The notes below the pieces were generated by a model that was given only the letters and a program-made list of their open reading frames with translations, made no database searches and had not been told where the DNA came from. The translations under genes were made by a program, and so were the position numbers. A stretch of 64,000 nt of DNA from the NCBI GenBank assembly GCA_032372955.1, contig GCA_032372955.1_4725.1; one strand, written 5' to 3'. Positions 1 through 64,000 of the stretch are shown piece after piece. Each line of letters begins with the position of its first letter. Positions within the stretch are counted from its first letter, which is position 1. Origin of the DNA: Escherichia coli. Its GTDB lineage: Bacteria; Pseudomonadota; Gammaproteobacteria; Enterobacterales; Enterobacteriaceae.

Positions 1-16
1 GCCAGACGCCGCCAAG

Positions 17-616
17 ATGCGTGATATCTGGCCTATCATCAAAGAACGTTTCGGTCTTGGCCTTACCGCGGAAGAAATCGTCAACGACGAACTTAACTGG
101 GATACCGTTAACGGACAATTGCTTCGTGTCGCATCTAACTGCCTGGCTTGGACGGGGAGCGTTCGTATCTTGATGAAGTCGCGTGTACCGAATCTTGATG
201 ATATTATCGCGATCAAGGAGCTGGACGGCCTTAAGTTCTTCGGTCAAGGCGTACGCGCTAGCGGCGAGATTTACAGTTACAGCCGTGATACTTCTGATTA
301 CGGTGAACTGCTGGCTTCGCTGGTAACAGGTACCGTTATTAGCGATGTGGTGGTTGCCGATCTTCTGGCTGAAATGACTACCGATCGTTGGGTATTAGAC
401 GACAACGCCGCACCGTATAACCTGTATAATGCTAAAGTGGCTTTCAACGGTGAGTTAGGCGGACGTATTCCAGCAAGAGCAGGTTACCAATACGGTATCG
501 AGATCAGTCTGGATGAAAACTACTGTACTGCCGTTGGCGGTCCATTGATTTTCTATTACAATGTCGACGGACATACCGCAAGCCTCCAGGGTCGTTCTCC
601 AGAAGAACAAGGCTAA
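17..616 (+). CDS. hypothetical protein, LAWTGSV paralog family; reading frame is open to the window start so the gene may be 5'-truncated
   Basis: ORF track; shares LAWTGSV and C-terminal Y-C-T-x-x-GG motifs with 627..1478. Confidence 0.5.
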   Translation: MRDIWPIIKERFGLGLTAEEIVNDELNWDTVNGQLLRVASNCLAWTGSVRILMKSRVPNLDDIIAIKELDGLKFFGQGVRASGEIYSYSRDTSDYGELLASLVTGTVISDVVVADLLAEMTTDRWVLDDNAAPYNLYNAKVAFNGELGGRIPARAGYQYGIEISLDENYCTAVGGPLIFYYNVDGHTASLQGRSPEEQG

Positions 617-626
617 GGAATAAACA

Positions 627-1478
627 ATGAGTCAGAAATTGTTAAACAAAAGTCCTAAAGTACTGGTCGCTGAACTTATTCAGGCAGCCAATCCTGACTT
701 CGACTTTAACTTCGATGCAATTGATATCACGGATGTTGCTGAAAACGGAAACCACGCGTATAAACGGAACACGCGCGCTAAGGTATCGCCTTCGGCAACA
801 GTAACACCAGCACAATACCGTGAAAGCAGCTACGTGTGGTACGATCGTATCCCTATCCAAGACTTCTTCTTGGGGATGGAACCGAAGCTTGCTATCGATG
901 CCGGGGTTAAAACGACGCACGATCTTATCCCTCTGATTCAATCAACGTACGGAATCGTTATCGATCAGGATAGCTGCGTCGATTCTCCGATCGTACGAGG
1001 CGATGAATATCCGTTCCCGCACACCGTAGAATTGAAAACCACCGGATTGGCTTGGACGGGAAGTGTTACGTTCTATCTCCTCGATAGTGCCCACGATATT
1101 GCGGGGATGATGAAGACTTCGGTGATGACCGGTCTCAATTTCCCGTACTACACCGCAAATCGTATCCAGGCATTGGTCTACAGTTACGCCATAGACTGTA
1201 CAGCGATCCGTTCCGATCTCGCCGGATTAAAAGTTGGCGGTAACTTAAGCGCACTGGTTAGCTTATTCAACAACGTTGCGCCAACCCCGTGGGTTTATAA
1301 CGGCCGTGAAGACGAAAACAACCTTTACGGAGCCACCGTGCTTGCAACCGGTAAAACAACAGAACTTATCGCACAGGGTTATCCTGTTAACCCGGCGTTC
1401 GCTAACGCTGTCATCGTTACGCTTAGCCAAGATTACTGCACGAACTACGGCGGTATCCTGTTGATGCAATATAACTGA
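627..1478 (+). CDS. hypothetical protein, LAWTGSV paralog family
   Basis: ORF track; motifs STYGI, LAWTGSV, QDYCTNYGG shared with neighbouring paralogs; start 10 nt after previous stop. Confidence 0.55.
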   Translation: MSQKLLNKSPKVLVAELIQAANPDFDFNFDAIDITDVAENGNHAYKRNTRAKVSPSATVTPAQYRESSYVWYDRIPIQDFFLGMEPKLAIDAGVKTTHDLIPLIQSTYGIVIDQDSCVDSPIVRGDEYPFPHTVELKTTGLAWTGSVTFYLLDSAHDIAGMMKTSVMTGLNFPYYTANRIQALVYSYAIDCTAIRSDLAGLKVGGNLSALVSLFNNVAPTPWVYNGREDENNLYGATVLATGKTTELIAQGYPVNPAFANAVIVTLSQDYCTNYGGILLMQYN

Positions 1479-1494
1479 TTAAATAGGAAAAGAC

Positions 1495-2379
1495 ATGGCT
1501 TCTACACAAATCCGTGCTACCGATCGTATCGTCCGTACGATTATCGGCGGTCAAGTACAAACTAACCTTACGCTCGGTCTTCCTCATGCATGGGAAGAAC
1601 ACAGCACCTTGAATGAAAAGCTTCAGATTCAATCAAAGGTTTACCCCGAGGGTAATCCTGCTGTACGTTACTTCTGTATCGGCAACCAGGGTCACGAATT
1701 CATCCGCAACGCTAACGGTATCCCTTCCTCGATGCCGATCGCTCACGAAGCAAGCGATCTATCACCGTGGAAAATCAAACCTTTCGTAATGCGTGAAGTT
1801 GGTAACGACTTGACCACGGACGAACGCGCTAAATTTGGGTTACGTCGTATTGAGACACTGGAAAGCGGTAAAAAGTATATCTGTTATTACGGTCGTCGCA
1901 TCGATTTCGATAACGTTGTCCGCTCCATGCGTTATACCAAATACGTCGACGGTGTCGCTCAGACCATCGAATGGCATCCAACCGACGCGAACCTCAACCC
2001 CGCCCGACCAGATATTCCAACAACCGGAATTCTGGTAGCGACCGGGGAGTACTACGACTACAGCTGTAAAGTCTCTTTGGTTTGGACGCCATGGGATATT
2101 AACGAATATCTCAATGTGGCTAAACTCACCGAAGGTGGTGAAGAGTACGCGGTTATTTCTGAAATTGGGATGGTCTCTGCGGGCGATAAAATCGTTCGTG
2201 CTGATGATGGTCAAGGTTCGGCCTTCGACATGAACGAAATCGTCGGTGCGCAGGTTACCGATCTGATTTCGACTTACCACAACCTTTATACCACCAACGA
2301 TACGCTGACACTGAAATACGACCTTGGTGCGTTGGAAGCTCGTAAGGCAGGCCCGACGGGCGCAGAAATCCTACCGTAA
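1495..2379 (+). CDS. hypothetical protein
   Basis: 294-aa ORF, tightly packed in + strand operon. Confidence 0.5.
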   Translation: MASTQIRATDRIVRTIIGGQVQTNLTLGLPHAWEEHSTLNEKLQIQSKVYPEGNPAVRYFCIGNQGHEFIRNANGIPSSMPIAHEASDLSPWKIKPFVMREVGNDLTTDERAKFGLRRIETLESGKKYICYYGRRIDFDNVVRSMRYTKYVDGVAQTIEWHPTDANLNPARPDIPTTGILVATGEYYDYSCKVSLVWTPWDINEYLNVAKLTEGGEEYAVISEIGMVSAGDKIVRADDGQGSAFDMNEIVGAQVTDLISTYHNLYTTNDTLTLKYDLGALEARKAGPTGAEILP

Positions 2380-2394
2380 CCTAAGGGGTGTTAA

Positions 2395-3300
2395 ATGGAG
2401 TACAGTGAAATCCTAGGGTTAGAATCGAAAGAAATCCTCTTTCGGCTGATTCGAAAGCATAGCGATTTCGATGCTCGAGGCGTAACGCTGGATAAACTGG
2501 TTATCGGTGAGGCTTCTGAAAGCACAGGGTACAAGCGTAACAGCAAGTTAACCGTGCATCCCCAGCCGGGTTCAGGGCTGGTGAACTCTGTCGACATCTA
2601 TTATAACCGCATCGATCTTGGTAAACTGGGTACTTGGCCTGGCGGACAGCACCACTGGCCCGTCGAGATCGAAACCTTAGATGCGCTAACCAAGGTCTCT
2701 GAGATCCTACCTGTCTTAGCATCGACGTACGGTATCCTTCTCAACAAAACCGAGATTGTCGACGCAGATCTGGATAAGTCCAAGTCACCGATACAGGTTG
2801 TGATAACACCTAAACCCGGTAACCAAGTATGGGTTGGTCAGTTACTTGTCGAGTTAACTTCAGGACATAATGACCTCAACAACCTCGTTCGCAACAATAT
2901 GTTGGCTGGGTTGAATTATATCATCGATCGAGATAGCAGTAAACTCCCGGGCGCTATTGTTTCGTACAACTGGTTCGTATCTGCTGGTGTTCTGGCGTCA
3001 CTTACCGATGGTTATACGTTAACCTCAGGTGATACGCAATCGGAGGCACTAATCGCAGAAATGAACATGCTGCAATTGGGTCTCTCTGAAGAGATCGACG
3101 GCCTTATGGTCAACGATCGCTGGGTATTGTCAGCAATACCTGGACCACTCAACTTGCAGAATGCGAGAGTAATAGCCGATCCAGAGCAATTCAAAACACT
3201 ACCGTTTGGCGTGCGTACGGATGTTAGTAAAGCCGTCGTACTTCAACTTAGTGTGATGAATACGCTCATCGATGGTTATCTAACGCTATATGTAGCATAA
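2395..3300 (+). CDS. hypothetical protein, distant member of the same paralog family (ASTYGI motif)
   Basis: 301-aa ORF; RBS-like GGGGTG upstream; motif LPVLASTYGILL resembles LIPLIQSTYGIVI in 627..1478. Confidence 0.5.
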   Translation: MEYSEILGLESKEILFRLIRKHSDFDARGVTLDKLVIGEASESTGYKRNSKLTVHPQPGSGLVNSVDIYYNRIDLGKLGTWPGGQHHWPVEIETLDALTKVSEILPVLASTYGILLNKTEIVDADLDKSKSPIQVVITPKPGNQVWVGQLLVELTSGHNDLNNLVRNNMLAGLNYIIDRDSSKLPGAIVSYNWFVSAGVLASLTDGYTLTSGDTQSEALIAEMNMLQLGLSEEIDGLMVNDRWVLSAIPGPLNLQNARVIADPEQFKTLPFGVRTDVSKAVVLQLSVMNTLIDGYLTLYVA

Positions 3301-3309
3301 CAGCATATC

Positions 3310-3341
3310 CCCTCCTCCTTCCCTGTTGGGTTGGAGGAGGG
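3310..3341. terminator. GC-rich hairpin CCCTCCTCC/GGAGGAGGG between convergent genes, followed by T-rich tract; likely bidirectional terminator
   Basis: perfect 9-bp inverted repeat 3310-3318 / 3333-3341. Confidence 0.5.
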
Positions 3342-3351
3342 TTATGTTTGG

Positions 3352-4632
3352 TTATTTGTTTTTCTGACTGGAATCGATCAATTCGAGCTTGTGTACTGTC
3401 TGCAACGTCGCATGCGTTTCCAACCAGACCTGGTGAAGATAAGGCGTATCGTTAAGCCGCTTAACGCGCGTATGTTTGTACAACGTATTTTCAAACAACA
3501 TGTTCTTACGAAGTCCCCAGCGCGAGTGAAGTACCCATAACGGTTTTTCATAGGTCTGCACGTAAGCTGGTAACTCGCCGAGATCGGCTCGAATCAGTCC
3601 TTCCGGTTTCTTACCTAAGAAATACTGTCCTGGTACACCACTTCGTGGTAAAGGTTCTTGTGTAACCTGAATCGATGTTGCTTTGATGTACACCCAGAAA
3701 CTGCAAGGATGCGTCACCCACGCTTTCAATGCTTTATCAGACAATAAACGATTGGCAACAATGTCGGACTGTGGGTCTTCTTCGTTCAACAGAATACCAA
3801 GAGATGTTAGATCAAGGTATTTGCGGGAACGGAAGTATCTTTCATAGAGAAACATGTTAATGCAGTTTATTTTCGCTGTCGTGTCGCTAACGATCGTGTA
3901 ACAATCGTCAAGAAGATGTAAATATCCCCCGAACACCAGCGCGACGGTTTCATCTTCGGCGACCTTGCGCGGTAGCCGTAAATACATCTCGTCCTTATAC
4001 GGCAAGAGCTTCGTGGAATCAGCGATCATCTCTTCTGTGATAGCATGGATTTCCAAACTCCCGATACGGCTAAAATCAATCATACCGATATCGTTTTCTT
4101 GGCCACGCTGTGCTGTCTTGAACCCACCTTGGATATAGACACCAACGTCTTTACCGTAAACGTGAGGATGGACATAACCGCCTACGGTGAACAAGCAGTG
4201 TTTGCCGATATTTTCGTAATTCGTATTCGCTTTCGTCAACAGGATATCAGTGCGTTCCGACTCGGGAATCGCGTTGCTTGGATGATAGCCACTATTACCG
4301 ACTTTAGGGAGAAAGCCTACCGTAATAGCGTCATGACAATAAAGCTTGTGGGTTTTAATCGACAGCTCGCCAGGCTGTCCACGAAGGTTAGTATGCGCAT
4401 CCGATTTCGCTTTCAACCACGCATTGAGTGTATCACTGCTGTTTTGAAGCTCGGATTGAAATGTGTACAGATCAATAACTTGTTGCTGGTCAGCATAGCT
4501 TTCATGGACCTGGATCTTGAGTTTTTGATACGTTGAGAACAACGTACTCAGGACACTTTCACCCGCCTCAAGCGCTGTCCAGGCCGTGCCAGAACCCACG
4601 GGTAATCCGTAAGTTTTTACCAATGTATACAT
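3352..4632 (-). CDS. hypothetical protein
   Basis: 426-aa ORF on minus strand; GGAG-type RBS context upstream of start. Confidence 0.5.
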   Translation of the reverse strand: MYTLVKTYGLPVGSGTAWTALEAGESVLSTLFSTYQKLKIQVHESYADQQQVIDLYTFQSELQNSSDTLNAWLKAKSDAHTNLRGQPGELSIKTHKLYCHDAITVGFLPKVGNSGYHPSNAIPESERTDILLTKANTNYENIGKHCLFTVGGYVHPHVYGKDVGVYIQGGFKTAQRGQENDIGMIDFSRIGSLEIHAITEEMIADSTKLLPYKDEMYLRLPRKVAEDETVALVFGGYLHLLDDCYTIVSDTTAKINCINMFLYERYFRSRKYLDLTSLGILLNEEDPQSDIVANRLLSDKALKAWVTHPCSFWVYIKATSIQVTQEPLPRSGVPGQYFLGKKPEGLIRADLGELPAYVQTYEKPLWVLHSRWGLRKNMLFENTLYKHTRVKRLNDTPYLHQVWLETHATLQTVHKLELIDSSQKNK

Positions 4633-4686
4633 GGGAGAGGCCCCCTTATTTTATAGTTACAGTAATATTTTACCGCTGTTAACACA

Positions 4687-4704
4687 GGATACCCCAGGGT
4701 ATCC
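4687..4704. promoter_or_regulatory. perfect palindrome GGATACCC-CA-GGGTATCC in divergent intergenic region; candidate operator
   Basis: 8-nt arms with 2-nt spacer between divergent starts at 4632 and 4737. Confidence 0.3.
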
Positions 4705-4736
4705 CATACTTACTAACAACTTGTAAAGGGCGCATC

Positions 4737-6890
4737 ATGACAGATGAAATTAAACGCCTTCCGTATAACCCGCAGGGGAATTTGGATGGCGCATGGGTTC
4801 CAGAAGAACCCGTCACTGTCCGTCCTTCCACGGGGACCGGATTTAACTTTCTCGTTCCTAAATACGCGCCATATTTTCGTAATGGGTTAAAGATCTACAA
4901 CCCTGAAACAAACGCGTATCTGGAAGAAGGCGTTGACTTTTTATGCACTCACCCCTTCCGTGCCATGGCTGCGCTGACCGGCCTGGAATTATACGGTTCC
5001 ATCATGCTGTTGGACACCGCATTCAGTGGACAGTTGCAACTGAACTACTATTCACTGGGGGGTGAGTTTACACTTGATCAACAACAAATTCTTAACGTTT
5101 TAGCCAACAACCTCTACGACCCCCGCGTTACGTTCTGGGAAAAGGTTGCTGACGTTCCTTCCGTATTCCCGCCAATCAACCACCAACATAATGTCGAAAC
5201 CGACACAATGACGTGGGACGATGTGGTGGCGGCAATCGAATCATTGAAAGAACCGCTTGAAGAAGGGTTCAATAAAGCAATGACCGCATTGCTGCAGCAC
5301 GAGAATCGTCGCGATAACCCCCATGGCGTAACCAAGGCTCAAGTTGGATTGGGGAATGTTCAGAACTTCACAACGGCGACCGAGAGCGATCTGGAAACCA
5401 TCGGTGAAAATCTGTACATGACGTTGGCGATGACGCGTAAGATGATCGCTAACCTGAGTGGTGATAGTGCTGCTGCACACATCAGCAACTACAACAACCC
5501 ACACAAGGTAACTAAAGCCCAGGTGGGACTCGGAAACGTTGAGAACTACGGTACAGCCGATAGTAATGCAACCATTACCGGTACGGCCACAAATCTGTAC
5601 ACAACACCAGCGGGTGTACGTGCGGCAATCAAGGCGATCACGGACGGCTTAAGTACGCGCATCGATCATGTCAACGCTGCGTTAACAACCCATACCGGGG
5701 ATAATAACAACCCTCACGCTGTTACGAAAGCACAGGTAGGACTGGGGGACGTACAGAACTACGGTGTGGCGTCTAATGGGGAAGCCGGTGCAGGTGTTGC
5801 TAACAACAAATACATGACGCCCGCAACCACAGCAGCCGCCATCGCAGCGTTAATCACCCCAACCGTAACCGAACATATCGGTAACACCAACAACCCACAT
5901 GGGGTGACCAAAGCCCAAGTCGGTCTGGGAAGCGTGCAGAACTTTGGGGTTGCTACTACCCAAGAAGCTATCGACGGTCAGGCTAACAACAAGTACATGA
6001 CACCAATACTTGTTCGTTACGCGATCGAGCAAATGGCTGGTCAAGGGTTCAGTAGTCACATCGCAAATACCGAGAACCCGCACCAAGTATCTAAAGCACA
6101 GGTAGGGTTGGGGAGTGTTGAAAACTATCCTGTCGCTTCTGATGTGGAAGCACAAACAGGTGTAGCGACCAACCGCTATATGACACCGGCTGCGACAAAA
6201 GCGGCAATCATCGCTTTAGCGGGTGATGGTTTTGCGGCACACGTTGTCGATAAGAGCAACCCGCATGAAGTAACAAAATCTCAAGTTGGGTTAGGGAACG
6301 TACAGGACTTTGCTGTCGCCACCGACACGCAAGCTGCCGACAAGACTAACCAGACGACGTACATGACACCGTACTCGACTTACAAGTCAATTGCGGCGTT
6401 TGCGGCGTTAGCCGATCATACGCACACAGCCGAACAAGTCGGTGCGCTCCCCATCAATGGGGGTAAGTTAACCGGACCAATCGATCTTTCAGCAACGTCT
6501 ATCACGGGTACCGGACTCGGTATCGATGGTGCTAATGGTTCAATCAACGTCAATAAGTTGACCATCAACCAGCTTCTGGAAGCTTACGGTGGCATTGAAT
6601 CCAGTGATACGATTAAAATCCTGAACGACGATGAGACGCCCGCTAACTTCCTTGCCGATGGCGATCTCGAAGGGATCAAATGGGTTAACATCAACAGCCA
6701 AGAACCTGGAGAGAACCAAGACGGCGAGAAGATGCAGAAGATCGGTAAGCTGAGCGATTACCTTAAGAACGATTATTTAACCAGCTTGAAGACGAACACA
6801 GCGTTCCGTGATGTCTTCCAAGCACTGCTTAGGGAATTCCTTGCTAACTTCAACGCGGTTATCAAAGCAACCGACTTCGAGACGTTATAA
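4737..6890 (+). CDS. tail fibre protein with six tandem NPHxVTKAQVGLGNVxN[YF] repeat units
   Basis: 717-aa ORF; six copies of the repeat; N-terminal region and repeat shared with 10577..12625. Confidence 0.7.
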   Translation: MTDEIKRLPYNPQGNLDGAWVPEEPVTVRPSTGTGFNFLVPKYAPYFRNGLKIYNPETNAYLEEGVDFLCTHPFRAMAALTGLELYGSIMLLDTAFSGQLQLNYYSLGGEFTLDQQQILNVLANNLYDPRVTFWEKVADVPSVFPPINHQHNVETDTMTWDDVVAAIESLKEPLEEGFNKAMTALLQHENRRDNPHGVTKAQVGLGNVQNFTTATESDLETIGENLYMTLAMTRKMIANLSGDSAAAHISNYNNPHKVTKAQVGLGNVENYGTADSNATITGTATNLYTTPAGVRAAIKAITDGLSTRIDHVNAALTTHTGDNNNPHAVTKAQVGLGDVQNYGVASNGEAGAGVANNKYMTPATTAAAIAALITPTVTEHIGNTNNPHGVTKAQVGLGSVQNFGVATTQEAIDGQANNKYMTPILVRYAIEQMAGQGFSSHIANTENPHQVSKAQVGLGSVENYPVASDVEAQTGVATNRYMTPAATKAAIIALAGDGFAAHVVDKSNPHEVTKSQVGLGNVQDFAVATDTQAADKTNQTTYMTPYSTYKSIAAFAALADHTHTAEQVGALPINGGKLTGPIDLSATSITGTGLGIDGANGSINVNKLTINQLLEAYGGIESSDTIKILNDDETPANFLADGDLEGIKWVNINSQEPGENQDGEKMQKIGKLSDYLKNDYLTSLKTNTAFRDVFQALLREFLANFNAVIKATDFETL

Positions 6891-6895
6891 CGGAT

Positions 6896-6930
6896 GGGTG
6901 GGTTCTACCCACCTTTCCTTCTTTTTATTT
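6896..6930 (+). terminator. intrinsic terminator (GGGTGGGT stem, T-rich tail)
   Basis: stem 6896-6913 followed by TTTCCTTCTTTTTATTTTT. Confidence 0.55.
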
Positions 6931-6941
6931 TTCGATAGGAT

Positions 6942-7457
6942 GTGAAAATGGGCACAAAAATGAGTGAATTGGGTGCTCGCATGACGGCATGGTACGCAAG
7001 GAAGGATAACCCTAACCAAGTCACCGCAGCACAAATCGACGCACCCGATAAAAACACGATCGATACGAGAATCGGCAAAAAGCTCCCTAAGGGGATACTC
7101 CCCGTAGCGTATTTCGGTGATTGTACTGATATCCGTAGCGAACGCATCAGCAACGTTACCGCCAGCGGTACGGTAATCTCGTATCCTGAAATACCCGTCA
7201 TGATCGCCGGTACCGACTATATTCTGGCGAAGGGAACGCTAGACATCAAAAAACTTACTTCCGACTGGGCGAACAAAACCGGTTATCTTTTCATTCGTCA
7301 GAAAGACGGATCGATCGATTGGATCTGGCAGAGTAGTGCTGGGGTCGATACGTCAACAGCAATTCGCGTCGGGCAGGTGAGCTGTAACGCAACAGGAATC
7401 ACTTCGGTGGTCTTTAACAAAGTCTTCATCCTCGGCCAAAAACGTTACATGGGGTAA
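6942..7457 (+). CDS. small tail-fibre-associated protein (degenerate NP[NH]xVT N-terminal motif)
   Basis: 171-aa ORF; N-terminus DNPNQVTAAQ resembles the fibre repeat. Confidence 0.4.
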   Translation: MKMGTKMSELGARMTAWYARKDNPNQVTAAQIDAPDKNTIDTRIGKKLPKGILPVAYFGDCTDIRSERISNVTASGTVISYPEIPVMIAGTDYILAKGTLDIKKLTSDWANKTGYLFIRQKDGSIDWIWQSSAGVDTSTAIRVGQVSCNATGITSVVFNKVFILGQKRYMG

Positions 7458-7461
7458 CCGC

Positions 7462-7947
7462 ATGAAGCTATCAACACTGCTTTCTGAATGGGGGACGTAT
7501 CTTACCCAAAAGAACCCTCACGAGGTAACGCCAACACAAACAGATGTCTACGTTAAGACCGAAGTGGCTTCTAAACTTGCACCGCTTGTTACCCAGTGTT
7601 ACCTTCCCTTTCTTTTTTTCAGTCGCGATCGTATCGTACCGTCTGGTTCTTACAACAACGGAAGAATAAGTTTGTCGGAAGGTGTTGCCGAATACAATAC
7701 CAAAGAGGGTGTTGTTCCTGCAACGACGTTGGATGTGTCTGGTGTAAGTGAATCTGTTGGCTGGGTTTATCTTGCTGTCACCGATAGCGGTTTCGCCTAT
7801 ACGTTAACGGATAGCAACAGTAGTTACAAAAACGTGATGCGTATCGGGACATGGAACAAAGTTCAGGGTACCGTGCACCTCGCGGCAACACGTAAGATCG
7901 GCACCGTTGAAATCGACGACGGACAGCTTCCTGACTCGCCTATTTAA
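7462..7947 (+). CDS. small tail-fibre-associated protein, paralog of 6942..7457
   Basis: 161-aa ORF; N-terminus KNPHEVTPTQ; start 5 nt after previous stop. Confidence 0.4.
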   Translation: MKLSTLLSEWGTYLTQKNPHEVTPTQTDVYVKTEVASKLAPLVTQCYLPFLFFSRDRIVPSGSYNNGRISLSEGVAEYNTKEGVVPATTLDVSGVSESVGWVYLAVTDSGFAYTLTDSNSSYKNVMRIGTWNKVQGTVHLAATRKIGTVEIDDGQLPDSPI

Positions 7948-7959
7948 TCGAGGTGAATA

Positions 7960-10563
7960 ATGGCAATGAAAAAGTTCAGCGAACTGGTGAATAGCGTTAC
8001 TACGCGTATCGCCAGTCGCAACAATCCAACAGGACTAAACGCGAGCGATCTCGGTGCCTACAGTACCGCTGAGTTCAACACTGAGATGGAAAAATACATC
8101 GATATTGGCGTAACCGATATCGAACAGGTTGGGGACCAAAGTTATTTTCCTCTGGCAATCGAAGGCTCCGCTGACGGTGCTATCTCCCTAAACGACAGAT
8201 ACCGTCGTTACGGCGTATGTCGTGAATCAGACGGTACTATCGTGTTATTGCGTTCAGCAACGAACAGCGTAAAGAAAGGGGTTTACTACGTTATCTGTAA
8301 AACAGATCAAAACGGGCAAATCACCGAAGTTATCCCAACCAGTCGTCGTTATGAACCCGCGACGCTCGACCGTATTCCTACGGCGATATACTGTCACCAG
8401 AACGGTATCATGTTAGGTCAAGCTGCTTTTGAAGACGGTAGCAGCCCTAAAATGTTTATCGCGTTGACAGACGGAACGTTTGACGCATCCAAACATGTCG
8501 CCATGTATCTTGATGGTAGTCTTGCCAACTTTGTTGATACATCACCGCATATCTGCTGTTGGGAAATTAACGGTAAAATCTACATCGCTATCGCTGGCAC
8601 TAACAGTTATAAACTCTACTTAAATGTTTATACCGTAACTAAATCTTCCATCGGTCCCAGCGGTGGCAGCGTAGCGGCTACGCAGCTTACGAATATTAGC
8701 GGTAGAACGATAGAAGGAACAGCGATAAGCAACAGTGCCGAGATGATTGTCTGCAACCGCATATCTGCGAACGATTTCCCTTCTGACGGGATCGGTCAAA
8801 TCGTCTGGCGCGCTCAGATTCGTCTGCATGCGGCAACCAAAGGCACGAAAGCACGTATTCTGATTGCTTCGTCGTGGTGGACAAACAACCGCAAAAATCA
8901 GCAAAAGAACGGGGTACATCAGTTCTATCTGGATTTTGAAACCACCAACAACAGTTATAGCATGAATCCAGGCGCTGGACAATCCACGTACGTGTCAACC
9001 GATAGCGGAATAGACTGGGTAGGACCTTCCAACACAACGGCGGGGACAAGCGGGTATAACGACGGTTTCTGGCAGTGGGGTTCGGGTAACAGTACGGGAA
9101 ATATTGAAATCGATGAACGTGGTCAAGTCGCTGTGATTCAAAACGACAACTTATCCGCTCCCTACGCACGATCGTACACTATCAGAGGTTTCTCTGGAAA
9201 CGTGTTTGACGAACTTGCCAAACTTGGTCCAACCAGTGGAATACAGCACGACTCAAACTGGAAAAGCGTTGACGATCGTGTCGTTGGTGCACTTGCGTCC
9301 CATGGTTACCTGGGTTTCTTTGCTAAAAACAAGGTTTTCGTTAACTCGCGTACGGCTGGTGGGCAAGGTAATTTCGAAGCCCGTTTGGTGACTTACGATT
9401 GGAACCTTAGCTATCGTTATCGAGGTGAGGGTATAGACGTTTACGGTTTTCCACCTTCCAACAACGTGGTGGTTAGCGCAGGTCAACTATCGCGACCTTT
9501 CCTAACCGTACATTTAAGCGATGACAATACGGTAGTTAGCGGGTCTTATTTAACTGATTCAAACTTATCCGGTAAAATCGGATACGACGCCACCAAACTC
9601 GCACCTTCCGGTGAAGACATCAGTATAACCGCAGCCAACCTGCAAGCGGGCGGACAGCTCGTGTGGAACGCGTATACTGGAACCAAGGTGTCTGGTGTTA
9701 GTCAGTGGCAGCATGCGTTAGCCGTACCTCCAGATGGTACAAACGCACCCTGTATTCTGTTTGTTGCTGGCTGTAATAACAGCACGCGCGTACATGGACG
9801 AATCGCTGCGGAAGTTACCGTATCCGCACGTAAAGGTGCTATTACGGTGACGGGCGTAACCAAACTGCTGGGTTATGTCGAGGAAGCCGATACAACAACT
9901 ATCGGTAGTCAGTATGCTGCCTGGGGTGCATTAGCTTACAAGAAGGTGAGTGATGGATGGCTTGTTGCGGGACATGTTCCGTACTCCCGTCAGTCTGCAG
10001 GGAACCAGAACACCTATCAGTTCCGAGCTGGACGACAAAACGATGGGAACTGGACAACCATCGCATTTGAAGGTATGTATGCTTACCTACAGACAAGCGG
10101 CTGGCGCTGGAACGTGCATCCGGTGTGGGGAATCGGTTATGTTGATACCGCAGTCTCTACGGTGATGGGTAATGGCGGTCAAGTCTTTAGCGCTGTCGGT
10201 AATTCCGTTGCGGAATATAAAGCTCTCGCTGTTAAAAACCGTTACATGGTTTCTACGGTCGTTGCTGCTTCCGGTTACGATATCTACATCAACGAAGACA
10301 TCACTTGCTTGTTTGCCGGTAAAGTCATGACCCTACCTAAAGGCCATTATAACCTAAAAGACTATAATAGCTCACCAGGTAATAAAACATGGTACGTTTC
10401 CGTTGTTCCTAATGGCGACCAGTTAGAACTGGAGTTAACCATCTACAAGCAAGAGGATGATAAAGGACAGCGCGTTAATATCGGAACGATTACGACCAGC
10501 GATACCCAGATCTCTGTCATTAATCTCAATAAGACAACCAAATTAGGTACAGTCACGTTATAA
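7960..10563 (+). CDS. large putative tail fibre / receptor-binding protein
   Basis: 867-aa ORF inside the fibre cluster; GAGGTG RBS; Ser/Thr/Gly/Asn-rich composition typical of fibre proteins. Confidence 0.45.
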   Translation: MAMKKFSELVNSVTTRIASRNNPTGLNASDLGAYSTAEFNTEMEKYIDIGVTDIEQVGDQSYFPLAIEGSADGAISLNDRYRRYGVCRESDGTIVLLRSATNSVKKGVYYVICKTDQNGQITEVIPTSRRYEPATLDRIPTAIYCHQNGIMLGQAAFEDGSSPKMFIALTDGTFDASKHVAMYLDGSLANFVDTSPHICCWEINGKIYIAIAGTNSYKLYLNVYTVTKSSIGPSGGSVAATQLTNISGRTIEGTAISNSAEMIVCNRISANDFPSDGIGQIVWRAQIRLHAATKGTKARILIASSWWTNNRKNQQKNGVHQFYLDFETTNNSYSMNPGAGQSTYVSTDSGIDWVGPSNTTAGTSGYNDGFWQWGSGNSTGNIEIDERGQVAVIQNDNLSAPYARSYTIRGFSGNVFDELAKLGPTSGIQHDSNWKSVDDRVVGALASHGYLGFFAKNKVFVNSRTAGGQGNFEARLVTYDWNLSYRYRGEGIDVYGFPPSNNVVVSAGQLSRPFLTVHLSDDNTVVSGSYLTDSNLSGKIGYDATKLAPSGEDISITAANLQAGGQLVWNAYTGTKVSGVSQWQHALAVPPDGTNAPCILFVAGCNNSTRVHGRIAAEVTVSARKGAITVTGVTKLLGYVEEADTTTIGSQYAAWGALAYKKVSDGWLVAGHVPYSRQSAGNQNTYQFRAGRQNDGNWTTIAFEGMYAYLQTSGWRWNVHPVWGIGYVDTAVSTVMGNGGQVFSAVGNSVAEYKALAVKNRYMVSTVVAASGYDIYINEDITCLFAGKVMTLPKGHYNLKDYNSSPGNKTWYVSVVPNGDQLELELTIYKQEDDKGQRVNIGTITTSDTQISVINLNKTTKLGTVTL

Positions 10564-10576
10564 GGACCTCCAGGTT

Positions 10577-12625
10577 ATGTCGACACCAATTACCCTGAAG
10601 TACCCCGAGGACTGGACCGGTACACTCGCCAGCAACCACATCGTTGGTGAAGAGCATACCGTTCCACGAACCGAGAATAAATGTTACGCCCTTGATGGCG
10701 GACCGTTCTTCACCGAAAGTCTGGTCATCACTGAAAAGCTTACCGGTAAGACACTGGTACGAGGCGTGGATTATAAACCCATTTTCTTGTATCAGGATGC
10801 AACGCTTTACGCAGGTAAAGAAATCTGTGCAGCCATCGCCATCATCAACGATGATATCGAGGGGACATTAGTTAACGACTATTGTATCATCGGTGGTGTT
10901 TACGTAAGTCTTATTGACGCGTTATATCAGGCTATCGAAGAACTCAAACTTGACGATCGTCCGATCAACTGGGACGACATCAAGAACAAACCGGAACTTT
11001 ATCCGCCTGAACCACACATCCACCACGTTAGCGCCATCTACGGTACCGAACATCTTTGCTTAGCGATCTATTCACTGAAAGCCGCAATACTTATCGGTGA
11101 TGCTGCGTCCGATAACCGTCTCTGGGCAGCAATCGATCAGTTACGCAAAGACATGCAAGCAGCGGATAAAGATCTGACCGATCTGCATTACGCTCACGCT
11201 AACCGTACCGATAACCCGCACGAAACCACAAAAGCCCAAGTCGGACTAGGTAACGTACAGAACTATCCTACCGCAAACAAGGCGGAGGCAGAAGCCGGTA
11301 CTGCACCTGACCGATACATGACCGCACAAACGGTTGGTTGGGCGATTGCTAAACTGGCGGGCGATCTAGTCGATGCGCACGCTAACCGTCGGGATAACCC
11401 GCACAGCGTCACCAAAGCGCAGGTTAACCTTGGGAACGTTGATAACTTCCCGACCGCTTCGGATGATGAGGCGAAAGCCGGGACAGCGAACAACCGTTTC
11501 ATGACGCCGCTACGTACCGTTGCCGCGATCGAACAGTTCGCGTTGATTCCACTTAACGCGCATAAAGCCGATTATAACAACCCACACAGGGTAACGAAAG
11601 CCCAGGTGGGATTAGGGAATGTGCAAGACTATCCGATGGCTTCTGAAGAAGAAGCGCGTGCCGGTGTTGCAGCTAACCGATTAATGGCACCGAACACAAC
11701 CAAAGCGTCCATTGAGACCTTTGCGTTAGTTCCGCTTAATGCACACATCGCTGACAAGAATAACCCACACCAAGTGTCTAAAGCACAAGTAGGGTTAGGA
11801 AGTGTTGAGAACTACCCAACCGCTAACCAAGCTGAGGCGCAAGGTGGTTCTGCGACGAACCGTTACATGACGCCACAGTCTACCAACTGGGCAATTCAGA
11901 AATTAGCGGGTGATCTGGTTAACGCTCACGCTAACCGTCGAGACAACCCGCACGCTGTTACGAAAGCGCAGGTAGGGTTAGGGAACGTACAGAACTATGG
12001 TATCGCTTCCGATGCGCATGCGCAGCAAGATGTTAACACCGTGTATTCTACACCACGTAACGCCCGTCTCGCTGCAACGCACATCATCGACACACGCTTG
12101 TTCTGGGGTTCTTACAGCGGAAACAAACTGGTCTTCGTTGATGGTAATGGTGGTACGCGTTTAGGTAAACATGTCATCATCACGGAGAATGGCGGCGGTG
12201 AGATCACACGCTTCTATTGGGGGAACTCTGCGGGCGGTGGTAGTGCGCTATACTTCAACAGCAATATCGATGTTCCTAACGCTTACATTCGCTCGGATGA
12301 GCGTAGTAAACACGACATCCGTTATCTGAAAGACCATCCAGAATCTCTCAGTGAACGTTTACGTGAAATGGCGCGCAATGGGCTTGCCCGCTTCCGTCAC
12401 AACTACGATCCTGATGTCGAGAAGATCGGTGTTATCGCACAGCGTGTTCAAGAACAGTTCCCTGAAATGATCAACGTATCAGATAAAGGACTGTTAAGTC
12501 TTGACACCATGGTGTATAGCGGGGTTCTGTTAGGCGGTTGGTACGAACACGACCAACAGCTTCGTGCTCTGCGTGCAATGGTTGAAGAAATTGCACATCA
12601 CGTGAAAGGAACCAAGGGTATTTAA
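10577..12625 (+). CDS. tail fibre protein with five NPH repeats and C-terminal intramolecular chaperone (peptidase S74-like) domain
   Basis: 682-aa ORF; five repeat copies; C-terminal SDERSK motif about 115 aa from the end. Confidence 0.7.
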   Translation: MSTPITLKYPEDWTGTLASNHIVGEEHTVPRTENKCYALDGGPFFTESLVITEKLTGKTLVRGVDYKPIFLYQDATLYAGKEICAAIAIINDDIEGTLVNDYCIIGGVYVSLIDALYQAIEELKLDDRPINWDDIKNKPELYPPEPHIHHVSAIYGTEHLCLAIYSLKAAILIGDAASDNRLWAAIDQLRKDMQAADKDLTDLHYAHANRTDNPHETTKAQVGLGNVQNYPTANKAEAEAGTAPDRYMTAQTVGWAIAKLAGDLVDAHANRRDNPHSVTKAQVNLGNVDNFPTASDDEAKAGTANNRFMTPLRTVAAIEQFALIPLNAHKADYNNPHRVTKAQVGLGNVQDYPMASEEEARAGVAANRLMAPNTTKASIETFALVPLNAHIADKNNPHQVSKAQVGLGSVENYPTANQAEAQGGSATNRYMTPQSTNWAIQKLAGDLVNAHANRRDNPHAVTKAQVGLGNVQNYGIASDAHAQQDVNTVYSTPRNARLAATHIIDTRLFWGSYSGNKLVFVDGNGGTRLGKHVIITENGGGEITRFYWGNSAGGGSALYFNSNIDVPNAYIRSDERSKHDIRYLKDHPESLSERLREMARNGLARFRHNYDPDVEKIGVIAQRVQEQFPEMINVSDKGLLSLDTMVYSGVLLGGWYEHDQQLRALRAMVEEIAHHVKGTKGI

Positions 12626-12752
12626 TTCAACGTTCTAGAACGCGTTGTAACGCTTCGAAAAGTTTAACCTGGGGTTTGCCTGGATTAAATCGTTTATCGC
12701 GTTCTAGACCCTTCCTTGTTCCTCTAAATCGTTATTCCGACGAGGAGTTCTA

Positions 12753-13388
12753 ATGGCTAAGATTACTGAAAAAGATTTTACCTGCGAATTCATCATTCGC
12801 GACAAAACCGATGTTGAAGGTGGGTATATTGATGACCCGGATGACAGCGGGAAATGTACAAACCACGGCATCACGCAAGCGCTTGCTAATCAATACAAAA
12901 CCACGCTGAAAACGAAATTCGGCTGGAACGGTAACATGCGTAACCTTACCACGGAAATGGCGTTCTTTATCTACAAGACTCATTTCTGGGATAAGATGAA
13001 GCTTGACGAAGTCATGAAACGTTCTGTGTTCTTAGCTGACCGTCTCTTTGACCTGGGTATCAATGCAGGTAAAACGGTTGCGGTTAAGAACCTTCAGCGT
13101 TACCTGAACGTCATGAACAACCGTCAAACTTACTGGAAAGATATCAACGCCGACGGTTTGATGGGACCTGCGACGTTAGGCGTACTCGACGCTTACATCG
13201 CTAAACGCGGAGAAACCGGTAAAGATTATCTCATCGACGCGATGCTAGATATGCAGAGCACTTACTACATCGAATTAGCTGAACGTCGTGAGAAAGACGA
13301 GAAGTTCATTTACGGTTGGCAGGCACGTAAACGTCGTGAGCGTAAGCGTTATGAAGCGATCATCTTGAACGGGTTCAGTGCTGAGTAA
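12753..13388 (+). CDS. endolysin, GH108-type lysozyme domain plus C-terminal peptidoglycan-binding domain
   Basis: N-terminal EGGYIDDPDDSGKCTNHGIT matches the GH108 EGGY catalytic signature; basic C-terminal tail. Confidence 0.8.
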   Translation: MAKITEKDFTCEFIIRDKTDVEGGYIDDPDDSGKCTNHGITQALANQYKTTLKTKFGWNGNMRNLTTEMAFFIYKTHFWDKMKLDEVMKRSVFLADRLFDLGINAGKTVAVKNLQRYLNVMNNRQTYWKDINADGLMGPATLGVLDAYIAKRGETGKDYLIDAMLDMQSTYYIELAERREKDEKFIYGWQARKRRERKRYEAIILNGFSAE

Positions 13389-13452
13389 AACCCTGCCGTA
13401 AACCGTCATAAAACGCTCCAGAACGAACGGAACGCATAAAGACGTATAAGAC

Positions 13453-13483
13453 CCCTCCTCACCCAATAACGGATGAGGAGGGG
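13453..13483 (+). terminator. hairpin CCCCTCCTCA/TGAGGAGGGG downstream of endolysin
   Basis: perfect 10-bp inverted repeat; no clean T-run. Confidence 0.35.
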
Positions 13484-13682
13484 CTTAACAGGTGTTCGTG
13501 TTTATTCAGGTTGGTCTGGGTCCCTGGCCGCTTGAGGAGATCCACAACCCTTTCAACACCACGCTTCATACGAAGCGCTCAATGAGAAAGATAAGCGTGC
13601 AACCACGCAGATTGTTACAACCAAATTGTAGAAGAGCAATAGCCGAGCTGTACAAAACCCATACTATTGCTCTTTATGCTTA

Positions 13683-14225
13683 TTAGCCAACAACGCTAAC
13701 GGTCGGTTTCACGAAGCCATCAGCTACGTTATCCGCCAGAACGGTTGCCAGGTCATCTTTCGGTGCAGCTGCGTAGGTCAGTGCAACCTGCAGAGTGCCG
13801 GTATATACCAGGCCATTCTCGATCGCATTCAGAGTTACCTGACCAACAGTACCTGCAGACAGCTGGAAGGTTTCTTCATTGATTTCACCGGTCAGGGAAG
13901 CCAGACCGAATTTGGTGACCAGCTTGCTTACCAGCTCGGAAGCCTTAATGCTGTCGGTACCGTGCGGCAGTTCGAAAGTAACATCGCCAGTTACATCAGC
14001 GAAAACTTCGGACAGAGCCAGACGATCGTAGTAGAACTGCTGAGTACCCTGCAGGTTAGCTGCTTCAGCTGCAGCATCCAGCTGAATAACGGTGTTCTTT
14101 TCATGTTCGGAAGACGTCTGCGGAGTACCGAACTGCAGTTCTTCTTCGGTCAGCGTGCGGGTTGCTTTGGTGTTGATAAGATCAAGCAGAAGGGATTTCG
14201 CTGCTTTGTTAAAGTCTAAGGCCAT
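13683..14225 (-). CDS. hypothetical protein with host-optimal codon usage, probably highly expressed (structural?)
   Basis: in-frame ATG at 14225 preceded by AGAGGA RBS; the ORF-track start at 14324 is probably an over-extension. Confidence 0.5.
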   Translation of the reverse strand: MALDFNKAAKSLLLDLINTKATRTLTEEELQFGTPQTSSEHEKNTVIQLDAAAEAANLQGTQQFYYDRLALSEVFADVTGDVTFELPHGTDSIKASELVSKLVTKFGLASLTGEINEETFQLSAGTVGQVTLNAIENGLVYTGTLQVALTYAAAPKDDLATVLADNVADGFVKPTVSVVG

Positions 14226-14366
14226 GATAATGTGTCCTCTGATTTTTGATGGTCGAAAAGGAGATTCGGAGTCGTTCTCCATAATATTTACATTAATATA
14301 AAATATATTAATTTCTGTAAACACTTACATCTTTTGAGAGTGATGTAACAACCATAGAGGTAGAAA

Positions 14367-15260
14367 ATGGCAACTCAAGTTTCGCTTACTTTAAAAACAC
14401 CTTGGCAACTTATCGTTGATGAGATTAACAAACTCAACGCCGACACTGGTGCCAGCTTCCAATACACCGACCTTAAATACGTTCTTAAAGAAAAGAATCC
14501 TTCTGCTCCAGAAGCAACTTTAACGCTTAGCCCTGGTGATGGTACCCCTTACTTCAATAACCGTGATGTTACCTACCATCGTCTGGATCTGGCTAAATGG
14601 TTCCAGAAAATCGCTGTACGTGTTAACGTTACTGCTGACACCACCATCGGTGATGTGGTTGACCTTGTAGCTCAACGCTACGGTATGATCACACCGACCG
14701 GTGAGAAGTTCCTGGATAAAGATAAAGACATCAAAGCCGATACGTTATCTAATCCGGTTACCTTCAACGAGCATGGTATCCAGACGATCACCCTGGAAGC
14801 TAAAGAAGATTCGTTGGCGTGGTACGGCTCTGTTCAAGTTAAAGTTTATAACACCACGCTGGATCTGGCTAACATCATCAAGGTTACCAATCTGGGTAAC
14901 TTAACCTACGTTGATGAAGGCGACGGCACCAAAACGTCAGCACGTCTGTTAACCTATCCGTTAGACTTCAGTACTTACACCGCAGGTTTACAAGCTATTA
15001 CCAGCAACGATACCAAGATCGATGCAGGCTTAGCAGGTAACCTGACTACCCTGATCAAAGAGCAGACTGGTGTAAGTGATGATATCATCAATGAACTGAA
15101 AACCAATCTGCAAACAGCTACCTTTGTCTATAACGGTGCTACCACCGGGTCTACTGACAAAGGTGTTAACGCTACGTACAGCAATGTGCTGGTGCTGTCG
15201 TTAGCTGACGGTACTCACACCTACGGTAAAGCAGTATTCGGTTATAACGTTTCCGAATAA
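14367..15260 (+). CDS. hypothetical protein, LAWYGSV paralog family member with strongly optimal codon usage
   Basis: 297-aa ORF; GAGG RBS; motif LAWYGSVQV; codons dominated by CTG/GGT/CGT/AAC/TTC. Confidence 0.55.
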   Translation: MATQVSLTLKTPWQLIVDEINKLNADTGASFQYTDLKYVLKEKNPSAPEATLTLSPGDGTPYFNNRDVTYHRLDLAKWFQKIAVRVNVTADTTIGDVVDLVAQRYGMITPTGEKFLDKDKDIKADTLSNPVTFNEHGIQTITLEAKEDSLAWYGSVQVKVYNTTLDLANIIKVTNLGNLTYVDEGDGTKTSARLLTYPLDFSTYTAGLQAITSNDTKIDAGLAGNLTTLIKEQTGVSDDIINELKTNLQTATFVYNGATTGSTDKGVNATYSNVLVLSLADGTHTYGKAVFGYNVSE

Positions 15261-15276
15261 TTTTAATTAATCTCTC

Positions 15277-15308
15277 CCTTCCTCCTTCCCTGTTGGGTTG
15301 GAGGAAGG
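15277..15308 (+). terminator. hairpin CCTTCCTCC/GGAGGAAGG, near-copy of the 3310 element, followed by TTTATGTTTG
   Basis: 9-bp perfect stem, 14-nt loop. Confidence 0.5.
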
Positions 15309-15475
15309 TTTATGTTTGTGATTATTCTTCTCTTTTATAATTTCTAATGATAAGATTAAGTACCTGGAGTAAAAGTTTACAGATGTTGTAAATGTATTTG
15401 GAAAGTAAAATTTCCACGACCTCGGCCCCTTCGGGGGACGGGGGAGGAGCGAAGTCCTTTAGAGACGAGCAACAG

Positions 15476-15542
15476 GATAACTCTAAGAAAAAGAAAAACT
15501 AAACGAGCGAAGCGAGTTTATGTTTTTATCCTTAGAGTTATC
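15476..15542 (+). other. long inverted repeat (12-bp perfect arms GATAACTCTAAG / CTTAGAGTTATC) enclosing an A-run/T-run interior; candidate structured RNA or protein-binding site
   Basis: direct reading of the sequence in the non-coding hub. Confidence 0.35.
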
Positions 15543-15995
15543 AAGCTATAAGCGTAGCGTTAGCGTATAACGGTTATGTCGTATACGAATGCAATGAGTA
15601 TAGACGAGATACTCTGATGAACAACGTGAAGAAGAGTATCACAAATGTTTTTTGAGTTATCCGGATTTAACTAGCATGTAACGAAGTGTAATGCACAGAT
15701 GACATGTGTTACCGTTAAGGTAGTAAACACATGTTATCCATTGTTTTGAAGATAAGCTTATTAACTTACTTTTAAATCAATTTAAATATACAAACAACTT
15801 AAACATACCAAGATAAAACAATTGAACCTAAGATAAACAAGATAACTTAGACAATACACTTTTAACGAATACAGATAACATCTTACTTAAATCAAAATAC
15901 CTATCCTCGTTTACCTTCCTTGCTTGCAACACCTCTTCTAAATCCATCCCTTCTTAAGAAACAACAAAACCCTTACTGTAACACAAATCCTTTCA

Positions 15996-16015
15996 CGACT
16001 ATATTACCTAAGTGA
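15996..16015 (+). promoter_or_regulatory. phage-specific promoter-like element CGACTATATTACCTAAGTGA (copy 1 of 3)
   Basis: 23 of 25 nt identical to the copy at 28497..28520; lies about 85 nt upstream of the first early-type gene. Confidence 0.45.
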
Positions 16016-16097
16016 TGCGTACGTACGATGTTCGTATTGCGTCAAATAGAACTCAATACGTTGTTTAATTAACGTGAAAAACAGAGGAACTTTTTAA

Positions 16098-16880
16098 ATG
16101 AACGATGAAATCATTTTTGATACCATGTTTACTGGAGATGAATACCTGGCGTTACCGAGCGATGTTCAAAACGAATGCGTGAAGGTAGCATGCTACAGCG
16201 GCGGTCAGGCTGGGATGCGTGTACGTTGCGTTGACGGGACGAACGGGAAAGTTGTTTGGCGTGGTGCTCACACGTACCCTTACCTGCTTACCGGCAACAA
16301 GAATTGGTACGCTCATCGCAGCCAGCATCCTGCACGGATGAGCGCGAGCGGATTCGTGGTACGTGGTGCGTTGGATGAACGGGTGGAACGCATCGAGATC
16401 ACCGATCGCGCGTTCATCGATCAGCTTGCACAGGTTGCTTACGATGAGGGACGTGCAACAGGGCGATACGGTTGGTTGAAGGTGAACAGCGATACGCAAT
16501 TACAGGTAGGATTCCATCACGCGCTTCCTGGGTGGGCGAACCATACCGTTGGAACGTATTACACCAAAAAGCTTACCATGGTGAAACCTTACATGGCGGA
16601 TGCGAGCTTGGAGGCAACGGATCAGATGCATCAATTGCTTCGCATGTATTATCCACGGGTGGTGCATCCACTTGGGTTCGCTTGGGTCAGCGAAGTGCGC
16701 TACAACCCACGCAAGAAACGCGTTGAAGCGAAGGTGCTTAACGAACGTTGGTTACCGGTTGTGCAACCAGGGCTTGACGATGAATCCATCATGATGCGGG
16801 TAAGCCGAAGCCGGTTCGTACAATGGGATGCTACCATGCTACAACGCCCACAACACGTTACAGGAGAAACGTTCGCATGA
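16098..16880 (+). CDS. hypothetical early-type protein
   Basis: 260-aa ORF; GAGGAA RBS. Confidence 0.5.
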   Translation: MNDEIIFDTMFTGDEYLALPSDVQNECVKVACYSGGQAGMRVRCVDGTNGKVVWRGAHTYPYLLTGNKNWYAHRSQHPARMSASGFVVRGALDERVERIEITDRAFIDQLAQVAYDEGRATGRYGWLKVNSDTQLQVGFHHALPGWANHTVGTYYTKKLTMVKPYMADASLEATDQMHQLLRMYYPRVVHPLGFAWVSEVRYNPRKKRVEAKVLNERWLPVVQPGLDDESIMMRVSRSRFVQWDATMLQRPQHVTGETFA

Positions 16881-17176
16881 TACGCGCAACAGGATACGAA
16901 AACAAAGGCAAGAACAGCGTGCAGCGTTACGTTGCCGACGAGGAAGGGAAAGCAGAATACCTGGATTGGTTCAACCGTTACAGCGCAAGCAAGGTACGTG
17001 ATCCTAGCATCCTGAGGTTACAGAGCAGTTTCCAATGGCAGGCTTCCGAACAACGCTGGTACATCACGTTGGAAATCGGAACGGTACGGGAAGACCAGCT
17101 TCCTGCATACTTAAAAGAACAACGGGAGCAGATCAACACATTACTCGCACAACACAAAACGGAACCTAAACCTTAA
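16877..17176 (+). CDS. hypothetical protein
   Basis: ATGA start/stop overlap with previous gene; the ORF-track start at 16823 is probably an over-extension. Confidence 0.45.
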   Translation: MIRATGYENKGKNSVQRYVADEEGKAEYLDWFNRYSASKVRDPSILRLQSSFQWQASEQRWYITLEIGTVREDQLPAYLKEQREQINTLLAQHKTEPKP

Positions 17177-17216
17177 TCCAACACCAACAAGCGAAAAGGA
17201 AAGTACAACAGAAATC

Positions 17217-17492
17217 ATGTTGATGAAACCGACAGCAAAGAACAAGGTTTATAAAGCAATCTACGCGTCAGACACAGTCAGCCTGACGAAGATCATCAAA
17301 TACAAACTTGAGAAGGTGCTACGTGTTGAACCGAGCATAGGCTTAGTCCGTTATCGCCTGATTACCGAGAACGGTGAAGGGTATTACGCACCGTCGTCTC
17401 GAAGCGATAACGCCGTTGTGTTAACCCGGGATGTGGTTGAAGCAATCAACAACGGAACGAAGGCGTTCTACGCGCACAGAAAAGCCGTATAA
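17217..17492 (+). CDS. hypothetical protein
   Basis: 91-aa ORF. Confidence 0.45.
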   Translation: MLMKPTAKNKVYKAIYASDTVSLTKIIKYKLEKVLRVEPSIGLVRYRLITENGEGYYAPSSRSDNAVVLTRDVVEAINNGTKAFYAHRKAV

Positions 17493-17569
17493 CGCAATAA
17501 ACGAATCCAAAGAAGGGAAACTATACCTTAACTTAAAACGACGCTTAGAGAGCGTTACAGGAGCTTAGA

Positions 17570-17977
17570 ATGCAACATGATCAAACGAACACCACCGCAA
17601 CGTCAATAGCCCTTGCCGATGCCGTCCAGGCGTGGAACGAGAACCCAGCCTGTCGAGCAAAGATGGAATTGGTGTACGAAGGATCAACCCGTGTCAGGAC
17701 GGCTGATGATGTTCTGGTCGTACGAGGTGAATTCTTCGCCTTAGGTGTCACGGACCGTGGTCCGTTAGATGCGCTTTGGATCGAGTTACAAACCTGCCCG
17801 CAGAGACCACGCTACGTGACCCGTGACCATCGTCCTGAGAACGCGTTGGTCGGAACCGGTTCCGTGGATATTTTCATCTGGCAGGATACCCTCGACAACA
17901 TGAACAAGATGATCGACGTTGAGAACATCGTTGCAAATAAGTTAACCCAACTTAAAGAACGTCTGATGCCGCTATAA
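17570..17977 (+). CDS. hypothetical protein
   Basis: 135-aa ORF; AGGAG RBS. Confidence 0.5.
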   Translation: MQHDQTNTTATSIALADAVQAWNENPACRAKMELVYEGSTRVRTADDVLVVRGEFFALGVTDRGPLDALWIELQTCPQRPRYVTRDHRPENALVGTGSVDIFIWQDTLDNMNKMIDVENIVANKLTQLKERLMPL

Positions 17978-17990
17978 CGCATCAACATCA

Positions 17991-18053
17991 CCCGCCTGTA
18001 CCTCATCGTGTTCGGGCGGGGCAATAAGAAACCAAGGGGACATCGCCGTCCCC
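17991..18053 (+). terminator. two tandem GC-rich hairpins (CCCGCC..GGCGGG and GGGGAC..GTCCCC)
   Basis: inverted repeats directly after the stop at 17977. Confidence 0.35.
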
Positions 18054-18089
18054 GTTACTATCATCAACCACTATCAAGAGGAACCTACC

Positions 18090-18533
18090 ATGGAAATTAA
18101 ATTCTGTAAATCGATCGCGATTGTACCTGAACAACCTGCGGATGATCTCGAAAAGCTCGATCATCCCACACTGCAACATGCGCTGGAACGTTTAGCCTCT
18201 TTTGCGCCGTTAGAGAATCATCTTCACTGCGTTAATCTTGAAGCATCCGACTTCGACGTGAAGCTTGGGTTCGTGTTTTCACAAACGGGGAAGGATGTGT
18301 TAGAAAACATATTCTGGTCTGCTGAGCATAAGGCGAGAAATGTGATGACGAAGTTAGTTTATAACGTTAGCCTTAGTGAAGACGGCACCTATTGGACGTC
18401 AGAGGCTTGCTGGACGATTTCTGCGATTTCACGAATGGACAAAATACACTATTTGCATCGTGTTGCTGATAGCATTGTACACCAACTGGATCGTTTTGAT
18501 ACCACCCGCTTATCGAATGGAACACAGTGTTAA
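18090..18533 (+). CDS. hypothetical protein
   Basis: 147-aa ORF; AGAGGAA RBS. Confidence 0.5.
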   Translation: MEIKFCKSIAIVPEQPADDLEKLDHPTLQHALERLASFAPLENHLHCVNLEASDFDVKLGFVFSQTGKDVLENIFWSAEHKARNVMTKLVYNVSLSEDGTYWTSEACWTISAISRMDKIHYLHRVADSIVHQLDRFDTTRLSNGTQC

Positions 18534-18548
18534 TACGAGGAATCGAAC

Positions 18549-18977
18549 ATGCAAATTAAATGGCCTGAATCAGCAGTAACTGCAGCGCGCGTTGGTCTTT
18601 ATCATTCGCTGGTTGCTCAGCATACCAGCTTACATCGCACCCTATCACTTTTACGCGAAGACGAAAAACTACGTGAACACATTCAGCCGATCTCAGCATC
18701 AATGAATGCGAACACGTTGTCTATGCGTTGCGTTCGATTGACTTTTGTGTGTACCACGTTAGGAAAGACGTTGCTTGAGGCTGCCTATCTTCGTTGTTGC
18801 GAAAGCACGACGTTCACCGACGATATGGTGTTGTCGATCGAGATGTATTGTCAGACAAATGGAATACGTCAACCGCAGATAGTTTGGAAAATATACGGAT
18901 TGACACCAAAAGTAATCAGCACGAAGTTAGATGCGGTTGCTAATAGCCTTAATGAAATTTTGAAAGAAGGAATTTGA
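18549..18977 (+). CDS. hypothetical protein
   Basis: 142-aa ORF; GAGGAA RBS. Confidence 0.5.
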   Translation: MQIKWPESAVTAARVGLYHSLVAQHTSLHRTLSLLREDEKLREHIQPISASMNANTLSMRCVRLTFVCTTLGKTLLEAAYLRCCESTTFTDDMVLSIEMYCQTNGIRQPQIVWKIYGLTPKVISTKLDAVANSLNEILKEGI

Positions 18978-18978
18978 T

Positions 18979-19341
18979 ATGCAACAACGTATCGGTTTAT
19001 CGCTCGCCATTGACCGACTGATCAAAGTCTCATCGTTACGAAGTGAATTTGTTGGCGTCCGTGAAGAAGCGGCGAATAACCGCTGTATTTTAACGTTTAC
19101 GTGTACCAAGAAAGGCGTGACGGTTATCCGTGATGTTTGGGACGCTGTGAACAAACGTGAACCCCGCTGCTCGGTATCTGTCGTTGATTACAAAAACCTG
19201 GATAATACTTACACTATCCGTTTAGAATGGGAGCATCGCCTCAGGACATTCGTTGAAGTTCGGTCGAAGCTGTTAGCTGAATTGTTGAACGAAGCCTGTT
19301 TACGTGACGAGAACGCTACAGAACTCTTCAGAACGCTTTAA
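18979..19341 (+). CDS. hypothetical protein
   Basis: 120-aa ORF; start 2 nt after previous stop. Confidence 0.45.
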   Translation: MQQRIGLSLAIDRLIKVSSLRSEFVGVREEAANNRCILTFTCTKKGVTVIRDVWDAVNKREPRCSVSVVDYKNLDNTYTIRLEWEHRLRTFVEVRSKLLAELLNEACLRDENATELFRTL

Positions 19342-19399
19342 TTCAATCTTAGATAAGGAAACCCCTTAGAAATTAAAACAAACCGTTATACGTCGTTCT

Positions 19400-19837
19400 G
19401 TGACGTTTAAGCTATACATTGAACTCATGGCAATCGAGGAAAGAAAAATGTTAAATTCAACTTTTACCCACTATCTCCACACCTATGCAAAATTATGCTG
19501 CGTTGACATGGAAGAGCTCGCGAACGATAATACTGTTCGCGATTGTGAGATGCTTCCTAAGCGACAAGGTTTTCTACCCGGTTCGCGGTCAGCGGCGTTC
19601 TTCTTAATCGCTTACTTCATCGTTAGTCATAGTGCGGCGCTGTTGAGCCAAACCAAGAAACAGCGAAAGGATTACGCTACCGCAATCACTCAAGTTTATT
19701 TCGATCGTCTTCACGGACGTGCAGTGAGTATCGATACCGCGTTAACGACCGCGTTTCGTCATCGAGGCGCAACCGCGGTACAGCTACCTGCTTTGGTTAA
19801 GATCGGAAAAGAAATCATCCAGAATGCAACGCGTTAA
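19400..19837 (+). CDS. hypothetical protein (track start is GTG; an in-frame ATG at 19427 is an alternative start)
   Basis: 145-aa ORF. Confidence 0.4.
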   Translation: MTFKLYIELMAIEERKMLNSTFTHYLHTYAKLCCVDMEELANDNTVRDCEMLPKRQGFLPGSRSAAFFLIAYFIVSHSAALLSQTKKQRKDYATAITQVYFDRLHGRAVSIDTALTTAFRHRGATAVQLPALVKIGKEIIQNATR

Positions 19838-19853
19838 TAAATAAACCATAAAC

Positions 19854-19888
19854 CTTCCTTCCCCGGCCTTTACGGCTAGGGAAGGAGG
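19854..19888. terminator. C-rich/G-rich hairpin between convergent genes
   Basis: CCTTCCTTCCC ... GGGAAGGAGG, followed by a T-run at 19902-19909. Confidence 0.4.
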
Positions 19889-19907
19889 TTGTATAGCATT
19901 TCTTTTT

Positions 19908-20996
19908 TTATTGGAACGGGTCTGTACGACCGCTGCCACGATCTACACCACCGTGATCGTGGGTGTATACGTTTGTTCCGGTTGGTGAACGCCAAGAGCC
20001 TGCGATGTGTATGAAGTTCCCATTCAACGTCATCGTGTTCCCGTCTTCACCTGTGAAGCTTACAGCTCCAGTGAATACCGTATTAGGACATTTGAACGTG
20101 GTCTGTCCTGATACTTGCGCGGTGTAGCGATCACACTTCAAAGAAACATTCTGGCTCGTAACGCTTTCTGTTTTACTGGTACGCTCGAAGTTCTCACATT
20201 CGGTATAAATGTTTTTTGCTTTCATTCGGATATCGTTCTTAGCAATTGCTTTGAGCGTATCCTCGCATTGGAATGTGATGTTCTTTTTTGTCACGTCGAT
20301 GATGCTGTCGTCCTGGTTTTGATAACGCAGCATATGCTCGACAAAATGGAGTAACAGCAGATTTTGATGGACGCTGTCCGCAACCTGTAGGTAACCCTCG
20401 TCCAGATTAAGTTCCATGTAGACTTGGGTAACTTCACCAAGCTGTGCGCTGGTGCCGATAACCGCTTTCTTGAGGAAAGTATCAACCATTAGGTAATAGC
20501 AGTCTTCCGTTGAAATCGATTTACGGTCCTTCTTGGCGCTAGGACGTGCGCTGATGGTGAGGATAACCGATTCCATGGTCATCAGCTCGCTATCCCCTCC
20601 TTTGGGCTGCCAGTATAGCTGTTCTTCATCGGCGGTACGCCAGACCACCACACGCTGACCTTTCCTCAAGTTAGGTGCTGTCATCCGGTTACTGCCGAAG
20701 GGTAACCAGTAACACTGTACGCTGGTTGTTGTTGCCGCTTTCGCCGTATAACTGTTCCCTTGAGCGTCTGTTGCACTGACTTCTTTCACGCTTCCCGCCG
20801 CTTCAACTTTCCCGTCAGCACCTGACATCATCTCATCAAGAAAGACCTCCAGCGCCTGGTTAGGATCTTCTTCCAGACTTTTATTGGAAAAGTCGGCAGC
20901 AACAGTACCCAAGGCAAAGATACGGAAAACGCTTACGTTGTTGTCTGGAGCTAGCTGACTCCCTTTTGTGCGATTGTCTGTTGCCAGATCGCTCAT
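19908..20996 (-). CDS. hypothetical protein
   Basis: 362-aa ORF; GGAG-type RBS before start. Confidence 0.5.
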   Translation of the reverse strand: MSDLATDNRTKGSQLAPDNNVSVFRIFALGTVAADFSNKSLEEDPNQALEVFLDEMMSGADGKVEAAGSVKEVSATDAQGNSYTAKAATTTSVQCYWLPFGSNRMTAPNLRKGQRVVVWRTADEEQLYWQPKGGDSELMTMESVILTISARPSAKKDRKSISTEDCYYLMVDTFLKKAVIGTSAQLGEVTQVYMELNLDEGYLQVADSVHQNLLLLHFVEHMLRYQNQDDSIIDVTKKNITFQCEDTLKAIAKNDIRMKAKNIYTECENFERTSKTESVTSQNVSLKCDRYTAQVSGQTTFKCPNTVFTGAVSFTGEDGNTMTLNGNFIHIAGSWRSPTGTNVYTHDHGGVDRGSGRTDPFQ

Positions 20997-21047
20997 GCTG
21001 TAATCTCCTACTGATTTAAATAACGATATAGAAAATAACGCTGAAGT

Positions 21048-23567
21048 ATGGCTTCAGCTTCGCATTCTGAACCCGTGGTTCAGAAGGTATCGAAGAAGGA
21101 TTATCATAGCATGCGATGCACCTATCTCCACTTACGTGGATTCAATCGTTTTGATACCGGGATGATTCGGGAGCTGGTCATCCGGCCAGATAATCCCGTA
21201 CAACTCATTTTAGGCAGTAATGGTTCCGGTAAGAGTAGTCTACTGCCTTTGCTGTATCCAACCGTTCCTGAGCGTGCCGATTTTGATAAAGATGGGTATT
21301 ACGAGTACCGCTGCGAACACCGTAATAAGCAATACCGTCTTATCAGTCGTTTAGAAAAAGGGTTTAAGCACGAGTTCTACGTTAACGATAGCGAGAACCT
21401 GAATGGTGGTGGTACACAACCAGCCCAGTGGAAACTAATCGAGGAACATTTTGAACTTAATGACGACACCATTCGTTTGTTGTTAGGTTACGAAACGGCT
21501 TACCAGTTCACCGAAATGGGGCCGATGAAACGTCGCGAACGATTAACGCAGATATGTCCGGTTAACGTCGATTATGCGCTTGAGTTGTTTCAGGTGGTTA
21601 AGCAACAAGTACGTTCACTGAAAGCGGTGAATGAACATACACTGAATAAGTTGGTTGAAACATCACAGCGCATTGAAGCGAAATACACCGGCACCGACCA
21701 CCAGGGATTGGAAGCAGAGTTAAAGCAGCAACGCTCAGCGCTCGAAGCGATGATGGGGTTGCCGTTATTCGATAGTGATGTCGATCAACGACAGCTTCTG
21801 GAATCCGCACAACGTGCCCATCATTTTAATCGCGAGCTTCTTCGTGCGGTTGTTCGTTACCAAGGAGGAACATCGCAACAAGAACAGCAGAATCTGGCTG
21901 GACTAAGAGAACAACTCGCGAATGCGAATGCAAAACTCGAAAGTCAGGTTGACGAGCTGTTGGGTATCGATAACATTCTTGACCAGTTGAAACAGTCTGG
22001 AGAAGGTGATATCGATCAAATTAAAGCCCGCATTGCACGTTTGGACGAACAACTTCAGCAAGATCATCCAGGTGAGCTTTTAACAATGAATCTGGACGCT
22101 GCGGTTTGTTTACAACAGCTCATGCAAGTTCAGGCTCCGTTAACGGAATTGCTGCAAGAATGGATTGATACCGACAACACCTATCACGTCTACGATGCTG
22201 AAGCTTACATCAAGGAGGAAGAGGCGGCAAGAATGCGTTTGCGTAACGCGAAACATGCGTTAGCCGATTTGGAAGCGCATCTCGACCATCTTAACCATCA
22301 ACCCCAGACCAGCTGTCCAAAATGCAATTATCGCTTTCACGTTGGTGAAACGGAAAAGACCAGCAAAGCGAGTATTGAACAGCGTATTCAGAAAGGCCGT
22401 GCTTGGGTTGAAGAACAAGAGAAATCGTTAGCTGAGCTTAGCGAGAAGGTTCAGCGCTATACGCTCTGGATGGAACAGCATCGTCAGTTAACACGTTGGA
22501 CGAAGGATTATTACGCCATTAAACCCATGTGGGACAATCTGCTGGAAGAAGGACGTAAAAACGGTTTAGGATTCCGCAGCATTGGAATCATTAACGACTG
22601 GTTGCTTGCGTTTGAGAAACTTGCGCGTTACACACAAGCCGAGCAAGAACGGAAGCATCTTCAAGGCATGCTCGAACGTGTACAAGCGGTTGATGTTGAA
22701 CCGTTACAGCAACGTCGAGAATTGCTTTATAAGAACAGGACAGAGTTGTTAACAACCGTTGAGCGGTTAACACAAGCCATCACAGCTACGGAAGGCAGAT
22801 TGGAAACCATTACGACGATTATGGAAGATCAGGTGCGTTCTGATAACAGCGATAAAGCGTTAACGCAACTGTGGTTAGAGTATCTGCAACACCTCTACAC
22901 GAAATCGTTACGTGCTGCGATGTCTGATACGGTTCGCCGAATAAGTCATGTCGAACAGCAACTACAGGAAGCTAAAACCGACCAGCAGCTTCTGGCTCAG
23001 TTGGAAACGACACAAAAAGAGGTGGAAGAACAGCTCAGTTACGCACAACTTGTTTTGGATGAGTTGAGTCCATCCAACGGATTGATTGCCGAAACAATTG
23101 CTGGCCCAATCAACGCATTCGTTGAATACATGAACGGTATCATTTCGAGTATTTGGGAATACCAACTTCAGATACTCCCGTGTGCTATCGACGCGCAAGG
23201 ATTGAACTATCGTTTTCCGCTTTTAACTGAGAAGTATCCGACACCGCGAAAAGATATTGTTTATGGGAGTAAGGGACAAAAGGAAATTATCAACATCGCG
23301 TTCATCATCGCGATGATGCATTACAAAGGGTTTACGGATTATCCGTTGATGTTAGATGAATTCGCATCAACATTCGATCCGCAGCACCAATCTAATGCCA
23401 TGGATTTTGTTCGTCGTCTGGTTGATGGTCACCGCGTAAGCCAGGTGTGGTTTATCAGTCACTATGTAATCAACCATGCATCATTCCGTAAAGCCGAGTG
23501 TATGGTTCTTGATAAAACGAACATCATTCTCCCTGAAACATATAACGAACACGTCACGATTATTTAA
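21048..23567 (+). CDS. SbcC/Rad50-like SMC-type ATPase (recombination/repair nuclease subunit); alternative start at 21111
   Basis: Walker A GSNGSGKSS, long coiled-coil middle, CPKCNY zinc-hook-like CxxC, C-terminal LMLDEFAS Walker B/D-loop. Confidence 0.7.
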   Translation: MASASHSEPVVQKVSKKDYHSMRCTYLHLRGFNRFDTGMIRELVIRPDNPVQLILGSNGSGKSSLLPLLYPTVPERADFDKDGYYEYRCEHRNKQYRLISRLEKGFKHEFYVNDSENLNGGGTQPAQWKLIEEHFELNDDTIRLLLGYETAYQFTEMGPMKRRERLTQICPVNVDYALELFQVVKQQVRSLKAVNEHTLNKLVETSQRIEAKYTGTDHQGLEAELKQQRSALEAMMGLPLFDSDVDQRQLLESAQRAHHFNRELLRAVVRYQGGTSQQEQQNLAGLREQLANANAKLESQVDELLGIDNILDQLKQSGEGDIDQIKARIARLDEQLQQDHPGELLTMNLDAAVCLQQLMQVQAPLTELLQEWIDTDNTYHVYDAEAYIKEEEAARMRLRNAKHALADLEAHLDHLNHQPQTSCPKCNYRFHVGETEKTSKASIEQRIQKGRAWVEEQEKSLAELSEKVQRYTLWMEQHRQLTRWTKDYYAIKPMWDNLLEEGRKNGLGFRSIGIINDWLLAFEKLARYTQAEQERKHLQGMLERVQAVDVEPLQQRRELLYKNRTELLTTVERLTQAITATEGRLETITTIMEDQVRSDNSDKALTQLWLEYLQHLYTKSLRAAMSDTVRRISHVEQQLQEAKTDQQLLAQLETTQKEVEEQLSYAQLVLDELSPSNGLIAETIAGPINAFVEYMNGIISSIWEYQLQILPCAIDAQGLNYRFPLLTEKYPTPRKDIVYGSKGQKEIINIAFIIAMMHYKGFTDYPLMLDEFASTFDPQHQSNAMDFVRRLVDGHRVSQVWFISHYVINHASFRKAECMVLDKTNIILPETYNEHVTII

Positions 23568-23588
23568 GACAAATAAGGATTTCTGTTG

Positions 23589-24401
23589 ATGAAAAAGCCC
23601 ATGAAGAAGCTAGGCCATGCACGCAAGCATCGCTATTCCGATCTGGAGAAAATGTTTTTAACGCAGCAGCCGTTTCTCCAGACTTATTTTAACGGGATGG
23701 CGAAGAAGTTAGCCGATGAGTACCAGGAGCGTGGTACGCCAGCACGAATTACAATCACCGTAATTCCAACGTTCGCTGAAAAGATCTATAACGTCATGAC
23801 GGAGATTATTCCCGAAGACGCAAAATCCCAGGATGAAGTTCTGCGATTAACACGCTACATCCGTTTTAAAGAACATCTGGACGCACAAGCCACCATCATT
23901 CTGGAAAACGAAAAACCTGAACCCGACGTTGAGCTTATTGCTTCTCTCCTCCCTGACCGTTTATTACACGATTTTGTTACCGTGAAACGTATCGACGAAC
24001 AAGGAAAAGAGGTTGAGGTTCAGCTACGCCAAGAAACCGTGGTTGCGTTGGATTGGATTGAAGACCGTTGTAAAGCGCTGAGCAAGCTTCTGGATGATGA
24101 AGGGACGAATGCTCGTGTCGCTATCGATTTCGGTTATGAACCGGATGATGCAGTAACCATGATGCGCGTGCTGTACGATCCTAAGGTTAATGACCACGCG
24201 ATCATCGTTAAACGCGAAGGCGTTAAAGGCGAAGTTAGCCTGGTTAAAGACCTGGGTCCTATTCACACGGTAGGTTTAACCGAAGACCAAACGCCGTTCG
24301 AAAAGCTTTCGGTGTATGAGCAATCGGAAGTTGAACGCTTCCTGGAAGGTGTTGTTGCGAAAACCTTCCCATGGTCAGTAGAGGCTGTTGTAACATCATG
24401 A
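23589..24401 (+). CDS. hypothetical protein (no Mre11/SbcD phosphoesterase motifs seen)
   Basis: ATG at 23589 with AAGGA RBS; acidic protein. Confidence 0.45.
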   Translation: MKKPMKKLGHARKHRYSDLEKMFLTQQPFLQTYFNGMAKKLADEYQERGTPARITITVIPTFAEKIYNVMTEIIPEDAKSQDEVLRLTRYIRFKEHLDAQATIILENEKPEPDVELIASLLPDRLLHDFVTVKRIDEQGKEVEVQLRQETVVALDWIEDRCKALSKLLDDEGTNARVAIDFGYEPDDAVTMMRVLYDPKVNDHAIIVKREGVKGEVSLVKDLGPIHTVGLTEDQTPFEKLSVYEQSEVERFLEGVVAKTFPWSVEAVVTS

Positions 24402-25012
24402 TCCCACCAGAATACGCTTACGATATTCTGGCAATCGACCCTGGCACCGATACACTCGGTGCGTCGTTACTACGTTTGGACGTGCGTGTCGAAGATATTG
24501 AACTGCTGTATGCGGGGACATGGCACGCCTCACGTCGATACGATCCCGATGGCGATATTGCGCTTGGATACGGTAATCGTGCCGCGCGTATCCAAGAACA
24601 CCGTCGTTCGCTGACAACGTTATTGCAAGAGTACCAGCCGCAAGCGGTTGCTTGTGAGACACCGTTCATCGGTCGTTTCAAGCAAAGCGGTATGGCGCTC
24701 AGCGAGCTGTTTTCAGCGATTCAGACAACGGTTATCGACTTTGATCCTACGGTATCTTTCTTAGGGGTTGATAACCGAAGCGCAAAACGCGCTGTTGGGA
24801 TTATGACGTCCCGTGTTGGTAAGGACGATGTTCGCCAGAAAGTGCTGAACCTCATGAACATCACACCCAGAAACGGTGTCGTGTTAGCGAATCTTGATGA
24901 GCATGCGATAGACAGCATCGCCGTGGGTTATTTCGCAGCTGAACTCCTGTTCGAAGAATGGCGTATTCTTGATGACCATCGAAACGGGAAGGTCGGTACA
25001 AAACGCCGTTAG
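24398..25012 (+). CDS. RuvC-like Holliday junction resolvase
   Basis: ILAIDPGTDTLG (first catalytic Asp), AVACETPF (Glu), HAIDSIAVG (C-terminal acidic residues); ATGA overlap with upstream gene. Confidence 0.55.
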   Translation: MIPPEYAYDILAIDPGTDTLGASLLRLDVRVEDIELLYAGTWHASRRYDPDGDIALGYGNRAARIQEHRRSLTTLLQEYQPQAVACETPFIGRFKQSGMALSELFSAIQTTVIDFDPTVSFLGVDNRSAKRAVGIMTSRVGKDDVRQKVLNLMNITPRNGVVLANLDEHAIDSIAVGYFAAELLFEEWRILDDHRNGKVGTKRR

Positions 25013-25044
25013 CAACTCGTACAAAACCCAAGAAGGAAAACGTT

Positions 25045-26226
25045 ATGAATACGGTTGAATGGGGCCTAGTTGATTATTGTCCTCAAGTCCCGGTTATCTG
25101 TGGTGCAGAGAAATACAGCGAAGATCGTTTTATCGTACCGTTGGTCAGTACGACGACAAAACGTCCGGTTAGTGAAGGTGCAATAACCGGTCTGTTGGCG
25201 CATCTTAACGACGGTAAGGTGCCCGTCATTAGCAGTAAAATCGAAGCGGTGCTTGATGGCGCTGAAGTGCTCTTCCCGATTCGTGACGTGAACGATATCG
25301 TCGGTCGCGTTTTAACAGGATGGTTGGAAGACGACGGTGTGGTAAAAGCCTTGATTCATATTGACCGCGATACTCCTAATGCGGAACGTGTGAAACAGGC
25401 ATTGAATTCGGATGCTACGCGTTTGCAGATCACCGTCATGGACGTTGGTGCTGAAAACAAGTATTTAGTTGAATACTTCGTTCCCATGGTGTCCATCGAA
25501 CCTTTTGACCGCATTGTTGAGCAACCTGAACCTACCGCAGATAAAATAGTGACGCCAGCGGTAATGCGAAGTATCACTGCAGACAACTCGGTATTGAACA
25601 ATGAATCTATCATCCTACGTGGTATTGTTCCTACCGGATACAACGGTGAAGCATTATTAGTCAGAATTCCGGAACTTAATAACCGTCGTGTGTTTATCGG
25701 ATGTGTTGGGTATGAAGTTCTGTACTTCGACGCCGAAGGTCGTGCTGTGATTGCGACAAAATCAAAGTTATTTAACCAGCATAAAGCGCAAGCGTCCGCA
25801 ACCCAACCGTACCGGCTGGTGTATTCCGAAGATAAAGTAACGATCTGGTTCGTGAATGGAAACGATACCCTTAATAGTGCTTTTCCAGAGAAAACATTCA
25901 AACCAGTGACATTAATAGAAATGTTCGGTGGTGAGGCATACGTAGCTAATTGTGTTAATGGTCAGTTCCGTCTACCCTCCTGTTGTGAATTCAAGACGGA
26001 TGACACCATTACCGTAAACAATGTGCGTGTAAGTCTAATAAGAATCGACGCTAGTTCCGGTTTTGCGGTGTTTGAACCCCACGGCATGATTCTCGAAAAT
26101 CTTAAAGAGGCTTGTAAGGTCTCAGAACCATTCGGTGATGAACGCAGCCTTATCATCGTTAAACGTACCGATGTTGATCGGGTGGAGATTACAGTATCGC
26201 AGCCGATGTCGGCGAAAACGAAGTAG
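25045..26226 (+). CDS. hypothetical protein
   Basis: 393-aa ORF; AAGGAA RBS. Confidence 0.5.
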   Translation: MNTVEWGLVDYCPQVPVICGAEKYSEDRFIVPLVSTTTKRPVSEGAITGLLAHLNDGKVPVISSKIEAVLDGAEVLFPIRDVNDIVGRVLTGWLEDDGVVKALIHIDRDTPNAERVKQALNSDATRLQITVMDVGAENKYLVEYFVPMVSIEPFDRIVEQPEPTADKIVTPAVMRSITADNSVLNNESIILRGIVPTGYNGEALLVRIPELNNRRVFIGCVGYEVLYFDAEGRAVIATKSKLFNQHKAQASATQPYRLVYSEDKVTIWFVNGNDTLNSAFPEKTFKPVTLIEMFGGEAYVANCVNGQFRLPSCCEFKTDDTITVNNVRVSLIRIDASSGFAVFEPHGMILENLKEACKVSEPFGDERSLIIVKRTDVDRVEITVSQPMSAKTK

Positions 26227-26242
26227 TTAATTGGAGCGGGGA

Positions 26243-26872
26243 ATGTCTCGTAATAAATATATCGTTATTGAAGGCCTGGATTATTCAGGAAAGAGTTCGG
26301 TTATCTCGTCTTTACACAGTCGTTTAAACAACGTCTGTGTCGTACGTGAGCCGGGTGGTACGCTCTACGGAGAAGCCATTCGTAAACTTATCCTGGAAGA
26401 TCAGACGCCAACGAACAGATTCGATCCAGAAACTGAACTATTGGCGATGATGTCGCAACGCAATCATCTCTTCAACAAGGTGATTCATCCAGCCCTTAAC
26501 GAAGGGAAGACTGTGCTTAGCGATCGTTCGATTGCTTCGACGTATGTTTATCAGGTTAATGACGCTAACGTTAAGTTGTTTGATGCGTTGTTGCCGAACT
26601 TACCGTCTATTATCATGCCGTCTTACTACGTTTATCTGGATATTGACTATCCTACGTATTTAAGACGGTTCCGTGTTCGCCACGCTAAACATCAGATGTT
26701 TGATAACATCGATGAAGCGACATTCAATAAACGACGTTATCGTTACATGGATTTTATGGACTATCTCGGCGATGCGAAAACGTTGTGTATAGATACCAGT
26801 AACACACATTCTCCTGTTGATGTCGCTAATCGTGTTTACGACAATCTGTTGAATGCAGGGTTTGTTGAATAA
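26243..26872 (+). CDS. tmk: thymidylate kinase
   Basis: P-loop IVIEGLDYSGKSS, REPGGT, DRS motif; GGAG RBS 8 nt upstream of ATG 26243. Confidence 0.85.
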   Translation: MSRNKYIVIEGLDYSGKSSVISSLHSRLNNVCVVREPGGTLYGEAIRKLILEDQTPTNRFDPETELLAMMSQRNHLFNKVIHPALNEGKTVLSDRSIASTYVYQVNDANVKLFDALLPNLPSIIMPSYYVYLDIDYPTYLRRFRVRHAKHQMFDNIDEATFNKRRYRYMDFMDYLGDAKTLCIDTSNTHSPVDVANRVYDNLLNAGFVE

Positions 26873-26890
26873 CGTTTAACGGCATATTTC

Positions 26891-26927
26891 ATCCTCCCTT
26901 CCCTTACGGGTTGGGAGGATGGTTTTT
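26891..26927 (+). terminator. intrinsic terminator ATCCTCCC/GGGAGGAT plus TTTTT
   Basis: 8-bp stem with T5 tail directly after tmk. Confidence 0.6.
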
Positions 26928-27339
26928 ATGCGCTTTCTACTTCAACGATAAAACGACGGATTTCACCATCAGAGGCTTTCAATGTTTGCGTGTAGGTGAA
27001 TTTTGCGATCCCTGACGGCAGCAATACATGATCGGTATTTTCTGTATCGTGTTGGAAATCTTTATTGGAATCAAGATCGATACTGTTTAAGGCCTTCCGT
27101 ATACGTGGCATCAGTGGATAAAAATCACCGAGATCGCGTAACCCTGGAATGGGTTCTAATACGATTTTGGTTTCAGTGCCAACACCATTCATGACAGGCG
27201 TTGTTGAAGTAAATTCAACGTTCAAATTGCTCATGTTTATAACCTTTTGTTTAACAGACGATGAATAATCATGCATAGGTGTTGGCCCTCGTGAAGACGG
27301 GGGCCTCGACGATTTCTCGTCATACACTAATGCACACAT
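26926..27339 (-). CDS. hypothetical protein (true start may be the internal ATG at 27234)
   Basis: 137-aa ORF; better RBS precedes the internal ATG. Confidence 0.4.
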   Translation of the reverse strand: MCALVYDEKSSRPPSSRGPTPMHDYSSSVKQKVINMSNLNVEFTSTTPVMNGVGTETKIVLEPIPGLRDLGDFYPLMPRIRKALNSIDLDSNKDFQHDTENTDHVLLPSGIAKFTYTQTLKASDGEIRRFIVEVESA

Positions 27340-27344
27340 TGTTT

Positions 27345-27467
27345 TCAGCGTAATACATTATGCGTATTACGCCTTTCTTCAGCCATGATAGCAACAGCGT
27401 GTTTAACAGAGAATGCGCAGATACCCGCCAGCAATGCTCTCTCCATTAGAATGAGTAACATGTTCAT
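27345..27467 (-). CDS. small hydrophobic protein, 40 aa, not in ORF track
   Basis: AAAGGAGGGAG RBS directly upstream; translation MNMLLILMERALLAGICAFSVKHAVAIMAEERRNTHNVLR. Confidence 0.35.
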   Translation of the reverse strand: MNMLLILMERALLAGICAFSVKHAVAIMAEERRNTHNVLR

Positions 27468-27535
27468 CTCCCTCCTTTGTGTTATATTCACACCATTTTC
27501 CTATTTTGTTAATTCTTATTCCTGATATTTAACAG

Positions 27536-27564
27536 CATAAAAGCCTGCCCCGAAGGACAGGCTT
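27536..27564 (-). terminator. intrinsic terminator on minus strand (tetraloop hairpin plus U-run)
   Basis: AAGCCTGCC-CCGAAG-GACAGGCTT, with an A-run on the + strand (U-run on the minus-strand transcript). Confidence 0.5.
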
Positions 27565-27569
27565 GATGA

Positions 27570-28409
27570 TTAGTAACGACGTAAGCTATCTACGGTGTTG
27601 CCATAACAGTCAGTAATGTACACACTTTCATTGGGATAGATGAAAATGAAACACGTGGTGTGCGTTGTTGTCGATGTATAATCGTCTACAACGGTTGGTT
27701 CGGTATAGCGTAGAACACCAATCGCTTGACTTAAACGGTAATTGTTTTCATCGTTCATCATAGCGTAATGTTCATCGCATCCATCAGATTTAACGACGAG
27801 GTTGTGATGTACCGCCCGAACCCCAGTAGGCTCTTGTTCTTTTAATGGGCCATCCAATTCGATATCATAACCACCATCGGTGGTGGGTGTTGCCGTAGCA
27901 AGAACCGATCCGTATTTCTTTACCAGGGGCGATAAGCTGGTATTGATCTTCGTATTTGGATCGATGTCATCAAAAAGTAACTGATACGTTAACTTAGCGA
28001 ATTCGGGATGAATATCTTTACCCAGCTGGTTGTTCAGGGCGGCAAGGTATTGTTCAAACGTGTTCTCTGGATTAAACACGCAAACGTCATTAAAATCAAC
28101 CAAAACGTTTGATAAAATTTCTGCGTTTTCGCGCACAACGATAGTCGTGAGACTGATTTCCCGTTTTCTTGCGTCCCGAACGAAGTGTCTAACAGCATCA
28201 CCGAATAACTCTGCCCACGTGATACCGTTGATACAGTCATCGGACGTCAGTGTTCTCACGGCTTTATTTTTAGCGTATTCGATAGCTTCTTTGAATACGG
28301 TACTGTTTCGATTACCTAGAACTGGATCGGTCAGGTACATTGGTTGGCTATTGCCGTTAGTAAACAACTTACAAACAAATACTTTTTCCATGATAGGTTC
28401 CTGTTTCAA
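27570..28409 (-). CDS. hypothetical protein
   Basis: 279-aa ORF; AGGAA RBS. Confidence 0.5.
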   Translation of the reverse strand: MKQEPIMEKVFVCKLFTNGNSQPMYLTDPVLGNRNSTVFKEAIEYAKNKAVRTLTSDDCINGITWAELFGDAVRHFVRDARKREISLTTIVVRENAEILSNVLVDFNDVCVFNPENTFEQYLAALNNQLGKDIHPEFAKLTYQLLFDDIDPNTKINTSLSPLVKKYGSVLATATPTTDGGYDIELDGPLKEQEPTGVRAVHHNLVVKSDGCDEHYAMMNDENNYRLSQAIGVLRYTEPTVVDDYTSTTTHTTCFIFIYPNESVYITDCYGNTVDSLRRY

Positions 28410-28496
28410 AGATGATGATTCCGAAGATGATTGGTTTAGGCTAAAAGCCTATAAAATTAGTTGCGGATGCCGTATTTATCTTAATCCAACATTTTT

Positions 28497-28520
28497 CACG
28501 GCTATATTACTTAAGTGAAG
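28497..28520 (+). promoter_or_regulatory. phage-specific promoter-like element CACGGCTATATTACTTAAGTGAAG (copy 2 of 3)
   Basis: near-identical to 15991..16015; about 20 nt upstream of ATG 28542. Confidence 0.45.
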
Positions 28521-28541
28521 TAAGCCAGCGAGATTTCAATC

Positions 28542-29198
28542 ATGGATAAGACTTTCAGTCTCACCGATGTGGAACAACAATGGTTTCCTATCGAAGTGAT
28601 TGAAAGATACTTTCGCTTGGCTAGGAAACTCGACATACCGCAACAGCTACACCGTTTGAGTGCTCGTGGATGGGTAATGCTGAAAGCCTTACGTGTAGGC
28701 GCAAAACGTTTTTACGCTTTCCTGCACGAGAAACTTAACTGCACATGTAAAACCGAATACCGCCATCCACGATGGTTTAAATCAATTTCATCTCAAAAAT
28801 CGAAGGAGTCTATCATGACCAATAAAGATCAGAAAATGAACAACCAGCCGTTTGAACCATCTGAAACGACTGTTGACCAAGAATCCATTAAGCAATCAAC
28901 TTCCAAACAAGAGGAAACCACCATGAACGTACGTTATGATAACCTTGACCGCGATACCTTAGCCCGCTTGGCTGAATCCGAAATTCATCGGAATGAAGCA
29001 GAGGCTGAATACATGCGTCGTATGGCGCTTGATCAAAAGCCTGACCGTAAATGGCAGTATCGTGCTGGGGTTGCGTTAACGGCGACGAGCGCAGCAGCAA
29101 TGGGCGCTATCGCTCTCTTCTACCTGAAACATACGGGTCTGTTTGACGGTTTGTTAGGGGGAAGCAAACCTGATACAAATGAAGAAGCTGCAAGCTAA
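28542..29198 (+). CDS. hypothetical protein with C-terminal transmembrane segment; possibly two genes (internal ATG at 28815 has a strong AAGGAG RBS)
   Basis: 218-aa ORF; C-terminal hydrophobic stretch GVALTATSAAAMGAIALFYL. Confidence 0.45.
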   Translation: MDKTFSLTDVEQQWFPIEVIERYFRLARKLDIPQQLHRLSARGWVMLKALRVGAKRFYAFLHEKLNCTCKTEYRHPRWFKSISSQKSKESIMTNKDQKMNNQPFEPSETTVDQESIKQSTSKQEETTMNVRYDNLDRDTLARLAESEIHRNEAEAEYMRRMALDQKPDRKWQYRAGVALTATSAAAMGAIALFYLKHTGLFDGLLGGSKPDTNEEAAS

Positions 29199-29205
29199 TT
29201 GATCC

Positions 29206-29250
29206 AAGGTCCTCTGATATCAGAGGACCTTGCTTTATATCGTTTTTTCT
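29206..29250 (+). terminator. intrinsic terminator: perfect palindrome GGTCCTCTGATATCAGAGGACC plus T-rich tract
   Basis: direct reading. Confidence 0.6.
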
Positions 29251-29299
29251 TTTGTTGTTTTTAACCGATCTTCAAGATGCGTATGTAGGGGAGATGACA

Positions 29300-29827
29300 A
29301 TGCAATACACGTTAATGATTTCTGTTTTGGCTATACTTAGTATCGTTGTTGTTTATGGCGCTTTTGCGCTTCTGAATAGCATGCAGACAACCCTACGGGT
29401 TACCCAATTACATTCTGATGGAGCGAGTACTATGACAACACCACTCATCGATTTGCATGAGCATATTTCCCGTAAACCTGCTGAACGTTTCGTATCACGC
29501 CCTGATCCAATCAGTGACGAGGATAAAGGCTATATCACCGCAACGGTTCAACGTACCGTAGAACGTATGTTACGCCCAGTGGAACAACGTGCTGAGTGGT
29601 CAAACGACTTAGACATTGCAACACTGATGCCTGCTTGGTTGTCTGTATTAACACAACAGGTTACTGCGTCTCTTGAACAGGGTAATCTTCTTCCTAGCCG
29701 ATTTACTATTCGTTGGGAAAGAGACGATGATAAAATTGTTCTCTACGCGGATGCGGATGTAGAGAACATCGGTAAAGTACAGTTGCCCATTAATAAGGTA
29801 AAACCGCTTGCCGACTATTGGGTATAA
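29300..29827 (+). CDS. hypothetical membrane protein (N-terminal TM helix)
   Basis: GGGGAG RBS before ATG 29300; the ORF-track start at 29252 is TTG. Confidence 0.45.
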   Translation: MQYTLMISVLAILSIVVVYGAFALLNSMQTTLRVTQLHSDGASTMTTPLIDLHEHISRKPAERFVSRPDPISDEDKGYITATVQRTVERMLRPVEQRAEWSNDLDIATLMPAWLSVLTQQVTASLEQGNLLPSRFTIRWERDDDKIVLYADADVENIGKVQLPINKVKPLADYWV

Positions 29828-29838
29828 GTGAGGTCGTT

Positions 29839-30252
29839 ATGGATACTTACTATTGGTATATTGGTATCGGTACGATAATTTTTGTTGCTGCAGCTTTTGT
29901 CGCTGGCTTTTATCTCGGTCGTGGGTCACGAGAGTTCATCGTTATTGATACAAGCGATAACGGAACGGCAACGGGTATCTCTGAGTGTTTGATTGAATCA
30001 TTACGTCAGCTACATCGTCGTGGTCGTGGGGTTCCAATGAACCCCGGTAAAATTCAGCGTAAGTTTAATGAACTGTACGGTGCTTGGTTACGGTTACCTG
30101 AAGACGCGCATCTCGACCTGCGGATCGAACAGTCTAACAAAAATTACTATTTCCATTTTCTCAATCATTACACCCATAACACGATAACAACGATTGTCCT
30201 TCCCATCGGCTGGATTACCGAGGGGATTGACGATGTGCATATTAAAACATAA
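29839..30252 (+). CDS. hypothetical membrane protein (N-terminal TM helix)
   Basis: GAGG RBS before ATG 29839. Confidence 0.45.
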   Translation: MDTYYWYIGIGTIIFVAAAFVAGFYLGRGSREFIVIDTSDNGTATGISECLIESLRQLHRRGRGVPMNPGKIQRKFNELYGAWLRLPEDAHLDLRIEQSNKNYYFHFLNHYTHNTITTIVLPIGWITEGIDDVHIKT

Positions 30253-30266
30253 GAAGGATCCTTTCG

Positions 30267-30968
30267 ATGAACCCGTTAAAACGCGCAGTGAGTATTATTC
30301 TTAATTTTATCCCAAACTACCAACGTACCGAAAGATACCGTCATTGGTATAATTTCGTTTACCAGCCGGTGGTAGAAGGACATATTGCTAATCTCGAGAA
30401 AGTGGGAGGCGATAAGAAATACTTGACGGTTACGATTCCGGATATTATCCGCAAGATATACGAAGACCAGGAAGAATTTCCTAACGTCGCTGATATTCTG
30501 TTGTTTATACAAGCGTATCGCTTTCGTCTTACACCACCGAAATCTGTAGTACGTCCGTGGTTTGGAACAAAAACAGATGGTGTGGAACAAGCGATGAAAC
30601 AACGTTTTAACGACCAGTTCGCTCGTCATACTCCTCGCGCGTTACGGGTGATGATGGAAATCCTCAATCGTCCTGATATATGCGTCATTCCGATGATCAT
30701 TGAATCGGAACTGTTTTATTTGTTCGATAAACGATTCGAAGTTACCATCATTGAATACGGTGATGGCCTTTTGGTATTCAGTTACGTTGATTGCGATGGC
30801 GTTGGTGATGTTCGTTACGTTGTTCTGGACGTAGAAGACCGCTCGTCAACGATGACGGCAGCGCAGTTACGTCGATTCGTTGCTTACCTCGAATGGCGCG
30901 ACGAGGATGACGAAGTTCGCCGTAAGAACCATGTTCGCCAGAAGTACGCGAGATTATCTGCATCTTAA
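30267..30968 (+). CDS. hypothetical protein
   Basis: 233-aa ORF; AAGGA RBS. Confidence 0.5.
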   Translation: MNPLKRAVSIILNFIPNYQRTERYRHWYNFVYQPVVEGHIANLEKVGGDKKYLTVTIPDIIRKIYEDQEEFPNVADILLFIQAYRFRLTPPKSVVRPWFGTKTDGVEQAMKQRFNDQFARHTPRALRVMMEILNRPDICVIPMIIESELFYLFDKRFEVTIIEYGDGLLVFSYVDCDGVGDVRYVVLDVEDRSSTMTAAQLRRFVAYLEWRDEDDEVRRKNHVRQKYARLSAS

Positions 30969-30976
30969 ACCGACGG

Positions 30977-31026
30977 TCACGGCTCTCCTTCATTGGAGAG
31001 CCTGTGACTATCGTTTTTTTTTTTTT
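30977..31026 (+). terminator. intrinsic terminator (12-bp stem plus T13)
   Basis: TCACGGCTCTCC ... GGAGAGCCTGTGA followed by 13 T. Confidence 0.65.
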
Positions 31027-31040
31027 GCTTGACGGCATAA

Positions 31041-31072
31041 CCCTCCTCCAACCCAACAGGGAAGGAGGAGGG
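31041..31072 (-). terminator. hairpin CCCTCCTCC/GGAGGAGGG, exact reverse complement of the 3310..3341 element
   Basis: 32-nt identity to the element at 3310 in inverted orientation. Confidence 0.5.
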
Positions 31073-31078
31073 AATATG

Positions 31079-31711
31079 TTAAGGTGTTGGATTGATTCCG
31101 GCGTCCTGAAGCAATTTGATAAGTTGCTTTTGGGTTGCAAGTAAAGCTGTTATCTGCTTCTCTTGCGTTTCACAGCGTGCGTAAATGGTATCTCGCTCTT
31201 TTATCGCAGCCTGACGACGGGCTTCGTTTATCTGATGTTGTTCCTGAGTAACGGTATCATCGAGCGTGATTTCCATTATTTTAACTTCAGGTTCGACACC
31301 GAGAATATCACTGGCCTTACCTTTCAATATCGTTGTTAAATACGAAAGGTCAAGACCTGGAGGAAGAGGCCCGAAATCGATACCCAGAATAATGCGACGA
31401 TACCGCAATGAATCGTTCTTTGGGTACGACGTGATATACGTATCAGGTACCAGTACGGGCGCACCGTAATCCGGTTGCAACGTAACGAGATAAGCATTCG
31501 CTTCGAGATGCGCATCGAATGTGGATTTGTCTATCGATAACGGTTCGTACAGTTCCGTAAATAGATCGATTCCGCTACCGATGACTTCGCTAAATCTTCG
31601 CAACGCTGTAACGGTATATAGCGTCGACGCACCAACGGTAAACGGCGCTGATACTGTGAATACCCCGACCGCACCGGGACTCGGCGTCATGCGTGTTACA
31701 GCCATAATCAA
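31079..31711 (-). CDS. hypothetical protein
   Basis: 210-aa ORF. Confidence 0.5.
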   Translation of the reverse strand: MIMAVTRMTPSPGAVGVFTVSAPFTVGASTLYTVTALRRFSEVIGSGIDLFTELYEPLSIDKSTFDAHLEANAYLVTLQPDYGAPVLVPDTYITSYPKNDSLRYRRIILGIDFGPLPPGLDLSYLTTILKGKASDILGVEPEVKIMEITLDDTVTQEQHQINEARRQAAIKERDTIYARCETQEKQITALLATQKQLIKLLQDAGINPTP

Positions 31712-33084
31712 CCTCCAACAGGCGTGTCGGCTTCATCCGGCATTTTCTTCAGGAACGCTTCTTTTGTTAAGAAGAGATACTGAACATCGTTGTGGCTTTT
31801 CGCTAAGAAGCTATTGCTACCACGCGTAACACGACTATAACCCAACGGTACCGGGTCGTCTTCGGTGAGCGATTCTGCCAGTTTCAGCATTTCGTAAGTG
31901 AACGTGATGAATTCACGTGTCGCATCGTCGATACGGTTAATGTCGATGCTGGTTGTGCTGATGAGCGCGTATTGCGGCCAACGATCGTAGAACTTAAGTT
32001 TACCGTCACGGTTACGTGAGTTACCAACGCTTAAGAAACCGATCGAGCGCCACAACGTCGGCACCGCTTGAAGCGACTTACGGACTTCGGCGGTTTCACC
32101 GTAACCATCAGCAAAGTTTTTCAGGTAGGTATCCATCAACGAATCATCGAAGATAGGACTATAGATACGTGCCTGATTGGTCATTTCTGGCGCACTGTGG
32201 CGGTTCCAGATCGGGATGAAGATGTGTTCTGTCGGGATAAAAAGATCCGGCAGAACGATTTCCCAGTCTGGACGTCCGTGTGTGCTATTGCTAAGAATCC
32301 AGTTTTGCAGGAACTCCTTGATATTATCAATGTTGTTACCTGCCGCACCGTAGATAATCACCGTCCAATCGGTATTAATGTATTTCGAATCGTCGGTGTA
32401 ATCGTACGCTTTATAGGTTTTCGTCCACAATTGTGTGTCTGGGAATTGGTCGCGCACCTCGTTGATTTCTTCGGTCAGTTTCTCGCTGCTTCGACTGTCA
32501 ACCAGTTTCTTCAATGTTGCCAGATCTTCGAAGAAGGTATCTAACTGATCCTTAGGAACAGGGGGAACGACTTCATATTCGTATTTTGGATATTGACTTT
32601 GGAATACGCTATCAGACAACCAAATCTTAACAACATCACCCGTGGCGGTTATCTTGAAACTGATCCACGCCGGTAGATAGACTGTACCATCGGTGGTGGG
32701 TGTTGGGATGTCGATAGAATCCAGATACGTTGTGAAGTCGTCTTTTAGGTAACTGATAACTTGGTCTCGGTCTTCCTGGATTTCGCCCGATGCGGCTTTT
32801 TCCAGCAACCATTGACCAACCTGAAGAATACGGCCTGCGGTGTCGTCATTCAGCGTTTGTGCTTCACCAGCTTCGTTTTCGGCATTCAATACTAATAAGG
32901 TCGTACGTGCGTACGCCGTGTTGGAATAGATGCCGATTTCGCGACTGAACGTAGCACTGTGCTGACTGAACTCACCGAATTTCGCCGTGGTTTTTGGGTG
33001 GTTATTAGCGTACCCTTTGTACGTATAAAAACCAAAAATACTAATCATTCGACGTCCTCGGTTAAGTTGTATTGGAAATTTCAT
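31708..33084 (-). CDS. hypothetical protein
   Basis: 458-aa ORF; 4-nt overlap with downstream gene. Confidence 0.5.
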   Translation of the reverse strand: MKFPIQLNRGRRMISIFGFYTYKGYANNHPKTTAKFGEFSQHSATFSREIGIYSNTAYARTTLLVLNAENEAGEAQTLNDDTAGRILQVGQWLLEKAASGEIQEDRDQVISYLKDDFTTYLDSIDIPTPTTDGTVYLPAWISFKITATGDVVKIWLSDSVFQSQYPKYEYEVVPPVPKDQLDTFFEDLATLKKLVDSRSSEKLTEEINEVRDQFPDTQLWTKTYKAYDYTDDSKYINTDWTVIIYGAAGNNIDNIKEFLQNWILSNSTHGRPDWEIVLPDLFIPTEHIFIPIWNRHSAPEMTNQARIYSPIFDDSLMDTYLKNFADGYGETAEVRKSLQAVPTLWRSIGFLSVGNSRNRDGKLKFYDRWPQYALISTTSIDINRIDDATREFITFTYEMLKLAESLTEDDPVPLGYSRVTRGSNSFLAKSHNDVQYLFLTKEAFLKKMPDEADTPVGG

Positions 33085-33102
33085 ACTATCAAGGACACAC
33101 GC

Positions 33103-33654
33103 ATGTTTACTACACTCAAGGCGTTGCCCTGGCTTTTCCCTTTTCTTCGCGAGTTGTTTCGGCGAAGTAAGCGACCGCCCACACGCTATCGTCGAGATGG
33201 AGCTCGACAGTCCTCGATATTCTTGATTACGGGCTTTTTCATCGTATTGGGTATCGTGACGTTATTCGCTGGCGAAAAAATCATTACCTTGATGGCTGAC
33301 GTGAGTAGTTTACGTCAGGAAAATGCAACATTGCGTTATGCGCGAGACACCAACCGAGAACTGATTCGTCAACTTTACACATCGAACGAAGTACGAGGCC
33401 GTTTAATCGACAGTATGGTTGAACAGAACCGGATTCTCCAGGGTGAGGTTGATCGAGCGTTACGAACTTTTGAAAAAGAGAAAGTTGACGAGAGGGAGTT
33501 TCAAGAACGCGTTGAACGTTTTATCGATACCTATTACGTCTGTAATAGTCTGACCTCCGCCAAACAACGCAATCAATGTGTAATTAACGGCGGAAAACTG
33601 CGGTCAATGAAAGTCGATCGCGATCAACCAACGTCAACCGACGGTAATCGGTAA
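33103..33654 (+). CDS. hypothetical membrane/coiled-coil protein
   Basis: ATG 33103 with AAGGA RBS; TM segment SIFLITGFFIVLGIVTLFAG. Confidence 0.45.
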   Translation: MFTTLKALPWLFPFLRELFRRSKRPPTRYRRDGARQSSIFLITGFFIVLGIVTLFAGEKIITLMADVSSLRQENATLRYARDTNRELIRQLYTSNEVRGRLIDSMVEQNRILQGEVDRALRTFEKEKVDEREFQERVERFIDTYYVCNSLTSAKQRNQCVINGGKLRSMKVDRDQPTSTDGNR

Positions 33655-33704
33655 TACCGTACAACTTTGGGCTATCATACGGACAATGATTAATGAGGTT
33701 TACA

Positions 33705-35231
33705 ATGGCAGGAAATACTGAGCTCGGTGCCGTTTTCTACTGCGATGGAGGATCCCGTCCAACATCGAGTGGGTATGGTGGCTACGGCGTGCACGGCTAC
33801 ACCTACGATATGGTGAAAGAGATAAAAGGCACCTTGGAACCTTCAAAAAGCGGGAAGCCCAAACCAACGCAATACGGTTATGTTGACCCTAAACTCGACT
33901 TTCCTAAAGACGCTGTGCTGGTCGAACCCAAGGAATACGTGGATGAGTTAGAGGCTTTGGGTTTCAACGTAACGAACAATCAGGCTGAGTTGGATGCCGC
34001 AATACGTGCGATTGAACTTGGAAAAGCAAAGGGGGCAAAACGGATCCAGCTGTTGTCGGACAGCCAATATGTTGTTGTAGGTGCCACCAACCATCTTGCT
34101 AACTGGCGAGAGAACAACTGGGTTAAATCCGACAATAAACCGTTAATGAATGCGGAACGGTGGCGGAAACTCGATAGCGCGATAAGGGATGCGAAGCGCG
34201 ACGCTATCGATATTTCGCTGCGCTACGTTCCTGGACATGAGGGCAATGTTGGTAACGAACGTGCGGATATGCTGGCAACGCGTGGAACATATCTGTCACA
34301 AAACCAGGACTGGGCTGTAAGAACCCAAATACGCCGCGAACTTCCGGCTAAGGGGTATTGGAGCCCTGAACCGGAAATAAGCCCGTTCTTTACGTTCTCA
34401 CGCTGCTACTTTACCACCAACCAGCAGCAAGAGCGTGCGAAAGATGGCCGCTACATCTATTTCGGTGGTAACACCGATAAAGACAACAAGGGACGTCTTG
34501 AGTTAGGGAAAAGGATTAGCGATAGTGCGTACAGTGTTATCTATTTAAGCAAGCCGGATGATGCTGTTGAGATTATGCGTACGCATGCATCTCGGGTATT
34601 AGAGCACGGGACAACGGAGTCAGTGTATATCGCATACACGGATAACCTTCATCATCGTCAATATCATCGCGATATTCTTGAGGGTGAGTGCGATCTTACG
34701 ATGCGTCCGACAGGCCTCGGTAAGAGCGTGCATCTTCCGCTAGGTGGATCGAACACAGCCATTTTAATGGAAGCATGTAATCCGCCTAACCTTGCTTGGC
34801 GTGCGATTGATTCCTTGAACTTCTTAAAGACGTTACTGGATGAATGGCTTGACGCTAACCGCGAATCCACACCGCGTCTGGTCGTAACCGAAATTACCGA
34901 CGTTCTTTTCGAAACAGAAAAGGATAAGAAAGGCAAAACGGTTACCAAAGTGCATAGTGCGATTACGCAGGTTACGAAAAGCTTGAAGGTGGACGTGAAT
35001 TACAGACTGACCCCCGATAAGCAGGGCGTTACGTCTTGTACCATGTCCTTGGGGTTAGACCTGCCTCAACGCCTGAACTTGAGCTATTTAGCATCACCGG
35101 AAACGAAAGCGTACGCGGTAACATATCGCGAGTCTGATGTTGCGTTTCGTTTCGCTGTGATTATTGAGTCGGGGGACGACGTTGGTATATGGGCTAACAT
35201 ATACAGTAACCCACGTTATGTGTTGGAGTAA
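33705..35231 (+). CDS. RNase HI-domain protein with about 300-aa C-terminal extension of unknown function
   Basis: FYCDGGSR...GYGGYG (Asp), NNQAELDAAIRAIE (Glu), LLSDSQYVV (Asp), GHEGNVGNERADMLA (His/Asp) in RNase HI order. Confidence 0.75.
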   Translation: MAGNTELGAVFYCDGGSRPTSSGYGGYGVHGYTYDMVKEIKGTLEPSKSGKPKPTQYGYVDPKLDFPKDAVLVEPKEYVDELEALGFNVTNNQAELDAAIRAIELGKAKGAKRIQLLSDSQYVVVGATNHLANWRENNWVKSDNKPLMNAERWRKLDSAIRDAKRDAIDISLRYVPGHEGNVGNERADMLATRGTYLSQNQDWAVRTQIRRELPAKGYWSPEPEISPFFTFSRCYFTTNQQQERAKDGRYIYFGGNTDKDNKGRLELGKRISDSAYSVIYLSKPDDAVEIMRTHASRVLEHGTTESVYIAYTDNLHHRQYHRDILEGECDLTMRPTGLGKSVHLPLGGSNTAILMEACNPPNLAWRAIDSLNFLKTLLDEWLDANRESTPRLVVTEITDVLFETEKDKKGKTVTKVHSAITQVTKSLKVDVNYRLTPDKQGVTSCTMSLGLDLPQRLNLSYLASPETKAYAVTYRESDVAFRFAVIIESGDDVGIWANIYSNPRYVLE

Positions 35232-35234
35232 TCA

Positions 35235-35666
35235 ATGGTGATGGTCGAACAGGTAGAACGTGAGAAACAACCGTTGAAACACGCTCTCCTATCGTTCCTC
35301 TTAACCGCAAAAGCTAAACGCATACTTCTCTTCGGAAGTTTGTATGGCACCTTACATCAGCATGATGATAATTACATCATGCTAAAAGGTCTTGCGGATA
35401 TGAATGAGCGATTGGAGATAGCTGAGTCGGTTTCAGCGTTGATGTTTGCTGCGCGACTTGGTATTACTGCATGGAAAGATCTGGATAGTGAGACGTTACT
35501 TAATGAGACGACGAACTACGATGAAGCCGTGCAGTGCATAATGCAACGCGTTCCACCATGGCTTTATTATGATGATAAAGCAACGATTCGTCAGGAGATT
35601 AAAAAGCTTCTGGTAAGAGTCTGCGTTCCTACGACACAACGAGTGGTACATCTATACGGCAAATAA
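35235..35666 (+). CDS. hypothetical protein
   Basis: 143-aa ORF. Confidence 0.45.
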   Translation: MVMVEQVEREKQPLKHALLSFLLTAKAKRILLFGSLYGTLHQHDDNYIMLKGLADMNERLEIAESVSALMFAARLGITAWKDLDSETLLNETTNYDEAVQCIMQRVPPWLYYDDKATIRQEIKKLLVRVCVPTTQRVVHLYGK

Positions 35667-35673
35667 ACCTTAT

Positions 35674-35709
35674 CCCACCCTACCGCCCTTAACGGGGTAG
35701 TAGGGTGGG
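35674..35709. terminator. hairpin CCCACCCTA/TAGGGTGGG between convergent genes
   Basis: 9-bp perfect stem. Confidence 0.45.
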
Positions 35710-35717
35710 TTATTATG

Positions 35718-36560
35718 TTATTTTTTCGCGTTCTTTTTAACGGCGTCCCAGGTATCGTTATATGCGATGATCGCCTCAGCCAAAGCGTTCACGAGAAACG
35801 CATACAGTTCAGCCTGCTTGGCTGTTTGGTAGATAGCGTCGCTAATATCGCGAATCATCGCGTTGCTCACCGCACCTTCATTGTAGTCTTGAACCAGGAT
35901 TTCGGTTAAACGGTCAGCCACCTCCATGAAACGTTCGATTGCCTTCTTCACGTCTTTAGGATTAACGTCAAGCGCACGGATACGAGAAGCATCCAGATCT
36001 TTTCCGATCTGACGAATATCGTCTTCGTTCTTATATGCACGGCCTACAGTGGTCTGTGTTACCGTCCCTTGTTTGAACATCGCACGTAACGTCTCTAGAA
36101 CGTTCTCTGGGTCGTTTTTAGGTAGCGTCTGAGCCATACCACTACTGCGACGGAAGTTAACGTCGTTGACGGCTTTAGCGCACGTTACGGTCAACTTATC
36201 CAAATCAGGTAGGATGGTGCCAATTACGCTATCCAGACTCTGGGTTAAAGCAACAACATAATCTGACATCGGCGCATTTAAACCATTCGGAATAAAAGCG
36301 CGATACCCAATGAGATCGCTGTAAGCGTTGTTGCTAAAAATCGGATCGAGGTCATCGAAGACTTTAGGATAAACCGTCACATCACGTTTCTTAAGCCAAT
36401 CGGTAACAAACTTCTTACCGTTGGTAAACATACTACGAAGATTCGTTACCGCGGTAAGTGAAGCGAAGTCTTGCGCAAAGCCTTCCATTGATAAAGCACG
36501 GTGTGAATCCCAAAGGGTCTGCAGTGTAATAGGGTCTTCAGGAATGGTAAATTTATGCAT
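35718..36560 (-). CDS. hypothetical protein
   Basis: 280-aa ORF. Confidence 0.5.
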   Translation of the reverse strand: MHKFTIPEDPITLQTLWDSHRALSMEGFAQDFASLTAVTNLRSMFTNGKKFVTDWLKKRDVTVYPKVFDDLDPIFSNNAYSDLIGYRAFIPNGLNAPMSDYVVALTQSLDSVIGTILPDLDKLTVTCAKAVNDVNFRRSSGMAQTLPKNDPENVLETLRAMFKQGTVTQTTVGRAYKNEDDIRQIGKDLDASRIRALDVNPKDVKKAIERFMEVADRLTEILVQDYNEGAVSNAMIRDISDAIYQTAKQAELYAFLVNALAEAIIAYNDTWDAVKKNAKK

Positions 36561-36658
36561 GATTGTCCTCGTGGAAATAGCGGTTGTCAGTCTTAACTAA
36601 AAATAGTTATTCTCTGAACACTAAGAATTAGTCGAAGAATCGAAGGAGTCTTTACCCA

Positions 36659-38149
36659 ATGAATCTTAATAAGTACCTTTCTCCCGGTGAAGAGATGCGT
36701 TTTAATCTCAACATTGGTTGCTTAATGGATATTCCCACATCTGGTGGTCGGTACTATGTCGGTAAACACGGTGAAAGCATTTGTAACGGCGGCATGATGC
36801 TTGTTGAGGGCGCAGGCGCTCGCGGCAACATGAACAAAACCACGTTCATAATGTTTCGCTTGTTACGCGTTATCGATCGTTACGCAAACAGCAATAGTAG
36901 CGTTTACGACACAGAAATGTCGTTAACAACAACACGTATCTTAACGCTTGCGATGAACATGTCTAATATCGCAGGTGTCGATCTTTTCGAAGAAGAACGT
37001 GTGTTTATCACCGATGCTGTTCAGATGAGCGGTAACATTTGGTTTGATGCGATTAAGAAATTCCGTGACGACAAGGTCAAAGATAAATCTCAACGCAAAG
37101 CCGTTCCGTTTATTAATAAACATGGTGAGAACTATACCTGGTGGTTGCCGACCGTCGTACTCATCGACAGTTTCTCTGGGTTACCAATCGATGCCGTTGA
37201 TGCACTGTTCGATAAAGAAACCGCGGGTGGCGCAAAACTGAATGCCGAAGCGATGCGTTCAGCAGCAGCGAAAAGCCAGATTCTATCACAGATGCCAGTA
37301 CTCACAGCGTCGGCGGGTATCTACATTACCATGACCGCCCACCTTGGTGACGGTGTAAACGTTGGTGGTATGCCGGGACAGCAGCCGGTACGAAAACTGA
37401 AAGGGTTTAAGGGCGATGAGAAGTTTAAGAACGTCCCGGAACGCTTCACGTTTTATACGAATAACCTCTGGAAAATCGATAAACTGACGATTCTTCAGAA
37501 CGCCGATAAACGCGTCCTTTATCCGCGCGGGCCTGGTGACAACCTTATCGGGGATACCGATCTGCAGTTGATTCAAGTCTTCAACATGCGCGCTAAAAAC
37601 GGACCCACCGGCTTACCGTTCCCGATTGTGGTTAGTCAGAGCGAAGGGGTTAAACCATCATTAACGGAATACCACTACCTGCGTGATAAAGATTGGATGC
37701 GTGGTTGGGGTATGCATGCGTCAGGTGGTAAATCAGCTGATGGTGCTTCAACGGTATATTTGGATATTTATCCGGATGTTGCGTTGCAGCGTACGACCAT
37801 TCGTTCTCTTTGCGAAGAGGATGAGTATTTACAGCGTGCTCTGGAAATTACGTCGGAGCTGTGTCAGATGCATAATCTCTGGCGTCAAGAGGTTTACGAA
37901 AACCCACAACTGTATTGCACCCCACAGGAACTGTACGACGATCTTAAAGCAAAAGGTTTCGATTGGGATGTATTGTTAAACACGCGTGGTTACTGGACGT
38001 ATTTGGACGATCCTAACCCACTGCCGTTCCTGTCTACAATGGACTTATTGCGTATGCGCACCGGTGAGTACTTTCCGTACTGGATGGATGAAAAGACAAA
38101 ACAACCAAAGAACCCGGTACCCGCATTGAATCGTCCGAGTAAAAAATAA
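36659..38149 (+). CDS. UvsX/RecA-like recombinase (divergent)
   Basis: VVLIDSFSGL ... RSAAAKSQILSQMPVLTASAGIYITMTAH parallels the UvsX VVFIDSLGNL ... RAKTMKSLFRIVTPYF...IAINH core; P-loop region degenerate (GAGARGNMNKTT). Confidence 0.5.
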   Translation: MNLNKYLSPGEEMRFNLNIGCLMDIPTSGGRYYVGKHGESICNGGMMLVEGAGARGNMNKTTFIMFRLLRVIDRYANSNSSVYDTEMSLTTTRILTLAMNMSNIAGVDLFEEERVFITDAVQMSGNIWFDAIKKFRDDKVKDKSQRKAVPFINKHGENYTWWLPTVVLIDSFSGLPIDAVDALFDKETAGGAKLNAEAMRSAAAKSQILSQMPVLTASAGIYITMTAHLGDGVNVGGMPGQQPVRKLKGFKGDEKFKNVPERFTFYTNNLWKIDKLTILQNADKRVLYPRGPGDNLIGDTDLQLIQVFNMRAKNGPTGLPFPIVVSQSEGVKPSLTEYHYLRDKDWMRGWGMHASGGKSADGASTVYLDIYPDVALQRTTIRSLCEEDEYLQRALEITSELCQMHNLWRQEVYENPQLYCTPQELYDDLKAKGFDWDVLLNTRGYWTYLDDPNPLPFLSTMDLLRMRTGEYFPYWMDEKTKQPKNPVPALNRPSKK

Positions 38150-38161
38150 AAGGCTAAATAA

Positions 38162-38482
38162 ATGACCGCACCTGCTATCAAGCATGCACATGAACTGATT
38201 GATGTTATCACGCAGACAATTGCGTCACATCAACCAGCGATTGCTGAGCAATTTAAACACGACCTATTGGCTCGTGTTCCTGAGTACATGACATTAGAAC
38301 ATACCCAAGCTGAAATCAACCGCTATTGGCGACTACAGTTTGGTGTATTAGAAGTAAGTACGTTTTCGGTACGTGAGTGCTTACTCGACAACCAACCCAT
38401 TAAAGGATGGATCCATAATTTCCGTGATTACGTTGCACCCTTTATTGCACGCAACGTAAAGTCATTGCGCGGTGGAAGATAA
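38162..38482 (+). CDS. hypothetical protein
   Basis: 106-aa ORF. Confidence 0.45.
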   Translation: MTAPAIKHAHELIDVITQTIASHQPAIAEQFKHDLLARVPEYMTLEHTQAEINRYWRLQFGVLEVSTFSVRECLLDNQPIKGWIHNFRDYVAPFIARNVKSLRGGR

Positions 38483-38535
38483 GCGAACCCTATCGTGTAG
38501 GGGTATCAGGATCACGCTACTGGGATGATTATCCC

Positions 38536-38877
38536 TTGTTCGAAAAGCGTATGAACCAGATGTTACACAACCTTCCTCACGACAAAGTTCATCTCATTGC
38601 TGGCGGTGCGCATTCAGGCGCTGATTTGCATGTGCGCCGCTACGCGAAGGATTACGGGTTTAAATACACCACGTTTCCTGCCGATTGGGATGGTCCTTAT
38701 CGTAAAGGTGCTGGATTCAGACGCAATGAGTGGATGGGCGATGTCATTACGCATCTAATTGCGTTCTGGGATTTCAAAAGTCCTGGAACAAAACACATGA
38801 TCGACATCGCCAACCGCGAGGACAAGAACATCATTGTCCAGGTGTTTCGGGTATTTCCGCAACAGACACGACAATAG
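38536..38877 (+). CDS. hypothetical protein, possible Rossmann-like nucleotide-binding fold (LIAGGAHSGAD)
   Basis: 113-aa ORF; motif-level only. Confidence 0.35.
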   Translation: MFEKRMNQMLHNLPHDKVHLIAGGAHSGADLHVRRYAKDYGFKYTTFPADWDGPYRKGAGFRRNEWMGDVITHLIAFWDFKSPGTKHMIDIANREDKNIIVQVFRVFPQQTRQ

Positions 38878-38886
38878 GAGACGTTT

Positions 38887-39561
38887 ATGTCCAACCGCGC
38901 TGCAGCAGAAAAATTCATTCTTGGGTATATCAAAGACCTGGTGGGTGAATCGAGCCCGACTTACGCTATTTACAAAAAACGTTTTGCTGAAATCGATGAT
39001 GAGACGTTTGATGCGTATATGCGTTTATGTCGGGATAAGAAAGAGATTCTACCCATCTGGGTACCCAACATGAACAAAAACGAGGTGACGATAAAACGGG
39101 CGTTGGAAGTCGGTAAGAAATACGGTTTCCCTTTCTTCCAACGCATTTATCTCACCGACCAGAAAACAGGACAATTGGTGCTTCGTGACCGCCCAACCAG
39201 ATTGTACCTGATTCCAAACCGCCGACAAGCCGAAACGTTGAGTGCTAAAATATCGATTCCGAAAAACAACAACACCAAGGACCAGCTCACCAATCAGCCG
39301 ACGGGTGATAGTAAAGGTTCCACTTGGAGCCAGCCGGAAATGCAGGCGACGTTAGGACGGTCGATGCCGAACGTGAACCGAGAGTTGATGCAGGCTCGTG
39401 GTGGCGACGATAAGAAGTTCAACGCGATGAACCGCATGCTGTTAGAAACAGGTACCGTAAGCTTGGAGCAGCTCCCTGAAGACAGCAAGGCAAAATCGGT
39501 TTCGGCGGTTGGTGTTATCCTCACCGCGATGCATCTCCAGAATAACCTTGATGAGGGCTAA
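38887..39561 (+). CDS. hypothetical protein
   Basis: 224-aa ORF; GGAG RBS. Confidence 0.5.
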   Translation: MSNRAAAEKFILGYIKDLVGESSPTYAIYKKRFAEIDDETFDAYMRLCRDKKEILPIWVPNMNKNEVTIKRALEVGKKYGFPFFQRIYLTDQKTGQLVLRDRPTRLYLIPNRRQAETLSAKISIPKNNNTKDQLTNQPTGDSKGSTWSQPEMQATLGRSMPNVNRELMQARGGDDKKFNAMNRMLLETGTVSLEQLPEDSKAKSVSAVGVILTAMHLQNNLDEG

Positions 39562-39563
39562 TT

Positions 39564-40271
39564 ATGTTACGTGGTCGGTTATCACGTCGTATCGCAGAAA
39601 TAAAACGATCGTTCTCCCCAGAGAGTGATGATGCGTTCGAGCTTTTATTAGAAGAGCTTGCTTCCGATCGTTACGTGCTTGTTTTAGATGCGGTGATGCG
39701 AAAGGAAGTTATCGCGTACACAAAACGCTGGGTGTATTTGTATTCCCCACCGCAACAATATTCCAAAGGTGCAACAATTCGTGACTGGGTTACGAAATTC
39801 AGTGTGACGTTCATCCATGATTTGTTTATCCCTGAAAACATGATCCGTCTTTGGCGTGAACTCCGTTCTGAGGAAACCCCTTCGTTAATGGGTTTTACGA
39901 TGGACCTCACAACGCATGTTCGCCGTACAGTGTTCTCAACGGACGATGACATCGATATGCTTATCGATCATCTTGCTGGAAGTTTTGCATGGATCCATGA
40001 AAGCAACCATAAACTGGTGGATGGTATCGCCCGGGATTTATTCGCGGTAGACGAACAGTTCTTTACGGAATTACCCACTGTTGATGATATTCGGGATATG
40101 CTTCGTGCGAATACCTGGTTTATTCCGTTGCTCTATTTGCATACCGTCACCGTTGAAGAATTGGAAGAAATCGGTGAATTGGTATTCAAACAAACAAAAG
40201 AGTACGAGAAGAAAATTAAAACGTCTCCCGATATGCAGATGTTAACCGGTGAAGCTGGAGAGCAACGATGA
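39564..40271 (+). CDS. hypothetical protein
   Basis: 235-aa ORF; start 2 nt after previous stop. Confidence 0.5.
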   Translation: MLRGRLSRRIAEIKRSFSPESDDAFELLLEELASDRYVLVLDAVMRKEVIAYTKRWVYLYSPPQQYSKGATIRDWVTKFSVTFIHDLFIPENMIRLWRELRSEETPSLMGFTMDLTTHVRRTVFSTDDDIDMLIDHLAGSFAWIHESNHKLVDGIARDLFAVDEQFFTELPTVDDIRDMLRANTWFIPLLYLHTVTVEELEEIGELVFKQTKEYEKKIKTSPDMQMLTGEAGEQR

Positions 40272-41056
40272 CTGGAAATGCGGCGTTAGTGACGGTGTAC
40301 GTAGAACTCGAGGCGCTGCTTGATATCGAAATGGCGGTAGCAACAACGTTGGATCCGGAGGCTATCAGAAAGTGGGGGAAGAAATGGCACTACCGACCCT
40401 ATAACCTGGAGCCGGAGAAGCAGGCGGGTGTTACTTACACTTACGAAGAGTTTAAGGGTGCGTTGGCAAATATCGATGAAACCATTCTCGATAAATGCAT
40501 TCCGACGGAGTTGATGTGGCGATTATGTTACGTGGTCGCGGACTACATGAAAGACCGCTTGACAGGGATTGCTGCACCGGATTTTTCGGTTCATGTGAAT
40601 ACGTACCCGTTTGAATTTGTGGGAGATGCAGCGACGGCGTTAAAAGAAGGCATCCAGCAATATCTCGGCGCGCAAGATAGCGTTGAGATTATTTACCGTC
40701 ATCCGGCCACACTGCATCCATCAGAAATCCGTAAGACGTATAATGCGATGTTCTTTTACGATTTCAAACGCTGGCACCTCCCCAATCAGATGCTGTTAGA
40801 AGACAATCCGATTTGTAACGTATTGGTGGTAGCCAGACGAATCAGCGAAACCATCCCTGATTCCGATCTGGCTTACGACAAACTTTACGAAGCAATCGAA
40901 CTTTCTAACGCACCTGTGATGTTCATGCGGTTCTTTGGTATAAAATGGTTCAGTTATTTTATTCCTCCTCGTGTGACGCCTCCGAAGATTGATGATCTGC
41001 AGCCATCTTCTGAGATACCTCCTCACGAACCGACGCCGTCAGTTGAGCCATTCTAG
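40268..41056 (+). CDS. hypothetical protein
   Basis: 262-aa ORF; ATGA overlap with upstream gene. Confidence 0.5.
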   Translation: MTGNAALVTVYVELEALLDIEMAVATTLDPEAIRKWGKKWHYRPYNLEPEKQAGVTYTYEEFKGALANIDETILDKCIPTELMWRLCYVVADYMKDRLTGIAAPDFSVHVNTYPFEFVGDAATALKEGIQQYLGAQDSVEIIYRHPATLHPSEIRKTYNAMFFYDFKRWHLPNQMLLEDNPICNVLVVARRISETIPDSDLAYDKLYEAIELSNAPVMFMRFFGIKWFSYFIPPRVTPPKIDDLQPSSEIPPHEPTPSVEPF

Positions 41057-41588
41057 CATAGAAAGCATCACTTGTTTCTTCGACACGTCCCTGGATGAGA
41101 ACGCCTGGTGAAAACTCCTTGCTGTCGAACTCTTCCAATGACGCAAAACCAAGTCGACGATCACGTTCTTCAGGCGTGACTGGCTTCACGACTTCGCCTT
41201 CATAAACAGCCCCTGCTGCGAGAGGATGTTGATCCATCTGACCTAAGCGGCGCAGCATGGTTTCGGTTAGGGCCTGTGCTGTTTTCAATGCGCTGTCGTT
41301 CATGGCCTGGTCGGCGCTGATACGTTTCAACGTTAAGTCGACTTTGTCGTTATCACCCAACGATTTCAATAACAGCTTACCTATGCGGTCGACGTTTTCG
41401 ACGTCAACGATGGCTTTATTATCAGCACCGGGGTTATGCTCAAATTCTTTGAATTCGCTATCTAACAGCATTTCAAGGCGTTGAATAAATCGTTGGCGGA
41501 TATTACGGGTTTCGTCAAGACGGACCTCGAATTTATCAGGTGCTTCTTGCGGTTCATCATCTACGGGGGCAACACCATATTCGCTCAT
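40959..41588 (-). CDS. hypothetical acidic protein
   Basis: 209-aa ORF; GGAG RBS; 3' end overlaps the convergent + gene by 98 nt. Confidence 0.45.
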   Translation of the reverse strand: MSEYGVAPVDDEPQEAPDKFEVRLDETRNIRQRFIQRLEMLLDSEFKEFEHNPGADNKAIVDVENVDRIGKLLLKSLGDNDKVDLTLKRISADQAMNDSALKTAQALTETMLRRLGQMDQHPLAAGAVYEGEVVKPVTPEERDRRLGFASLEEFDSKEFSPGVLIQGRVEETSDAFYARMAQLTASVREEVSQKMAADHQSSEASHEEE

Positions 41589-41617
41589 TTTACATTCTCC
41601 GTATTGAAAAAAATAAC

Positions 41618-41637
41618 AGGACTATATTACCTTCATG
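41618..41637 (+). promoter_or_regulatory. phage-specific promoter-like element GGACTATATTACCTTCATGA (copy 3 of 3), immediately followed by a 9-6-9 palindrome
   Basis: matches the core of the copies at 15996 and 28497. Confidence 0.4.
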
Positions 41638-41721
41638 ATGACAGTCATGAAGGCGACGTATAACGTTACCTTCTTGTGATGGCTTCATTGATGCCTGCAA
41701 GAATGATACATAGGTGATGCC

Positions 41722-42237
41722 ATGTTACATCGCTTTTTCTTGAGGCGTGCGTTCCAACGTTATAAAAGGAAGACGTTTCAAGATGATAGGCAACGGTTAA
41801 ACGAACTCTTGTTGCTTTACAAAACAACGTCCTGGGTTCACAACATCTACGATATACGCGTTGCACGTAAAACGTATTTACCGTTGTGGTATATGGACGC
41901 TGAGTCGTTGATGCTTGACCTTCGCCGTTGGCATCAAGCGTTCGATAACGAAGGCAACATAAACATAATCGCATTAGAGGAGAGAACATATGCAATACTA
42001 GCACCACAAATCACATTCAATCGTTGGCTTGCTGATGCCGATGGTCGTGTTATCCAGTTCGACGTTCTCATGCGTGACGTTATCGAGTATGGACGCATAC
42101 TTGCGACGTGGTTAGACGCGCTGGCGGAACGTGACGATTTGGATGCGGCTTATGGATTACGCAAAACAAGGAAACTAGCGAGAGACTGTTGCGAACTCCT
42201 AACCTTCGCACTCAGTCAGTACACTGGTGTATTATGA
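41722..42237 (+). CDS. hypothetical protein
   Basis: 171-aa ORF. Confidence 0.45.
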   Translation: MLHRFFLRRAFQRYKRKTFQDDRQRLNELLLLYKTTSWVHNIYDIRVARKTYLPLWYMDAESLMLDLRRWHQAFDNEGNINIIALEERTYAILAPQITFNRWLADADGRVIQFDVLMRDVIEYGRILATWLDALAERDDLDAAYGLRKTRKLARDCCELLTFALSQYTGVL

Positions 42238-42746
42238 CAAATAAATATAATGAAGTCTCTTTTCGCGCGCGCATTAATCCGCTTAAGCGTCGTGACGAAA
42301 GCGATGATGAAAATCCTCAAAGCAATCGAGGACGAGCGACTAACTACAATCACGGTAACAATTTCTGGACGCCTACGGGTAGACAGGATTTCCTTACGGA
42401 GTTCCTGTTGCAGATTTATACGGAGAGAGGGATCGGCGCAAATCAGCTCAATTCGTATATTACCCGACACATGCGTGATGTGAAGAAACGACATCCTGAT
42501 AAAACGAATAAAGACATTTCCAGTATTCGGGGAAACGTCATTAAGGAGTTGAATCGGGGATCGATGCCGTTCCGTAACTTCATGAATAAACTACGCTTAA
42601 TCCGTGCAAGGGAAGTCACGTTTACGATTTCCATCACAGATAGCGTAGGTTATACAACCACGCATACGAAACGGTATTTTGACGCAACTATTCCTGTTGA
42701 CGATCCAGATGCTGAATCATTAGGTTCAGAAAACGAAGAAGTTTAA
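42234..42746 (+). CDS. hypothetical protein
   Basis: ATGA overlap with upstream gene; the ORF-track start at 42189 is probably an over-extension. Confidence 0.45.
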   Translation: MTNKYNEVSFRARINPLKRRDESDDENPQSNRGRATNYNHGNNFWTPTGRQDFLTEFLLQIYTERGIGANQLNSYITRHMRDVKKRHPDKTNKDISSIRGNVIKELNRGSMPFRNFMNKLRLIRAREVTFTISITDSVGYTTTHTKRYFDATIPVDDPDAESLGSENEEV

Positions 42747-42828
42747 CATCGATGTTGATCTTAGCCTACCCACCATTGTGTGGGTAGGCTTTATGCCGTA
42801 TTTCTTTTTTCTTTTTCAGGAGGACGTG

Positions 42829-43896
42829 ATGAGTCTTTACGACAAACTGCCGAGTATAGATACGTCCAAGATCAAAACCATCACCAGCGATTTTTCGACA
42901 GGGCGTGATACGCTCCTTAAAGCGGTTAGCGGTACTGCTGTTTCAGCGGCGGATGCGTTAACCAGTTTTCGTAGCAGTATTACGAACAGTATCAATAGTA
43001 CATTATCGGCGTTAACAGGAAACCTGATTTCCATAAGCGATCTTAATTCTTTCATCGATATCAGCGGAGGCAAAATCTCCCTGAATGAAAACGCGTTGAT
43101 GAATAAGATCAAAGATGTTACTGGCCTGAATATATCGTCAACCGATAACATCCTATCGCAAGTAAAAGACCAGATTTACAGCACCATTAACCAGCAATCC
43201 AATGGTGCGTTAGGGAAGCTTATCGATAAAGATGGAAATGTTAAGCTTCTCGATAGTCTGATGTCTGGCGATGAGTATTATAAACTGTCGACGATTGTTG
43301 ATCGGTATCTCGAGGATCAAGGGAAAACGCGAACCGAATTCAGCTACAACGACTATAAGACGAACCGGACGGTTGTCACATCGTTGATTCGTCAAGCCGC
43401 ATTAGCGGGCAACTATATCGACGTACGTAGTCTGTATGACTCTGGGTCAGCGGAGGATAAAGTGGCGATGGCAACCACTTTAGCGGAATCGTTAAGCAGC
43501 GTTGGCCTTAACGGCGATTTCCGTACAGCTGCCGTTATCACCGAACTCATTACGGCTGAACGTGCCCGTAGCGTTGTCCCTGAACTTATTACGTTACTAT
43601 TTCGTAACTACCGTATCCCATCGTACCTTACCCTTAAAGAATACGACGCTGAAGCCTCGCGTTTAATTGATTTTGCCGACGCGTTTAAACCCGGATGGGG
43701 TAAAACGAACTATCACGGTAAGGATGCAGAACTCCTCACGATGTGGATGGAAACATCCAGTGGGTTTTATTCCCTTTTCTCCCGCAGTAGGAAATACGCA
43801 TCTCTTGCTGTGATGGGTAAGAATTATACAACTACCATCACGATGGCAGGCTTGAAGAAACTTTATCCTGATTTACCGACGGTGACGTTAGGTTAA
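42829..43896 (+). CDS. hypothetical protein
   Basis: CAGGAGGA RBS before ATG 42829. Confidence 0.5.
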   Translation: MSLYDKLPSIDTSKIKTITSDFSTGRDTLLKAVSGTAVSAADALTSFRSSITNSINSTLSALTGNLISISDLNSFIDISGGKISLNENALMNKIKDVTGLNISSTDNILSQVKDQIYSTINQQSNGALGKLIDKDGNVKLLDSLMSGDEYYKLSTIVDRYLEDQGKTRTEFSYNDYKTNRTVVTSLIRQAALAGNYIDVRSLYDSGSAEDKVAMATTLAESLSSVGLNGDFRTAAVITELITAERARSVVPELITLLFRNYRIPSYLTLKEYDAEASRLIDFADAFKPGWGKTNYHGKDAELLTMWMETSSGFYSLFSRSRKYASLAVMGKNYTTTITMAGLKKLYPDLPTVTLG

Positions 43897-43902
43897 CATA
43901 AT

Positions 43903-43934
43903 CCCTCTCCCAACCCGTAAGGGAAGGGAGAGGG
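43903..43934. terminator. hairpin CCCTCTCCC/GGGAGAGGG between convergent genes
   Basis: 9-bp perfect stem. Confidence 0.45.
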
Positions 43935-43951
43935 GGTTTATGCAGTGAATA

Positions 43952-46093
43952 TCAGAACGGTCGTTCTGTGCGTTTCCATAACAGCCCTGATGCTATCCTG
44001 CCAGGCATGGTGTCAGACAACCAGCTAGCAAAATTACCTTTGCTCCAGAAACTATCGATATCAGCCATGGTTTTATGCATGCGACGACTTAAATCAGGAA
44101 TCATGTAAACTTGTTCCGTAAGTGTCAATGCCGATAATACAGCAAGATAGTTGTTGAGCGGAGTATCGTCAGCAAGAAGATCGCTTAAGAAGCCACGAGG
44201 ATCCAATTTTGCGATCGATGCGGCCGTCGTTGTGATCGGCATTGCGACGATGGACGACAGGTCATAAACACTGAAGCTGACGTCGATACCCAACGGTAAT
44301 CGCTCGCGTGTTGATGGCACGTTCCCAACATGACGCGTCACAGTGATGTTATCGATAAGACCCATTTTAATCTGGACTTTACCGGGAATATAACACTCAC
44401 ACATGAATGGCATCCCGTAGGACGATTTACCGGTAGCCTGAGGCAAACCACCTGCGAGGATCGCTAAAAGAGGTACCATGAGGTTCGTAAAGATCGACCA
44501 GCGGTCCCCACTCCAGGAACGCAATTCCATCGTCAGATCGGCACGCGGTAGACTTACTGACGACCCAGAATAGAATTTCGGAATGTCTGCGAAGCCGGAA
44601 CCCATGAAGGCACCAAAAATACCATCCAGACCCATTCCGGAAATAGCACCATTAACGAGATCGGAACCGGCTTTGATGGCTTCGTCCAGTACAGCCCAAC
44701 CTGTATTACCACCGGAGAGGGTGAAACGACGTTCGATGTTCGCTTGCGCGCGGCTGTTCATCGTCTGTGCGATAGAACTTTCTGAAGCACTGTTTGAAAA
44801 CGTTTCGGTTACACTGGTGACAGAATCGACTCGAAAACTGATAAACTGAGCACCGTCAGCCAATTCAGCATCCATCAGATCAAGAAACGTAGCTTCTTCG
44901 GCCGCGTTCGTTTGACCGATTCCTTTGCTCTGTACGTTCGCGCCTCCAGCCGTGGATGCCGCTGTTGAAGCTTGTGTTGTCCCCGACGTTGAATTACCGA
45001 CATTGGCTGTTGTACCCTGACTCTGTGTTGACGTACCGCCGTCGGAGGTAGCCGCTGAGACATTGAAGTTGGCATCGGCATCTTTATTGGTGTACGAGGC
45101 CCTTCCGAATAAAAGGTCGTCCATCGTTTGTTTATTATCACCAGCTGTCGCACTGTAAACAGCAGACTTCTGTGTGTCGGCGAGATACTGCGTTAGCGTA
45201 CGACCGGTTACATCCGATGGAAACGCTCCGCTATCAAGTCGTTTATCAAGATCGTTCCAGAACTCCTCGTAAGACGAGTAATCGTTTTCCATCATGGATT
45301 GAATACGGCGTACCCATGCGTTTTGTATACGCTGACGACGTGTTGCAATCTGGTAGATATCGATCCCACCACCTTTCTTATAAATCCCCGGTAGCGTCTT
45401 AGAGGCGTAGTTGATGAATTCTTCAACGTTCTGACCACCGATTGAATATTGGTGGAGTACGGTACCCCCTTCTTCCACGTATCCTTTATCTTTACCAGCA
45501 CCGGCGATAAGACCCATGTTTATCGCTGTTTGGTTTACCAGCGTCTGGAAAGACGCCCAATACACGTGCATGGTTGGTACTTGATAGTAATATTGACTGG
45601 TAGGCTTACCCAGGAAATATCGACCAATACGTCCAACCATATACAAGTAAGGTAGAGGTGTGAGGTAAGAAAGAACGGTGGTATACGCTTTGGCTGCGTA
45701 ATAAAGAATACCGGGATCGCGACCGGTTTTAACCGTTACGGCGACATCGGCGTCGTAGAAATCGGTAAAGAAGATACTTGCGCCTGTAAAGCGAGGTTTA
45801 CCGAATCGTAAGGTAACGACTTCTTTAAAGCTGTTGATGCTTTCACTATAGCCTCGGCCCATGCCCGTTGATCCCGGCATAACCGCACGTCGCCGTTCTT
45901 TGATGTCGGCAAATTTCGTATATTGCGGTGGTGGGTTAAGCACCCAGTTCCCACCTAAGGTGGTATCATCGACGTTATCGTAGGAATACGGTGTATGTCT
46001 CGCTTTAATCATGTCGGCACTCAGCGTGCTGCTATCGCCTGGTAATAAAAACGCTTGTTTGGTAATTAGGGCGTTTTGAACAAGAATACCCAT
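43952..46093 (-). CDS. hypothetical large protein, probably virion-associated (Thr/Ser/Gly-rich low-complexity segment)
   Basis: 713-aa ORF immediately downstream of the giant gene on the same strand. Confidence 0.5.
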   Translation of the reverse strand: MGILVQNALITKQAFLLPGDSSTLSADMIKARHTPYSYDNVDDTTLGGNWVLNPPPQYTKFADIKERRRAVMPGSTGMGRGYSESINSFKEVVTLRFGKPRFTGASIFFTDFYDADVAVTVKTGRDPGILYYAAKAYTTVLSYLTPLPYLYMVGRIGRYFLGKPTSQYYYQVPTMHVYWASFQTLVNQTAINMGLIAGAGKDKGYVEEGGTVLHQYSIGGQNVEEFINYASKTLPGIYKKGGGIDIYQIATRRQRIQNAWVRRIQSMMENDYSSYEEFWNDLDKRLDSGAFPSDVTGRTLTQYLADTQKSAVYSATAGDNKQTMDDLLFGRASYTNKDADANFNVSAATSDGGTSTQSQGTTANVGNSTSGTTQASTAASTAGGANVQSKGIGQTNAAEEATFLDLMDAELADGAQFISFRVDSVTSVTETFSNSASESSIAQTMNSRAQANIERRFTLSGGNTGWAVLDEAIKAGSDLVNGAISGMGLDGIFGAFMGSGFADIPKFYSGSSVSLPRADLTMELRSWSGDRWSIFTNLMVPLLAILAGGLPQATGKSSYGMPFMCECYIPGKVQIKMGLIDNITVTRHVGNVPSTRERLPLGIDVSFSVYDLSSIVAMPITTTAASIAKLDPRGFLSDLLADDTPLNNYLAVLSALTLTEQVYMIPDLSRRMHKTMADIDSFWSKGNFASWLSDTMPGRIASGLLWKRTERPF

Positions 46094-46111
46094 GTAACAT
46101 TCCTCAAGAAG

Positions 46112-46132
46112 AGGGCGGGAATCTCCCGCCCT
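46112..46132 (-). terminator. GC hairpin AGGGCGGGA-ATC-TCCCGCCCT between the two large minus-strand genes
   Basis: 9-bp stem; weak U-tract. Confidence 0.35.
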
Positions 46133-46142
46133 TAACTAATGA

Positions 46143-49100
46143 CTACTGTGCGTACCTTGTCCGTGTTGGAGAGATTCCTTGCGGACGATTAGGTAGTGAC
46201 ATCGTCTGTTGTTGAGAAGGACCTGCAGAACCCTTACCGATAGAAGAACCCTTAACGGCTTGGATTAATTCCGAAATAAGTTCATTCGTTCTACCGGTGT
46301 TCTTTTCGATGTTCTGCTGTGTGGTCAGCTGCTGTCGGAGAATTTCACCTGCGCTACCGTAGAAGTTCTCACTTGCAACCGATGTTTGTGTCGCAGACTG
46401 CGCAACCTGTGCAGGCGTATTCGGAACCGATATCCCTCGATTTGCACCCGGGTTTGACGGCAAATCGCTAGGTGCTGGAGTTGATGTCGGTTGTCCTGCC
46501 GCGGCTTTTGCTGTTTCGAAACTTCCGGGCGTTGGTGATGCTTCTCCAGGTGCTGGGGCCGTCCCGGCAGCCGCAGACGGTTTAGATTCAGGGATAGTAG
46601 AAGATACCGGGGCTTGCGGATCGTTGCTTACAGCAGGTGTTCCGTTTGCCTCTTGTGCTGCTTCGTTCTTCACCTGTTCGGCGGTGGTCGGTCCTTCAGC
46701 TTGATCGTCTGATGTTGATCCCGATAACTCGTCCATCATTTTCTTCAGGGTGCCATTCTTAGCCGCCTGAATCCAATAAGCAGAACGTTGTTCAACATCA
46801 CGTAATCCGTTAAAACCACCGTTAACCAGATAACGAACTTGGCGCACATCACCCCGTTTTGCGGGATCGCGTAACACGTTACCTCGGTTGAGCCACCATG
46901 CAACACTACCTTCCGCCGCACCTTCCGGCGTTTCCAGGTATGTCGGATCGCTGACAAGATCCTTGTTCAAGGTCTTGGACAGACGAGCGTAGTTAGCTTT
47001 ACCGGTAACCTGAATGAAGCCACGTCCTAAATACTTCGCCCCGTCTCCTTTCTGTGTGTTTCCTAGATCTTTACGATTACCATACACACGTTCGAATACC
47101 GCTTCCGGCCCCATGCTGATCGTCTGTGCGGCATCCTGCACATCACGGAATTTGTAAGGGAAGACCTGTTTAAGACGCTCTGGTGTCTTATAGTTCCCCT
47201 CACGTACGTGAGTGTAGTTCCCCGATTCATGTTCGATGTTCGCAAGGAACATCGCCATTTCCATTGGATCGGTAATGCCGCGTTTTACAGCGGATTTAAC
47301 AAGCGCACGACGTCCAGCTTCAGGACCTGGTCCCATTGCAGGTTTCTGTAAGCCCATGTTAGGCAATCCAGTAAGATCGCCGGTTGACCCTAATCCCGCA
47401 TTGGAAGTAGCCGAAGCAGTAAAGCTGCTTGCACCTACCCTATTCCCATTGGGGTTGTAATTCGCTTCGGCGTTACTCATCCCACCGGTAATGCGTGATT
47501 TCTTCTGCCAGACACCGTCTTTCTTCTCGTACCCAGCCTGCTTCATCATCAGCTCTTGGATCTTCGATAATTTATCGGTATCCTCTTGCGATGCTTCCGC
47601 GTTCTTCTCACGAACCTTCTCTTTATCCGCATATTCTTTTAACAGATCGAGCTGGCTCTTTGTTGAACTGCTGGTGGTGTTAGCTTCAGTACCGGAGAAA
47701 CCACAACTATTCCAGGACCATACAGGCTGCAGTGTACCTTTCTCATCACGGTATTGCGTTGCGACAAGTGCTTCACCGATTTCCCAACGTTGGCTGTCTT
47801 TCAGGTTCTGTACCACGTCGGACAGAAGTCCTTGACCGCCCATGTCGCTAACGTGTTGGTAATAGGTTAAAAAGACGGGCAGGAAACGGTTATTCATCCA
47901 AGCAAACCAGATATCCTGATCCCGCTTGCTGTTAACGTCCCGTCCGAACTTCGTCGCGAATTTCTTGTAGAGCGCGACAAGATCGCCACCGTATTTAACA
48001 CCTTTACCTTCAGCGACAACGCCAGGTTCTACAGCGTCTTCGAGTTCCATCAGCACTTTTATCTGACTTAGCAACGGAACCTTAATACCGTACGCACGAA
48101 CACGGAGACTGGTGAGTTCATCGATGTATCCACCGGCAACCCATTTTCTACCACGACGGTCTACGCTTTCAATAACCGCGGTCGCGTCAAGCTTCTGTCG
48201 TCCTTTAGCGCCAGCGCTGTTGTAACGTTTATCGTTAAAACGTAACGACGCTTTCTGACCGCGTAATGCGTTAGGCGCAACGGATTTACGTTGTGTGTCA
48301 GACATCCGTGACCAATCAGCAATAGCCTCATCATGAGAGTATTGCTTAATCTGATTCTGGTACTCTTTCTTGATGGCTTCGAGTTGTTTCAGCATCAAGG
48401 TTTTGACGTCTTGACCAGCAATATAACGCGTCGCACCAGAAGAACCCAACGGGTTAGCTTCGACGTAATACGGACCATCAGGACTATCGGAAGGCCAGAT
48501 AAACGCTTCCGACCATTTCACTTTGTTCTCACCGTTCGGATATTTATCCATTTCCATGTATTTCTTCTCGTCCGGCATATGCTCTTTCCAGAGTTTGTAC
48601 GCACGAGCGAAAACAGGAATAAAACGATGCAGATACCAGCGTTTCCATTCGTTCATTCGGTCGGAATCTTCCAGGGACAATTCCCAGATTTCGAGAATCT
48701 TTTCAGAATCCGCTTTCGGATCGAATCCGATGGTATCCCCGGTCATGACCACATGGTCGGTGAGGTATGTTTCTGTCGCAAGCAGCTTCTTATTGAAGTC
48801 TTTATCGTCCCCTTTTGCACCGTATGCAATAAGACGGAGCTTCTGCATCGGGTCAGGCTTCTCAGCGAAATGCTGATAGATCTTCCATCCAGCATAAGCA
48901 GCCAACGCACCACCTGCAATAGCAAGCCCAACAGGTGAGATAAGGAATGCACCTAATCCCGATAACCCACCAACAGCGTTCAATGCGGCCCCGCCCGCCA
49001 TTAACGCACCACGTCCTAACCATCCTGCTGCACTTAGTCCTCCCTTGACTAGCGCGCCGGTTCCACTAATGAGACCCTTGCCTAACAACCCGGTTAACGA

Positions 49101-52100
49101 TGCACCGCCGCTTAACACCGCCCCAAGACCGCCTAGAATTTTTCCAAGCGGACTCGCCATGAGTCGTTTACCTAATGCGGTATCGCCGAGCATATCGAAA
49201 AGGCTTCCGAGTAATCCCCGTTTCTTCTCCTTTTCTTCTCCTTTATTGGAATCTTTGCCGGTGTCGTCCTTACCGTTTTCCTTGGCTGCACGCTTACGTT
49301 TCAGGTCTTCCAACGATCCTTCTCGAACACCATCGCCATTCCAATCGCGGTAATCCTTATCGCCACCCGGCATACGCTGGTCAAGAAGCTGGTAAATAGC
49401 ATCGAGGCGATCTACCATGCTCGACGTTGTTCCCACCAGTAATGCGTCAGGTGATTGGAAATTTAATCCCATCCGTCGTAGACCGTTAACGGTTTTACCT
49501 GGAAGGGCTTTAAGGATGTCCTTTGTCTTACGTAGCAGCGTTAACGGTAACGTAAAAGCTTTTACGCCGAAGTTGATGAGCTTTTCTTTTAAACGACGAA
49601 TCGCTTTACCGTATTTATCGACAAGTCCTTTCTGCATGTCGGCAAGCGTAAGTACGACGTTACCTTGTGCATCAACAACATCACCATCGATGTCTTCAAG
49701 ATTTTTGATGACTTGTCCATCAGAGCGACGGAAATACCCGCCAGCTGCTAACACCATGGACAACAGACGAGGCGTTGATTCTCCCTTGACGTAAACGTCG
49801 GGTGTTTTGTCAAGCTGTTTGTAGATCTCGACCGCACCGCGTTTTAACATCCGTGGCAGACTTAATACCGTCGTGATTCCATTAAGACCTTCACGTGCCC
49901 ACGCCTTAAGTCCTGAATTCTCAAAGGCACGACCAGCGCGAGTGACCAACCCTTTCTCGATATCCTCGTTGCTGATTACGATGTTTCCATCCGCATCAAC
50001 GAGTGGGCCTTTGATATCCTTCATCCGTTTTACGGCTTTTCCTGTCGCTTCGTCGAAGTATAACCCCTGACGAAGTTTGGCAGCCAGTATGCGTGGTTGG
50101 GATTCCCCTTTAACGTAAATGTCAAACGGAACCTGATCAACCTTGGATAATGCGCCGAACACAAAACGGTTGAAATTGATAATGCGTCGGCCGGAATTTA
50201 CCAAACTACCCAACGTGCGTTCTGCACCCCAGCGTGCGCCTTTAACACCCAAACGTGCGGTATTTTTAATTCCTTTCCAGAGGAGATTACGGCCACCTTT
50301 AAAGAGGTTGCGTGCACCGAGTTTTTGTTTGGCACGATCGATAAATGAAATGGGTGCTGTACCTTCAGGTACATCTTCACCATCCAGTGAAACGTTATTA
50401 GACCAGTCTTTCTCAGAAATGGCTTTCAGCAACGCAAGCATTTCAGTACGTTGTTCGGATGCTTCAGATAACGCTTCGAGATAAAGCTCTTGCCACGCTC
50501 GATTCTGTTCTTCAAGCGATGTGGTGATAACACCCGTGTCGTTCCACCATTTATCATAGCCGATGTTTTCATCAACGGTTACTGTTCCAACAGCCTTGCG
50601 ATCGATGTTCGGCAGACCCGCATTTTGGACGTCATCAACTGATGGTTTTGCGTCACGATAACCTAGCGCCAGCGCTCTTGTTTCCTGAGCGGTTAATCGC
50701 GTATTAACATCACTACGTTCAGCGTACTCCGGTCGGTCGATGTATCGATCGATTTCAGAGAAATACCGATCGTGATTAACCGAGTAGCTTCCGTCGCTAT
50801 TTCTCGTTACGATACCGATACGTTCCAGATATTGGACGTCACCAGTACGTTTCAGTAGGTTAAGGTTACGCTGGATATCCGGTTGTAACGATTTCAGATT
50901 TCCGTAGCGAAGATCCGCTCGGTTACGTTCCGTGTAATATTGCCCGCGGTTTCCAATGACCTGATGACGTTCGCCCTTATCGTTGACATCATCACGAATA
51001 CCGTAACGGTCACGAAAGTACGTGGAAAGTTCCTTAATAGCGTCGCGGTCAATACTACGATCGAAGTTGCTTTCATCCGTAAAACGAGCCGGGTCGAATG
51101 CGATGTTTGCGTCGCTATCTCGTGCCAGCTGCTTAGCCAGTGCCTTCCTGGCTTTTTCCGATAATTGTTTATCGGGATCGACGACCGAGATAACCTCATT
51201 GAAACGGCTGGCGTAATAACCAAATGAACGTTTGTTAAACAGGGTGTCGTTGACGCTTTGTTCGCGCGTGCGCTGAGCCACGAATTGCCCGCTGATGCCG
51301 TCATAGACCTCGTAGTCGGGATCGCTGTTTCCCGTGCGGATGCCTTCACTGCTTTTCAGAATGCGAGCAAGAAAACCAGGAATAACTTCATTGATGCTGC
51401 GGTAAGTTAAACCGTCGAAAGACGTCTGCTCCGCCAATGTTTCAGCGGTGTCGTTCATCACACGGAAGTTACGTCCGCTGTCCATGTTGAACGCCCAACG
51501 CCCTGCGCCGCGTAACAATTGCTTGTAAAACGGATCGTTAAGATTGAATTCGTTTTTACGAATATCTTCCTGGAGCAGTTTACCGAGATTACGCGTCGTG
51601 TAAGCGGCAGCCTCACCACCTTGATCCACGGCTTTTAACGCGCTAGCGAATTTAGCGTTGGGGTGACGTTTTGCTAAATCGCGTAACGCCATCCTGCCTT
51701 TATTAGCCATCCATGGTGCGACAGTTGAGCCAATGAACTGACCCAACATCTTTCCTTGCATTTCCTTAATATCGCCTTCTGACCCCATCCCATCCATCAT
51801 GGACATCGAGTCACGTGCTTCGTTTAAACCGTATAACGCATCGTTTGCGCCAGACACGACGCCTTTTAAAGCACCTAATGCGTTGGTGGCAAGGTTCTTC
51901 TTAACATCGGCAAAGAAACGGTTCTCGAAAGAACTCATCGCATCTAACGCGTTACCAAAGAAACGTTGGTACGCGCTACGGCGGAATTCTTCCGACATTT
52001 TTGCTTTAGCTGCATCAGGTAAAGCCGTATTCTTCTGGATGTTTTGTAATAAACCGATATAGACTTCGGCTAACTTTTTATGCTGATCAAAACTTGCACG

Positions 52101-52808
52101 TTGAATCGCTAAGGAACGATATTTCAGTTCCAGGCTTTTACGCATGTAGCGCGCGGCGAATTCATTGTTGAAACCAACCATCTTGGCGACGCCTTCTTGC
52201 ATCGCACTCATTTGTTTGTTGGTTACAGCGTACCGTTTGTCAGCGATATCGTCACGGATACTCTCTTTCGCTTGCTGCTCAGCAAACTGATCCGCGTTTT
52301 GGTTTGCTGATTCGCCTAATGCCTCGGCAACCTTGCGGGCGATCTCATCGTCCCCCGCGCTCGCCATGCGTTGACGAAGGGTTTCTTCAGCATGTTTACG
52401 TTCGTCTTCTTCCTTGGCTTCTCGCTCCCACTGCTCGAGAATTTTCTTCGAGAAATCGGGCATGCTCGCGCGGTATTTCTTGGTCAGTTGTGCAGCTAAC
52501 CGTTTTGAGCTTTGGACCTTAGGAAGAACGTCACGAACGGCTTCATTGTATAGTTCCTTCGTGGATCCGACGGCGGAATCGATAAGATCCATACCGTCGC
52601 TGTAGCCCTTAGGCAATGCGTTTCTGGCGATCTCCTTCATTCTTTCGTAGGAAGTAAGATCTTCAGCAGCACCTTTAACCGCGCCTATCGCAAAGCGTGT
52701 TATCGGTTTACGATCGTCTTTGGGTTCGTTAAAATCGAGATCCAGGGAGAAGTCATCATCCCAGTTATCCCAATTATCATCACCCTCAACACGGGTTTTA
52801 TCTACCAT
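46143..52808 (-). CDS. giant virion-type protein (2221 aa) with glycine-rich hydrophobic segment and embedded lysozyme/muramidase-like domain
   Basis: GGAGG RBS before ATG 52808; EHESGNY and GRGFIQVTG lysozyme-like motifs encoded around 46800..47290; Gly-rich TM-like tract; Pro/Ala/Ser/Thr-rich C-terminus. Confidence 0.7.
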   Translation of the reverse strand: MVDKTRVEGDDNWDNWDDDFSLDLDFNEPKDDRKPITRFAIGAVKGAAEDLTSYERMKEIARNALPKGYSDGMDLIDSAVGSTKELYNEAVRDVLPKVQSSKRLAAQLTKKYRASMPDFSKKILEQWEREAKEEDERKHAEETLRQRMASAGDDEIARKVAEALGESANQNADQFAEQQAKESIRDDIADKRYAVTNKQMSAMQEGVAKMVGFNNEFAARYMRKSLELKYRSLAIQRASFDQHKKLAEVYIGLLQNIQKNTALPDAAKAKMSEEFRRSAYQRFFGNALDAMSSFENRFFADVKKNLATNALGALKGVVSGANDALYGLNEARDSMSMMDGMGSEGDIKEMQGKMLGQFIGSTVAPWMANKGRMALRDLAKRHPNAKFASALKAVDQGGEAAAYTTRNLGKLLQEDIRKNEFNLNDPFYKQLLRGAGRWAFNMDSGRNFRVMNDTAETLAEQTSFDGLTYRSINEVIPGFLARILKSSEGIRTGNSDPDYEVYDGISGQFVAQRTREQSVNDTLFNKRSFGYYASRFNEVISVVDPDKQLSEKARKALAKQLARDSDANIAFDPARFTDESNFDRSIDRDAIKELSTYFRDRYGIRDDVNDKGERHQVIGNRGQYYTERNRADLRYGNLKSLQPDIQRNLNLLKRTGDVQYLERIGIVTRNSDGSYSVNHDRYFSEIDRYIDRPEYAERSDVNTRLTAQETRALALGYRDAKPSVDDVQNAGLPNIDRKAVGTVTVDENIGYDKWWNDTGVITTSLEEQNRAWQELYLEALSEASEQRTEMLALLKAISEKDWSNNVSLDGEDVPEGTAPISFIDRAKQKLGARNLFKGGRNLLWKGIKNTARLGVKGARWGAERTLGSLVNSGRRIINFNRFVFGALSKVDQVPFDIYVKGESQPRILAAKLRQGLYFDEATGKAVKRMKDIKGPLVDADGNIVISNEDIEKGLVTRAGRAFENSGLKAWAREGLNGITTVLSLPRMLKRGAVEIYKQLDKTPDVYVKGESTPRLLSMVLAAGGYFRRSDGQVIKNLEDIDGDVVDAQGNVVLTLADMQKGLVDKYGKAIRRLKEKLINFGVKAFTLPLTLLRKTKDILKALPGKTVNGLRRMGLNFQSPDALLVGTTSSMVDRLDAIYQLLDQRMPGGDKDYRDWNGDGVREGSLEDLKRKRAAKENGKDDTGKDSNKGEEKEKKRGLLGSLFDMLGDTALGKRLMASPLGKILGGLGAVLSGGASLTGLLGKGLISGTGALVKGGLSAAGWLGRGALMAGGAALNAVGGLSGLGAFLISPVGLAIAGGALAAYAGWKIYQHFAEKPDPMQKLRLIAYGAKGDDKDFNKKLLATETYLTDHVVMTGDTIGFDPKADSEKILEIWELSLEDSDRMNEWKRWYLHRFIPVFARAYKLWKEHMPDEKKYMEMDKYPNGENKVKWSEAFIWPSDSPDGPYYVEANPLGSSGATRYIAGQDVKTLMLKQLEAIKKEYQNQIKQYSHDEAIADWSRMSDTQRKSVAPNALRGQKASLRFNDKRYNSAGAKGRQKLDATAVIESVDRRGRKWVAGGYIDELTSLRVRAYGIKVPLLSQIKVLMELEDAVEPGVVAEGKGVKYGGDLVALYKKFATKFGRDVNSKRDQDIWFAWMNNRFLPVFLTYYQHVSDMGGQGLLSDVVQNLKDSQRWEIGEALVATQYRDEKGTLQPVWSWNSCGFSGTEANTTSSSTKSQLDLLKEYADKEKVREKNAEASQEDTDKLSKIQELMMKQAGYEKKDGVWQKKSRITGGMSNAEANYNPNGNRVGASSFTASATSNAGLGSTGDLTGLPNMGLQKPAMGPGPEAGRRALVKSAVKRGITDPMEMAMFLANIEHESGNYTHVREGNYKTPERLKQVFPYKFRDVQDAAQTISMGPEAVFERVYGNRKDLGNTQKGDGAKYLGRGFIQVTGKANYARLSKTLNKDLVSDPTYLETPEGAAEGSVAWWLNRGNVLRDPAKRGDVRQVRYLVNGGFNGLRDVEQRSAYWIQAAKNGTLKKMMDELSGSTSDDQAEGPTTAEQVKNEAAQEANGTPAVSNDPQAPVSSTIPESKPSAAAGTAPAPGEASPTPGSFETAKAAAGQPTSTPAPSDLPSNPGANRGISVPNTPAQVAQSATQTSVASENFYGSAGEILRQQLTTQQNIEKNTGRTNELISELIQAVKGSSIGKGSAGPSQQQTMSLPNRPQGISPTRTRYAQ

Positions 52809-53053
52809 GTATACCTCCAGTTCGATACGTTCCCATGTTACGTTGGAACGTGATGCACGAAGTTTACCTTCGGCATTGATAATGTTGAAGCGTAACTTCA
52901 CACATCGCCCGCTTGATTTTATCAAGCAGGTACGTAACCTAATAACTTCCTCGCCTCAAGCAAGGAAGCGATGGGTGACGCCATCACCCATTACGTCTCT
53001 CGTGTGTTCAGATGATACCGCCGCAGCCGGTGGTGGTAAAGAGGAGTGTCTCC

Positions 53054-54520
53054 ATGGCTAAAGTCAGAGAGCCGTTTAATATTAGCATTTTGCGCCTCGA
53101 TAAACAGCAGTTACGTTTTCTCCCCAAGATCACGAGCATGAGCATCCGTGACCCAAGCACCGGTAATTTCCACGATGATGGTTTCTATTCTTACACCATC
53201 TTTGGTAGTGCGGGTAGTGAAGATCGAGACCGTCGATTTGCGGTGATCGAATGCAAGGTTGAAATCCTACACCCCGTCATTTACGACCGCCTCATTCGAC
53301 TAAAACACCTCTATGGCGATATCATGTCGGGGAAGGCGTACGCTCGGTGGGATCCTGAACAACGCGACTTCGTTGCGTCTGATGCGTTAACAGGACAAAC
53401 AGGATACGGGTTCTTTGCACAACACGTCGCGGATATCAAGTTCGTTTCAACGGGTTCAGCTCAACGAGAGCTACGAATTAAAGTTGTCGAAGAGAACATG
53501 TTCAAAGCGATGACCCGTCACTTACTGGTATTGCCTGCGGGCTTACGCGAAATAGAAGTAAAAGAAGGCGGGTATGAAAGCGAGCAAGAAATCACGGAGT
53601 TGTATCGTCGTTTCCTTGCAATTTCTAACACCGTCCCTGATGGATTAAAAGATTATTCTGATCCCGTTTACGACGGTCAACGTTGGAGCTTACAGAGAAC
53701 ATTTAACGATATCTACGCTTTGTTGTTGGATATGTTCCAAGGTAAGAAAGGGATCTTCCAAGGTAAGTTCGGTTCACGTCGCGTTTGGAACTCAACCCGT
53801 AACGTTATTTCGGCAATTAACCCCACAACAGAGGTACTAGGGTCGCCCAACCAGCCTTCCTGTACCGCAGTTCAGTTAGGGTTATACCAGATGAGCAAAG
53901 CCGCCCTACCCGTGACGCAACATGCGTTACGTACGGGGATTTTGCAGGAAATATTTGTCCGTGATGTTACAGAAGTTGAACTTATCGATACCGAAACGAT
54001 GGAACGTGAACGTGTCACGCTTGATCCAGACACCATCGATGACTTTACAACATGGGACGGAATAGAACGTTTATTGAACACCTTAAGCGATCCTGGTGTA
54101 CGTAACGAACCCATCATGGTTAATGGGCGTTATCTTTGTCTCGTCTATGTGAACAATGATTCGTTTCGGTTATTCCGTGGTATGAGTGAATTACCCCCGG
54201 AGATGCTGAATAAGCCTGGTGCGGATGTTCACCCCATCACGTACACCGAGCTTATCTATATTGCCGGATATAAGTACTGGAATAACCTGGCTGCGATGGT
54301 AACACGTTATCCGGTATCGGGTATGCAATCCGTTATCCCGTTAACCTGTTACGCGCGTACAACCGTTGCAGCAAAACCGAAAACCGAACTGGATAGTAAC
54401 TGGGAACCAATAACGGATGAACGATTTATCGCATGGGAATACCCCGACTGGTTACCTAATGCCTCGTTCGTAGAAACTACTATTGTTCCTGCGCCATACC
54501 TCGCCGGTTTAGGCGGTGAT
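53054..54520 (+). CDS. RNA polymerase beta-prime-like subunit, N-terminal module, exon 1 (predicted 3' boundary)
   Basis: AAGAGGAG RBS; beta-prime-like segments ELYRRFL and GKKGIFQGKFGSRRVWNSTRNVI; boundary placed after U54520 by homology and frame. Confidence 0.6.
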
Positions 54521-55002
54521 AAGTCCTTGAAAAATAAAGACTTTTTTCAATGGAAGTTGTCCGGTATTCCCGAAAGGGAGTGCTTGAAAAACCTACGAAT
54601 TGCTGGGAACCCCTAAAGCTCAACGACCCATGAGGTGCCGAAAGGCAGAAACAACAGTTGAGATGCACTACCTCCCACGGAGGCTTAGGCTGAAAGAAAA
54701 GCCGCGTAAGCGGTGCTAAGGTGCGCGATAATGGGCAATCAGCAGCCTGGTTGTTGCGTAGTAATACGGCATTCTTGAAAACAAGAATGTGAAACAACGC
54801 AGGTTCAACGACTAAGGGATTTACCACCCTGTAGAGGACAAGCGTCTTCGAAGTGTAGGTTACCGTAACAGGTGTTGCTGAAGTATTCTTCAGCGAAGCT
54901 GACGGTTTGATATAGTCTCCTCTTGCATGAAAGTGCAAGCAGCCTGTGATGTACGTATCCATGCAGGCGGTCTCAGCGTAGCGACCTGAGGCGAAGACAA
55001 GG
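54521..55002 (+). ncRNA. group I intron (ORF-less), intron 1, boundaries predicted
   Basis: Q-like AATCAGCAGC 54737-54746, R GTTCAACGACTAAGGG 54793-54808, S GATATAGTCT 54909-54918, P8-like hairpin CTTGCA/TGCAAG; flanked by two halves of one conserved protein motif. Confidence 0.7.
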
Positions 55003-55182
55003 TTCGACGGTGATACGGTCTCGGTTAACGTTCTTTATTCCATGGAAGCCATTGACGAAATTACCAACTCGCACAAGAAGCGAGCTTTCTGGGTAAGTGG
55101 TAAAAATAAATTCAACATCGATATTGGTTACGATACGGTTGCGTTTCTATTACGCAACTTAACGGGACCTCGTGGAGCCTAA
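55003..55182 (+). CDS. RNA polymerase beta-prime-like subunit, exon 2 (begins FDGDTVSVNV...)
   Basis: frame encodes FDGDTVSVNVLYSMEAIDEI...IGYDTVAFLLRNLT, matching bacterial [20 protein letters not shown]...SQDVVLGLYYMT; stop at 55180. Confidence 0.6.
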   Translation, partial: FDGDTVSVNVLYSMEAIDEITNSHKKRAFWVSGKNKFNIDIGYDTVAFLLRNLTGPRGA

Positions 55183-55185
55183 CCC

Positions 55186-58100
55186 ATGGCAAAACTTAAA
55201 TACCTTGATTACTACCGACAGTTTGGTGTCAGACGCTACCAAGAGCTACTATCACCAAGATTACGTTTAGTGCAGCTACTGCAGCTGCCGCGTTATGCTG
55301 TCTATCATTACACCGCAACGGATCCTTCATTGATAGGTCCTCCAGAAAACGAATACATGCTGAGCAAAGAAAGTGCTCAACTATGGATTTCGTTTGCTGA
55401 TGATCTCGCAACCAAACAGGGTGCACCCCGACGTGATCAACGATTCCAACTCCCACGAGCGAAATTGGATTATCGTGCATCACATCGTCGTTTTCGTTTG
55501 GTTACCGATCTAAGCGCGGTGGAGAAAAACATCAACGCTCAGATCGTTGCTAACTACGCGCATCTTAACCACATGTACATTTATCGTCCAACGCTCACCC
55601 GTTGGTATGATGAATGGTTCAACGTACGTAAAACAATTTGGTCGAAAGCCAACGAAATCGCACAGCAAAGCGATCGTCAACACTTTTTGTTGTTCCGTAT
55701 ACCGTCAAAATTGCCGAAGATTTCGTTGATGCGTACCACGCAACAGGCACCGACCCGTAACAACCTCATGAATTTCGCCACGCCGGAGGAGCTGTCGTTC
55801 TTTGACTTCTTCCGCTGGTTGGGCGTCGATCGTGAGAACAGCACGATGGCTTCGTTAGACAGGGCCATGCTGGATAAGCTTAACGTCGTATTTACAGACG
55901 GTGTGTACTTCTTTACGCTGAATCTCGGCCTGCTGGAGGAATGGCGTACCGGACTTGTGAAGGAAGGGGAAGAACTCGATAAAACGACGCTTGAAACCTT
56001 CCAACGACGTTGGATGATGGCGGTAACACGTCTGTGGTCGCAGAGTGCGAATGAAGAAGAACAGAAACAAGAAGAGGAACAGGTTCTTCGTCAAGAGCGA
56101 GATATTCTTGCAGCCAGCCCGGATGCGGAGTACGATGATCGTGACGTCGTGCTTCCTAACGGTGAGGATCTGGCTACCGTTCTCGATCCCGATGAGTTAG
56201 AAGCGGAGTTGGTCGGTGGGTCGGATGAAGACGATGATGCTGATGCATGGAACGCCATCGTAGAACGCTCGTTCGAAGATGTCCGTGAAGTACCTGGGGT
56301 AGAAGTACAACCGGATTTCCAACCTGATGAAGATCAGGACATTACCGACGATCTCTTCGAAGTCGTTACCGACGATACCGAAGAAGAAAAGGTTGATGTC
56401 TTTGACGCGGCAACGTTACCAAAAACGCATGGCGAATATATTCAGTCGCTATCGGATGCGGTGTTGGTACGCGCGAGTGATCTGGCGGATGCGGGTCAGT
56501 TAAGCGGTGTCCAGTATAAAGCAGCGATGCGTAACGCCGACGCCATTCACGAAATCGAAGCACCCGACGGTTCTGGATTAACACTTGCTGAGTATGTCGA
56601 AGTTAAACCAAAAGCCGCAAAATTAGCTCCCGCAAAGGTTATGCCGGAAGCGGATGTTATCGTCGACAAGAGCTTATGTAAATCGACGCTCGCGGTGTGG
56701 GATAAACATTACGTCGAACACGTAATGCAAAAGGACATCGCAGCTGCCGTTGTTGCGGTACAGCAGGCGGGTTACCCTGTTACGGGATATAAAGTTGAAG
56801 ATGTTGTTGACGTGATGGGGGACTATCAAGTCATCACGATTAAACTGGCCCCTGTAGGCGGTGTCCCGACCACGTTCCCGGTGATGTTGCCGAAGGTTCG
56901 TAAGGACGGCATTTATGTCGTTAACGGTATCAAGTACCGGATGCGTAAACAACGCGTCGATAAACCTATTAGAAAGGTATCGTCATCTGAAGTCGCATTG
57001 AGTACCGCCTACGGTAAGGTGTTTGTTAAACGTTCAGAGCGCGTCGTTAATAACGCCGGTCGTTGGTTAACACGCCAACTTACGGCGATGTATTACGATA
57101 AGTCCTCGCCCTTAACAACGTTAAAACGCGGTAACGTCTTTGATCCGGCTGTCAAAGTTCCGTATTACTTCGCTGTGCTTGCACGCAACTATACCCAAAT
57201 CCAATTTGCTGATTGGGATATACGTCTCGATATAAAAACATTGCCGGAGTTCATCGGGGAAGATCGGTTCAACGAACAGTTAGCCGAAGGACTCCTGACG
57301 TTCGCGCGTAACACGTTGGGTGAATTCTTAGCAATCGATAAACGCAATCAGCTCTATATCTGTCAGTCGGGACAAACACCAACACCTGTAGGGACGTTCC
57401 CTGATTTCTTCGGCATTAATGCGGCTAAGATGCCGATCGAAGCCGCCGATCTTGAATTCATGGGTGTACGTATTCCGGTCGGTGTTGTTCTAAGTTATCT
57501 GGGTGGGCTTACCCCGTTATTAGAACATCTTAAAGCGAACTATCGTACGGTACCTCGCGGCTCTCGTATGGGGTTAGCACCCGATGAATTCGCAGTGAGC
57601 TTTGACGACGAAAGTCTGATCTTCAGTAAAGACGATCGCATGACGACGTTGTTGCTGGGTGGGTTTAACGAATACCGTAACTACATTGGTTACGCTCGCG
57701 GTGCTTTCGACAATCGAGATATCTATTTTAACGTTGTTGATGGTGCTGGACTTAAGGTTCGCCATTTGCGCGAACTTGAACTCATGGAGCGTCTTTTCAT
57801 CGATCCGGTAAGCCGTACGTTGTTGCAGAACATGGGAGAACCTACCGATTTCGCCATGTTGTTACTGCGTGCTGTTGAACTGCTTCTGGATGATTGGGCA
57901 CCTAACACGAACGATGTGAACTACCAACGTTTTAAAACGTACGATAAGTTCGCTGAATTGGTGTATAAGGACCTGGTTGGCGCTATTCGTCAGAATGAGA
58001 ACAGCAGTCAAGGGAACCGCCAGAAAATCTCAATCAGTCCGGTAAGCGTCTGGAACCAAATTCTCGACGATAGCGCTTCCATCGTGATCGATGAAACCAA

Positions 58101-58335
58101 CCCGATGCTGGATATCAAGCAGGGTGAAGAAGCAACGATGACCGGTATCGGGGGTCGTTCAAAGACATCGCTTCGACGCGCACGTGATCGCGAATACGAC
58201 AAGTCGGACATTGGTGTTGTATCCGAAGGTACGAAGGATAGTGGGGACGTAGGTATTTCTGCTTACCTCGCACCTAACGCAAACATTGTGTCTGTATACG
58301 GTGAAACGAAACCTTACGACGAGAAAACGGATGGT
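55186..58335 (+). CDS. RNA polymerase beta-like subunit, N-terminal module, exon 1 (3' boundary approximate)
   Basis: ATG 3 nt after the beta-prime stop; C-terminal part DETNPM...TGIGGRS...RRARDRE...SEGTKDSGDVGISAYLAPNANIVSVYGETKPYDEKTDG parallels E. coli beta DQNNPL...LGPGGLTRERAGFEVRDVH...[36 protein letters not shown]. Confidence 0.55.
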
Positions 58336-58874
58336 AGCTCGTCAATAATGAGTACATCAGCACTTGCAGTACCTGCTGCTGATAGAGATGATTAACGCTT
58401 TTAATAGCAGGGTCCGTCTATGTGGCGACATGTAGATGAGATTCACTGAATTGCGAAGACATCCGTCGCTGTTATCGACCAAAACGGATTCTGAAAAGAA
58501 AGACGGTACGGTATAAAAACAGATAATAGCTTAAGGACAATCCGCAGCCAAGTACCTAAGGATCGCTGTGAAGCGTTCTAAGGTAAAGGTTCAACGACTA
58601 AGGGATTCATCCCCCTGTACCCCTCGAGTGAGGCATTCTCCTTGGATAAGAGAATGGTGCTGGATGCGCTGGGAAGAAGTGAACTCTCGTTGAGGTGCTG
58701 AAGAAGCACCGTTTGAAACGAGATGTGATATAGTCTGCTCTTGCGTGAGAGCGCAAGCGGGAGGTGGTGCGCCTATCATCGCCTCCGGGATAAGACTAAC
58801 GACCTTATCTGAACAATCTAATCTCAGTCTTATTTCGGTAACGGTATGTTAATACTGAATAAGAACTAAATTCG
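58336..58874 (+). ncRNA. group I intron (ORF-less), intron 2, boundaries approximate
   Basis: P-like AATTGCGAAG 58449-58458, Q AATCCGCAGC 58539-58548, R GTTCAACGACTAAGGG 58589-58604, S GATATAGTCT 58727-58736; homologous to intron 1 with a compensatory change in the P8-like stem. Confidence 0.7.
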
Positions 58875-60014
58875 CCCAAGAGATTGGTATTTATAGGTAT
58901 CCAACACAACCGCATGATTGCTGCTGAAGGTTACGATGTACAGCCGTGGCGTACGGGTGGTGAGACTGTTATCGCGCATCGTGTTGGTAAGCTCTTCGCA
59001 GCAGCTGCCCAAGGCGATGGTGTTGTGAAGAAGGTCACTAAAACTGCGCTGACGATACAGTACGACGACCCAGAGTTAGGGGAAGAGGTTTTCCAGCTCG
59101 GTACGATAATCGGGAAAGGACCAGGTAAGTATTATCCTCACGATCTCATTACCGATTATAAAGTCGGGGATCGCGTTAAGGATCAGGATGTGGTGGTTTT
59201 CCACCGCCTTTATTTTAAACGCGATTGGTGGAACCCAGGTCAGGTTGTTTGGCGCGCAGGTGTTCTGTCTCTTGTCGGTATTCTGGATATTCCAGAGACC
59301 CACGAGGACAGCTCGTATATCTTCGACAATCTTGCTGATCGTCTCGTAACACCATCGATTAAGAGTCGTACGCTTATCGTTGACGCTCATCTCAACATTC
59401 GTGGTCTCGTGAAAATCGGTGATCATGTTGAACCGCGAACGATTCTTGCAACACTGGAAGAACCGATTGCAACCGATCTGAGTGATGAGAGTCAGGAAGC
59501 CGTTGAAGCATTACGTCGTATGAGTCAGTATAACCCACGTGCTGATGTTCATGGTGAAGTTGTACAGATCGATGTACTGTACCGCGCTCAGATTGAAGAC
59601 ATGAGTGAAACCATGGCAGCGCTCGTCGGTGAGGCAGATAAAGCACGAGCTAAACGCGTCAAGGAACTGAAACTCAACGAAGCAACAACGGGGCGTATCA
59701 ATAACAGTAACGTGAGAATAGACGGTAATCCGTTAGGCGAGAACCAGATCGCCATCCGTATTTTCATGCGTTACGACCTTGGTGCGGGGATGGGTGATAA
59801 AGGTACCTTCGCAGCTCAAGCGAAATCCGTTGTCTCTTCCGTGGGTCATGGTGTGAACAAAACCGAAGACGGGCACACCCTTGATGCTATCTTCAGTGGC
59901 ACCAGTATCGCTAACCGTATCATCGGTTCACCGGAAGTGGTTGGGACTGTGAATCTTGGTCTCCTCTACGCAACGGAACGAGCTGTTGATATTTACTTTA
60001 ACGACGCTAAATAA
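58875..60014 (+). CDS. RNA polymerase beta-like subunit, exon 2 (5' boundary approximate)
   Basis: open frame extends upstream of the track start (TTG at 58884) to 58863; IGIQHNRMIAAEGYDV parallels E. coli beta IHYLSAIEEGNYV directly after the TDG motif. Confidence 0.55.
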   Translation, partial: PKRLVFIGIQHNRMIAAEGYDVQPWRTGGETVIAHRVGKLFAAAAQGDGVVKKVTKTALTIQYDDPELGEEVFQLGTIIGKGPGKYYPHDLITDYKVGDRVKDQDVVVFHRLYFKRDWWNPGQVVWRAGVLSLVGILDIPETHEDSSYIFDNLADRLVTPSIKSRTLIVDAHLNIRGLVKIGDHVEPRTILATLEEPIATDLSDESQEAVEALRRMSQYNPRADVHGEVVQIDVLYRAQIEDMSETMAALVGEADKARAKRVKELKLNEATTGRINNSNVRIDGNPLGENQIAIRIFMRYDLGAGMGDKGTFAAQAKSVVSSVGHGVNKTEDGHTLDAIFSGTSIANRIIGSPEVVGTVNLGLLYATERAVDIYFNDAK

Positions 60015-60048
60015 GAGCAGGGGGCGTCATGCCCCTGCTCATTTATTT
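60015..60048 (+). terminator. intrinsic terminator GAGCAGGGGC/GCCCCTGCTC plus T-rich tail
   Basis: 10-bp perfect stem, then ATTTATTTCG. Confidence 0.6.
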
Positions 60049-60115
60049 CGCTGAACGCAATACCTTCTTGACATGCGTCAAGAATGCGATGCTTTGACAT
60101 TAAAAGGAAAAGTGA

Positions 60116-60349
60116 ATGAACCAAGAACAACTTAACACGGCTCGGGCAGCGAGCTTTGTTGCGCTGACGAACGCGGTAACGTTGGTTGCTGAGGTCGTAC
60201 GTCAAACCGTTGGTAATGATGCCGCCGATCCTGACGTGAACAAAAAGGTTATGCCGTTGGGATTGGAAGATGCGGTTGCTGCGCGCTTAAACAGCCGTCT
60301 GGAAACCAAAGAACCCGTAGGTAGTAATGCGTTGGAGGGAGCGCAGTAA
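60116..60349 (+). CDS. hypothetical small protein
   Basis: 77-aa ORF; AAAGGAAAAG RBS; stop overlaps next start (TAATG). Confidence 0.45.
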   Translation: MNQEQLNTARAASFVALTNAVTLVAEVVRQTVGNDAADPDVNKKVMPLGLEDAVAARLNSRLETKEPVGSNALEGAQ

Positions 60350-61872
60350 TGATCACCAATAAAACCGTCTATGCTGTTGAGCCCATTGTCGAAGGGTTTA
60401 TCAAACGTAATCAAATCGTCGCAGCCATTCCGGGCACGCCGTTAGCCGCGGTTTGTGAAACCATGCATTGGAACCAGCCACCGGAAGACGCGGATGCGTT
60501 GGTGCAGCTTAGTGCCGAACGTATGGTTGTTGCTGAAACACTTGATGAAACCGAAGATGGCGCTGTAGCACCTGCCAGCGAACGCGAGGTTTATATCCAC
60601 GATGAAGTTTTACAGACCGCAGTTCAAGACGTGGTGGAAAAAGTGGTGTATGCCAAAGAGTTGGCGCGTAACACCATCCTGCCGAAATGCCGTGCGCTGT
60701 ACCCGGAACTGGAAAAACGTATCGATTCGATCATCCTGGCACCGAAACTGATCCCGACAGTAAGTCTGAGTTACTACCCTGAGTTTTATAACTCCGAAGA
60801 GTACCAGGCGTTAGTTAGTGATTACGATCTCAATGGCTTGATTTCGATTAATAACGATTTCACCCCAACCGGAAAGCTTGCGTTTATCACCGGCGATAAG
60901 CTGCGTACGTTACTGTATACCGGTAATGAAAACCTGGATCGTTTTGTACAGCAAGCAACGGAAGGGATGAGCGATCAGGCACTGGAAGACATCTACAACT
61001 ATTTCTTCCGTGGTTCCGCTCCTTCTTCGAACAACACCGCTTATCTGATTACGTATCCGGATAGCGATAACGTTGCATTCCACGGTTCCAGCGCTGCGGC
61101 AACTCCTGCATTCCTCTGCTATATGTGGGCCGTTAACCTGCTGGAAGATATCCAGGACGGCAACGACATGATGCTTGAAAACTACCGCGCTAAAATGCAG
61201 CAAGCTCGTGCTGCGGCGATCAACGGGATGGCACGCGTCGGTCGTGATCGTATTCTGCGTATGGAGCGTGGTGAACTGATTCTTTCTGCGCCGTCAGCTT
61301 CTCAGATTCAACGTGCTGAAGACGCGTCAACGATGACGATTTTCGTTAACGCGGATGTCTACATGGGTTATCTGCAAGAAGGTGGTTCACCGGAAGCGTT
61401 AACCGCAGCCGTCCTGTTAGAACGCGAACTCATCAGTAAAGATGAACTGTTGGCTAACGGTGCAGGCTTCATGCAGCATTATCGTAACTACATCAACATG
61501 AAAGCCAGCCAGCAAGCCGCAAACCGCTTACGTGCATACGCGTTGGCATTGCAGGGCGTATTTGCTGACCTTATTACGGCGGACCTCGATGAAGATACCC
61601 GTAAGAAGGTTATGGAAATCGTACGTGGTGAAGTTGCTATCCTTACCGATACCGATGTAGCTAACTTCCAGCAGTATTTCCGTACACTGTACGTGAAAAC
61701 GATGCATCATGAAGACGCTCAAGGCGTTAACCGTCTCATCGATGAGATCGATTTGATTATGCGTGAACGTCCTGAACTCACGGTATTCGAAGCAGCAACC
61801 ATCGCAACGATGCATCTGACCACCGATTACGTGGCCCAGCAGCTTTACGTTATCCAGATTAGCGAGGTGTAA
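60349..61872 (+). CDS. hypothetical protein
   Basis: 507-aa ORF; GGAGGGAG RBS. Confidence 0.5.
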   Translation: MITNKTVYAVEPIVEGFIKRNQIVAAIPGTPLAAVCETMHWNQPPEDADALVQLSAERMVVAETLDETEDGAVAPASEREVYIHDEVLQTAVQDVVEKVVYAKELARNTILPKCRALYPELEKRIDSIILAPKLIPTVSLSYYPEFYNSEEYQALVSDYDLNGLISINNDFTPTGKLAFITGDKLRTLLYTGNENLDRFVQQATEGMSDQALEDIYNYFFRGSAPSSNNTAYLITYPDSDNVAFHGSSAAATPAFLCYMWAVNLLEDIQDGNDMMLENYRAKMQQARAAAINGMARVGRDRILRMERGELILSAPSASQIQRAEDASTMTIFVNADVYMGYLQEGGSPEALTAAVLLERELISKDELLANGAGFMQHYRNYINMKASQQAANRLRAYALALQGVFADLITADLDEDTRKKVMEIVRGEVAILTDTDVANFQQYFRTLYVKTMHHEDAQGVNRLIDEIDLIMRERPELTVFEAATIATMHLTTDYVAQQLYVIQISEV

Positions 61873-62583
61873 ATGGCGCTTGTCCGCAACGGTGCTGCGG
61901 TGCTTGCGGACTGGGACATACAAGAAGATAAATCTGTTGTTACTCGTGGCGGGTGTTCGATTCTGACGCCCGTCCGTTACGAGGGATTGGGTTTATCTAT
62001 CATCGGGAGTGAGAACCGGGTTTGTGCGTGCTGCCCGATTATTCTTCCTGATGGACAGTATGGTGTCAGCCACGCATTGACCCAGCTCCATATCGACCCA
62101 TCTGACATCCGTGAGATTACCATGGATGGTCAGCCGTTTTATGAATTTGTGTTTCTTCCCGGCGACACGGTGTTGGTGTCAACCGATGTCGTGATGCGAA
62201 ACTCTTTCCCGTGGCTGATGTATAACGAGATCTATACGCTCGGTAAAGTGCCATGGTGGTATACCGAAAAAGAAAAATATCAATTGCTGTACACGTCAGC
62301 GAAATTGGCGGGCGTTAAATTGAATGCGGATAGCAGCATCTATTCTGTTCTGGCGTCTATCACCACACGTGACCCCAACGATCGTCGTCGGGCGTGGCGT
62401 CTGCTTTCGGATGAAGAACGCAGCACCTTAAAAGCCATCGACATCGGATTACGAAACATTATCGATAGTGGTACAAACACCATCACCAACTTAATGGGTG
62501 GTTACGTGAATAACGCAATCGATAGTAGTTTGGTTTATCCTGCGGATACGATCAGCGAAACAGAAGCGATTCTGAGGGGGTGA
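61873..62583 (+). CDS. hypothetical protein
   Basis: 236-aa ORF; GAGGTG RBS; abuts previous stop. Confidence 0.5.
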   Translation: MALVRNGAAVLADWDIQEDKSVVTRGGCSILTPVRYEGLGLSIIGSENRVCACCPIILPDGQYGVSHALTQLHIDPSDIREITMDGQPFYEFVFLPGDTVLVSTDVVMRNSFPWLMYNEIYTLGKVPWWYTEKEKYQLLYTSAKLAGVKLNADSSIYSVLASITTRDPNDRRRAWRLLSDEERSTLKAIDIGLRNIIDSGTNTITNLMGGYVNNAIDSSLVYPADTISETEAILRG

Positions 62584-62584
62584 T

Positions 62585-63316
62585 ATGTTATCGTCTATCG
62601 AGACTATTGTCCCAAGAGCGATTATGGAACGTTGTGCGTGGGTGCCGAGTAAAACGCTTCCTTTCGGTTTATTGCATATTAGCACCGATACCGAACTGAA
62701 AACGATGATGCCGCGTATCCCTCAACGTACCTTGCGTATGGAAGACGGGTCGTTTCCAAGGATCTGTGTATCCAGCAGTTTGATGGGTTGTATATACGGT
62801 TACAGTACCGCAATCAAGCAGTACTATTCTGGTGGTCACTTAGCCCATTGGTTAGGCGGGTACGTTATTTATCGTGTTCCGTTTGATATCGCCTTACGTC
62901 CGCATCGTACGTTGTTATCCGATGTTGATATTAGCGACGAACATTGGTTATTTCACGATCCACGCTATCCAAACGGGTATCAAACCGAGCGTATCGGAGA
63001 ATGTTTTATCGCGGCTGTTCCCAAAGGGAAGATTACAGATAGCGATGGGAAGGAAAACTCCGTTACGACAGAATGCCCGGTGTTTTATATCCATGCGGAG
63101 GTTGATAACGTTCCGCTATGGTTGCGTCAAGGTGAGTTTCTGGTGGTAAAGAAAGGTTATTACCGGATGCAAATTAACCATTACGATCATCGCTTAGGTG
63201 TGATGGATTTCTCTAATGTGTCTGTTTCACGGATAACGTTAGAGAAATACCTAGCTGCCAAAGACGACGCGTTGGTACTATTGGGACATCAGTGCGCTGG
63301 ATCGTATGAATGGTGA
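62585..63316 (+). CDS. hypothetical protein
   Basis: 243-aa ORF; GAGGGGG RBS. Confidence 0.5.
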   Translation: MLSSIETIVPRAIMERCAWVPSKTLPFGLLHISTDTELKTMMPRIPQRTLRMEDGSFPRICVSSSLMGCIYGYSTAIKQYYSGGHLAHWLGGYVIYRVPFDIALRPHRTLLSDVDISDEHWLFHDPRYPNGYQTERIGECFIAAVPKGKITDSDGKENSVTTECPVFYIHAEVDNVPLWLRQGEFLVVKKGYYRMQINHYDHRLGVMDFSNVSVSRITLEKYLAAKDDALVLLGHQCAGSYEW

Positions 63317-63396
63317 TATAACGCTTACGCGTCACCTTCTTGACGTAAAAGCGGGAATGTAACGCTTTTTTTCATTCAGTTGCTTATAAAGGGGTT

Positions 63397-64000
63397 ATGA
63401 TGCAACCACCAATTAGTAATCTTGTTTGCACCAGTTATCTTGGTGTGAATAAGAAAGGTATTATCCGTCCTAATGCTGACGGTGCCTACACCTGTGTTAT
63501 AGGCGGATTTAACTGTTTTAACAATACCGAAGAATATTACGAACTTGAGCGTTCGAAACCGCTGTTCCTGGAAAACAGTTTATTGCAAACAAACGCACGC
63601 AATCGTTCGTTGAAAGGGGAATACGGTCACCCTAAACCAGAGATCGGTCAGGATGCAACCAGCTTTTTGCAGCGAGCATTACGAATCGAAGAAACGAAGG
63701 TAAGCCATTGTTTTTCTAAGATTTGGTTAGAAGAAGCTGGACGTGATCGTCGCGGTCGTCCTGTCGTGATGGTGATGGGGGATGTTATTCCTTGCGGACC
63801 GTACGGTGATCCATTACGTAAAGATTTTGAAACGCCGCTGGTGAACGTGTGTTTTTCTGTTCGCGCGTTAACCGATCCTCAGATCTGGCAACGTGAGCGC
63901 CGTCGTGTTATGACCCGCGTCATGACTTACGATTACGTTAACTTGCCGGGGATCGAGTTTGCAACCAAATACGACTCTCCGACGATGGAAGGGTTCCAGA
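63397..64000 (+). CDS. hypothetical protein, 3'-truncated by window end
   Basis: ATG 63397 with AAAGGGG RBS; frame open to the last base. Confidence 0.45.
   Translation, partial: MMQPPISNLVCTSYLGVNKKGIIRPNADGAYTCVIGGFNCFNNTEEYYELERSKPLFLENSLLQTNARNRSLKGEYGHPKPEIGQDATSFLQRALRIEETKVSHCFSKIWLEEAGRDRRGRPVVMVMGDVIPCGPYGDPLRKDFETPLVNVCFSVRALTDPQIWQRERRRVMTRVMTYDYVNLPGIEFATKYDSPTMEGFQ

Follow-up and report, generated by a model that had tools for sequence, protein, structure and literature searches.

The closest described systems are those of phages phiKZ and Goslar. In a cryo-EM atlas of phiKZ (PMC13250141), twelve fibres are attached at sites under gp130, an outer-baseplate protein, and each site contains six N-terminal domains of the gp131 kind along with a six-helix bundle beneath gp130, with the six domains coming from different paralogues. 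The C-terminal domain of gp131, the 'tail tip protein' (Sycheva et al. 2012), is a seven-bladed beta-propeller, which is a defining feature of gp131 itself and not of its paralogue family. For Goslar, which has the LPS outer core as its receptor, two reports (Korf et al. 2019, PMC6563267; preprint 10.64898/2026.04.21.720040) call gp25 and gp29 tail fibre or peripheral-baseplate components. The virion mass-spectrometry data, which are label-free and rough, give about 50-118 copies of gp29 and 58-136 of gp25 under three normalisations, and 8.5-22 copies each of gp26, gp27 and gp28, which are nearly equimolar; the latter three are contained in CsCl-purified virions, and gp30 is present in virions as well. 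Both cryo-EM studies of 2026 (Goslar and phiKZ) left the distal fibres unresolved, and there is no fibre structure for Goslar or for the present phage.

On sequence grounds, the cluster described here, which lies near the start of the window (the whole stretch of 64,000 nucleotides that was analysed), is the set of baseplate-fibre genes of a Goslar-like chimallivirus, i.e. an E. coli jumbo phage, and the counterpart of phiKZ gp130-gp135. Across the region gp29-gp25 it is 92.7% identical in nucleotide sequence to Escherichia phage Goslar and has the same five genes, and the orthologues in Goslar gp25-gp30 (NC_048170) have identical lengths and repeat numbers. Gene order and orientation are also those of phiKZ, where gp130 lies on the opposite strand and is followed by five fibre-related genes. 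The features are as follows.

3352..4632, minus strand: gp130 homologue, orthologue of Goslar gp30 (BLASTP to phiKZ gp130, E 7e-27 over 343 aa; phrog_3337 match)
4737..6890, plus strand: fibre protein 1, 717 aa, orthologue of Goslar gp29, closest to phiKZ gp131 (phrog_2163 and phrog_13857 matches)
5280..6404, plus strand: fibre 1 shaft array, six units (cores at nt 5316, 5496, 5709, 5892, 6075 and 6258)
6895..6914, plus strand: putative terminator-like hairpin from a consensus scan (8-bp stem with 5 GC pairs, then TTCCTTCTTT)
6948..7457, plus strand: tip module A, 169 aa, orthologue of Goslar gp28 (N-terminal junction unit and 84-aa C-terminal domain)
7462..7947, plus strand: tip module B, 161 aa, orthologue of Goslar gp27, paralogue of module A
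7960..10563, plus strand: tip module C, 867 aa, orthologue of Goslar gp26 (junction unit, beta-propeller-like body, C-terminal domain in common with module A)
10577..12625, plus strand: fibre protein 2, 682 aa, orthologue of Goslar gp25, closest to phiKZ gp135
11177..12091, plus strand: fibre 2 shaft array, five units (cores at nt 11213, 11396, 11579, 11762 and 11945)
12293..12469, plus strand: Peptidase_S74 domain of fibre 2 (Pfam PF13884, 25.6 bits against a cutoff of 22, aa 573-631)

The reading that we prefer, taken as a whole (a baseplate-fibre cluster with shafts of 61-aa units, anchorless tips and replacement of allelic blocks), has in our estimate a probability of roughly 75%. This kind of cluster is already known and the present one is an ordinary member of it, with some details newly described; in their accessible parts, the Goslar papers (PMC6563267; 10.64898/2026.04.21.720040) mention neither the repeat, nor the genes that open with a junction unit, nor the mosaic.

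That two of the genes encode tail fibres, as the initial annotation proposed, is borne out by their gp131-type docking domains, by the adjoining gp130 homologue (divergently oriented, as in phiKZ, Goslar and PhiEaH1) and by the tail-fibre label given to Goslar gp29 and gp25 in virion mass spectrometry. The N-terminal domain was recognised by BLASTP in fibre 1 (1e-42 to gp131) and in fibre 2 (1e-30 to gp135), and these two phiKZ proteins, which have the same N-terminal domain, are the best matches of the first and last fibre genes here; there were further BLASTP matches to gp131, gp133 and gp134, and a tblastn match to PHIKZ131. The repeat is shared with phiKZ too: gp131 has two NPH units and a junction unit, gp133-135 have one unit and a junction unit each, and gp132 is a lone unit. 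Nevertheless, the two clusters differ in several respects. Shafts are longer here (five to six units rather than one or two), only two of the five fibre-related proteins have the N-terminal anchor domain, the three middle ones being without it, and fibre 2 ends in an S74 chaperone, unlike in phiKZ. The seven-bladed propeller was not found in aa 558-717 of fibre 1, a short segment modelled by AF2 with low confidence; fibre 1 lacks a propeller tip, and a propeller-like body is instead found in the anchorless 867-aa protein.

Both fibre proteins contain tandem copies of one unit, six in 4737..6890 and five in 10577..12625, in agreement with the copy numbers that had been given for these two ORFs. 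The unit had been put at 55-60 aa, and the observed spacing of the cores corrects this to 61 aa: in fibre 2 the cores are at aa 213, 274, 335, 396 and 457, exactly 61 aa (183 nt) apart, and in fibre 1 the NPH cores at aa 194, 254, 325, 386, 447 and 508 are separated by 60, 71, 61, 61 and 61 aa. An alignment of the 11 units has 11 invariant columns (H7, N13, P14, H15, K19, Q21, V22, L24, G25, V27 and A33) and a mean column identity of 62%; the core NPH.VTKAQVGLGNV.N, previously called invariant, is nearly but not strictly so, with deviants such as ETTKAQ, VSKAQ, VTKSQ, VNLGNV, GLGS and GLGD. Since the copies are in register (repeat families of 10-13 copies at 183-nt spacing) and a profile of the unit, searched against 1.84 billion proteins, matched 16,258 cluster representatives at E<=1e-3 and as many as 29 stretches within a single protein, a chance origin of the repeats can be excluded. 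The 61-aa unit was matched by PHROG families only, most of them without annotation; against curated models, of which Phage_fiber_2 is an example, the repeat region gave no relevant match in Pfam at E<=10 or in NCBIfam at E<=1, where only chance matches to Blr families (E about 0.5) were obtained.

In the AF2 model of fibre 1 each unit consists of an extended NPH loop, a short helix and a long helix. Local Foldseek searches with this model matched T4 gp12 in the baseplate (5iv5_AI, E 6e-5), the C-terminal region of T4 gp34 (5nxh, E 0.04) and a baseplate chain of Klebsiella phage KP1 (9f4b_F1, E 2e-5); the rmsd was very large in these matches, as the model is an extended monomer. In its second half (A..EA..G....YMTP) the unit resembles the ATxxE..G....TP motif of T4 gp12/gp34-type fibres. 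Neither the fibre proteins nor the repeat profile had a sequence match among PDB chains, however, so that the likeness to the shaft repeats of gp12 and gp34 consists of local fold matches only, and common ancestry is not established.

Fibre 1, which is 94% identical to another 717-aa protein (P0001) and has the same length as Goslar gp29, is composed of an N-terminal beta domain (aa 1-125, compact in the AF2 model with pLDDT of about 90), a helical neck (aa 153-190), the six units, a 'HTHTAEQVGALP' junction and a tip of about 155 aa. As modelled, the neck is compatible with the hexameric arrangement, which is described for phiKZ only. Fibre 2, the paralogue of fibre 1 (E 3e-93), begins with a gp131-type N-domain; its helical neck is longer, five units and a distal domain come next, and an S74 intramolecular chaperone of the endosialidase type forms the C-terminus. 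The two genes are old gp131-family paralogues with different tips. The chaperone domain is above the Pfam cutoff and of the kind found in K1F endosialidase, T5 pb1 and S16 gp37, and fibre 2 weakly matched the distal subunit of the S16 long tail fibre (6f45), at the C-terminus of S16 gp37. At the start of the domain the translation reads S575-D-E-R-S-K580 ('SDERSK'), in which S575 and K580 are presumably the catalytic Ser-Lys pair of S74 autocleavage, a prediction from what is known of the family. Only fibre 2 has the S74 domain, whereas the orthologous fibre of a more distant relative, L007, has another tip that is followed by a separate chaperone-like gene.

Between the two fibre genes are three that encode no anchor. 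All three products open with a junction unit (H....NPH.VTAAQVGAY...E.D..L), which in single-chain relatives forms the joint between shaft and distal domain. The initial annotation had correctly noted a degenerate copy at the start of both small genes (NPNQVTAAQ at nt 7008 in module A, NPHEVTPTQ at nt 7513 in module B). The gene at 7960-10563 likewise begins with a degenerate unit (NPTGLNASDLGAY at nt 8023), which had been missed. For module A, noted as 6942..7457, the start is more likely ATG 6948, which has an AGGA 6 nt upstream and agrees with the start of Goslar gp028 (169 aa), than GTG 6942. Module A can be aligned at its N-terminus with the junction unit that comes last in single-chain fibres, its 84-aa C-terminal domain is common to the 867-aa protein, and in hhalign comparisons with the g4 family the two ends had probabilities of 91.5% (E 8.7e-7) and 95.5% (E 1.6e-8), respectively; module B compared with the module A family gave 96% (E 1.5e-9). 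Judged by these sequence comparisons, A, B and C are paralogues of each other and the trio is a set of paralogous tip modules without an anchor. Goslar-like phages keep its order, as do the more distant L007 and L009 (the trio is present in L005-L009); in PhiEaH1 the arrangement is equivalent, with two genes that clearly open with a junction unit. According to PHROG profiles, single chains of other phages combine the N-domain with a repeat and with the body of the 867-aa protein. The AF2 model of module C is beta-rich (pLDDT 70), and its best Foldseek matches in the PDB were five- and six-bladed propeller glycosidases (E 4e-5, TM 0.3-0.4), a weak likeness, so the modelled body may be called propeller-like in a weak sense only.

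How would these five proteins be arranged on the virion? The initial annotation allowed for alternative fibres. However, purified Goslar virions contain both orthologues in abundance and at similar levels, and paralogues share attachment sites in phiKZ, so fibres 1 and 2 probably sit together on one virion, and a role as alternatives is not supported. By analogy with what is proposed for the phiKZ paralogues, each attachment site would be co-occupied by both anchored proteins, in which the N-terminal domain, of a type that docks beneath the gp130 homologue, is followed by the helical neck and then by the tandem 61-aa shaft. The repeats would serve as structural modules of the shaft that set fibre length, and would not be an active substrate for recombination between the two genes. 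The three anchorless proteins would join the fibre via their shared N-terminal junction unit and supply a variable, probably carbohydrate-binding distal part, a candidate binder of the LPS core receptor reported for Goslar. Anchored proteins exceed anchorless ones by about 6:1 in the Goslar virion data, a ratio that no single simple model fits uniquely.

One may also consider that the three junction-first proteins form independent homotrimeric mini-fibres or side branches, each attached by itself and together providing a number of receptor specificities, in the manner of the branched fibres of CBA120, G7C or RaK2-type phages. In each member of the trio a predicted helix does come after a junction unit of its own, and PHROG profiles 3573, 7449 and 7557 place counterparts of the 867-aa protein's body and of the small protein's domain in single-chain, presumably homotrimeric fibres, which is why the trio could equally be separate homotrimers. 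Nevertheless, we regard this as a doubtful, if possible, arrangement: all three have the same N- and C-terminal modules, a large insertion is found in one only, the shared ends stay conserved when the body is replaced, and a mixed trimer accounts at least as well for these common modules and conserved ends as well as for the near-equal abundance of the trio in Goslar virions. It is improbable, moreover, that 6948-7457 and 7462-7947 are assembly chaperones for the adjoining fibres rather than structural parts. While small genes immediately 3' of fibre genes often encode chaperones, and in L007 the same cluster includes, beside the counterpart of fibre 2, a protein that weakly matches Phage_tail_APC, that phage keeps the trio besides its chaperone-like gene. 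Neither small gene had a match to a chaperone family (Tfa, Phage_tail_APC) in Pfam, NCBIfam or PHROGs, their junction unit and C-terminal domain are common to the 867-aa structural protein and to fibres, and their Goslar orthologues are found in virions purified on CsCl, in amounts equimolar with gp26.

A comparison of nine Goslar-like genomes shows strong mosaicism at this locus. The allelic blocks that differ from Goslar comprise units 3-6 of fibre 1 as well as most of 7462-7947 and a middle stretch of 7960-10563. The allele of module B diverges from about nt 7590 up to the gene end and is shared with L012 only; relative to Goslar its dS is saturated while dN is 0.08-0.3; such blocks of saturated dS and low dN/dS point, from their substitution pattern, to imported alleles rather than to selection in situ. 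The most variable part of the locus is the central body of module C, whose ends are conserved: in L005 and L015 this body is 20-60% identical in amino acids (31-58% in nucleotides), as opposed to 93-99% for neighbouring genes. The host-range-like part of the locus is the body of 7960-10563 and not the tips of the two repeat genes, to which host-range variation had been assigned.

The mechanism originally proposed, in which the repeat genes are alternative or stacked fibres and their shared repeats serve as homology tracts for exchanging distal receptor-binding parts (between the genes or between phages), draws on this same mosaicism. It is also in keeping with orthologous arrays that differ in length by whole 61-aa units and with C-terminal tips that are replaced directly past the last unit, both in L007, where tip and chaperone are swapped after unit 5, and in hundreds of homologues whose match is confined to the first 75-79% of a repeat fibre protein. 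In contrast, units are 35-63% identical in nucleotides, those of fibre 1 being 43-63% identical to those of fibre 2, no exact match between the two genes is longer than 18 nt (11-14 in shuffles), and codon identity at conserved residues is 0.436 where codon usage predicts 0.397; nucleotide similarity between the two arrays does not exceed what the protein sequence dictates, and recombination through repeats shared by the two genes is not supported. In each of the nine Goslar-like genomes the arrays retain six and five units in register, with alignment gaps in L005, L015 and L012 only, and both proteins occur together in Goslar virions. Breakpoints had been expected at repeat boundaries; tips are indeed replaced after the last unit, but the invariant cores are not enriched in change points (nine of 23 clusters, with 32% expected). 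The mechanism as originally proposed is quite unlikely. Because the relatives are clearly mosaic here in spite of the missing nucleotide identity between the two genes, the recombination idea does not fall altogether: mosaicism, whole-unit changes and tip swaps stand, and what finds no support is the exchange tract between the genes and a preference for the cores. Replacement of allelic blocks, which we favour, would generate host-range variation mainly by homologous recombination between co-infecting relatives, and over longer time scales also by gain or loss of whole units and by tip replacement at the array end.

No sign of programmed tail-fibre variation was found, neither an invertase with inverted repeats nor a template/variable pair with a reverse transcriptase. 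Inverted matches, which in systems of the Mu/P1 type would flank an invertible segment, were only 16-26 nt long and chance-like, no direct repeat family exceeded some 75% identity for longer than 30 nt, where a diversity-generating retroelement would have a near-identical pair, and neither ORFs, Pfam, PHROG nor annotation revealed a recombinase or RT-like ORF in 1-16000. As for finer points, the repeat proteins of L005 have 717 and 682 aa, as here, and the putative hairpin at 6895..6914, which has a T-rich tail, begins 5 nt past the stop codon of fibre 1.

The fibre cluster consists of five co-oriented genes, each with a counterpart in Escherichia phage vB_EcoM_Goslar, a nucleus-forming jumbo phage to which the DNA is 92.7% identical over the whole stretch. 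The genes and their neighbours are:

3352-4632, opposite orientation: divergent gene upstream of the cluster, matching phiKZ gp130 (7e-27)
4737-6890, co-oriented with the other four cluster genes: g1, fibre protein 1, 717 aa, counterpart of Goslar gp29
6948-7457, co-oriented: g2s, 169 aa, counterpart of Goslar gp28
7462-7947, co-oriented: g3s, 161 aa, counterpart of Goslar gp27
7960-10563, co-oriented: g4, 867 aa, counterpart of Goslar gp26
10577-12625, co-oriented: g5, fibre protein 2, 682 aa, counterpart of Goslar gp25
12753-13388, directly after the cluster: GH108/PG_binding_3 endolysin

The GTG at 6942, where the initial annotation began g2s, is a possible alternative to the start at 6948. 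Since the cluster is orthologous to published Goslar genes, its basic identification is not new, and the Goslar genes themselves are annotated only as "virion structural" or "hypothetical". The cluster is of the phiKZ gp131-135 kind: both g1 and g5 are similar to the N-terminal region of phiKZ gp131 and of its paralogues, the closest phiKZ protein being gp131 for g1 (1e-42) and gp135 for g5 (1e-30), and phiKZ has the same gene order and orientation, gp130(-)/gp131-135(+). The two differ in that phiKZ gp133-135 retain the N-domain, whereas gp132 (110 aa; 11302-11634 in the phiKZ sequence, L010) has little beyond one NPH repeat unit after a helix, making it a single shaft unit that is a virion protein in its own right. 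The "gp131" of the RAY paper was rejected as a relative, being an unrelated helicase of phage RAY.

The repeat arrays that the initial annotation had pointed out in both fibre genes are real, with six NPH cores in g1 (aa 194, 254, 325, 386, 447 and 508) and five in g5 (aa 213, 274, 335, 396 and 457). The period is 61 aa (183 nt), except for the first two g1 intervals of 60 and 71 aa, and 11 columns are invariant across the 11 aligned units. g2s and g3s do begin with a degenerate copy, as had been claimed, and so does g4 (SRNNPTGLNASDLGAY), which had been overlooked. Tandem Repeats Finder missed the arrays, whose units have diverged too far in DNA for it. Searches of Pfam (E<=10) and NCBIfam (E<=1) returned nothing for the repeat or for g2s, g3s and g4; a sequence search of all PDB chains with g1, g5, g4 and the repeat profile gave no relevant match; and a full-text literature search turned up no paper that prints the motif strings. 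The unit profile nevertheless matches 16,258 cluster representatives among 1.84 billion proteins (E<=1e-3), with up to 29 matching stretches in a single protein, so that a shaft unit which is very widespread, with over 16,000 sequence clusters containing it, is documented here outside the Pfam and NCBIfam copies searched.

g1 and g5 are paralogous across the N-terminal domain and the repeats (E 3e-93), and the C-terminus of g5 is an intramolecular chaperone domain of the Peptidase_S74 family. In the AlphaFold2 monomer model of g1, aa 1-125 form a beta domain predicted with confidence (pLDDT about 90) and aa 153-190 a helical neck; in each of the 61-aa units that follow, an extended NPH loop is followed by a short and then a long helix. 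The similarity found by Foldseek is only local, to T4 gp12, T4 gp34 and a Klebsiella phage baseplate chain. The two genes had been read as alternative or stacked fibres. Alternative use is contradicted by Goslar virions, in which both orthologues occur in similar copies, namely 58-136 for gp25 and 50-118 for gp29 in the mass-spectrometry table of a 2026 cryo-EM preprint, which labels both as tail fibre (10.64898/2026.04.21.720040). Given this and the match to the gp131 family, g1 and g5 are therefore two kinds of subunit on the same particle. For phiKZ, a 2026 atlas describes twelve peripheral fibres, for which its authors propose mixed paralogues at each site (PMC13250141); the distal fibres could not be resolved in that cryo-EM study, and neither could the fibres in that of Goslar (10.64898/2026.04.21.720040).

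The three middle proteins are anchorless, and what they begin with is specific. Homologues of g1 that form a single chain retain the N-domain and 5-13 units, followed by a variable distal domain, and their array closes with a distinctive last unit, H....NPH.VTAAQVGAY[ST]..E.D..L..KL. It is exactly with this closing junction unit, and not with internal units, that the N-termini of g2s, g3s and g4 align. By profile comparison with hhalign, g2s and g3s share 106 aligned columns (probability 96%, E 1.5e-9), while g2s and g4 have in common their first 55 aa (91.5%, E 8.7e-7) and their last 84 aa (95.5%, E 1.6e-8). On these alignments the three are paralogues of one another, and g4 is thus built like g2s, with which it has both ends in common, but with about 720 aa inserted between them. 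In other phages, PHROG profiles link an N-domain, a repeat and a body like that of g4 within a single chain. The model of g4 is rich in beta structure (pLDDT 70), and the PDB entries that it matches best, although weakly (E 4e-5, TM 0.3-0.4), are propeller glycosidases with five and six blades.

The order g2s-g3s-g4 is conserved in every relative examined. An equivalent arrangement is found in PhiEaH1, of another genus, where proteins of 184 aa and 893 aa start with textbook junction units, but for its third middle gene (364 aa) no link to g3s was detected. A word-indexed homologue search with g2s returned close relatives only, and a scan of GTDB genome contigs for g3s gave no match. In Goslar, according to the virion data in the preprint, gp26, gp27 and gp28 are all present in near-equal amounts (8.5-22 copies by three normalisations), each at about one sixth of the level of gp25 and gp29 (10.64898/2026.04.21.720040). 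At 6895-6914, 5 nt past the g1 stop, there is a strong hairpin resembling a terminator (GGGTGGGTTCTACCCACC and then a T-rich run), inside what otherwise appears to be a single operon; it may add to the lower level of gp26-gp28, yet gp25, encoded farther downstream, is abundant.

The locus is strongly mosaic among nine Goslar-like genomes, in which the window's nearest relative switches many times across the cluster. Compared with Goslar, three collinear blocks fall to 72-87% identity:

about 5600-6600: low-identity block in g1
about 7590-7947: low-identity block in g3s
about 8850-9900: low-identity block in g4

All three have saturated dS and a dN/dS of about 0.1, which argues against positive selection in situ and indicates that these are alleles imported by homologous recombination and not the product of local selection. 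The g3s allele of the window is found in one relative only (L012). Divergence is greatest in the body of g4, which in L005 and L015 has 31-58% DNA identity while the proteins of neighbouring genes are 93-99% identical; only the first ~60 and last ~120 residues of g4 are conserved, and these are the parts that it has in common with g2s and g3s. Across the nine genomes g5 is uniform apart from one short variable patch in its distal domain (12141-12260, aa about 520-560), where identity is 68-71% in L005 and L014.

Recombinational exchange of tips through the repeats, the other part of the earlier interpretation, is supported only in so far as the locus is mosaic and its tips and units are modular; exchange between the g1 and g5 arrays is not supported. 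Units of the two genes have 43-63% DNA identity. Their longest stretch of identical bases is 18 nt, where shuffled sequences reach 11-14, and the codon is the same at 43.6% of conserved residues, where codon usage predicts 39.7%. It follows that the arrays are old, with no sign of exchange between them; recent gene conversion is likewise rejected, codon identity being at chance level. Nor do breakpoints among the genomes concentrate at the 60-nt repeat cores (9/23 change-point clusters against 32% expected, from a crude two-state HMM and genome pairs that are not independent). A programmed switch is excluded as well: an invertible segment would call for inverted repeats and a recombinase, and a diversity-generating retroelement (DGR) for a near-identical repeat pair and a reverse transcriptase, whereas the locus has no meaningful inverted repeats, no such repeat pair and neither gene. 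Repeat number is constant at six (g1) and five (g5) in 9/9 Goslar-like genomes, alignment gaps are confined to L005, L015 and L012, and the L005 g1 and g5 proteins have the same lengths as those of the window. Over longer spans of time the arrays do act in a modular way. Orthologues of g1 differ by exactly one 61-aa unit, with five units in the relative L007 and seven in the homologue P0006, and in L007 the g5 orthologue is similar up to and including unit 5 and then carries a different tip, followed by a separate chaperone-like gene in place of the S74 domain; this gene pair lies directly after the g1 orthologue. Thus the initial observation stands, whereas its interpretation is supported only in part.

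We propose that g1 and g5 would dock under the gp130 homologue through their N-domains and each extend a shaft, whose length would be set by the number of 61-aa units. From their common ends and equimolar presence in virions, we infer that g2s, g3s and g4 attach by the junction unit at the shaft tip and form the variable distal end of the fibre. Among them g4 is the leading candidate for binding the receptor, which for Goslar is the LPS outer core. Host-range variation would then come mainly from allelic block replacement in g4, g3s and the middle of g1, with conserved assembly interfaces serving as flanks of the replaced blocks. A more specific and tentative version, to which we give a probability of about 0.3, is a split fibre, in which the three proteins form one 1:1:1 heterotrimeric distal module attached non-covalently to the shaft of repeats in one of the anchored fibres, their N-terminal junction units and C-terminal 84-aa domains making a pseudo-threefold stalk and one chain bearing the hypervariable propeller-like body of ~720 aa. 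Alternatively, g2s, g3s and g4 may form three separate trimers. The mixed trimer, if real, would make the receptor-binding cassette exchangeable without touching shaft or anchor.

In this Goslar-lineage cluster, then, five fibre genes are identified of which only two encode a baseplate anchor, while the other three begin at the shaft-tip junction and the most exchangeable part lies in g4. With this, the host-range determinant can be sought among fewer candidates, and specific complexes suggest themselves for modelling or purification; the analysis is of use for the annotation and engineering of jumbo phages, and leaves the understanding of tail fibres unchanged. Relative to the published passages compared, four points are new: a 61-aa shaft unit that is widespread yet not covered in the Pfam and NCBIfam copies searched; the anchorless trio that starts with the junction unit, together with its paralogy; the location of hypervariability in the g4 body; and the finding that the two arrays show no sign of exchange with each other.

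Several features of the surroundings may be added. DUF7941 paralogues flank the cluster on both sides (17-616, 627-1478, 2395-3300, 13683-14324 on the minus strand, and 14367-15260), and a DUF7208 protein at 1495-2379 is a homologue of the spoke protein Goslar gp32/phiKZ gp139, these Pfam assignments being taken from near-identical L005 orthologues; the Goslar preprint proposes that the DUF7941 family forms a "fiber cloud" at the baseplate (10.64898/2026.04.21.720040). The Goslar orthologue of the endolysin, gp024 (YP_009820709.1), is listed with about 51-120 copies in the mass-spectrometry table of virions, close to the estimates for the two fibre proteins, and this abundance suggests a virion-associated peptidoglycan hydrolase, instead of or besides a lysis enzyme. 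G+C is 0.41 in 14001-16000, against 0.45-0.50 in the rest of the window. Finally, Goslar-like sequences (L005, P0121, P0142, P0150) are deposited within Salmonella enterica assemblies of serovars Enteritidis and Panama, L005 (GCA_014829495.1) being a near-complete 236-kb contig; either phages of this kind are found with Salmonella too, or the sequences are contamination in these assemblies.

Follow-up and report, generated by a model that had tools for sequence, protein, structure and literature searches.

The second of two tail fibres encoded in the DNA analysed here (fibre 2) ends in a peptidase S74 intramolecular chaperone domain, and the first (fibre 1) carries no such domain. We propose that fibre 2 is folded with the help of this domain and then cuts it off, whereas fibre 1 matures without it, and we give this explanation as a whole a probability of about 0.82.

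The 64,000-nucleotide stretch of DNA that was analysed, which we call the window, comes from a close relative of Escherichia phage vB_EcoM_Goslar, with ~96% identity between the two. Goslar belongs to the genus Goslarvirus and is a nucleus-forming jumbo phage. Gene order near fibre 2 is the same in both. The fibre 2 gene shares 96.2% nucleotide identity with Goslar positions 18462-20510, and its product differs from the 99%-identical protein Goslar gp025 (YP_009820710) at 6 of 682 residues. PHROG tail and virion structural families match it. The features of the locus are collected in Table 1.

Table 1. Positions of the two tail fibres, their parts and neighbouring genes in the window.
Feature	Position (nt)	Strand	Description
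Tail fibre 1	4737..6890	+	717 aa; Goslar gp029 orthologue; fibre-2-type N-terminal anchor, six 61-aa repeats, orphan tip (aa 553-717)
Fibre 1 orphan tip	6393..6887		aa 553-717
Inter-fibre protein 1	6942..7457	+	
Inter-fibre protein 2	7462..7947	+	161 aa
Inter-fibre protein 3	7960..10563	+	
Tail fibre 2 precursor	10577..12625	+	Open ORF, 682 aa plus stop; Goslar gp025 orthologue; N-terminal anchor in common with fibre 1, five 61-aa repeats, fibre tip, C-terminal chaperone domain
Predicted mature fibre tip	12059..12292	+	aa 495-572; glycine-rich; ends ...NIDVPNAYIR, directly upstream of the predicted cut
S-D-E-R-S-K	12293..12310	+	Predicted catalytic Ser573 and general-base Lys578
C-terminal intramolecular chaperone/peptidase S74 domain	12293..12622	+	aa 573-682, 110 aa
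RNGLAR insertion	12374..12391		aa 600-605, within the chaperone domain
Endolysin gene	12753..13388	+	GH108 plus PG_binding_3 (Pfam); directly 3′ of fibre 2

The stretch YIRSDERSKHDIRYL (fibre 2 aa 570-584, nt 12284..12328) carries the S-D-x-R-x-K signature, with Ser573 at nt 12293 and Lys578 at nt 12308. A preliminary description made from the sequence alone had placed a domain with this signature in the last ~115 aa, from position 12280, and this placement is correct to within a few residues, as 110 aa extend from Ser573 to the C-terminus. The bare S-D-x-R-x-K motif is insignificant when taken alone, and it is the surrounding domain that is significant. The search with a peptidase S74 profile that had been suggested as a check returned a match of Pfam PF13884 (Peptidase_S74) to aa 573-631 of fibre 2, with a score of 25.6 bits (E 1.5e-5) against a curated (gathering) cut-off of 22 bits. 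The alignment spans profile positions 1-56 of 58. The score lies just above the cut-off because the domain contains a 6-aa insertion and has minority residues at positions that are usually conserved, namely Ser577 for Leu, Pro588 for Leu, Glu597 for Gly and Arg623 for Glu.

With the last 198 aa of fibre 2 as the query, exhaustive HMMER searching identified 104 distant relatives (E <=1e-3), and these were aligned to the C-terminal 115 aa of the protein. The residues of the signature are strongly conserved in this alignment: Ser573, Asp574 and Lys578 are each present in 103 of 104 relatives, and Arg576 in 91 of 104. Conservation extends to the domain signature G618-x-I-A621-Q622...P629, which is present in fibre 2 and in which Gly618, Ala621 and Gln622 are each shared by 103 of 104 relatives and Pro629 by all 104. 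In the 92 relatives with the strict motif, Ser and the C-terminus are a median of 106.5 aa apart, compared with 110 aa in fibre 2. The domain thus occupies the extreme C-terminus of a virion fibre and has the length expected for the family (roughly 100-150 aa). Relative to Goslar, it has accumulated seven synonymous differences and one non-synonymous difference (pN/pS ~0.04, on small counts), and this purifying selection supports the view that the domain is functional. The sole amino acid difference, N601S, lies inside the insertion, RNGLAR, which is specific to this lineage; its alignment positions are occupied in only 1-2 of the 104 relatives.

The predicted structure of the domain has a mixed alpha/beta body followed by a long terminal helix (about aa 644-680), the arrangement of the S74 fold, in which the C-terminal helix of solved domains forms a trimeric coiled coil. 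The top-ranked structural neighbours of this predicted fold are all intramolecular chaperones. Solved members of the same group were also recovered when a sequence profile built from the region and 38 relatives (alignment A1) was searched against the PDB. These are the distal subunit gp37 of the S16 long tail fibre (6f45, E 4.8e-23), the tail fibre 8jov (E 4.8e-21), the MyRF ICA domain (7dc3, E 2.7e-14), the GA-1 neck appendage chaperone (3gud, E 1.4e-7) and the T5 L-shaped fibre (8hqz, E 4.3e-5). The identification of an intramolecular chaperone in the preliminary description is therefore borne out by the profile, the catalytic residues, the C-terminal position and the predicted fold. In every respect that can be tested computationally, the fibre 2 domain is an S74 intramolecular chaperone.

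The homology extends upstream of the predicted cut. The tip of fibre 2 is homologous to the pre-chaperone tip of S74-bearing fibres such as S16 gp37 (aligned to 6f45_A), and the alignments of many of the 104 relatives start at query positions 25-60. None of the differences from Goslar within its 78 aa is non-synonymous. The monomer model of the tip has a pLDDT below 50, and its fold is of low confidence.

Fibre 1 resembles fibre 2 (38% identity) only over aa 45-545 of fibre 1, and beyond this point the two proteins are unrelated. Neither Pfam nor NCBIfam has a match to fibre 1, and NCBIfam matches none of the five proteins of the fibre locus. We used an S74-like HMM, built from the 104 relatives and the query itself, to search all six frames of the window, which contain 719 stop-to-stop segments of 40 aa or more. 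It matches fibre 2 only (E 1e-32; next best E 2.7), in agreement with the earlier statement that fibre 1 lacks the domain. The same asymmetry is retained in relatives. In Salmonella phage SPLA10 and Serratia phage PCH45, the fibre 2 orthologues align with fibre 2 from end to end, match the S74-like HMM (E 8e-29 and 6e-26, respectively) and PF13884 (25.3 and 27.1 bits, respectively), and retain the equivalents of Ser573, Asp574, Arg576 and Lys578. Alignment of the fibre 1 orthologues of these phages ends at about aa 552, and they are without an S74 domain.

The fibre 1 tip starts with a HTHTAEQVGALPINGGKLTG motif, and a helix is predicted at its end. No relative of this tip outside Goslar was found by tblastn among 50,697 phage records. 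Word-indexed searches of a 5.8-billion-protein set returned one near-identical fragment only for the C-terminus of fibre 1, and likewise one for that of fibre 2. The structure prediction for the fibre 1 tip, made from a two-sequence alignment, has a mean pLDDT of 37.8 and is too poor for interpretation. A weak match of the fibre 1 repeats to ribosomal protein L18e in the PDB search (E 0.012) was judged spurious. No tail-fibre assembly chaperone of the Tfa, gp57A or T4 gp38 type is recognisable adjoining fibre 1. The two small genes that follow it (inter-fibre proteins 1 and 2) have no Pfam or NCBIfam match, and they look structural rather than chaperone-like, as their Goslar orthologues are found in virions and their products start with half of a fibre repeat.

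The mechanism that we propose for fibre 2 is modelled on well-studied proteins. In T5 pb1, the chaperone trimer clasps the fibre tip, and the correctly folded triple beta-structure puts Ser beside a Lys five residues downstream, whereupon the chain is cut (PMC4690869). In both T5 and K1F, Ser departs with the chaperone, and the receptor is bound by the cleaved protein only (PMC4690869). By analogy with endosialidase K1F, T5 pb1 and S16 gp37, the chaperone domains of three 682-aa fibre 2 precursors would associate via their helices, and the resulting trimer would nucleate the trimeric beta-structure of the upstream tip (about aa 495-572) and set its register. Once the tip is folded, Lys578 would activate Ser573, and the chain would be cut at Arg572|Ser573, plus or minus one residue. 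This predicted scissile bond corresponds to the nt 12292/12293 boundary. In the virion, fibre 2 would then be a trimer of chains of about 572 residues that exposes its receptor-facing tip and has shed the 110-aa fragment. The predicted mature protein (aa 1-572) has a mass of about 62.5 kDa, compared with 74.8 kDa for the full-length precursor. Fibre 1, with its common anchor and repeats but an unrelated tip without S74, is expected to keep its C-terminus, and its tip would therefore fold without self-cleavage, either unaided or by means of a chaperone acting in trans.

Peptide data from Goslar bear on this proposal. Goslar gp25 and gp29 were detected in purified virions and termed tail fibres, although the fibres could not be resolved (10.64898/2026.04.21.720040). 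Table S4 of the same preprint gives a coverage of 58.9% (44 peptides) and an estimated 58-136 or so copies per virion for gp25, and a coverage of 51.3% and an estimated 50-118 or so copies for gp29. We compared peptides beginning with A to about D, the portion of Table S4 considered here. Six informative peptides derive from aa 573-682 (HNYDPDVEK, IGVIAQR, VQEQFPEMINVSDK, GLLSLDTMVYSGVLLGGWYEHDQQLR, AMVEEIAHHVK and DHPESLSER), and the last two fall within this range. In this portion of the table, neither AMVEEIAHHVK nor DHPESLSER is listed, including their oxidised and missed-cleavage forms, whereas 7 of the 10 gp25 peptides of at least 9 aa from the predicted mature part are present. This difference (0/2 versus 7/10) corresponds to roughly p = 0.15. 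Within the same portion, the peptide ATDFETL (gp29 aa 711-717), which is the extreme C-terminus of fibre 1, is listed with a low score of 34.97. Cleavage after Arg572 would leave an end that trypsin also produces, so that the new C-terminus of fibre 2 could not be told from that of an ordinary tryptic peptide. In this part of the table, the peptide pattern is consistent with, but not decisive for, the loss of the C-terminus by fibre 2 and its retention by fibre 1. The preliminary description suggested different maturation routes for the two fibres, and this is plausible in view of the asymmetry kept in SPLA10 and PCH45 and the agreement of the peptides compared; cleavage itself, like the trimer-dependent folding and the exposure of the tip, is what we infer.

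The S74-like domain of fibre 2 might instead no longer cleave, and serve as a permanent C-terminal knob with a role in trimerisation or structure only. The marginal PF13884 score, the several atypical residues and the 6-aa insertion would fit this reading, and gp25 is listed in the preprint at its full-length mass, with processing unmentioned (10.64898/2026.04.21.720040). However, Ser573, Asp574, Arg576 and Lys578 are all intact, each is found in 91-103 of the 104 relatives, and the SPLA10 and PCH45 orthologues retain the same four residues. In addition, AMVEEIAHHVK and DHPESLSER are missing from the A to ~D portion of the peptide table, in which most comparable peptides of the mature part are listed. 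We regard this reading as unlikely. A more radical view, that the match to SDxRxK is a coincidence within some unrelated C-terminal domain, gains some credence from the frequency of the six-residue pattern, which is expected ~0.9 times in a six-frame translation of the window on the basis of shuffles and is seen once. The Pfam match over the curated threshold, conservation that reaches the G-x-I-A-Q...P signature, profile-to-PDB E-values down to 5e-23, and the exclusively intramolecular chaperones among the top structural neighbours refute this view, and its probability is negligible.

It is also conceivable that fibre 1 self-processes at its C-terminus by means of a different chaperone located in its orphan tip, in which case the two fibres would differ in chaperone family but not in route. 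The last ~40 residues of fibre 1 are predicted to be helical, and the tip matches no recognisable family, so that it may have an unrecognised function. Against this, ATDFETL from the extreme C-terminus of gp29 is among the virion peptides in the portion of the table compared, and fibre 1 has neither a Ser/Lys signature nor an S74 signal; the model (pLDDT 38) is too poor to inform the choice. Self-processing of fibre 1 therefore seems very improbable, and we favour self-cleavage by the S74 chaperone of fibre 2 alone.

In RefSeq, Goslar gp025 is already annotated with the words 'conserved domain Peptidase_S74 pfam13884', and there is no substantive difference between gp025 and fibre 2. The S74 domain of fibre 2 is thus already known from public annotation of a 99%-identical protein, and it is an ordinary case of a widespread module. 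The domain and its cleavage are undiscussed in the text of the 2019 Goslar genome paper and of the 2026 preprint, and neither S74 nor a chaperone appears in the text of the latter (10.64898/2026.04.21.720040).

Among solved structures, the best sequence relative of fibre 2 is gp37 of Salmonella phage S16 (6f45), a T-even fibre of the T2/S16 type. The alignment takes in the glycine-rich tip that precedes the cut as well as the complete chaperone domain, in which gp37 has SDRRIK and GLIAQEV...P. Like fibre 2, gp37 is a myovirus fibre with a C-terminal chaperone after the fibre tip. The remainder of fibre 2, composed of a chimallivirus anchor domain and 61-aa NPH...VGLGNV repeats, is unrelated to gp37. 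In T2-type phages such as Matisse, a gene for a gp38-like adhesin lies directly 3′ of the fibre gene, whereas the window has a GH108 endolysin gene in this place. Membership of a T2/S16-type gp37-gp38 system was rejected, as the neighbouring proteins have no gp38 family match in Pfam, PHROGs or NCBIfam.

T5 pb1 (4uw8, 8hqz) has the same i/i+5 spacing of its catalytic residues, with Ser1264/Lys1269 corresponding to Ser573/Lys578 (PMC4690869). Its chaperone is longer (133 aa, compared with 110 aa in fibre 2) and bears long beta-hairpin tentacles, and the mature tips are unrelated. From a reading of the sequence, the T5 sensor arginine, located 14 residues before Ser, has no obvious fibre 2 counterpart. 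Endosialidase K1F (3gw6) and the GA-1 neck appendage (3gud), which also belong to PF13884/MEROPS S74, are tailspikes or appendages with enzymatic beta-helix or beta-propeller bodies, unlike the repeat-built fibre of a nucleus-forming jumbo phage described here. The MyRF ICA domain (7dc3) belongs to a eukaryotic membrane-bound transcription factor, which it sets free; it does not mature a virion fibre.

Beyond correct annotation, the fibre 2 domain itself is of little importance. The predicted mature mass and C-terminus could be useful in fitting unmodelled density of the peripheral baseplate or tail fibres in Goslar or PhiKZ-like phages. The predicted cut also matters if fibre 2 is to be expressed as a reagent that binds receptor: on the analogy of T5 pb1, a construct needs the chaperone domain in order to fold, and binding is to be expected of the cleaved product alone. 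One S74 fibre is consistently paired with one fibre whose orphan tip evolves fast, which suggests that receptor binding is divided between a conserved and a variable fibre, a pattern that is common among phages.

The repeats of the two fibres follow a 61-aa pattern, HxxxxxNPHxVTKAQVGLGNVxNY...YMTP, and occur six times in fibre 1 and five times in fibre 2. No Pfam or NCBIfam model matches them, and the only matching PHROG families are mostly of unknown function. The three inter-fibre proteins (171, 161 and 867 aa) have at their start a helix and then (K/R)(D/N)NP(H/N/T)xVTxxQ, which is the first half of the fibre repeat without its VGLGNVxNY half. Their counterparts in SPLA10 and PCH45 (L005 6150..12564 and L006 8579..11731) start with the same half-repeat, and proteins of PHROG 3573 have a fibre N-terminal part fused to a body like that of the 867-aa protein. 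In Goslar virions, the copy numbers of gp26, gp27 and gp28 are estimated at about 9-22 each (Table S4; 10.64898/2026.04.21.720040), compared with 50-136 for the fibres.

The half-repeat motif may be a docking adaptor. Considering this motif, the virion copy numbers (about one sixth of those of the fibres) and the S16-like tip, we have entertained the idea that removal of the chaperone domain exposes the conserved fibre 2 tip as a docking site for at least one of the three inter-fibre proteins. This idea is speculative and in our estimation improbable. If it were true, the receptor-binding apparatus of chimalliviruses would be branched and exchangeable, with its assembly gated by self-cleavage, in the manner of S16 gp38 capping matured gp37.

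Divergence between the window and Goslar (L001) is strongly mosaic across positions 3352..13388. The gene for the 161-aa inter-fibre protein has only 80.7% DNA identity to Goslar, and the fibre 1 repeats have a pS of 0.445 against 0.033 for the fibre 1 anchor, while fibre 2 is 96.2% identical with a pN/pS of 0.03. This pattern of sequence differences suggests recombination or exchange inside the fibre locus.

Goslar gp24, the orthologue of the endolysin encoded next to fibre 2, has an estimated 51-120 copies in the virion mass-spectrometry table, a number similar to those of the fibres. Its presence there indicates that the endolysin may be virion-associated, instead of or besides having a role in late lysis. 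Finally, NCBI lists two protein fragments (P0001 and P0105) that match the two fibre C-termini at 99% and 95% identity. They come from contigs of <1 kb and are recorded as partial Salmonella enterica and Escherichia coli proteins; their most likely origin is reads from a Goslar-like phage in bacterial assemblies.

Follow-up and report, generated by a model that had tools for sequence, protein, structure and literature searches.

A noncoding spacer at positions 15261-16097 of a Goslar-like Escherichia coli chimallivirus (a nucleus-forming jumbo phage) contains a hairpin-rich block of about 300 nt that is nearly invariant among related genomes and is a candidate structured noncoding RNA and/or plus-strand DNA hairpin array. 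The window is the whole 64,000-nt stretch of this genome that was analyzed. Our preferred explanation, held tentatively and at a little short of an even chance, is that the spacer is a boundary between a late terminator and an early promoter that also holds a replication origin, the core of which, transcribed or in hairpin form, would be the block. From left to right, the spacer would then comprise the terminator of the late virion-gene unit, a ∼300-nt near-invariant hairpin-rich module working as a single strand of plus polarity, the genome's most AT-rich stretch, which bears the repeats, and a virion-RNA polymerase (RNAP) early promoter driving the next gene block. No nucleus-forming jumbo phage has yet had its replication origin defined, and none is mentioned in reviews from 2025 and 2026 (among them PMC13282480); we propose the spacer as the first concrete candidate for an origin and/or a structured RNA in this phage group.

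The spacer and its conserved block

The original prediction described an ORF-free, AT-rich stretch of 840 bp, and this is borne out by an 837-nt gap with no open reading frame of at least 40 aa and an A+T content of 65% (65 to 69% across two counts), compared with ∼52% in the other gaps of the window. It is the largest gap in the window but not, as had been stated, the only large one, the next being a 569-nt gap with a group I intron; all remaining gaps are at most 336 nt. The orthologous spacer of Goslar is the largest ORF-free gap in that 237-kb genome, contains its most AT-rich 200-nt segments (75%), and holds its densest AAGATAA cluster. The features of the spacer and its flanks are as follows.

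14367..15260, plus strand: late virion structural protein gene, ortholog of Goslar gp022 (92% amino acid identity)
15277..15320, plus strand: terminator-type hairpin of 9 bp, a 2x2 mismatch and 3 bp, with loop TGTT and tail TTTATGTTTGTG
15349..15653, plus strand: hairpin-rich core element ending in a T6 run (15648-15653)
15698..15738, plus strand: second inverted repeat (ACATGTGTT...AACACATGT), a variable, dispensable hairpin
15740..15900, plus strand: AT-rich (A)AGATAA direct-repeat array, from motif enrichment
15991..16015, plus strand: early (virion RNAP) promoter candidate TTTCACGA-CTATATTAC-CTAAGTGA, core at 15999-16007, from its motif family
16098..16880, plus strand: ortholog of Goslar gp021, first gene of an eight-gene block of small ORFans

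The product of the upstream gene matches Pfam DUF7941 (E = 1e-50) and phrog_1037, "virion structural protein." Synteny anchored on gp022 was dropped as a guide to relatives, because gp022 belongs to a family of paralogs whose identity beyond the Goslar-like phages does not exceed 28%. The eight downstream genes are presumed to be early genes and have no Pfam or PHROG match; an unrecognizable initiator may lie among them. No similarity to the spacer was detected in complete E. coli genomes (near and distant mode) or PLSDB plasmids, and blastn against the phage collection found no relatives beyond Goslar.

Conservation was compared in 4 genomes at an earlier stage and then in 12 related genomes. 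A comparison with Goslar only was not decisive, as other 100%-identical patches exist, and became decisive with 4 and then 12 genomes. The block contains a 298-nt run free of substitutions across 4 genomes, the next-longest such run in 12.9 kb being 80 nt. Its identity is 99 to 100% in 10 genomes, against just 74 to 96% for the flanking genes of those genomes, and it retains 91% identity in the diverged genome L029. Similarity ends on the 3′ side at the conserved T-run in 12/12 genomes, and most of the few substitutions are either compensatory or placed in the loops of the hairpins. Even if the block is only a structured RNA with another role, no other sequence seen in this part of the genome is as constrained. 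It was found only in Goslar-like genomes.

A scan of 14000-17500 against Rfam 15 gave no match at E ≤ 1, and at the gathering threshold the whole window yielded just two group I introns, both outside the spacer. The block contains no tRNA or tmRNA. A small protein gene was rejected: the longest ORF is 36 aa and lacks a ribosome-binding site, and it is not conserved as a protein in L029, where three replacements and two synonymous changes fall within nine codons and follow the pairing of the hairpins.

This block, the main feature of the spacer, escaped the original prediction, which had suggested checking related phages for conservation. The near-invariant segment proved to be 15349-15653, while the second inverted repeat and the GATAA motifs that had been singled out are variable.

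Hairpins, strand polarity and covariation

The block is predicted to fold into a series of local hairpins, all on the plus strand.

15375-81/15387-93, plus strand: hairpin H1 (GTTTACA/TGTAAAT), from the fold
15400-04/15411-15, plus strand: hairpin H2 (GGAAA/TTTCC), from the fold
15420..15443, plus strand: hairpin H3, capped by a C(UUCG)G tetraloop (15430-15433)
15476..15542, plus strand: composite hairpin with an outer 12-bp perfect stem, H5 (15476-87/15531-42), and an inner hairpin, H6 (15494-15508/15512-27)
15564-73/15579-87, plus strand: hairpin H7
15589-90/15594-95, plus strand: mini-hairpin H8, loop GCA
15608-15/15633-40, plus strand: hairpin H9, with the final T6 run 7 nt away

Folding of 15310-15760 as RNA gave z = -6.6 on the plus strand and -4.7 on the minus strand, with the plus-strand RNA more stable by 26 kcal/mol. 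With DNA energy parameters both strands fold significantly, so folding does not tell RNA from single-stranded DNA. Fixed G.U pairs, tandem G.A motifs and the UUCG loop occur on the plus strand only, and because of these features the sequence points to a block that acts as a single strand of plus polarity, whether RNA or single-stranded DNA.

L029 carries the sole change across H1 and H2 (15375..15415), a T>C substitution at 15384 in the loop of H1, and H1 holds a fixed G.U pair that is possible on the plus strand alone. The tetraloop hairpin noted originally is present as CCCC-TTCG-GGGG at 15426-15437, within H3. In L029, one H3 pair changes from C-G to U-A (15421/15442, compensatory) and another from U.G to C-G (15422/15441), and the loop changes from TTCG to CGAA, giving a C(GAA)G triloop. 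The perfect 12-bp inverted repeat (GATAACTCTAAG/CTTAGAGTTATC at 15476-15487/15531-15542) was also correctly recognized and forms H5, enclosing an H6 of the form AAAAAC-TAAAC-GA-GC[GAA]GC-GA-GTTTA-TGTTTTT, a terminator-like module of A-tract, hairpin and T-tract that carries tandem G.A pairs and a GAA triloop; 15476..15542 is invariant in the 12 genomes except for loss of C15542 in L029. The clearest covariation is in H8, where 15590/15594 changes from U-A to C-G in L020, L023 and L029, and 15589/15595 changes from A-U to G.U in L020 and to G-C in L029, in which the loop also changes from GCA to GAA.

An alternative long hairpin from RNAalifold (15546-15603) accounts for the H8 changes by G.U wobble, and a block-closing RNAalifold helix (15313-15320 with ∼15640-15646) was discounted, as it is broken in L020, L029 and L034. 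When the local hairpins are taken as the structure, pairing holds in 99.9% of cells and three pairs (five cells) change on both sides, which 0 to 1 of 500 shuffles matched. This covariation comes mainly from one diverged genome (L029) and one mini-hairpin, and it is thin, most pairs never varying. Pairs kept by compensatory substitutions, the generic mark of a structured noncoding RNA, are thus present in the predicted fold.

A 21-mer from the 15476..15542 hairpin, AACGAGCGAAGCGAGTTTATG, recurs elsewhere in unrelated contexts, including Clostridia, Rhizobium and soil contigs. L011, an AT-rich phage contig of 235 kb that shares it, was rejected as a homologue, having no other DNA or protein similarity. 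We treat this 21-mer as a recurrent or convergent stable hairpin and not as evidence of homology.

The original prediction had offered a small-RNA locus as one possibility, which is strengthened by the extreme degree of conservation, by the abrupt 3′ end at a T-run and by the compensatory changes. These features also suit a stand-alone gene for a structured noncoding RNA of ∼300 nt (or of ∼180 nt with a read-through form) whose role is unrelated to replication, for example, control of phage or host expression, binding of a conserved protein or the ribosome, or countering of host defense. The internal A-tract/hairpin/T-tract module, the plus-strand-specific G.U and G.A pairs and the UUCG tetraloop would fit such a gene, and expression of small RNAs with no assigned role is reported for other chimalliviruses (PMC11512511, PMC13282480). 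The known examples, 201phi2-1 sRNA005 and the phiKZ sRNA upstream of gp182, are likewise conserved, structured noncoding elements from intergenic or 5′ regions, but they measure <250 nt, originate in 5′ untranslated regions that precede a tail gene and show conservation from genus to genus (PMC11512511), whereas the block is ∼300 nt, follows a virion gene and is confined to Goslar-like genomes.

Several observations fit a stand-alone RNA gene less well, and we consider it somewhat unlikely. The block matches no Rfam family, blastn detected no E. coli complementarity or similarity, and its start signals are candidates only, namely a conserved TATG (15311-14) and a TATAAT-like hexamer (15336-41) that varies among genomes. 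The coincidence at the spacer of a strand-composition switch and the AT maximum of the genome would also be left unexplained. Hairpins with GAA triloops closed by C-G are, moreover, reportedly unusually stable in DNA rather than RNA, according to work by Hirao et al. in the 1990s. We also note a G-rich tract at 15434-15448.

Transcription boundary and variable repeats

The terminator hairpin of the original prediction is present as a terminator-type hairpin at the left end, with arms at 15277-15290/15295-15308 and a T-rich tail. The same hairpin occurs at 3308-3343, 31039-31069 and ∼19847, and two of the recurring copies are called terminators in the Goslar annotation. A strict terminator scan missed it because of the 2x2 internal mismatch; by eye, both this hairpin with TTTATGTTTGTG and 15494-15527 ending in TGTTTTT fit intrinsic terminators, of which the strict scan found none. 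Scans for sigma-70 promoters and terminators returned fewer matches than shuffled sequence and are hence uninformative. The TATG at 15311-15314 is retained in 12/12 genomes despite adjacent indels and corresponds to the phiKZ late-promoter motif T(-3)ATG(+1) (PMC7598289).

At the right end, the promoter-like copy of the original prediction is confirmed: CTATATTAC lies at 15999-16007 and recurs exactly at 28502 and 41622, in both cases shortly before a block of small plus-strand genes. Goslar has ∼9 intergenic copies of the extended consensus, all co-oriented and separated from a gene start by 32 to 124 nt; the copy that precedes chmA does so by 73 nt. The 15991..16015 motif is kept in every relative whose sequence includes that part. 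Because of this ∼9-copy family and its member upstream of chmA, the motif is probably a virion-RNAP early promoter. Early promoters of chimalliviruses are defined by a conserved AT-rich motif of ∼10 nt that recurs upstream of early operons near -10 (PMC7598289), a pattern that the CTATATTAC core and its conserved flanks reproduce. Those of phiKZ, 201phi2-1 and AR9 similarly combine a ∼10-nt AT-rich core with flanking conserved positions (PMC7598289, PMC11512511), but the consensus here is specific to Goslar-like phages, and the likeness is limited to the predicted 15991-16015 element. With a recurrent terminator-type hairpin after a late gene and a member of the early-promoter family before the ORFan block, the transcription boundary proposed originally is well supported.

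It is harder to account for the whole spacer as a boundary and nothing else, with the block as a structured 3′ untranslated tail or a set of back-up terminators insulating the late from the early unit, the AT-rich stretch as an upstream element of the early promoter, and the skew switch described below as a change of gene class. The terminator hairpin directly upstream, the two hairpin-plus-T-run modules inside the block and the early promoter candidate at the right end all agree with this account, as do a skew effect that is uneven and partly tied to gene class and the lack of a skew signal in phiKZ or SPN3US. Terminators and tails do not, however, normally need 300 invariant bases when neighboring structural genes vary by 4 to 17%, and no such block accompanies the terminator hairpin or the early promoter where these recur in the window. 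A skew shift whose sign does not depend on gene orientation and that is still seen among late genes is a further difficulty, and we regard this account as improbable.

Both repeat families named in the original prediction exist but were not conserved among relatives. The second inverted repeat, with arms at 15698-15710/15726-15738, includes the ACATGTGTT hairpin, which is missing from 4/12 genomes (L006, L029, L032 and L034). The five GATAA repeats lie on the plus strand at 15751, 15812, 15832, 15841 and 15874, with four opposed TTATC copies upstream of the array (15526, 15538, 15657 and 15734). GATAA is 3.1 times denser in the spacer than in the rest of the window and AAGATAA 21.6 times denser, with 4 of the 18 window copies. 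Among relatives, GATAA copies range from two to eight, the array is nearly lost in one genome (L029, from which AAGATAA is absent), and the distance from block end to promoter ranges from 110 to 432 nt. Since the array is largely missing in L029 and variable elsewhere, it is not a set of essential iterons, and an iteron-type origin, with conserved, regularly spaced direct repeats of ∼17 to 22 bp, was rejected for repeats of 5 to 7 nt that are irregular and present in two to eight copies. The 15740..15900 segment is a possible DNA-unwinding region.

The repeats also bear on whether the spacer is a double-stranded DNA site bound by a phage protein for some other process, such as a pac site for headful packaging or a docking or partition site. 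A large, conserved, repeat-bearing noncoding region in a circularly permuted genome would suit such a site, as would the opposed GATAA motifs and the clustering of GAGTTATC/GATAACTC, with three copies within 185 nt against four in the whole window. The repeats are nevertheless the least conserved part, and the strand-specific G.U and G.A pairs and compensatory changes favor a single-stranded structure over a duplex protein site. The terminase gene is distant (Goslar gp222, at 189.5 to 191.8 kb), and a pac site gives no reason for the skew switch; we consider such a site very improbable.

Strand composition and comparison with known origins

A possible origin of replication was part of the original prediction. 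The repeats used as its basis vary, while indirect support comes from a strand-composition switch in Goslar and from the position of the spacer as the largest and most AT-rich gap. Raw GC skew was found uninformative in a 2025 survey, which saw no typical replication pattern in nucleus-forming phages (PMC12625630). Because raw cumulative GC skew showed a slope change only, we used a direction-corrected GC3 skew. A gene-level GC3 model of Goslar with free breakpoints selected the 16-kb grid point and 98 to 104 kb, and 0/100 permutations were as good. The regional shift is ∼0.13, with the same sign in plus- and minus-strand genes and nonoverlapping bootstrap intervals, and the direction-corrected cumulative GC3 skew has its global minimum directly after gp021, at the spacer. 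The shift holds within annotated late/virion genes (-0.106 [-0.15, -0.07] versus -0.022 [-0.06, 0.01]), and the window's own GC3 shows the same shift. The effect is uneven within region A and strongest at 16 to 31 kb, and it could be confounded by gene class, in that the spacer is the late/early boundary and the "away" class may hold middle genes. The same test was not significant in phiKZ (45/100) or in SPN3US (78/100), the latter showing the same direction. Two general properties of origins are therefore found here, an orientation-independent switch in strand asymmetry, seen in Goslar, and an AT-rich, easily unwound segment.

A DnaA-dependent origin was rejected, as the spacer has a single TTATNCACA site with one mismatch and the window has 47 sites against 58.8 expected. 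The iteron- and DnaA-box-type origins of lambda, P1, plasmids and bacterial oriC resemble the spacer in having an AT-rich region, short motifs in opposed orientations and a location at a strand-composition switch. They differ in that the repeats here are short, irregular, variable and dispensable, DnaA boxes are not enriched, and Pfam and PHROG searches recognized no initiator gene near the spacer.

The closest parallels to the arrangement that we favor are the transcript-activated origins, namely T4 oriF(uvsY) and oriG(34), the T7 primary origin and ColE1 RNA II, the last of which yields a primer that is a long, highly structured, sequence-constrained RNA. Like these, the spacer is a noncoding region in which a putatively transcribed segment adjoins an AT-rich, easily melted stretch, in a phage that uses its own RNA polymerases, and the block, as a putative RNA, would be long, structured and sequence constrained as RNA II is. 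Goslar gp190 is annotated as an RNase H. There is no sequence similarity to any of these origins, a promoter for the block and an R-loop are only hypothetical here, the T4 and T7 origins are without a 300-nt conserved structured module, and the AT-rich part varies in length among our genomes and is nearly lost in one.

The signals for initiation on single strands of the phiX174/G4 type offer a second parallel. Such signals work with the host primase on phage or plasmid DNA in single-stranded form, and very stable mini-hairpins of the d(GCGAAGC) type are said by Hirao et al. to be found at such origins. Hairpins with C(GAA)G or GC-GAA-GC triloops number two on one strand in the window and four in L029, a likeness to these signals; in contrast, the block also has a UUCG tetraloop, an RNA-type motif, and recognition by a primase is hypothetical.

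On our preferred reading, the structured module and the AT-rich stretch would together form the replication origin of the phage. The block would most likely be transcribed rightward into a structured noncoding RNA ending at the T-run, and identical hairpins would also form in displaced plus-strand DNA. Transcription reaching into or passing through the module would open the AT-rich DNA beside it, and the replisome would be primed or loaded by the transcript or by the hairpins. The conservation, the covariation in the hairpins, the strand bias of the structure, the membership in a promoter family and the coincidence with the switch in strand composition are observed, while the transcription of the block, replication as the cause of the skew switch and the priming mechanism are inferred. 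A more specific proposal is that the block is a new structured RNA, or a module of RNA/DNA hairpins, by which replication within the phage nucleus is licensed or primed in a transcript-dependent manner through the phage-encoded multisubunit RNAP. We hold this to be rather doubtful; if true, the spacer would be the first replication origin to be defined in any nucleus-forming jumbo phage.

The candidate is precisely placed and cheap to test in the E. coli model phage Goslar, at ∼15,432-15,736 (minus strand) of NC_048170. For Goslar there are already strand-specific RNA-seq time courses covering 5 to 60 min (Armbruster et al., bioRxiv 10.1101/2023.09.20.558163), microscopy and Cas13-based knock-down; dRfxCas13d (CRISPRi-ART) and antisense oligomers have both been applied to it. 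Should the block prove to be the core of an origin or an essential RNA, it could serve as an engineering handle for these phages, as a target for RNA-directed host defenses that bypass the protein shell and as a metagenome marker for Goslar-like genomes. A 21-mer from the block recovered eight new genomes.

The spacer as a transcription boundary

The interval 15100-16300 gives a 91% match to Escherichia phage vB_EcoM_Goslar (NC_048170), a nucleus-forming jumbo phage (Chimalliviridae), and window positions 1-31065 give a 94.3% alignment to it in reverse orientation. The Goslar equivalent of the spacer (14,972-15,825) carries no annotation in record NC_048170; its neighbors are the virion structural protein gene gp022 and gp021, which opens a series of eight small hypothetical genes. 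The original prediction described 15261-16097 as ORF-free, and this was confirmed: the interval contains no ORF of at least 40 aa. No other gap in the window is as long, and the second longest (569 nt) is a group I intron. All of the predicted features were located at or near their expected positions:

15277-15308, terminator-type hairpin with a T-rich tail
15426-15437, CCCC-TTCG-GGGG hairpin
15476-15487/15531-15542, 12-bp perfect inverted repeat
15698-15738, second inverted repeat
between 15751 and 15878, + strand, five GATAA copies
15999, promoter-like CTATATTAC

The terminator hairpin is one of a small family, with other copies at 3308-3343, 31039-31069, and ~19847, two of which were marked as terminators by the Goslar annotators. 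We note that after each further copy of this CCTTCCTCC...GGAGGAAGG hairpin (3308-3343, 19847-19861, and 31039-31069) one strand reads (A/T)(A/T)TATG, making the hairpin-plus-TATG unit a recurrent module. At the right end, CTATATTAC is the core of a longer motif, TTTCACGA-CTATATTAC-CTAAGTGA (15991-16015). The core recurs exactly at 28502 and 41622, in both cases shortly upstream of a + strand small-gene block, and the extended consensus has about nine intergenic copies in the whole Goslar genome, all co-oriented with a gene start and 32-124 nt upstream of it; one of them precedes the nuclear-shell gene chmA by 73 nt. This family fits the described chimallivirus early promoters, which are read by the virion RNA polymerase (PMC7598289). 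The spacer is thus a genuine boundary between a late terminator and an early promoter, as had been proposed. That it is a purely transcriptional insulator, with nothing beyond this boundary function, we consider improbable.

An ultraconserved structured block

Over its left half the spacer does not differ from Goslar (100% identity), but this comparison alone does not settle the matter, since the two phages share other perfect patches. Two of 662 nt (17142-17803) and 464 nt (18088-18551) lie within the early ORFan block beside genes that differ from Goslar by 5-10%; they are not invariant in a four-genome alignment, and this patchy, mosaic conservation is perhaps due to recent recombination. 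Positions 15349-15646, by comparison, show zero substitutions among the four Goslar-like genomes; elsewhere in the 12.9-kb alignment the longest invariant run reaches 80 nt, and 79-96% of columns are invariant in the flanking structural genes. When metagenome and genome collections were scanned for a 21-mer taken from the block, eight additional Goslar-like copies came to light. Block 15349-15647 is 99-100% identical to the window in ten genomes and 91% in the Goslar-like genome L029, and the gp022 and gp021 genes are 83-96% and 74-94% identical, respectively. In 12 of 12 genomes a T-run (15648-15653) marks an abrupt end of similarity, and the sequences on its right side are rich in indels: the ACATGTGTT hairpin is missing from four genomes, GATAA copy number ranges from 2 to 8, block and early promoter lie 110 to 432 nt apart, and L029 has no AAGATAA. 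The hairpin losses and variable GATAA number mean that the repeats emphasized in the original prediction are the dispensable part; the block, which it overlooked, is the constrained part of the spacer.

The block matches no Rfam family, tRNA, or tmRNA. A protein gene was rejected, as the sole ORF (36 aa) has no ribosome-binding site and its product is not conserved in L029. The block folds as a series of local hairpins (RNA fold, + strand, −126.8 kcal/mol, z = −6.6; − strand, −100.7 kcal/mol, z = −4.7), and its few substitutions, read from the alignment, concentrate in hairpins and mostly keep pairing.

Substitutions in the block among Goslar-like genomes
15590/15594, U-A to C-G: L020, L023, L029
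15589/15595, A-U to G.U: L020
15589/15595, A-U to G-C: L029
15421/15442, C-G to U-A: L029
15384, loop change: L029
15592, loop change: L029, L032
15430-15433, UUCG loop to CGAA, yielding a C(GAA)G triloop: L029

In formal scoring of the local-hairpin structure, pairing holds in 99.9% of cells and three pairs show both-side changes, a score matched by 0-1 of 500 shuffles. RNAalifold offers a long hairpin as an alternative, in which the same substitutions are accounted for as G.U-tolerated changes; under either model, a single-stranded fold is maintained. Against this background, a packaging or other duplex-DNA site seems very improbable. Fixed G.U pairs, tandem G.A pairs (C-GA-GC[GAA]GC-GA-G), and the UUCG loop occur on the + strand only, and folding with DNA parameters is significant for both strands. 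UUCG is an RNA-type motif and C-G-closed GAA triloops are unusually stable in DNA; folding cannot separate RNA from single-stranded DNA as the acting form. We favor a predicted rightward transcript of ~300 nt, with a possible ~180-nt form, because the 3' end is sharp at the T-run and the block contains an A-tract/hairpin/T-tract module (15494-15527). Candidate start signals are TATG at 15311-15314, just past the terminator and kept in 12 of 12 genomes, and TATAAT at 15336-15341, which varies among genomes; TATG is also the phiKZ late-promoter motif T(-3)ATG(+1) (PMC7598289).

Strand composition and a possible replication origin

We assembled the full Goslar genome. The spacer is its largest ORF-free gap and holds its most AT-rich 200-nt windows (75%) and its densest AAGATAA cluster. 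Raw cumulative GC skew showed a slope change only, and we therefore fitted top-strand skew per gene with two terms, gene direction and a region whose breakpoints were left free. Whether all positions or only third codon positions (GC3) were used, breakpoints fell at the 16-kb grid point and 98-104 kb, and 0 of 100 GC3 permutations fitted as well. Between the regions, genes of either orientation shift in one direction and by an equal amount (+ genes, +0.009 to −0.129; − genes, +0.099 to −0.024; bootstrap intervals non-overlapping), indicating a DNA-strand rather than a coding-strand effect, and the window itself shows the same shift. At gene resolution the corrected cumulative curve has its global minimum directly after gp021, at the spacer, and its maximum at 103.4 kb. 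The leading strand is usually G-rich; if that holds here, the spacer would be the origin and ~103 kb the terminus. This maximum, the second switch of the direction-corrected GC3 skew, falls at the 205-nt gp091/gp092 spacer (NC_048170 103,396-103,600, outside the window), a possible terminus; neither AT richness nor a GATAA array is present there.

As a caveat, the spacer coincides with the late/early gene boundary; within the 34 annotated late/virion genes only, the effect persists (genes pointing toward the spacer, −0.106 [−0.15, −0.07]; genes pointing away, −0.022 [−0.06, 0.01]) but is smaller and uneven along the genome. The identical procedure was not significant for phiKZ (45/100 permutations) or SPN3US (78/100); it does not find origins everywhere, and the Goslar result does not generalize. 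In SPN3US (JN641803), a Salmonella chimallivirus, the non-significant best breakpoint (~6 kb) adjoins the largest non-coding stretch (239,883-240,413 plus 1-1,185), which spans the record junction and holds the most AT-rich 200-nt windows of that genome, paralleling the Goslar arrangement.

The suggestion of an origin thus gains from the skew switch, the AT maximum, and the largest gap in Goslar, and loses from the dispensable repeats and from the spacer having no DnaA boxes and no iterons conserved across relatives; no recognizable initiator was found among the neighboring ORFans. Recent reviews name no replication origin for nucleus-forming jumbo phages, raw GC skew was uninformative in them according to a 2025 survey (PMC12625630), and an existing Goslar RNA-seq time course was analyzed per annotated gene only (bioRxiv 10.1101/2023.09.20.558163). 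Our best-supported reading, held tentatively, is a compound hub running from late terminator through + strand structured module and AT-rich stretch to early promoter, in which module and AT-rich DNA would form a replication origin activated by a transcript, as in T4, T7, or ColE1. The chief competing reading, which takes the + strand fold as a stand-alone structured RNA with another function, is possible though rather doubtful. The gap originally described was confirmed and its interpretation partly supported. The real finding is the overlooked block, an unannotated ultraconserved structured element at the strand-asymmetry switch of the genome, specific to Goslar-like phages and in no known family; it opens the question of where replication starts in a nucleus-forming phage to direct testing.

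Introns and a recurrent hairpin

A group I intron (58391-58757, + strand; Rfam RF00028, 52.8 bits) interrupts a virion-RNAP beta-like gene, leaving two ORFs, 55186-58395 and 58884-60014. The corresponding site in Goslar has 25 nt only and its gp207 is uninterrupted, and the window phage therefore carries an extra intron. For a second group I intron (54535-54939, + strand, 64.1 bits), Goslar has ~1.57 kb between the equivalents of 54520 and 54559, including the HNH-like ORF gp206; this ORF is absent from the window, where the intron is thus ORF-less.

The exact 21-mer AACGAGCGAAGCGAGTTTATG of the block, the hairpin AAC-GA-GC[GAA]GC-GA-GTT, also stands (at 4994-5014) as the end of a hairpin-rich stretch at the start of a 2.1-kb ORF-poor gap (4610-6720) in an unrelated AT-rich jumbo-phage contig (L011, IMGVR_UViG_3300046005_000547, 234,735 bp). 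Past it lies a long direct repeat in three copies sharing TTAAGATGGATTATTGGACAAATAATGGATG, and the gap may serve similarly as a control or origin region. Human-gut Clostridia-type, Rhizobium, and soil contigs carry AACGAGCGAAGCGAGTTTATG in unrelated contexts as well (L016, L018, L019, L021, L022, L025-L028, L030, L031, L033, and L036-L038), in the gut contigs between a TAA stop and an ATG. It occurs somewhat above the chance level of a 21-mer and may thus be a very stable hairpin that arose by convergence.

Follow-up and report, generated by a model that had tools for sequence, protein, structure and literature searches.

The early promoters of the jumbo phage phiKZ, 28–32 in number, have been mapped by primer extension, 5'RACE, dRNA-seq and ONT-cappable-seq (PMC8244752, PMC10914365) and carry an extended -10 box together with a T-rich motif upstream of -19 (PMC8244752). 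The layout of these promoters, conserved at -10, -20 and -30, has been described for phiKZ as well as 201phi2-1 (PMC8244752, PMC11512511), and in phiKZ and phiR1-37 transcription begins 6 nt past the AT-rich element (PMC5312081), a spacing that we adopted for the start-site predictions in this study. The early promoter of phage AR9 was reported as TATATTAT-(6N)-G+1, also given as AAATATATATTAT-(6N)-G+1, early transcription in AR9 is chloramphenicol-resistant, and infection by phiKZ is rifampicin-insensitive (PMC5312081). For 201phi2-1, OBP, EL and Klebsiella phage N1M2, early promoters were predicted bioinformatically (PMC7058600 Table 2), and six of the 201phi2-1 copies have been confirmed by ONT-cappable-seq (PMC11512511). 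As of 2017, no virion RNA polymerase (vRNAP) had yet been purified (PMC5312081); reviews attribute the early promoters to this enzyme and consider the motif findable by bioinformatic means in every jumbo phage that encodes an RNA polymerase (PMC7598289). In the wording of these reviews, the motifs "must" define vRNAP promoters. Binding of the early element by a purified vRNAP in vitro is not known for any phage.

The window, by which we mean the whole 64,000-nt stretch of DNA analysed here, is collinear with Escherichia phage vB_EcoM_Goslar (MK327938, 237 kb) at 94–97% identity, and two more relatives in IMG/VR are 96.6% and 95.7% identical to it. Goslar belongs to the Chimalliviridae and is a jumbo phage that forms a nucleus (PMC9891218). 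Both arbitrary ends of the linear Goslar record are crossed by the window, and ~50 nt of it (31014–31065) align to each of the two ends of MK327938, in keeping with a circularly permuted genome whose record was opened at an arbitrary point; circular permutation has been reported for Goslar (PMC6563267). Three copies of a conserved element in the window are very probably early promoters of this Goslar-like chimallivirus, read by its own vRNAP. They represent a well-known kind of element, first mapped in phiKZ, and no new kind. A first-pass annotation of the DNA had pointed to TATATTAC as a core reported for the early promoters that the virion polymerase reads in phiKZ-type phages, and the literature agrees with this (PMC7058600 Table 2; PMC8244752; PMC7598289; PMC5312081). 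The copies are located as follows, with scores referring to a 46-nt weight matrix:

15974–16015, + strand: candidate early promoter 1 (class A), 47.7 bits, core TATATTAC at 16000–16007.
28477–28518, + strand: candidate early promoter 2 (class A), 52.5 bits, TTAATCCAACATTTTTCACGG, core TATATTAC at 28503–28510.
41597–41638, + strand: candidate early promoter 3 (class B, upstream block of the A-tract type), 45.2 bits, TATTGAAAAAAATAACAGGAC, core TATATTAC at 41623–41630.

The first-pass annotation had described these as a 25-nt element; the repeat itself is real, while its length amounts to ~42 nt instead. Copy 1, TTTCACGACTATATTACCTAAGTGA, sits exactly at the given 15991–16015, whereas copy 2 had to be moved from 28495–28520 to 28493–28518, and the string given for copy 3 at 41615–41637 is present with its true position at 41616–41638. 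Rechecking reproduced the 23/25 identical positions between copies 1 and 2 as well as the annotated starts of the downstream + strand ORFs at 16098, 28542 and 41722. All three copies are intergenic, and 25–85 nt separate the predicted start from the + strand gene downstream. In promoter 1, a -30 block GTAACACAAATCC and a -20 block TTTCACGA precede the core, which is followed by CTAAGT and then G; taking this G (16014) as the predicted start gives an 84-nt 5'UTR up to the ATG at 16098. Promoter 2 lies within a divergent intergenic region of 132 nt and reads TTAAGT then G after the core, so that the predicted start at 28517 leaves a 25-nt 5'UTR up to the ATG at 28542. Promoter 3, likewise located between divergent genes, continues with CTTCAT then G, with the predicted start at 41637 and an 85-nt 5'UTR up to the ATG at 41722.

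Promoter 1 is found at the end of an 837-nt gap. This AT-rich non-coding stretch (15261–16097, ~40% G+C) has a terminator-like hairpin at its start (15277–15308) and scattered short AAGATAA-type repeats; a search of 15261–16097 returned no Rfam family and no tRNA.

The 9-mer CTATATTAC occurs three times in the window, always on the + strand, against 0.35 expected occurrences, and a count of three was reached in 0 of 100 dinucleotide-preserving shuffles. Apart from the three copies, the 46-nt matrix gives a score above 0 bits at one other window position and above 5 bits at none. The "degenerate relatives" proposed before 17570, 19427 and 33705 did not hold up, as tens to hundreds of random positions in the window score as high as their best matrix values (-15.4, -26.4 and -11.0 bits); with scores at chance level, these candidates were rejected as members. 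Apart from the three copies, hits in mismatch-tolerant searches (1–3 mismatches) with CTATATTAC, TATATTAYNNNNGTG and TTTCANNNNTATATTA stayed at chance level. A fourth TATATTAC at 42456–42463 (+), kept in Goslar, is situated inside the ORF 42189–42746 and has neither a flanking block nor a G at the start position, from which it follows that the 8-mer TATATTAC alone does not define the element.

Aligning the copies gave a consensus order of a -30 block, TTTCAcG, one or two variable bases, TA(T/C)ATTAC, C/T-T, three variable bases and T-G-A. The core TAYATTAC would span approximately -14 to -7 and is preceded by a T-rich -20 block (TTTCAcGg), with TTTCA placed 4 nt upstream of the core and a second block 13–20 nt upstream; it is followed by five variable bases, an invariant T and an invariant G. 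Counted from the end of the core, this G is the seventh base in 3/3 copies of the window, in 12/12 copies of the Goslar genome (see below) and in most phiKZ sites of full architecture, and is predicted to be the +1 position (16014, 28517 and 41637 in the window).

The -30 block comes in two types. The first, AATCCAACA-like or TTAATCCAACA-like, is present in window copies 1 and 2, and a CCAACA/CAAACA-type block of this kind precedes arrays of small early genes, including those behind these two copies. The second is the A-tract TATTGAAAAAAA of window copy 3, which is also found at the chimallin promoters of Goslar and phiKZ. Both types grade into a third phiKZ variant. It is conceivable, if rather doubtful, that the early promoters of this phage family form at least two conserved sub-classes set by the -30 block. 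If so, the sub-classes would mark two tiers of early expression kept since the Pseudomonas and enterobacterial chimalliviruses diverged, and these tiers could differ in strength, timing or the upstream contacts of the virion polymerase.

A genome-wide motif search, which had been proposed as a check on the element, was carried out on the full Goslar genome, assembled from six fetched pieces, for which the 46-nt weight matrix was built. It returned 12 strong sites of 45–57 bits, while the best score in 20 Markov-shuffled 237-kb genomes was 6.6 bits. Their cores lie at 2567, 15067, 43266, 49732, 86705, 113797, 142800, 160791, 166069, 172978, 201944 and 226695 on the minus strand of the Goslar record, each with its predicted start 14 nt further downstream. 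All 12 are co-oriented with the next gene, and with the invariant G taken as +1 the predicted 5'UTRs of the family measure 25–205 nt. The core reads TATATTAC or, in 4 of the 12 strong copies, TACATTAC, the latter being also the core of the Goslar orthologue of window copy 1. Although the genome is ~92% coding, 11 of the 12 strong cores are intergenic according to the GenBank annotation, which was used for this purpose as greedy ORF calls over-extend N-termini. The twelfth core (49732, minus strand) falls inside Goslar_00047 (49584–49772), a hypothetical ORF of 62 codons; its start codon would lie upstream of the predicted transcription start, and Goslar_00047 is probably not a gene.

The genes behind two Goslar copies are informative. 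One element lies directly 5' of the gene for chimallin, gp189 (E 8e-18 versus PHIKZ054; PMC9891218), with an RNA polymerase beta-prime-like gene next in line, and another directly 5' of Goslar_00175, the homologue of the phiKZ non-virion RNA polymerase (nvRNAP) subunit gp68 (E 1e-32). Two further minus-strand cores, at 151634 and 187639, gave borderline scores of 16.1 and 12.8 bits; they have CCTACATWACCT cores and are intergenic and co-oriented, and one of the borderline sites is located directly upstream of a homologue of the phiKZ nvRNAP subunit gp74. These sites may be weak or diverged early promoters. Since Goslar has 12–14 copies compared with 28–32 in phiKZ, additional early promoters of another form may exist. 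Our literature search found neither a paper describing Goslar promoters nor a transcriptome or 5'-end data set for this phage, and the GenBank record annotates terminators only; the specific set of promoters therefore appears to be new, though their kind is well known.

Among the close relatives, 7/126 columns of the 42-nt blocks were variable across three to four strains and no indels were observed, a comparison of low power given the ~95% identity of these genomes (94–97%). Across four related genomes, promoter 2 shows 1/42 variable columns and promoter 3 shows 0/42. In the orthologues of promoter 1 (Goslar and IMG/VR contig 3300045988_173921) differences are confined to positions at which the paralogues vary too; the six changes affect core position 3, the base preceding CTA, the spacer and a single site close to where the block begins on its 5' side. 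Upstream of promoter 1, the intergenic DNA has accumulated many indels between the window, Goslar and an IMG/VR relative, while the promoter block has stayed intact.

Downstream of the three copies, the following transcription units are predicted:

16098–19837, + strand: predicted early transcription unit 1, made up of eight small ORFs in the same orientation that are orthologous to Goslar_00021 to Goslar_00014.
28542–29232, + strand: predicted early transcription unit 2, one ORF (28542–29198, orthologue of Goslar_00004).
41722–42746, + strand: predicted early transcription unit 3, two small ORFs, orthologues of Goslar_00236 and Goslar_00235.

The Goslar record annotates a terminator behind the last gene of unit 1, and the ORF of unit 2 is followed by a 12-bp G+C-rich hairpin (29205–29232). 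Neither Pfam nor PHROGs gave a function for the genes that immediately follow the three promoters, and the four ORFs tested from unit 1 fall into no Pfam or PHROG family. Small ORFs of this kind, to which Pfam and PHROGs assign no function, are the usual early-gene profile of jumbo phages. One gene counts against the early-promoter reading: the third co-oriented gene after promoter 3 (ORF 42778–43896, +, the Goslar_00234 orthologue; no Pfam family) encodes a virion protein, which would be an atypical early product. This ORF has a match (E 3.5e-222) in PDB 11lx, a solved structure that appears to be the Goslar virion, where the 355-residue chain in question bears the name "inner baseplate protein gp202".

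Regarding the nomenclature of this protein, a truncated copy in PDB 36za is named "major capsid protein gp41", and the two names are inconsistent. The gp numbers of the 2026 Goslar structure preprint also differ from the MK327938 locus tags, with chimallin called "gp246" there and gp189 earlier. An assignment of ORF 42778–43896 as PhuZ, suggested by its locus-tag number, was rejected because BLASTP against phiKZ PhuZ was negative (E 0.84); the PhuZ of Goslar is gp201 (PMC9891218).

The window itself also encodes two subunits of the putative reader of the promoters:

53012–54616, + strand: phiKZ gp180-like vRNAP subunit, 38% identity, E 4e-105.
55186–58395, continuing to 60014, + strand: phiKZ gp178-like vRNAP subunit, 29% identity, E 1e-144.

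Both phiKZ gp180 and gp178 are annotated as RNA polymerase subunits and as head structural proteins, and the order of the two genes, next to a giant tail-associated lysin gene, is that of phiKZ gp178–181. Five vRNAP subunits have been detected in Goslar virions by mass spectrometry (bioRxiv 10.64898/2026.04.21.720040). These vRNAP genes, the element before chimallin and the gp68 homologue, and the phiKZ-like architecture were counted in favour of vRNAP early promoters.

The two polymerase genes of the window are also interrupted by group I introns (Rfam RF00028; + strand) at 54535–54939 (64.1 bits) and 58391–58757 (52.8 bits). With the second intron, the gp178-like ORF breaks at ...AADRDD / KRLVFIGIQHNRMI; Goslar lacks this intron and has a continuous gene there. 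At the site of the first intron, Goslar is ~1.5 kb longer, a surplus that includes an HNH/NUMOD endonuclease gene that is missing from the window. The frame after the first intron reads ...RFDGDTVSVNV..., which indicates that this intron adjoins a DFDGD-like catalytic motif. Given these differences between the window and Goslar, intron and homing-endonuclease content varies between phages that are ~95% identical.

Taken together, and by analogy with phiKZ and its relatives, we propose a scheme in which a multisubunit vRNAP, injected along with the phage DNA, would read the ~42-nt promoters and thus transcribe, immediately after infection, the blocks of small early genes in the window. Elsewhere in the genome, the same promoters would drive expression of chimallin and of subunits of the second, non-virion RNA polymerase, which would then take over middle and late transcription.

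Three other functions, and a fourth without a promoter role, have to be weighed against this scheme. The elements could be middle-class promoters of the nvRNAP, or be read by both phage polymerases, for which a precedent exists in phiKZ gene 054 with its early and middle starts (PMC8244752) and which would suit the virion component encoded downstream of copy 3. We consider this very unlikely, as the published middle and late elements look different, namely a weak AT-rich TACT at approximately -22 to -24 and a TATG at the start (PMC7598289, PMC8244752). On inspection, the aligned copies have no TATG at the predicted start and their -22 region is taken up by the TTTCA block, while the window element fits the early consensus across ~40 nt.

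In our estimate, it is likewise very unlikely that the copies are host E. coli sigma-70 promoters used at the very start of infection with TATATT serving as the -10 hexamer. TATATT does agree with TATAAT at 5/6 positions, and copy 1 is picked up by a loose consensus scan (GTAACA, 16-nt spacer, TATATT; 9/12), but the same scan for -35 and -10 hexamers 16–18 nt apart misses copies 2 and 3; by direct reading, class B copies offer a single good -35-like hexamer, TTGAAA, whose distance of 13 nt to TATATT is too short. The strongest conservation is moreover seen where sigma-70 needs none, i.e. in the final AC of the core, in TTTCA 4 nt upstream and in the T-G 5–6 nt downstream. The same element serves phiKZ, whose infection is insensitive to rifampicin (PMC5312081), and chimallivirus DNA is reportedly enclosed in an early vesicle (bioRxiv 10.64898/2026.04.21.720040).

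A role of the block mainly as a binding site for another phage protein, such as an early-gene repressor or a packaging or replication factor, seems highly improbable. Strict co-orientation with genes and the fixed distance to the invariant G indicate an asymmetric promoter rather than a symmetric operator, and transcription starts have been mapped at the element in three related phages (PMC5312081, PMC8244752). Direct reading does reveal a small dyad in class A, TTCAC-N15-GTGAA, which is missing in the class B copies and the phiKZ sites, and a 9-bp inverted repeat, CCTTCATGA-N6-TCATGAAGG, comes after copy 3 and overlaps the predicted start. Finally, the notion of a duplicated intergenic relic, a structured RNA or a terminator, with no promoter role, can practically be dismissed: a recent duplication could also yield the 23/25 identity of copies 1 and 2, but similarity breaks off abruptly at the block boundaries, the blocks show no more secondary structure than shuffled controls (z 0.04 to 0.31) and match no Rfam family, and the same block recurs in phages whose proteins are only 25–38% identical.

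The inverted repeat at promoter 3 deserves a description of its own. It reads CCTTCATGA-TGACAG-TCATGAAGG (41631–41654), begins directly after the core and covers the predicted start; Goslar and one of the IMG/VR relatives retain its arms and differ in the spacer, and the other relative has one change in an arm. The 5'UTR (41637–41724) folds somewhat better than shuffles (z -2.15). Possible roles of the repeat are those of an operator or of a structure that stabilises the 5' end.

Reading the elements as vRNAP early promoters would provide an early-transcription map for Goslar, the E. coli model chimallivirus, and its relatives, comprising 12–14 promoters with predicted starts, three of which lie in the window. 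The map names candidate immediate-early genes, which are likely to encode factors of host takeover and of vesicle and nucleus establishment, and it suggests that, in phages with only 25–38% identical proteins, the virion polymerase has kept its promoter specificity almost down to the base. For engineering Goslar in E. coli, the elements could furthermore be employed as promoters that are specific to the phage and independent of the host.

The element was further compared with those of other RNA polymerase-encoding phages. AR9 shares with the window a TATATTA core, a 6-nt spacer and a G start, yet it has a uracil-containing genome, a Gram-positive host and a longer AT-rich element that lacks the TTTCA block. 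The consensus of N1M2 and OBP (TTTCARRYAKATATTATYWAAGTGWA) and that of 201phi2-1 (...TTTRARR.BTATATTACDWHDGTG) align to window copy 1 (TTTCACGACTATATTACCTAAGTGA) gap-free, and the published phiKZ string (TATATTAC) likewise aligns to the window element (PMC7058600 Table 2); in N1M2 and OBP the core ends in T rather than C, and the -30 blocks are different. Upstream of chimallin, at a distance of 56–123 nt, TATATTAC-N5-T-G is present in Proteus phage 10, Erwinia phage RAY and phage KpHz_2, and one-base variants of the chimallin-upstream element occur in RP12 and PhiPA3. As the proteins of the compared phages are about 22–38% identical to those of Goslar, the promoter is at least as well conserved as the proteins.

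For the comparison with phiKZ, 200 kb of its genome were examined. Approximately 20 + strand TATATTAC sites of phiKZ display the full layout of a -30 block, TTTaAAcag/TTTGAGatt, the core, five bases and T-G. Differences concern the C allowed at core position 3 in Goslar-type copies, TTTCACGG where phiKZ has TTTAAACAG, and the number of copies, which is ~12–14 per genome in Goslar with its E. coli host and ~30 in phiKZ with its Pseudomonas host; start sites have been mapped experimentally in phiKZ, whereas the Goslar-type copies are known from sequence. In phiKZ as in the window and Goslar, an identical 8-nt core is accompanied by a T-rich block directly upstream and by T-G 5–6 nt after the core, and phiKZ shares with Goslar the two flavours of the -30 block (CAAACA/CCAACA-type and A-tract type) and the co-orientation of the copies with genes. 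Both phages place the element before chimallin and before the gp68-type nvRNAP subunit, and their chimallin promoters are nearly superimposable (phiKZ, aatgaaaaaaatttgagattTATATTACtaaattG; Goslar, attgaaaaaaatttcagggtTATATTACctaggtG), with the G located 66 nt from the ATG in both.
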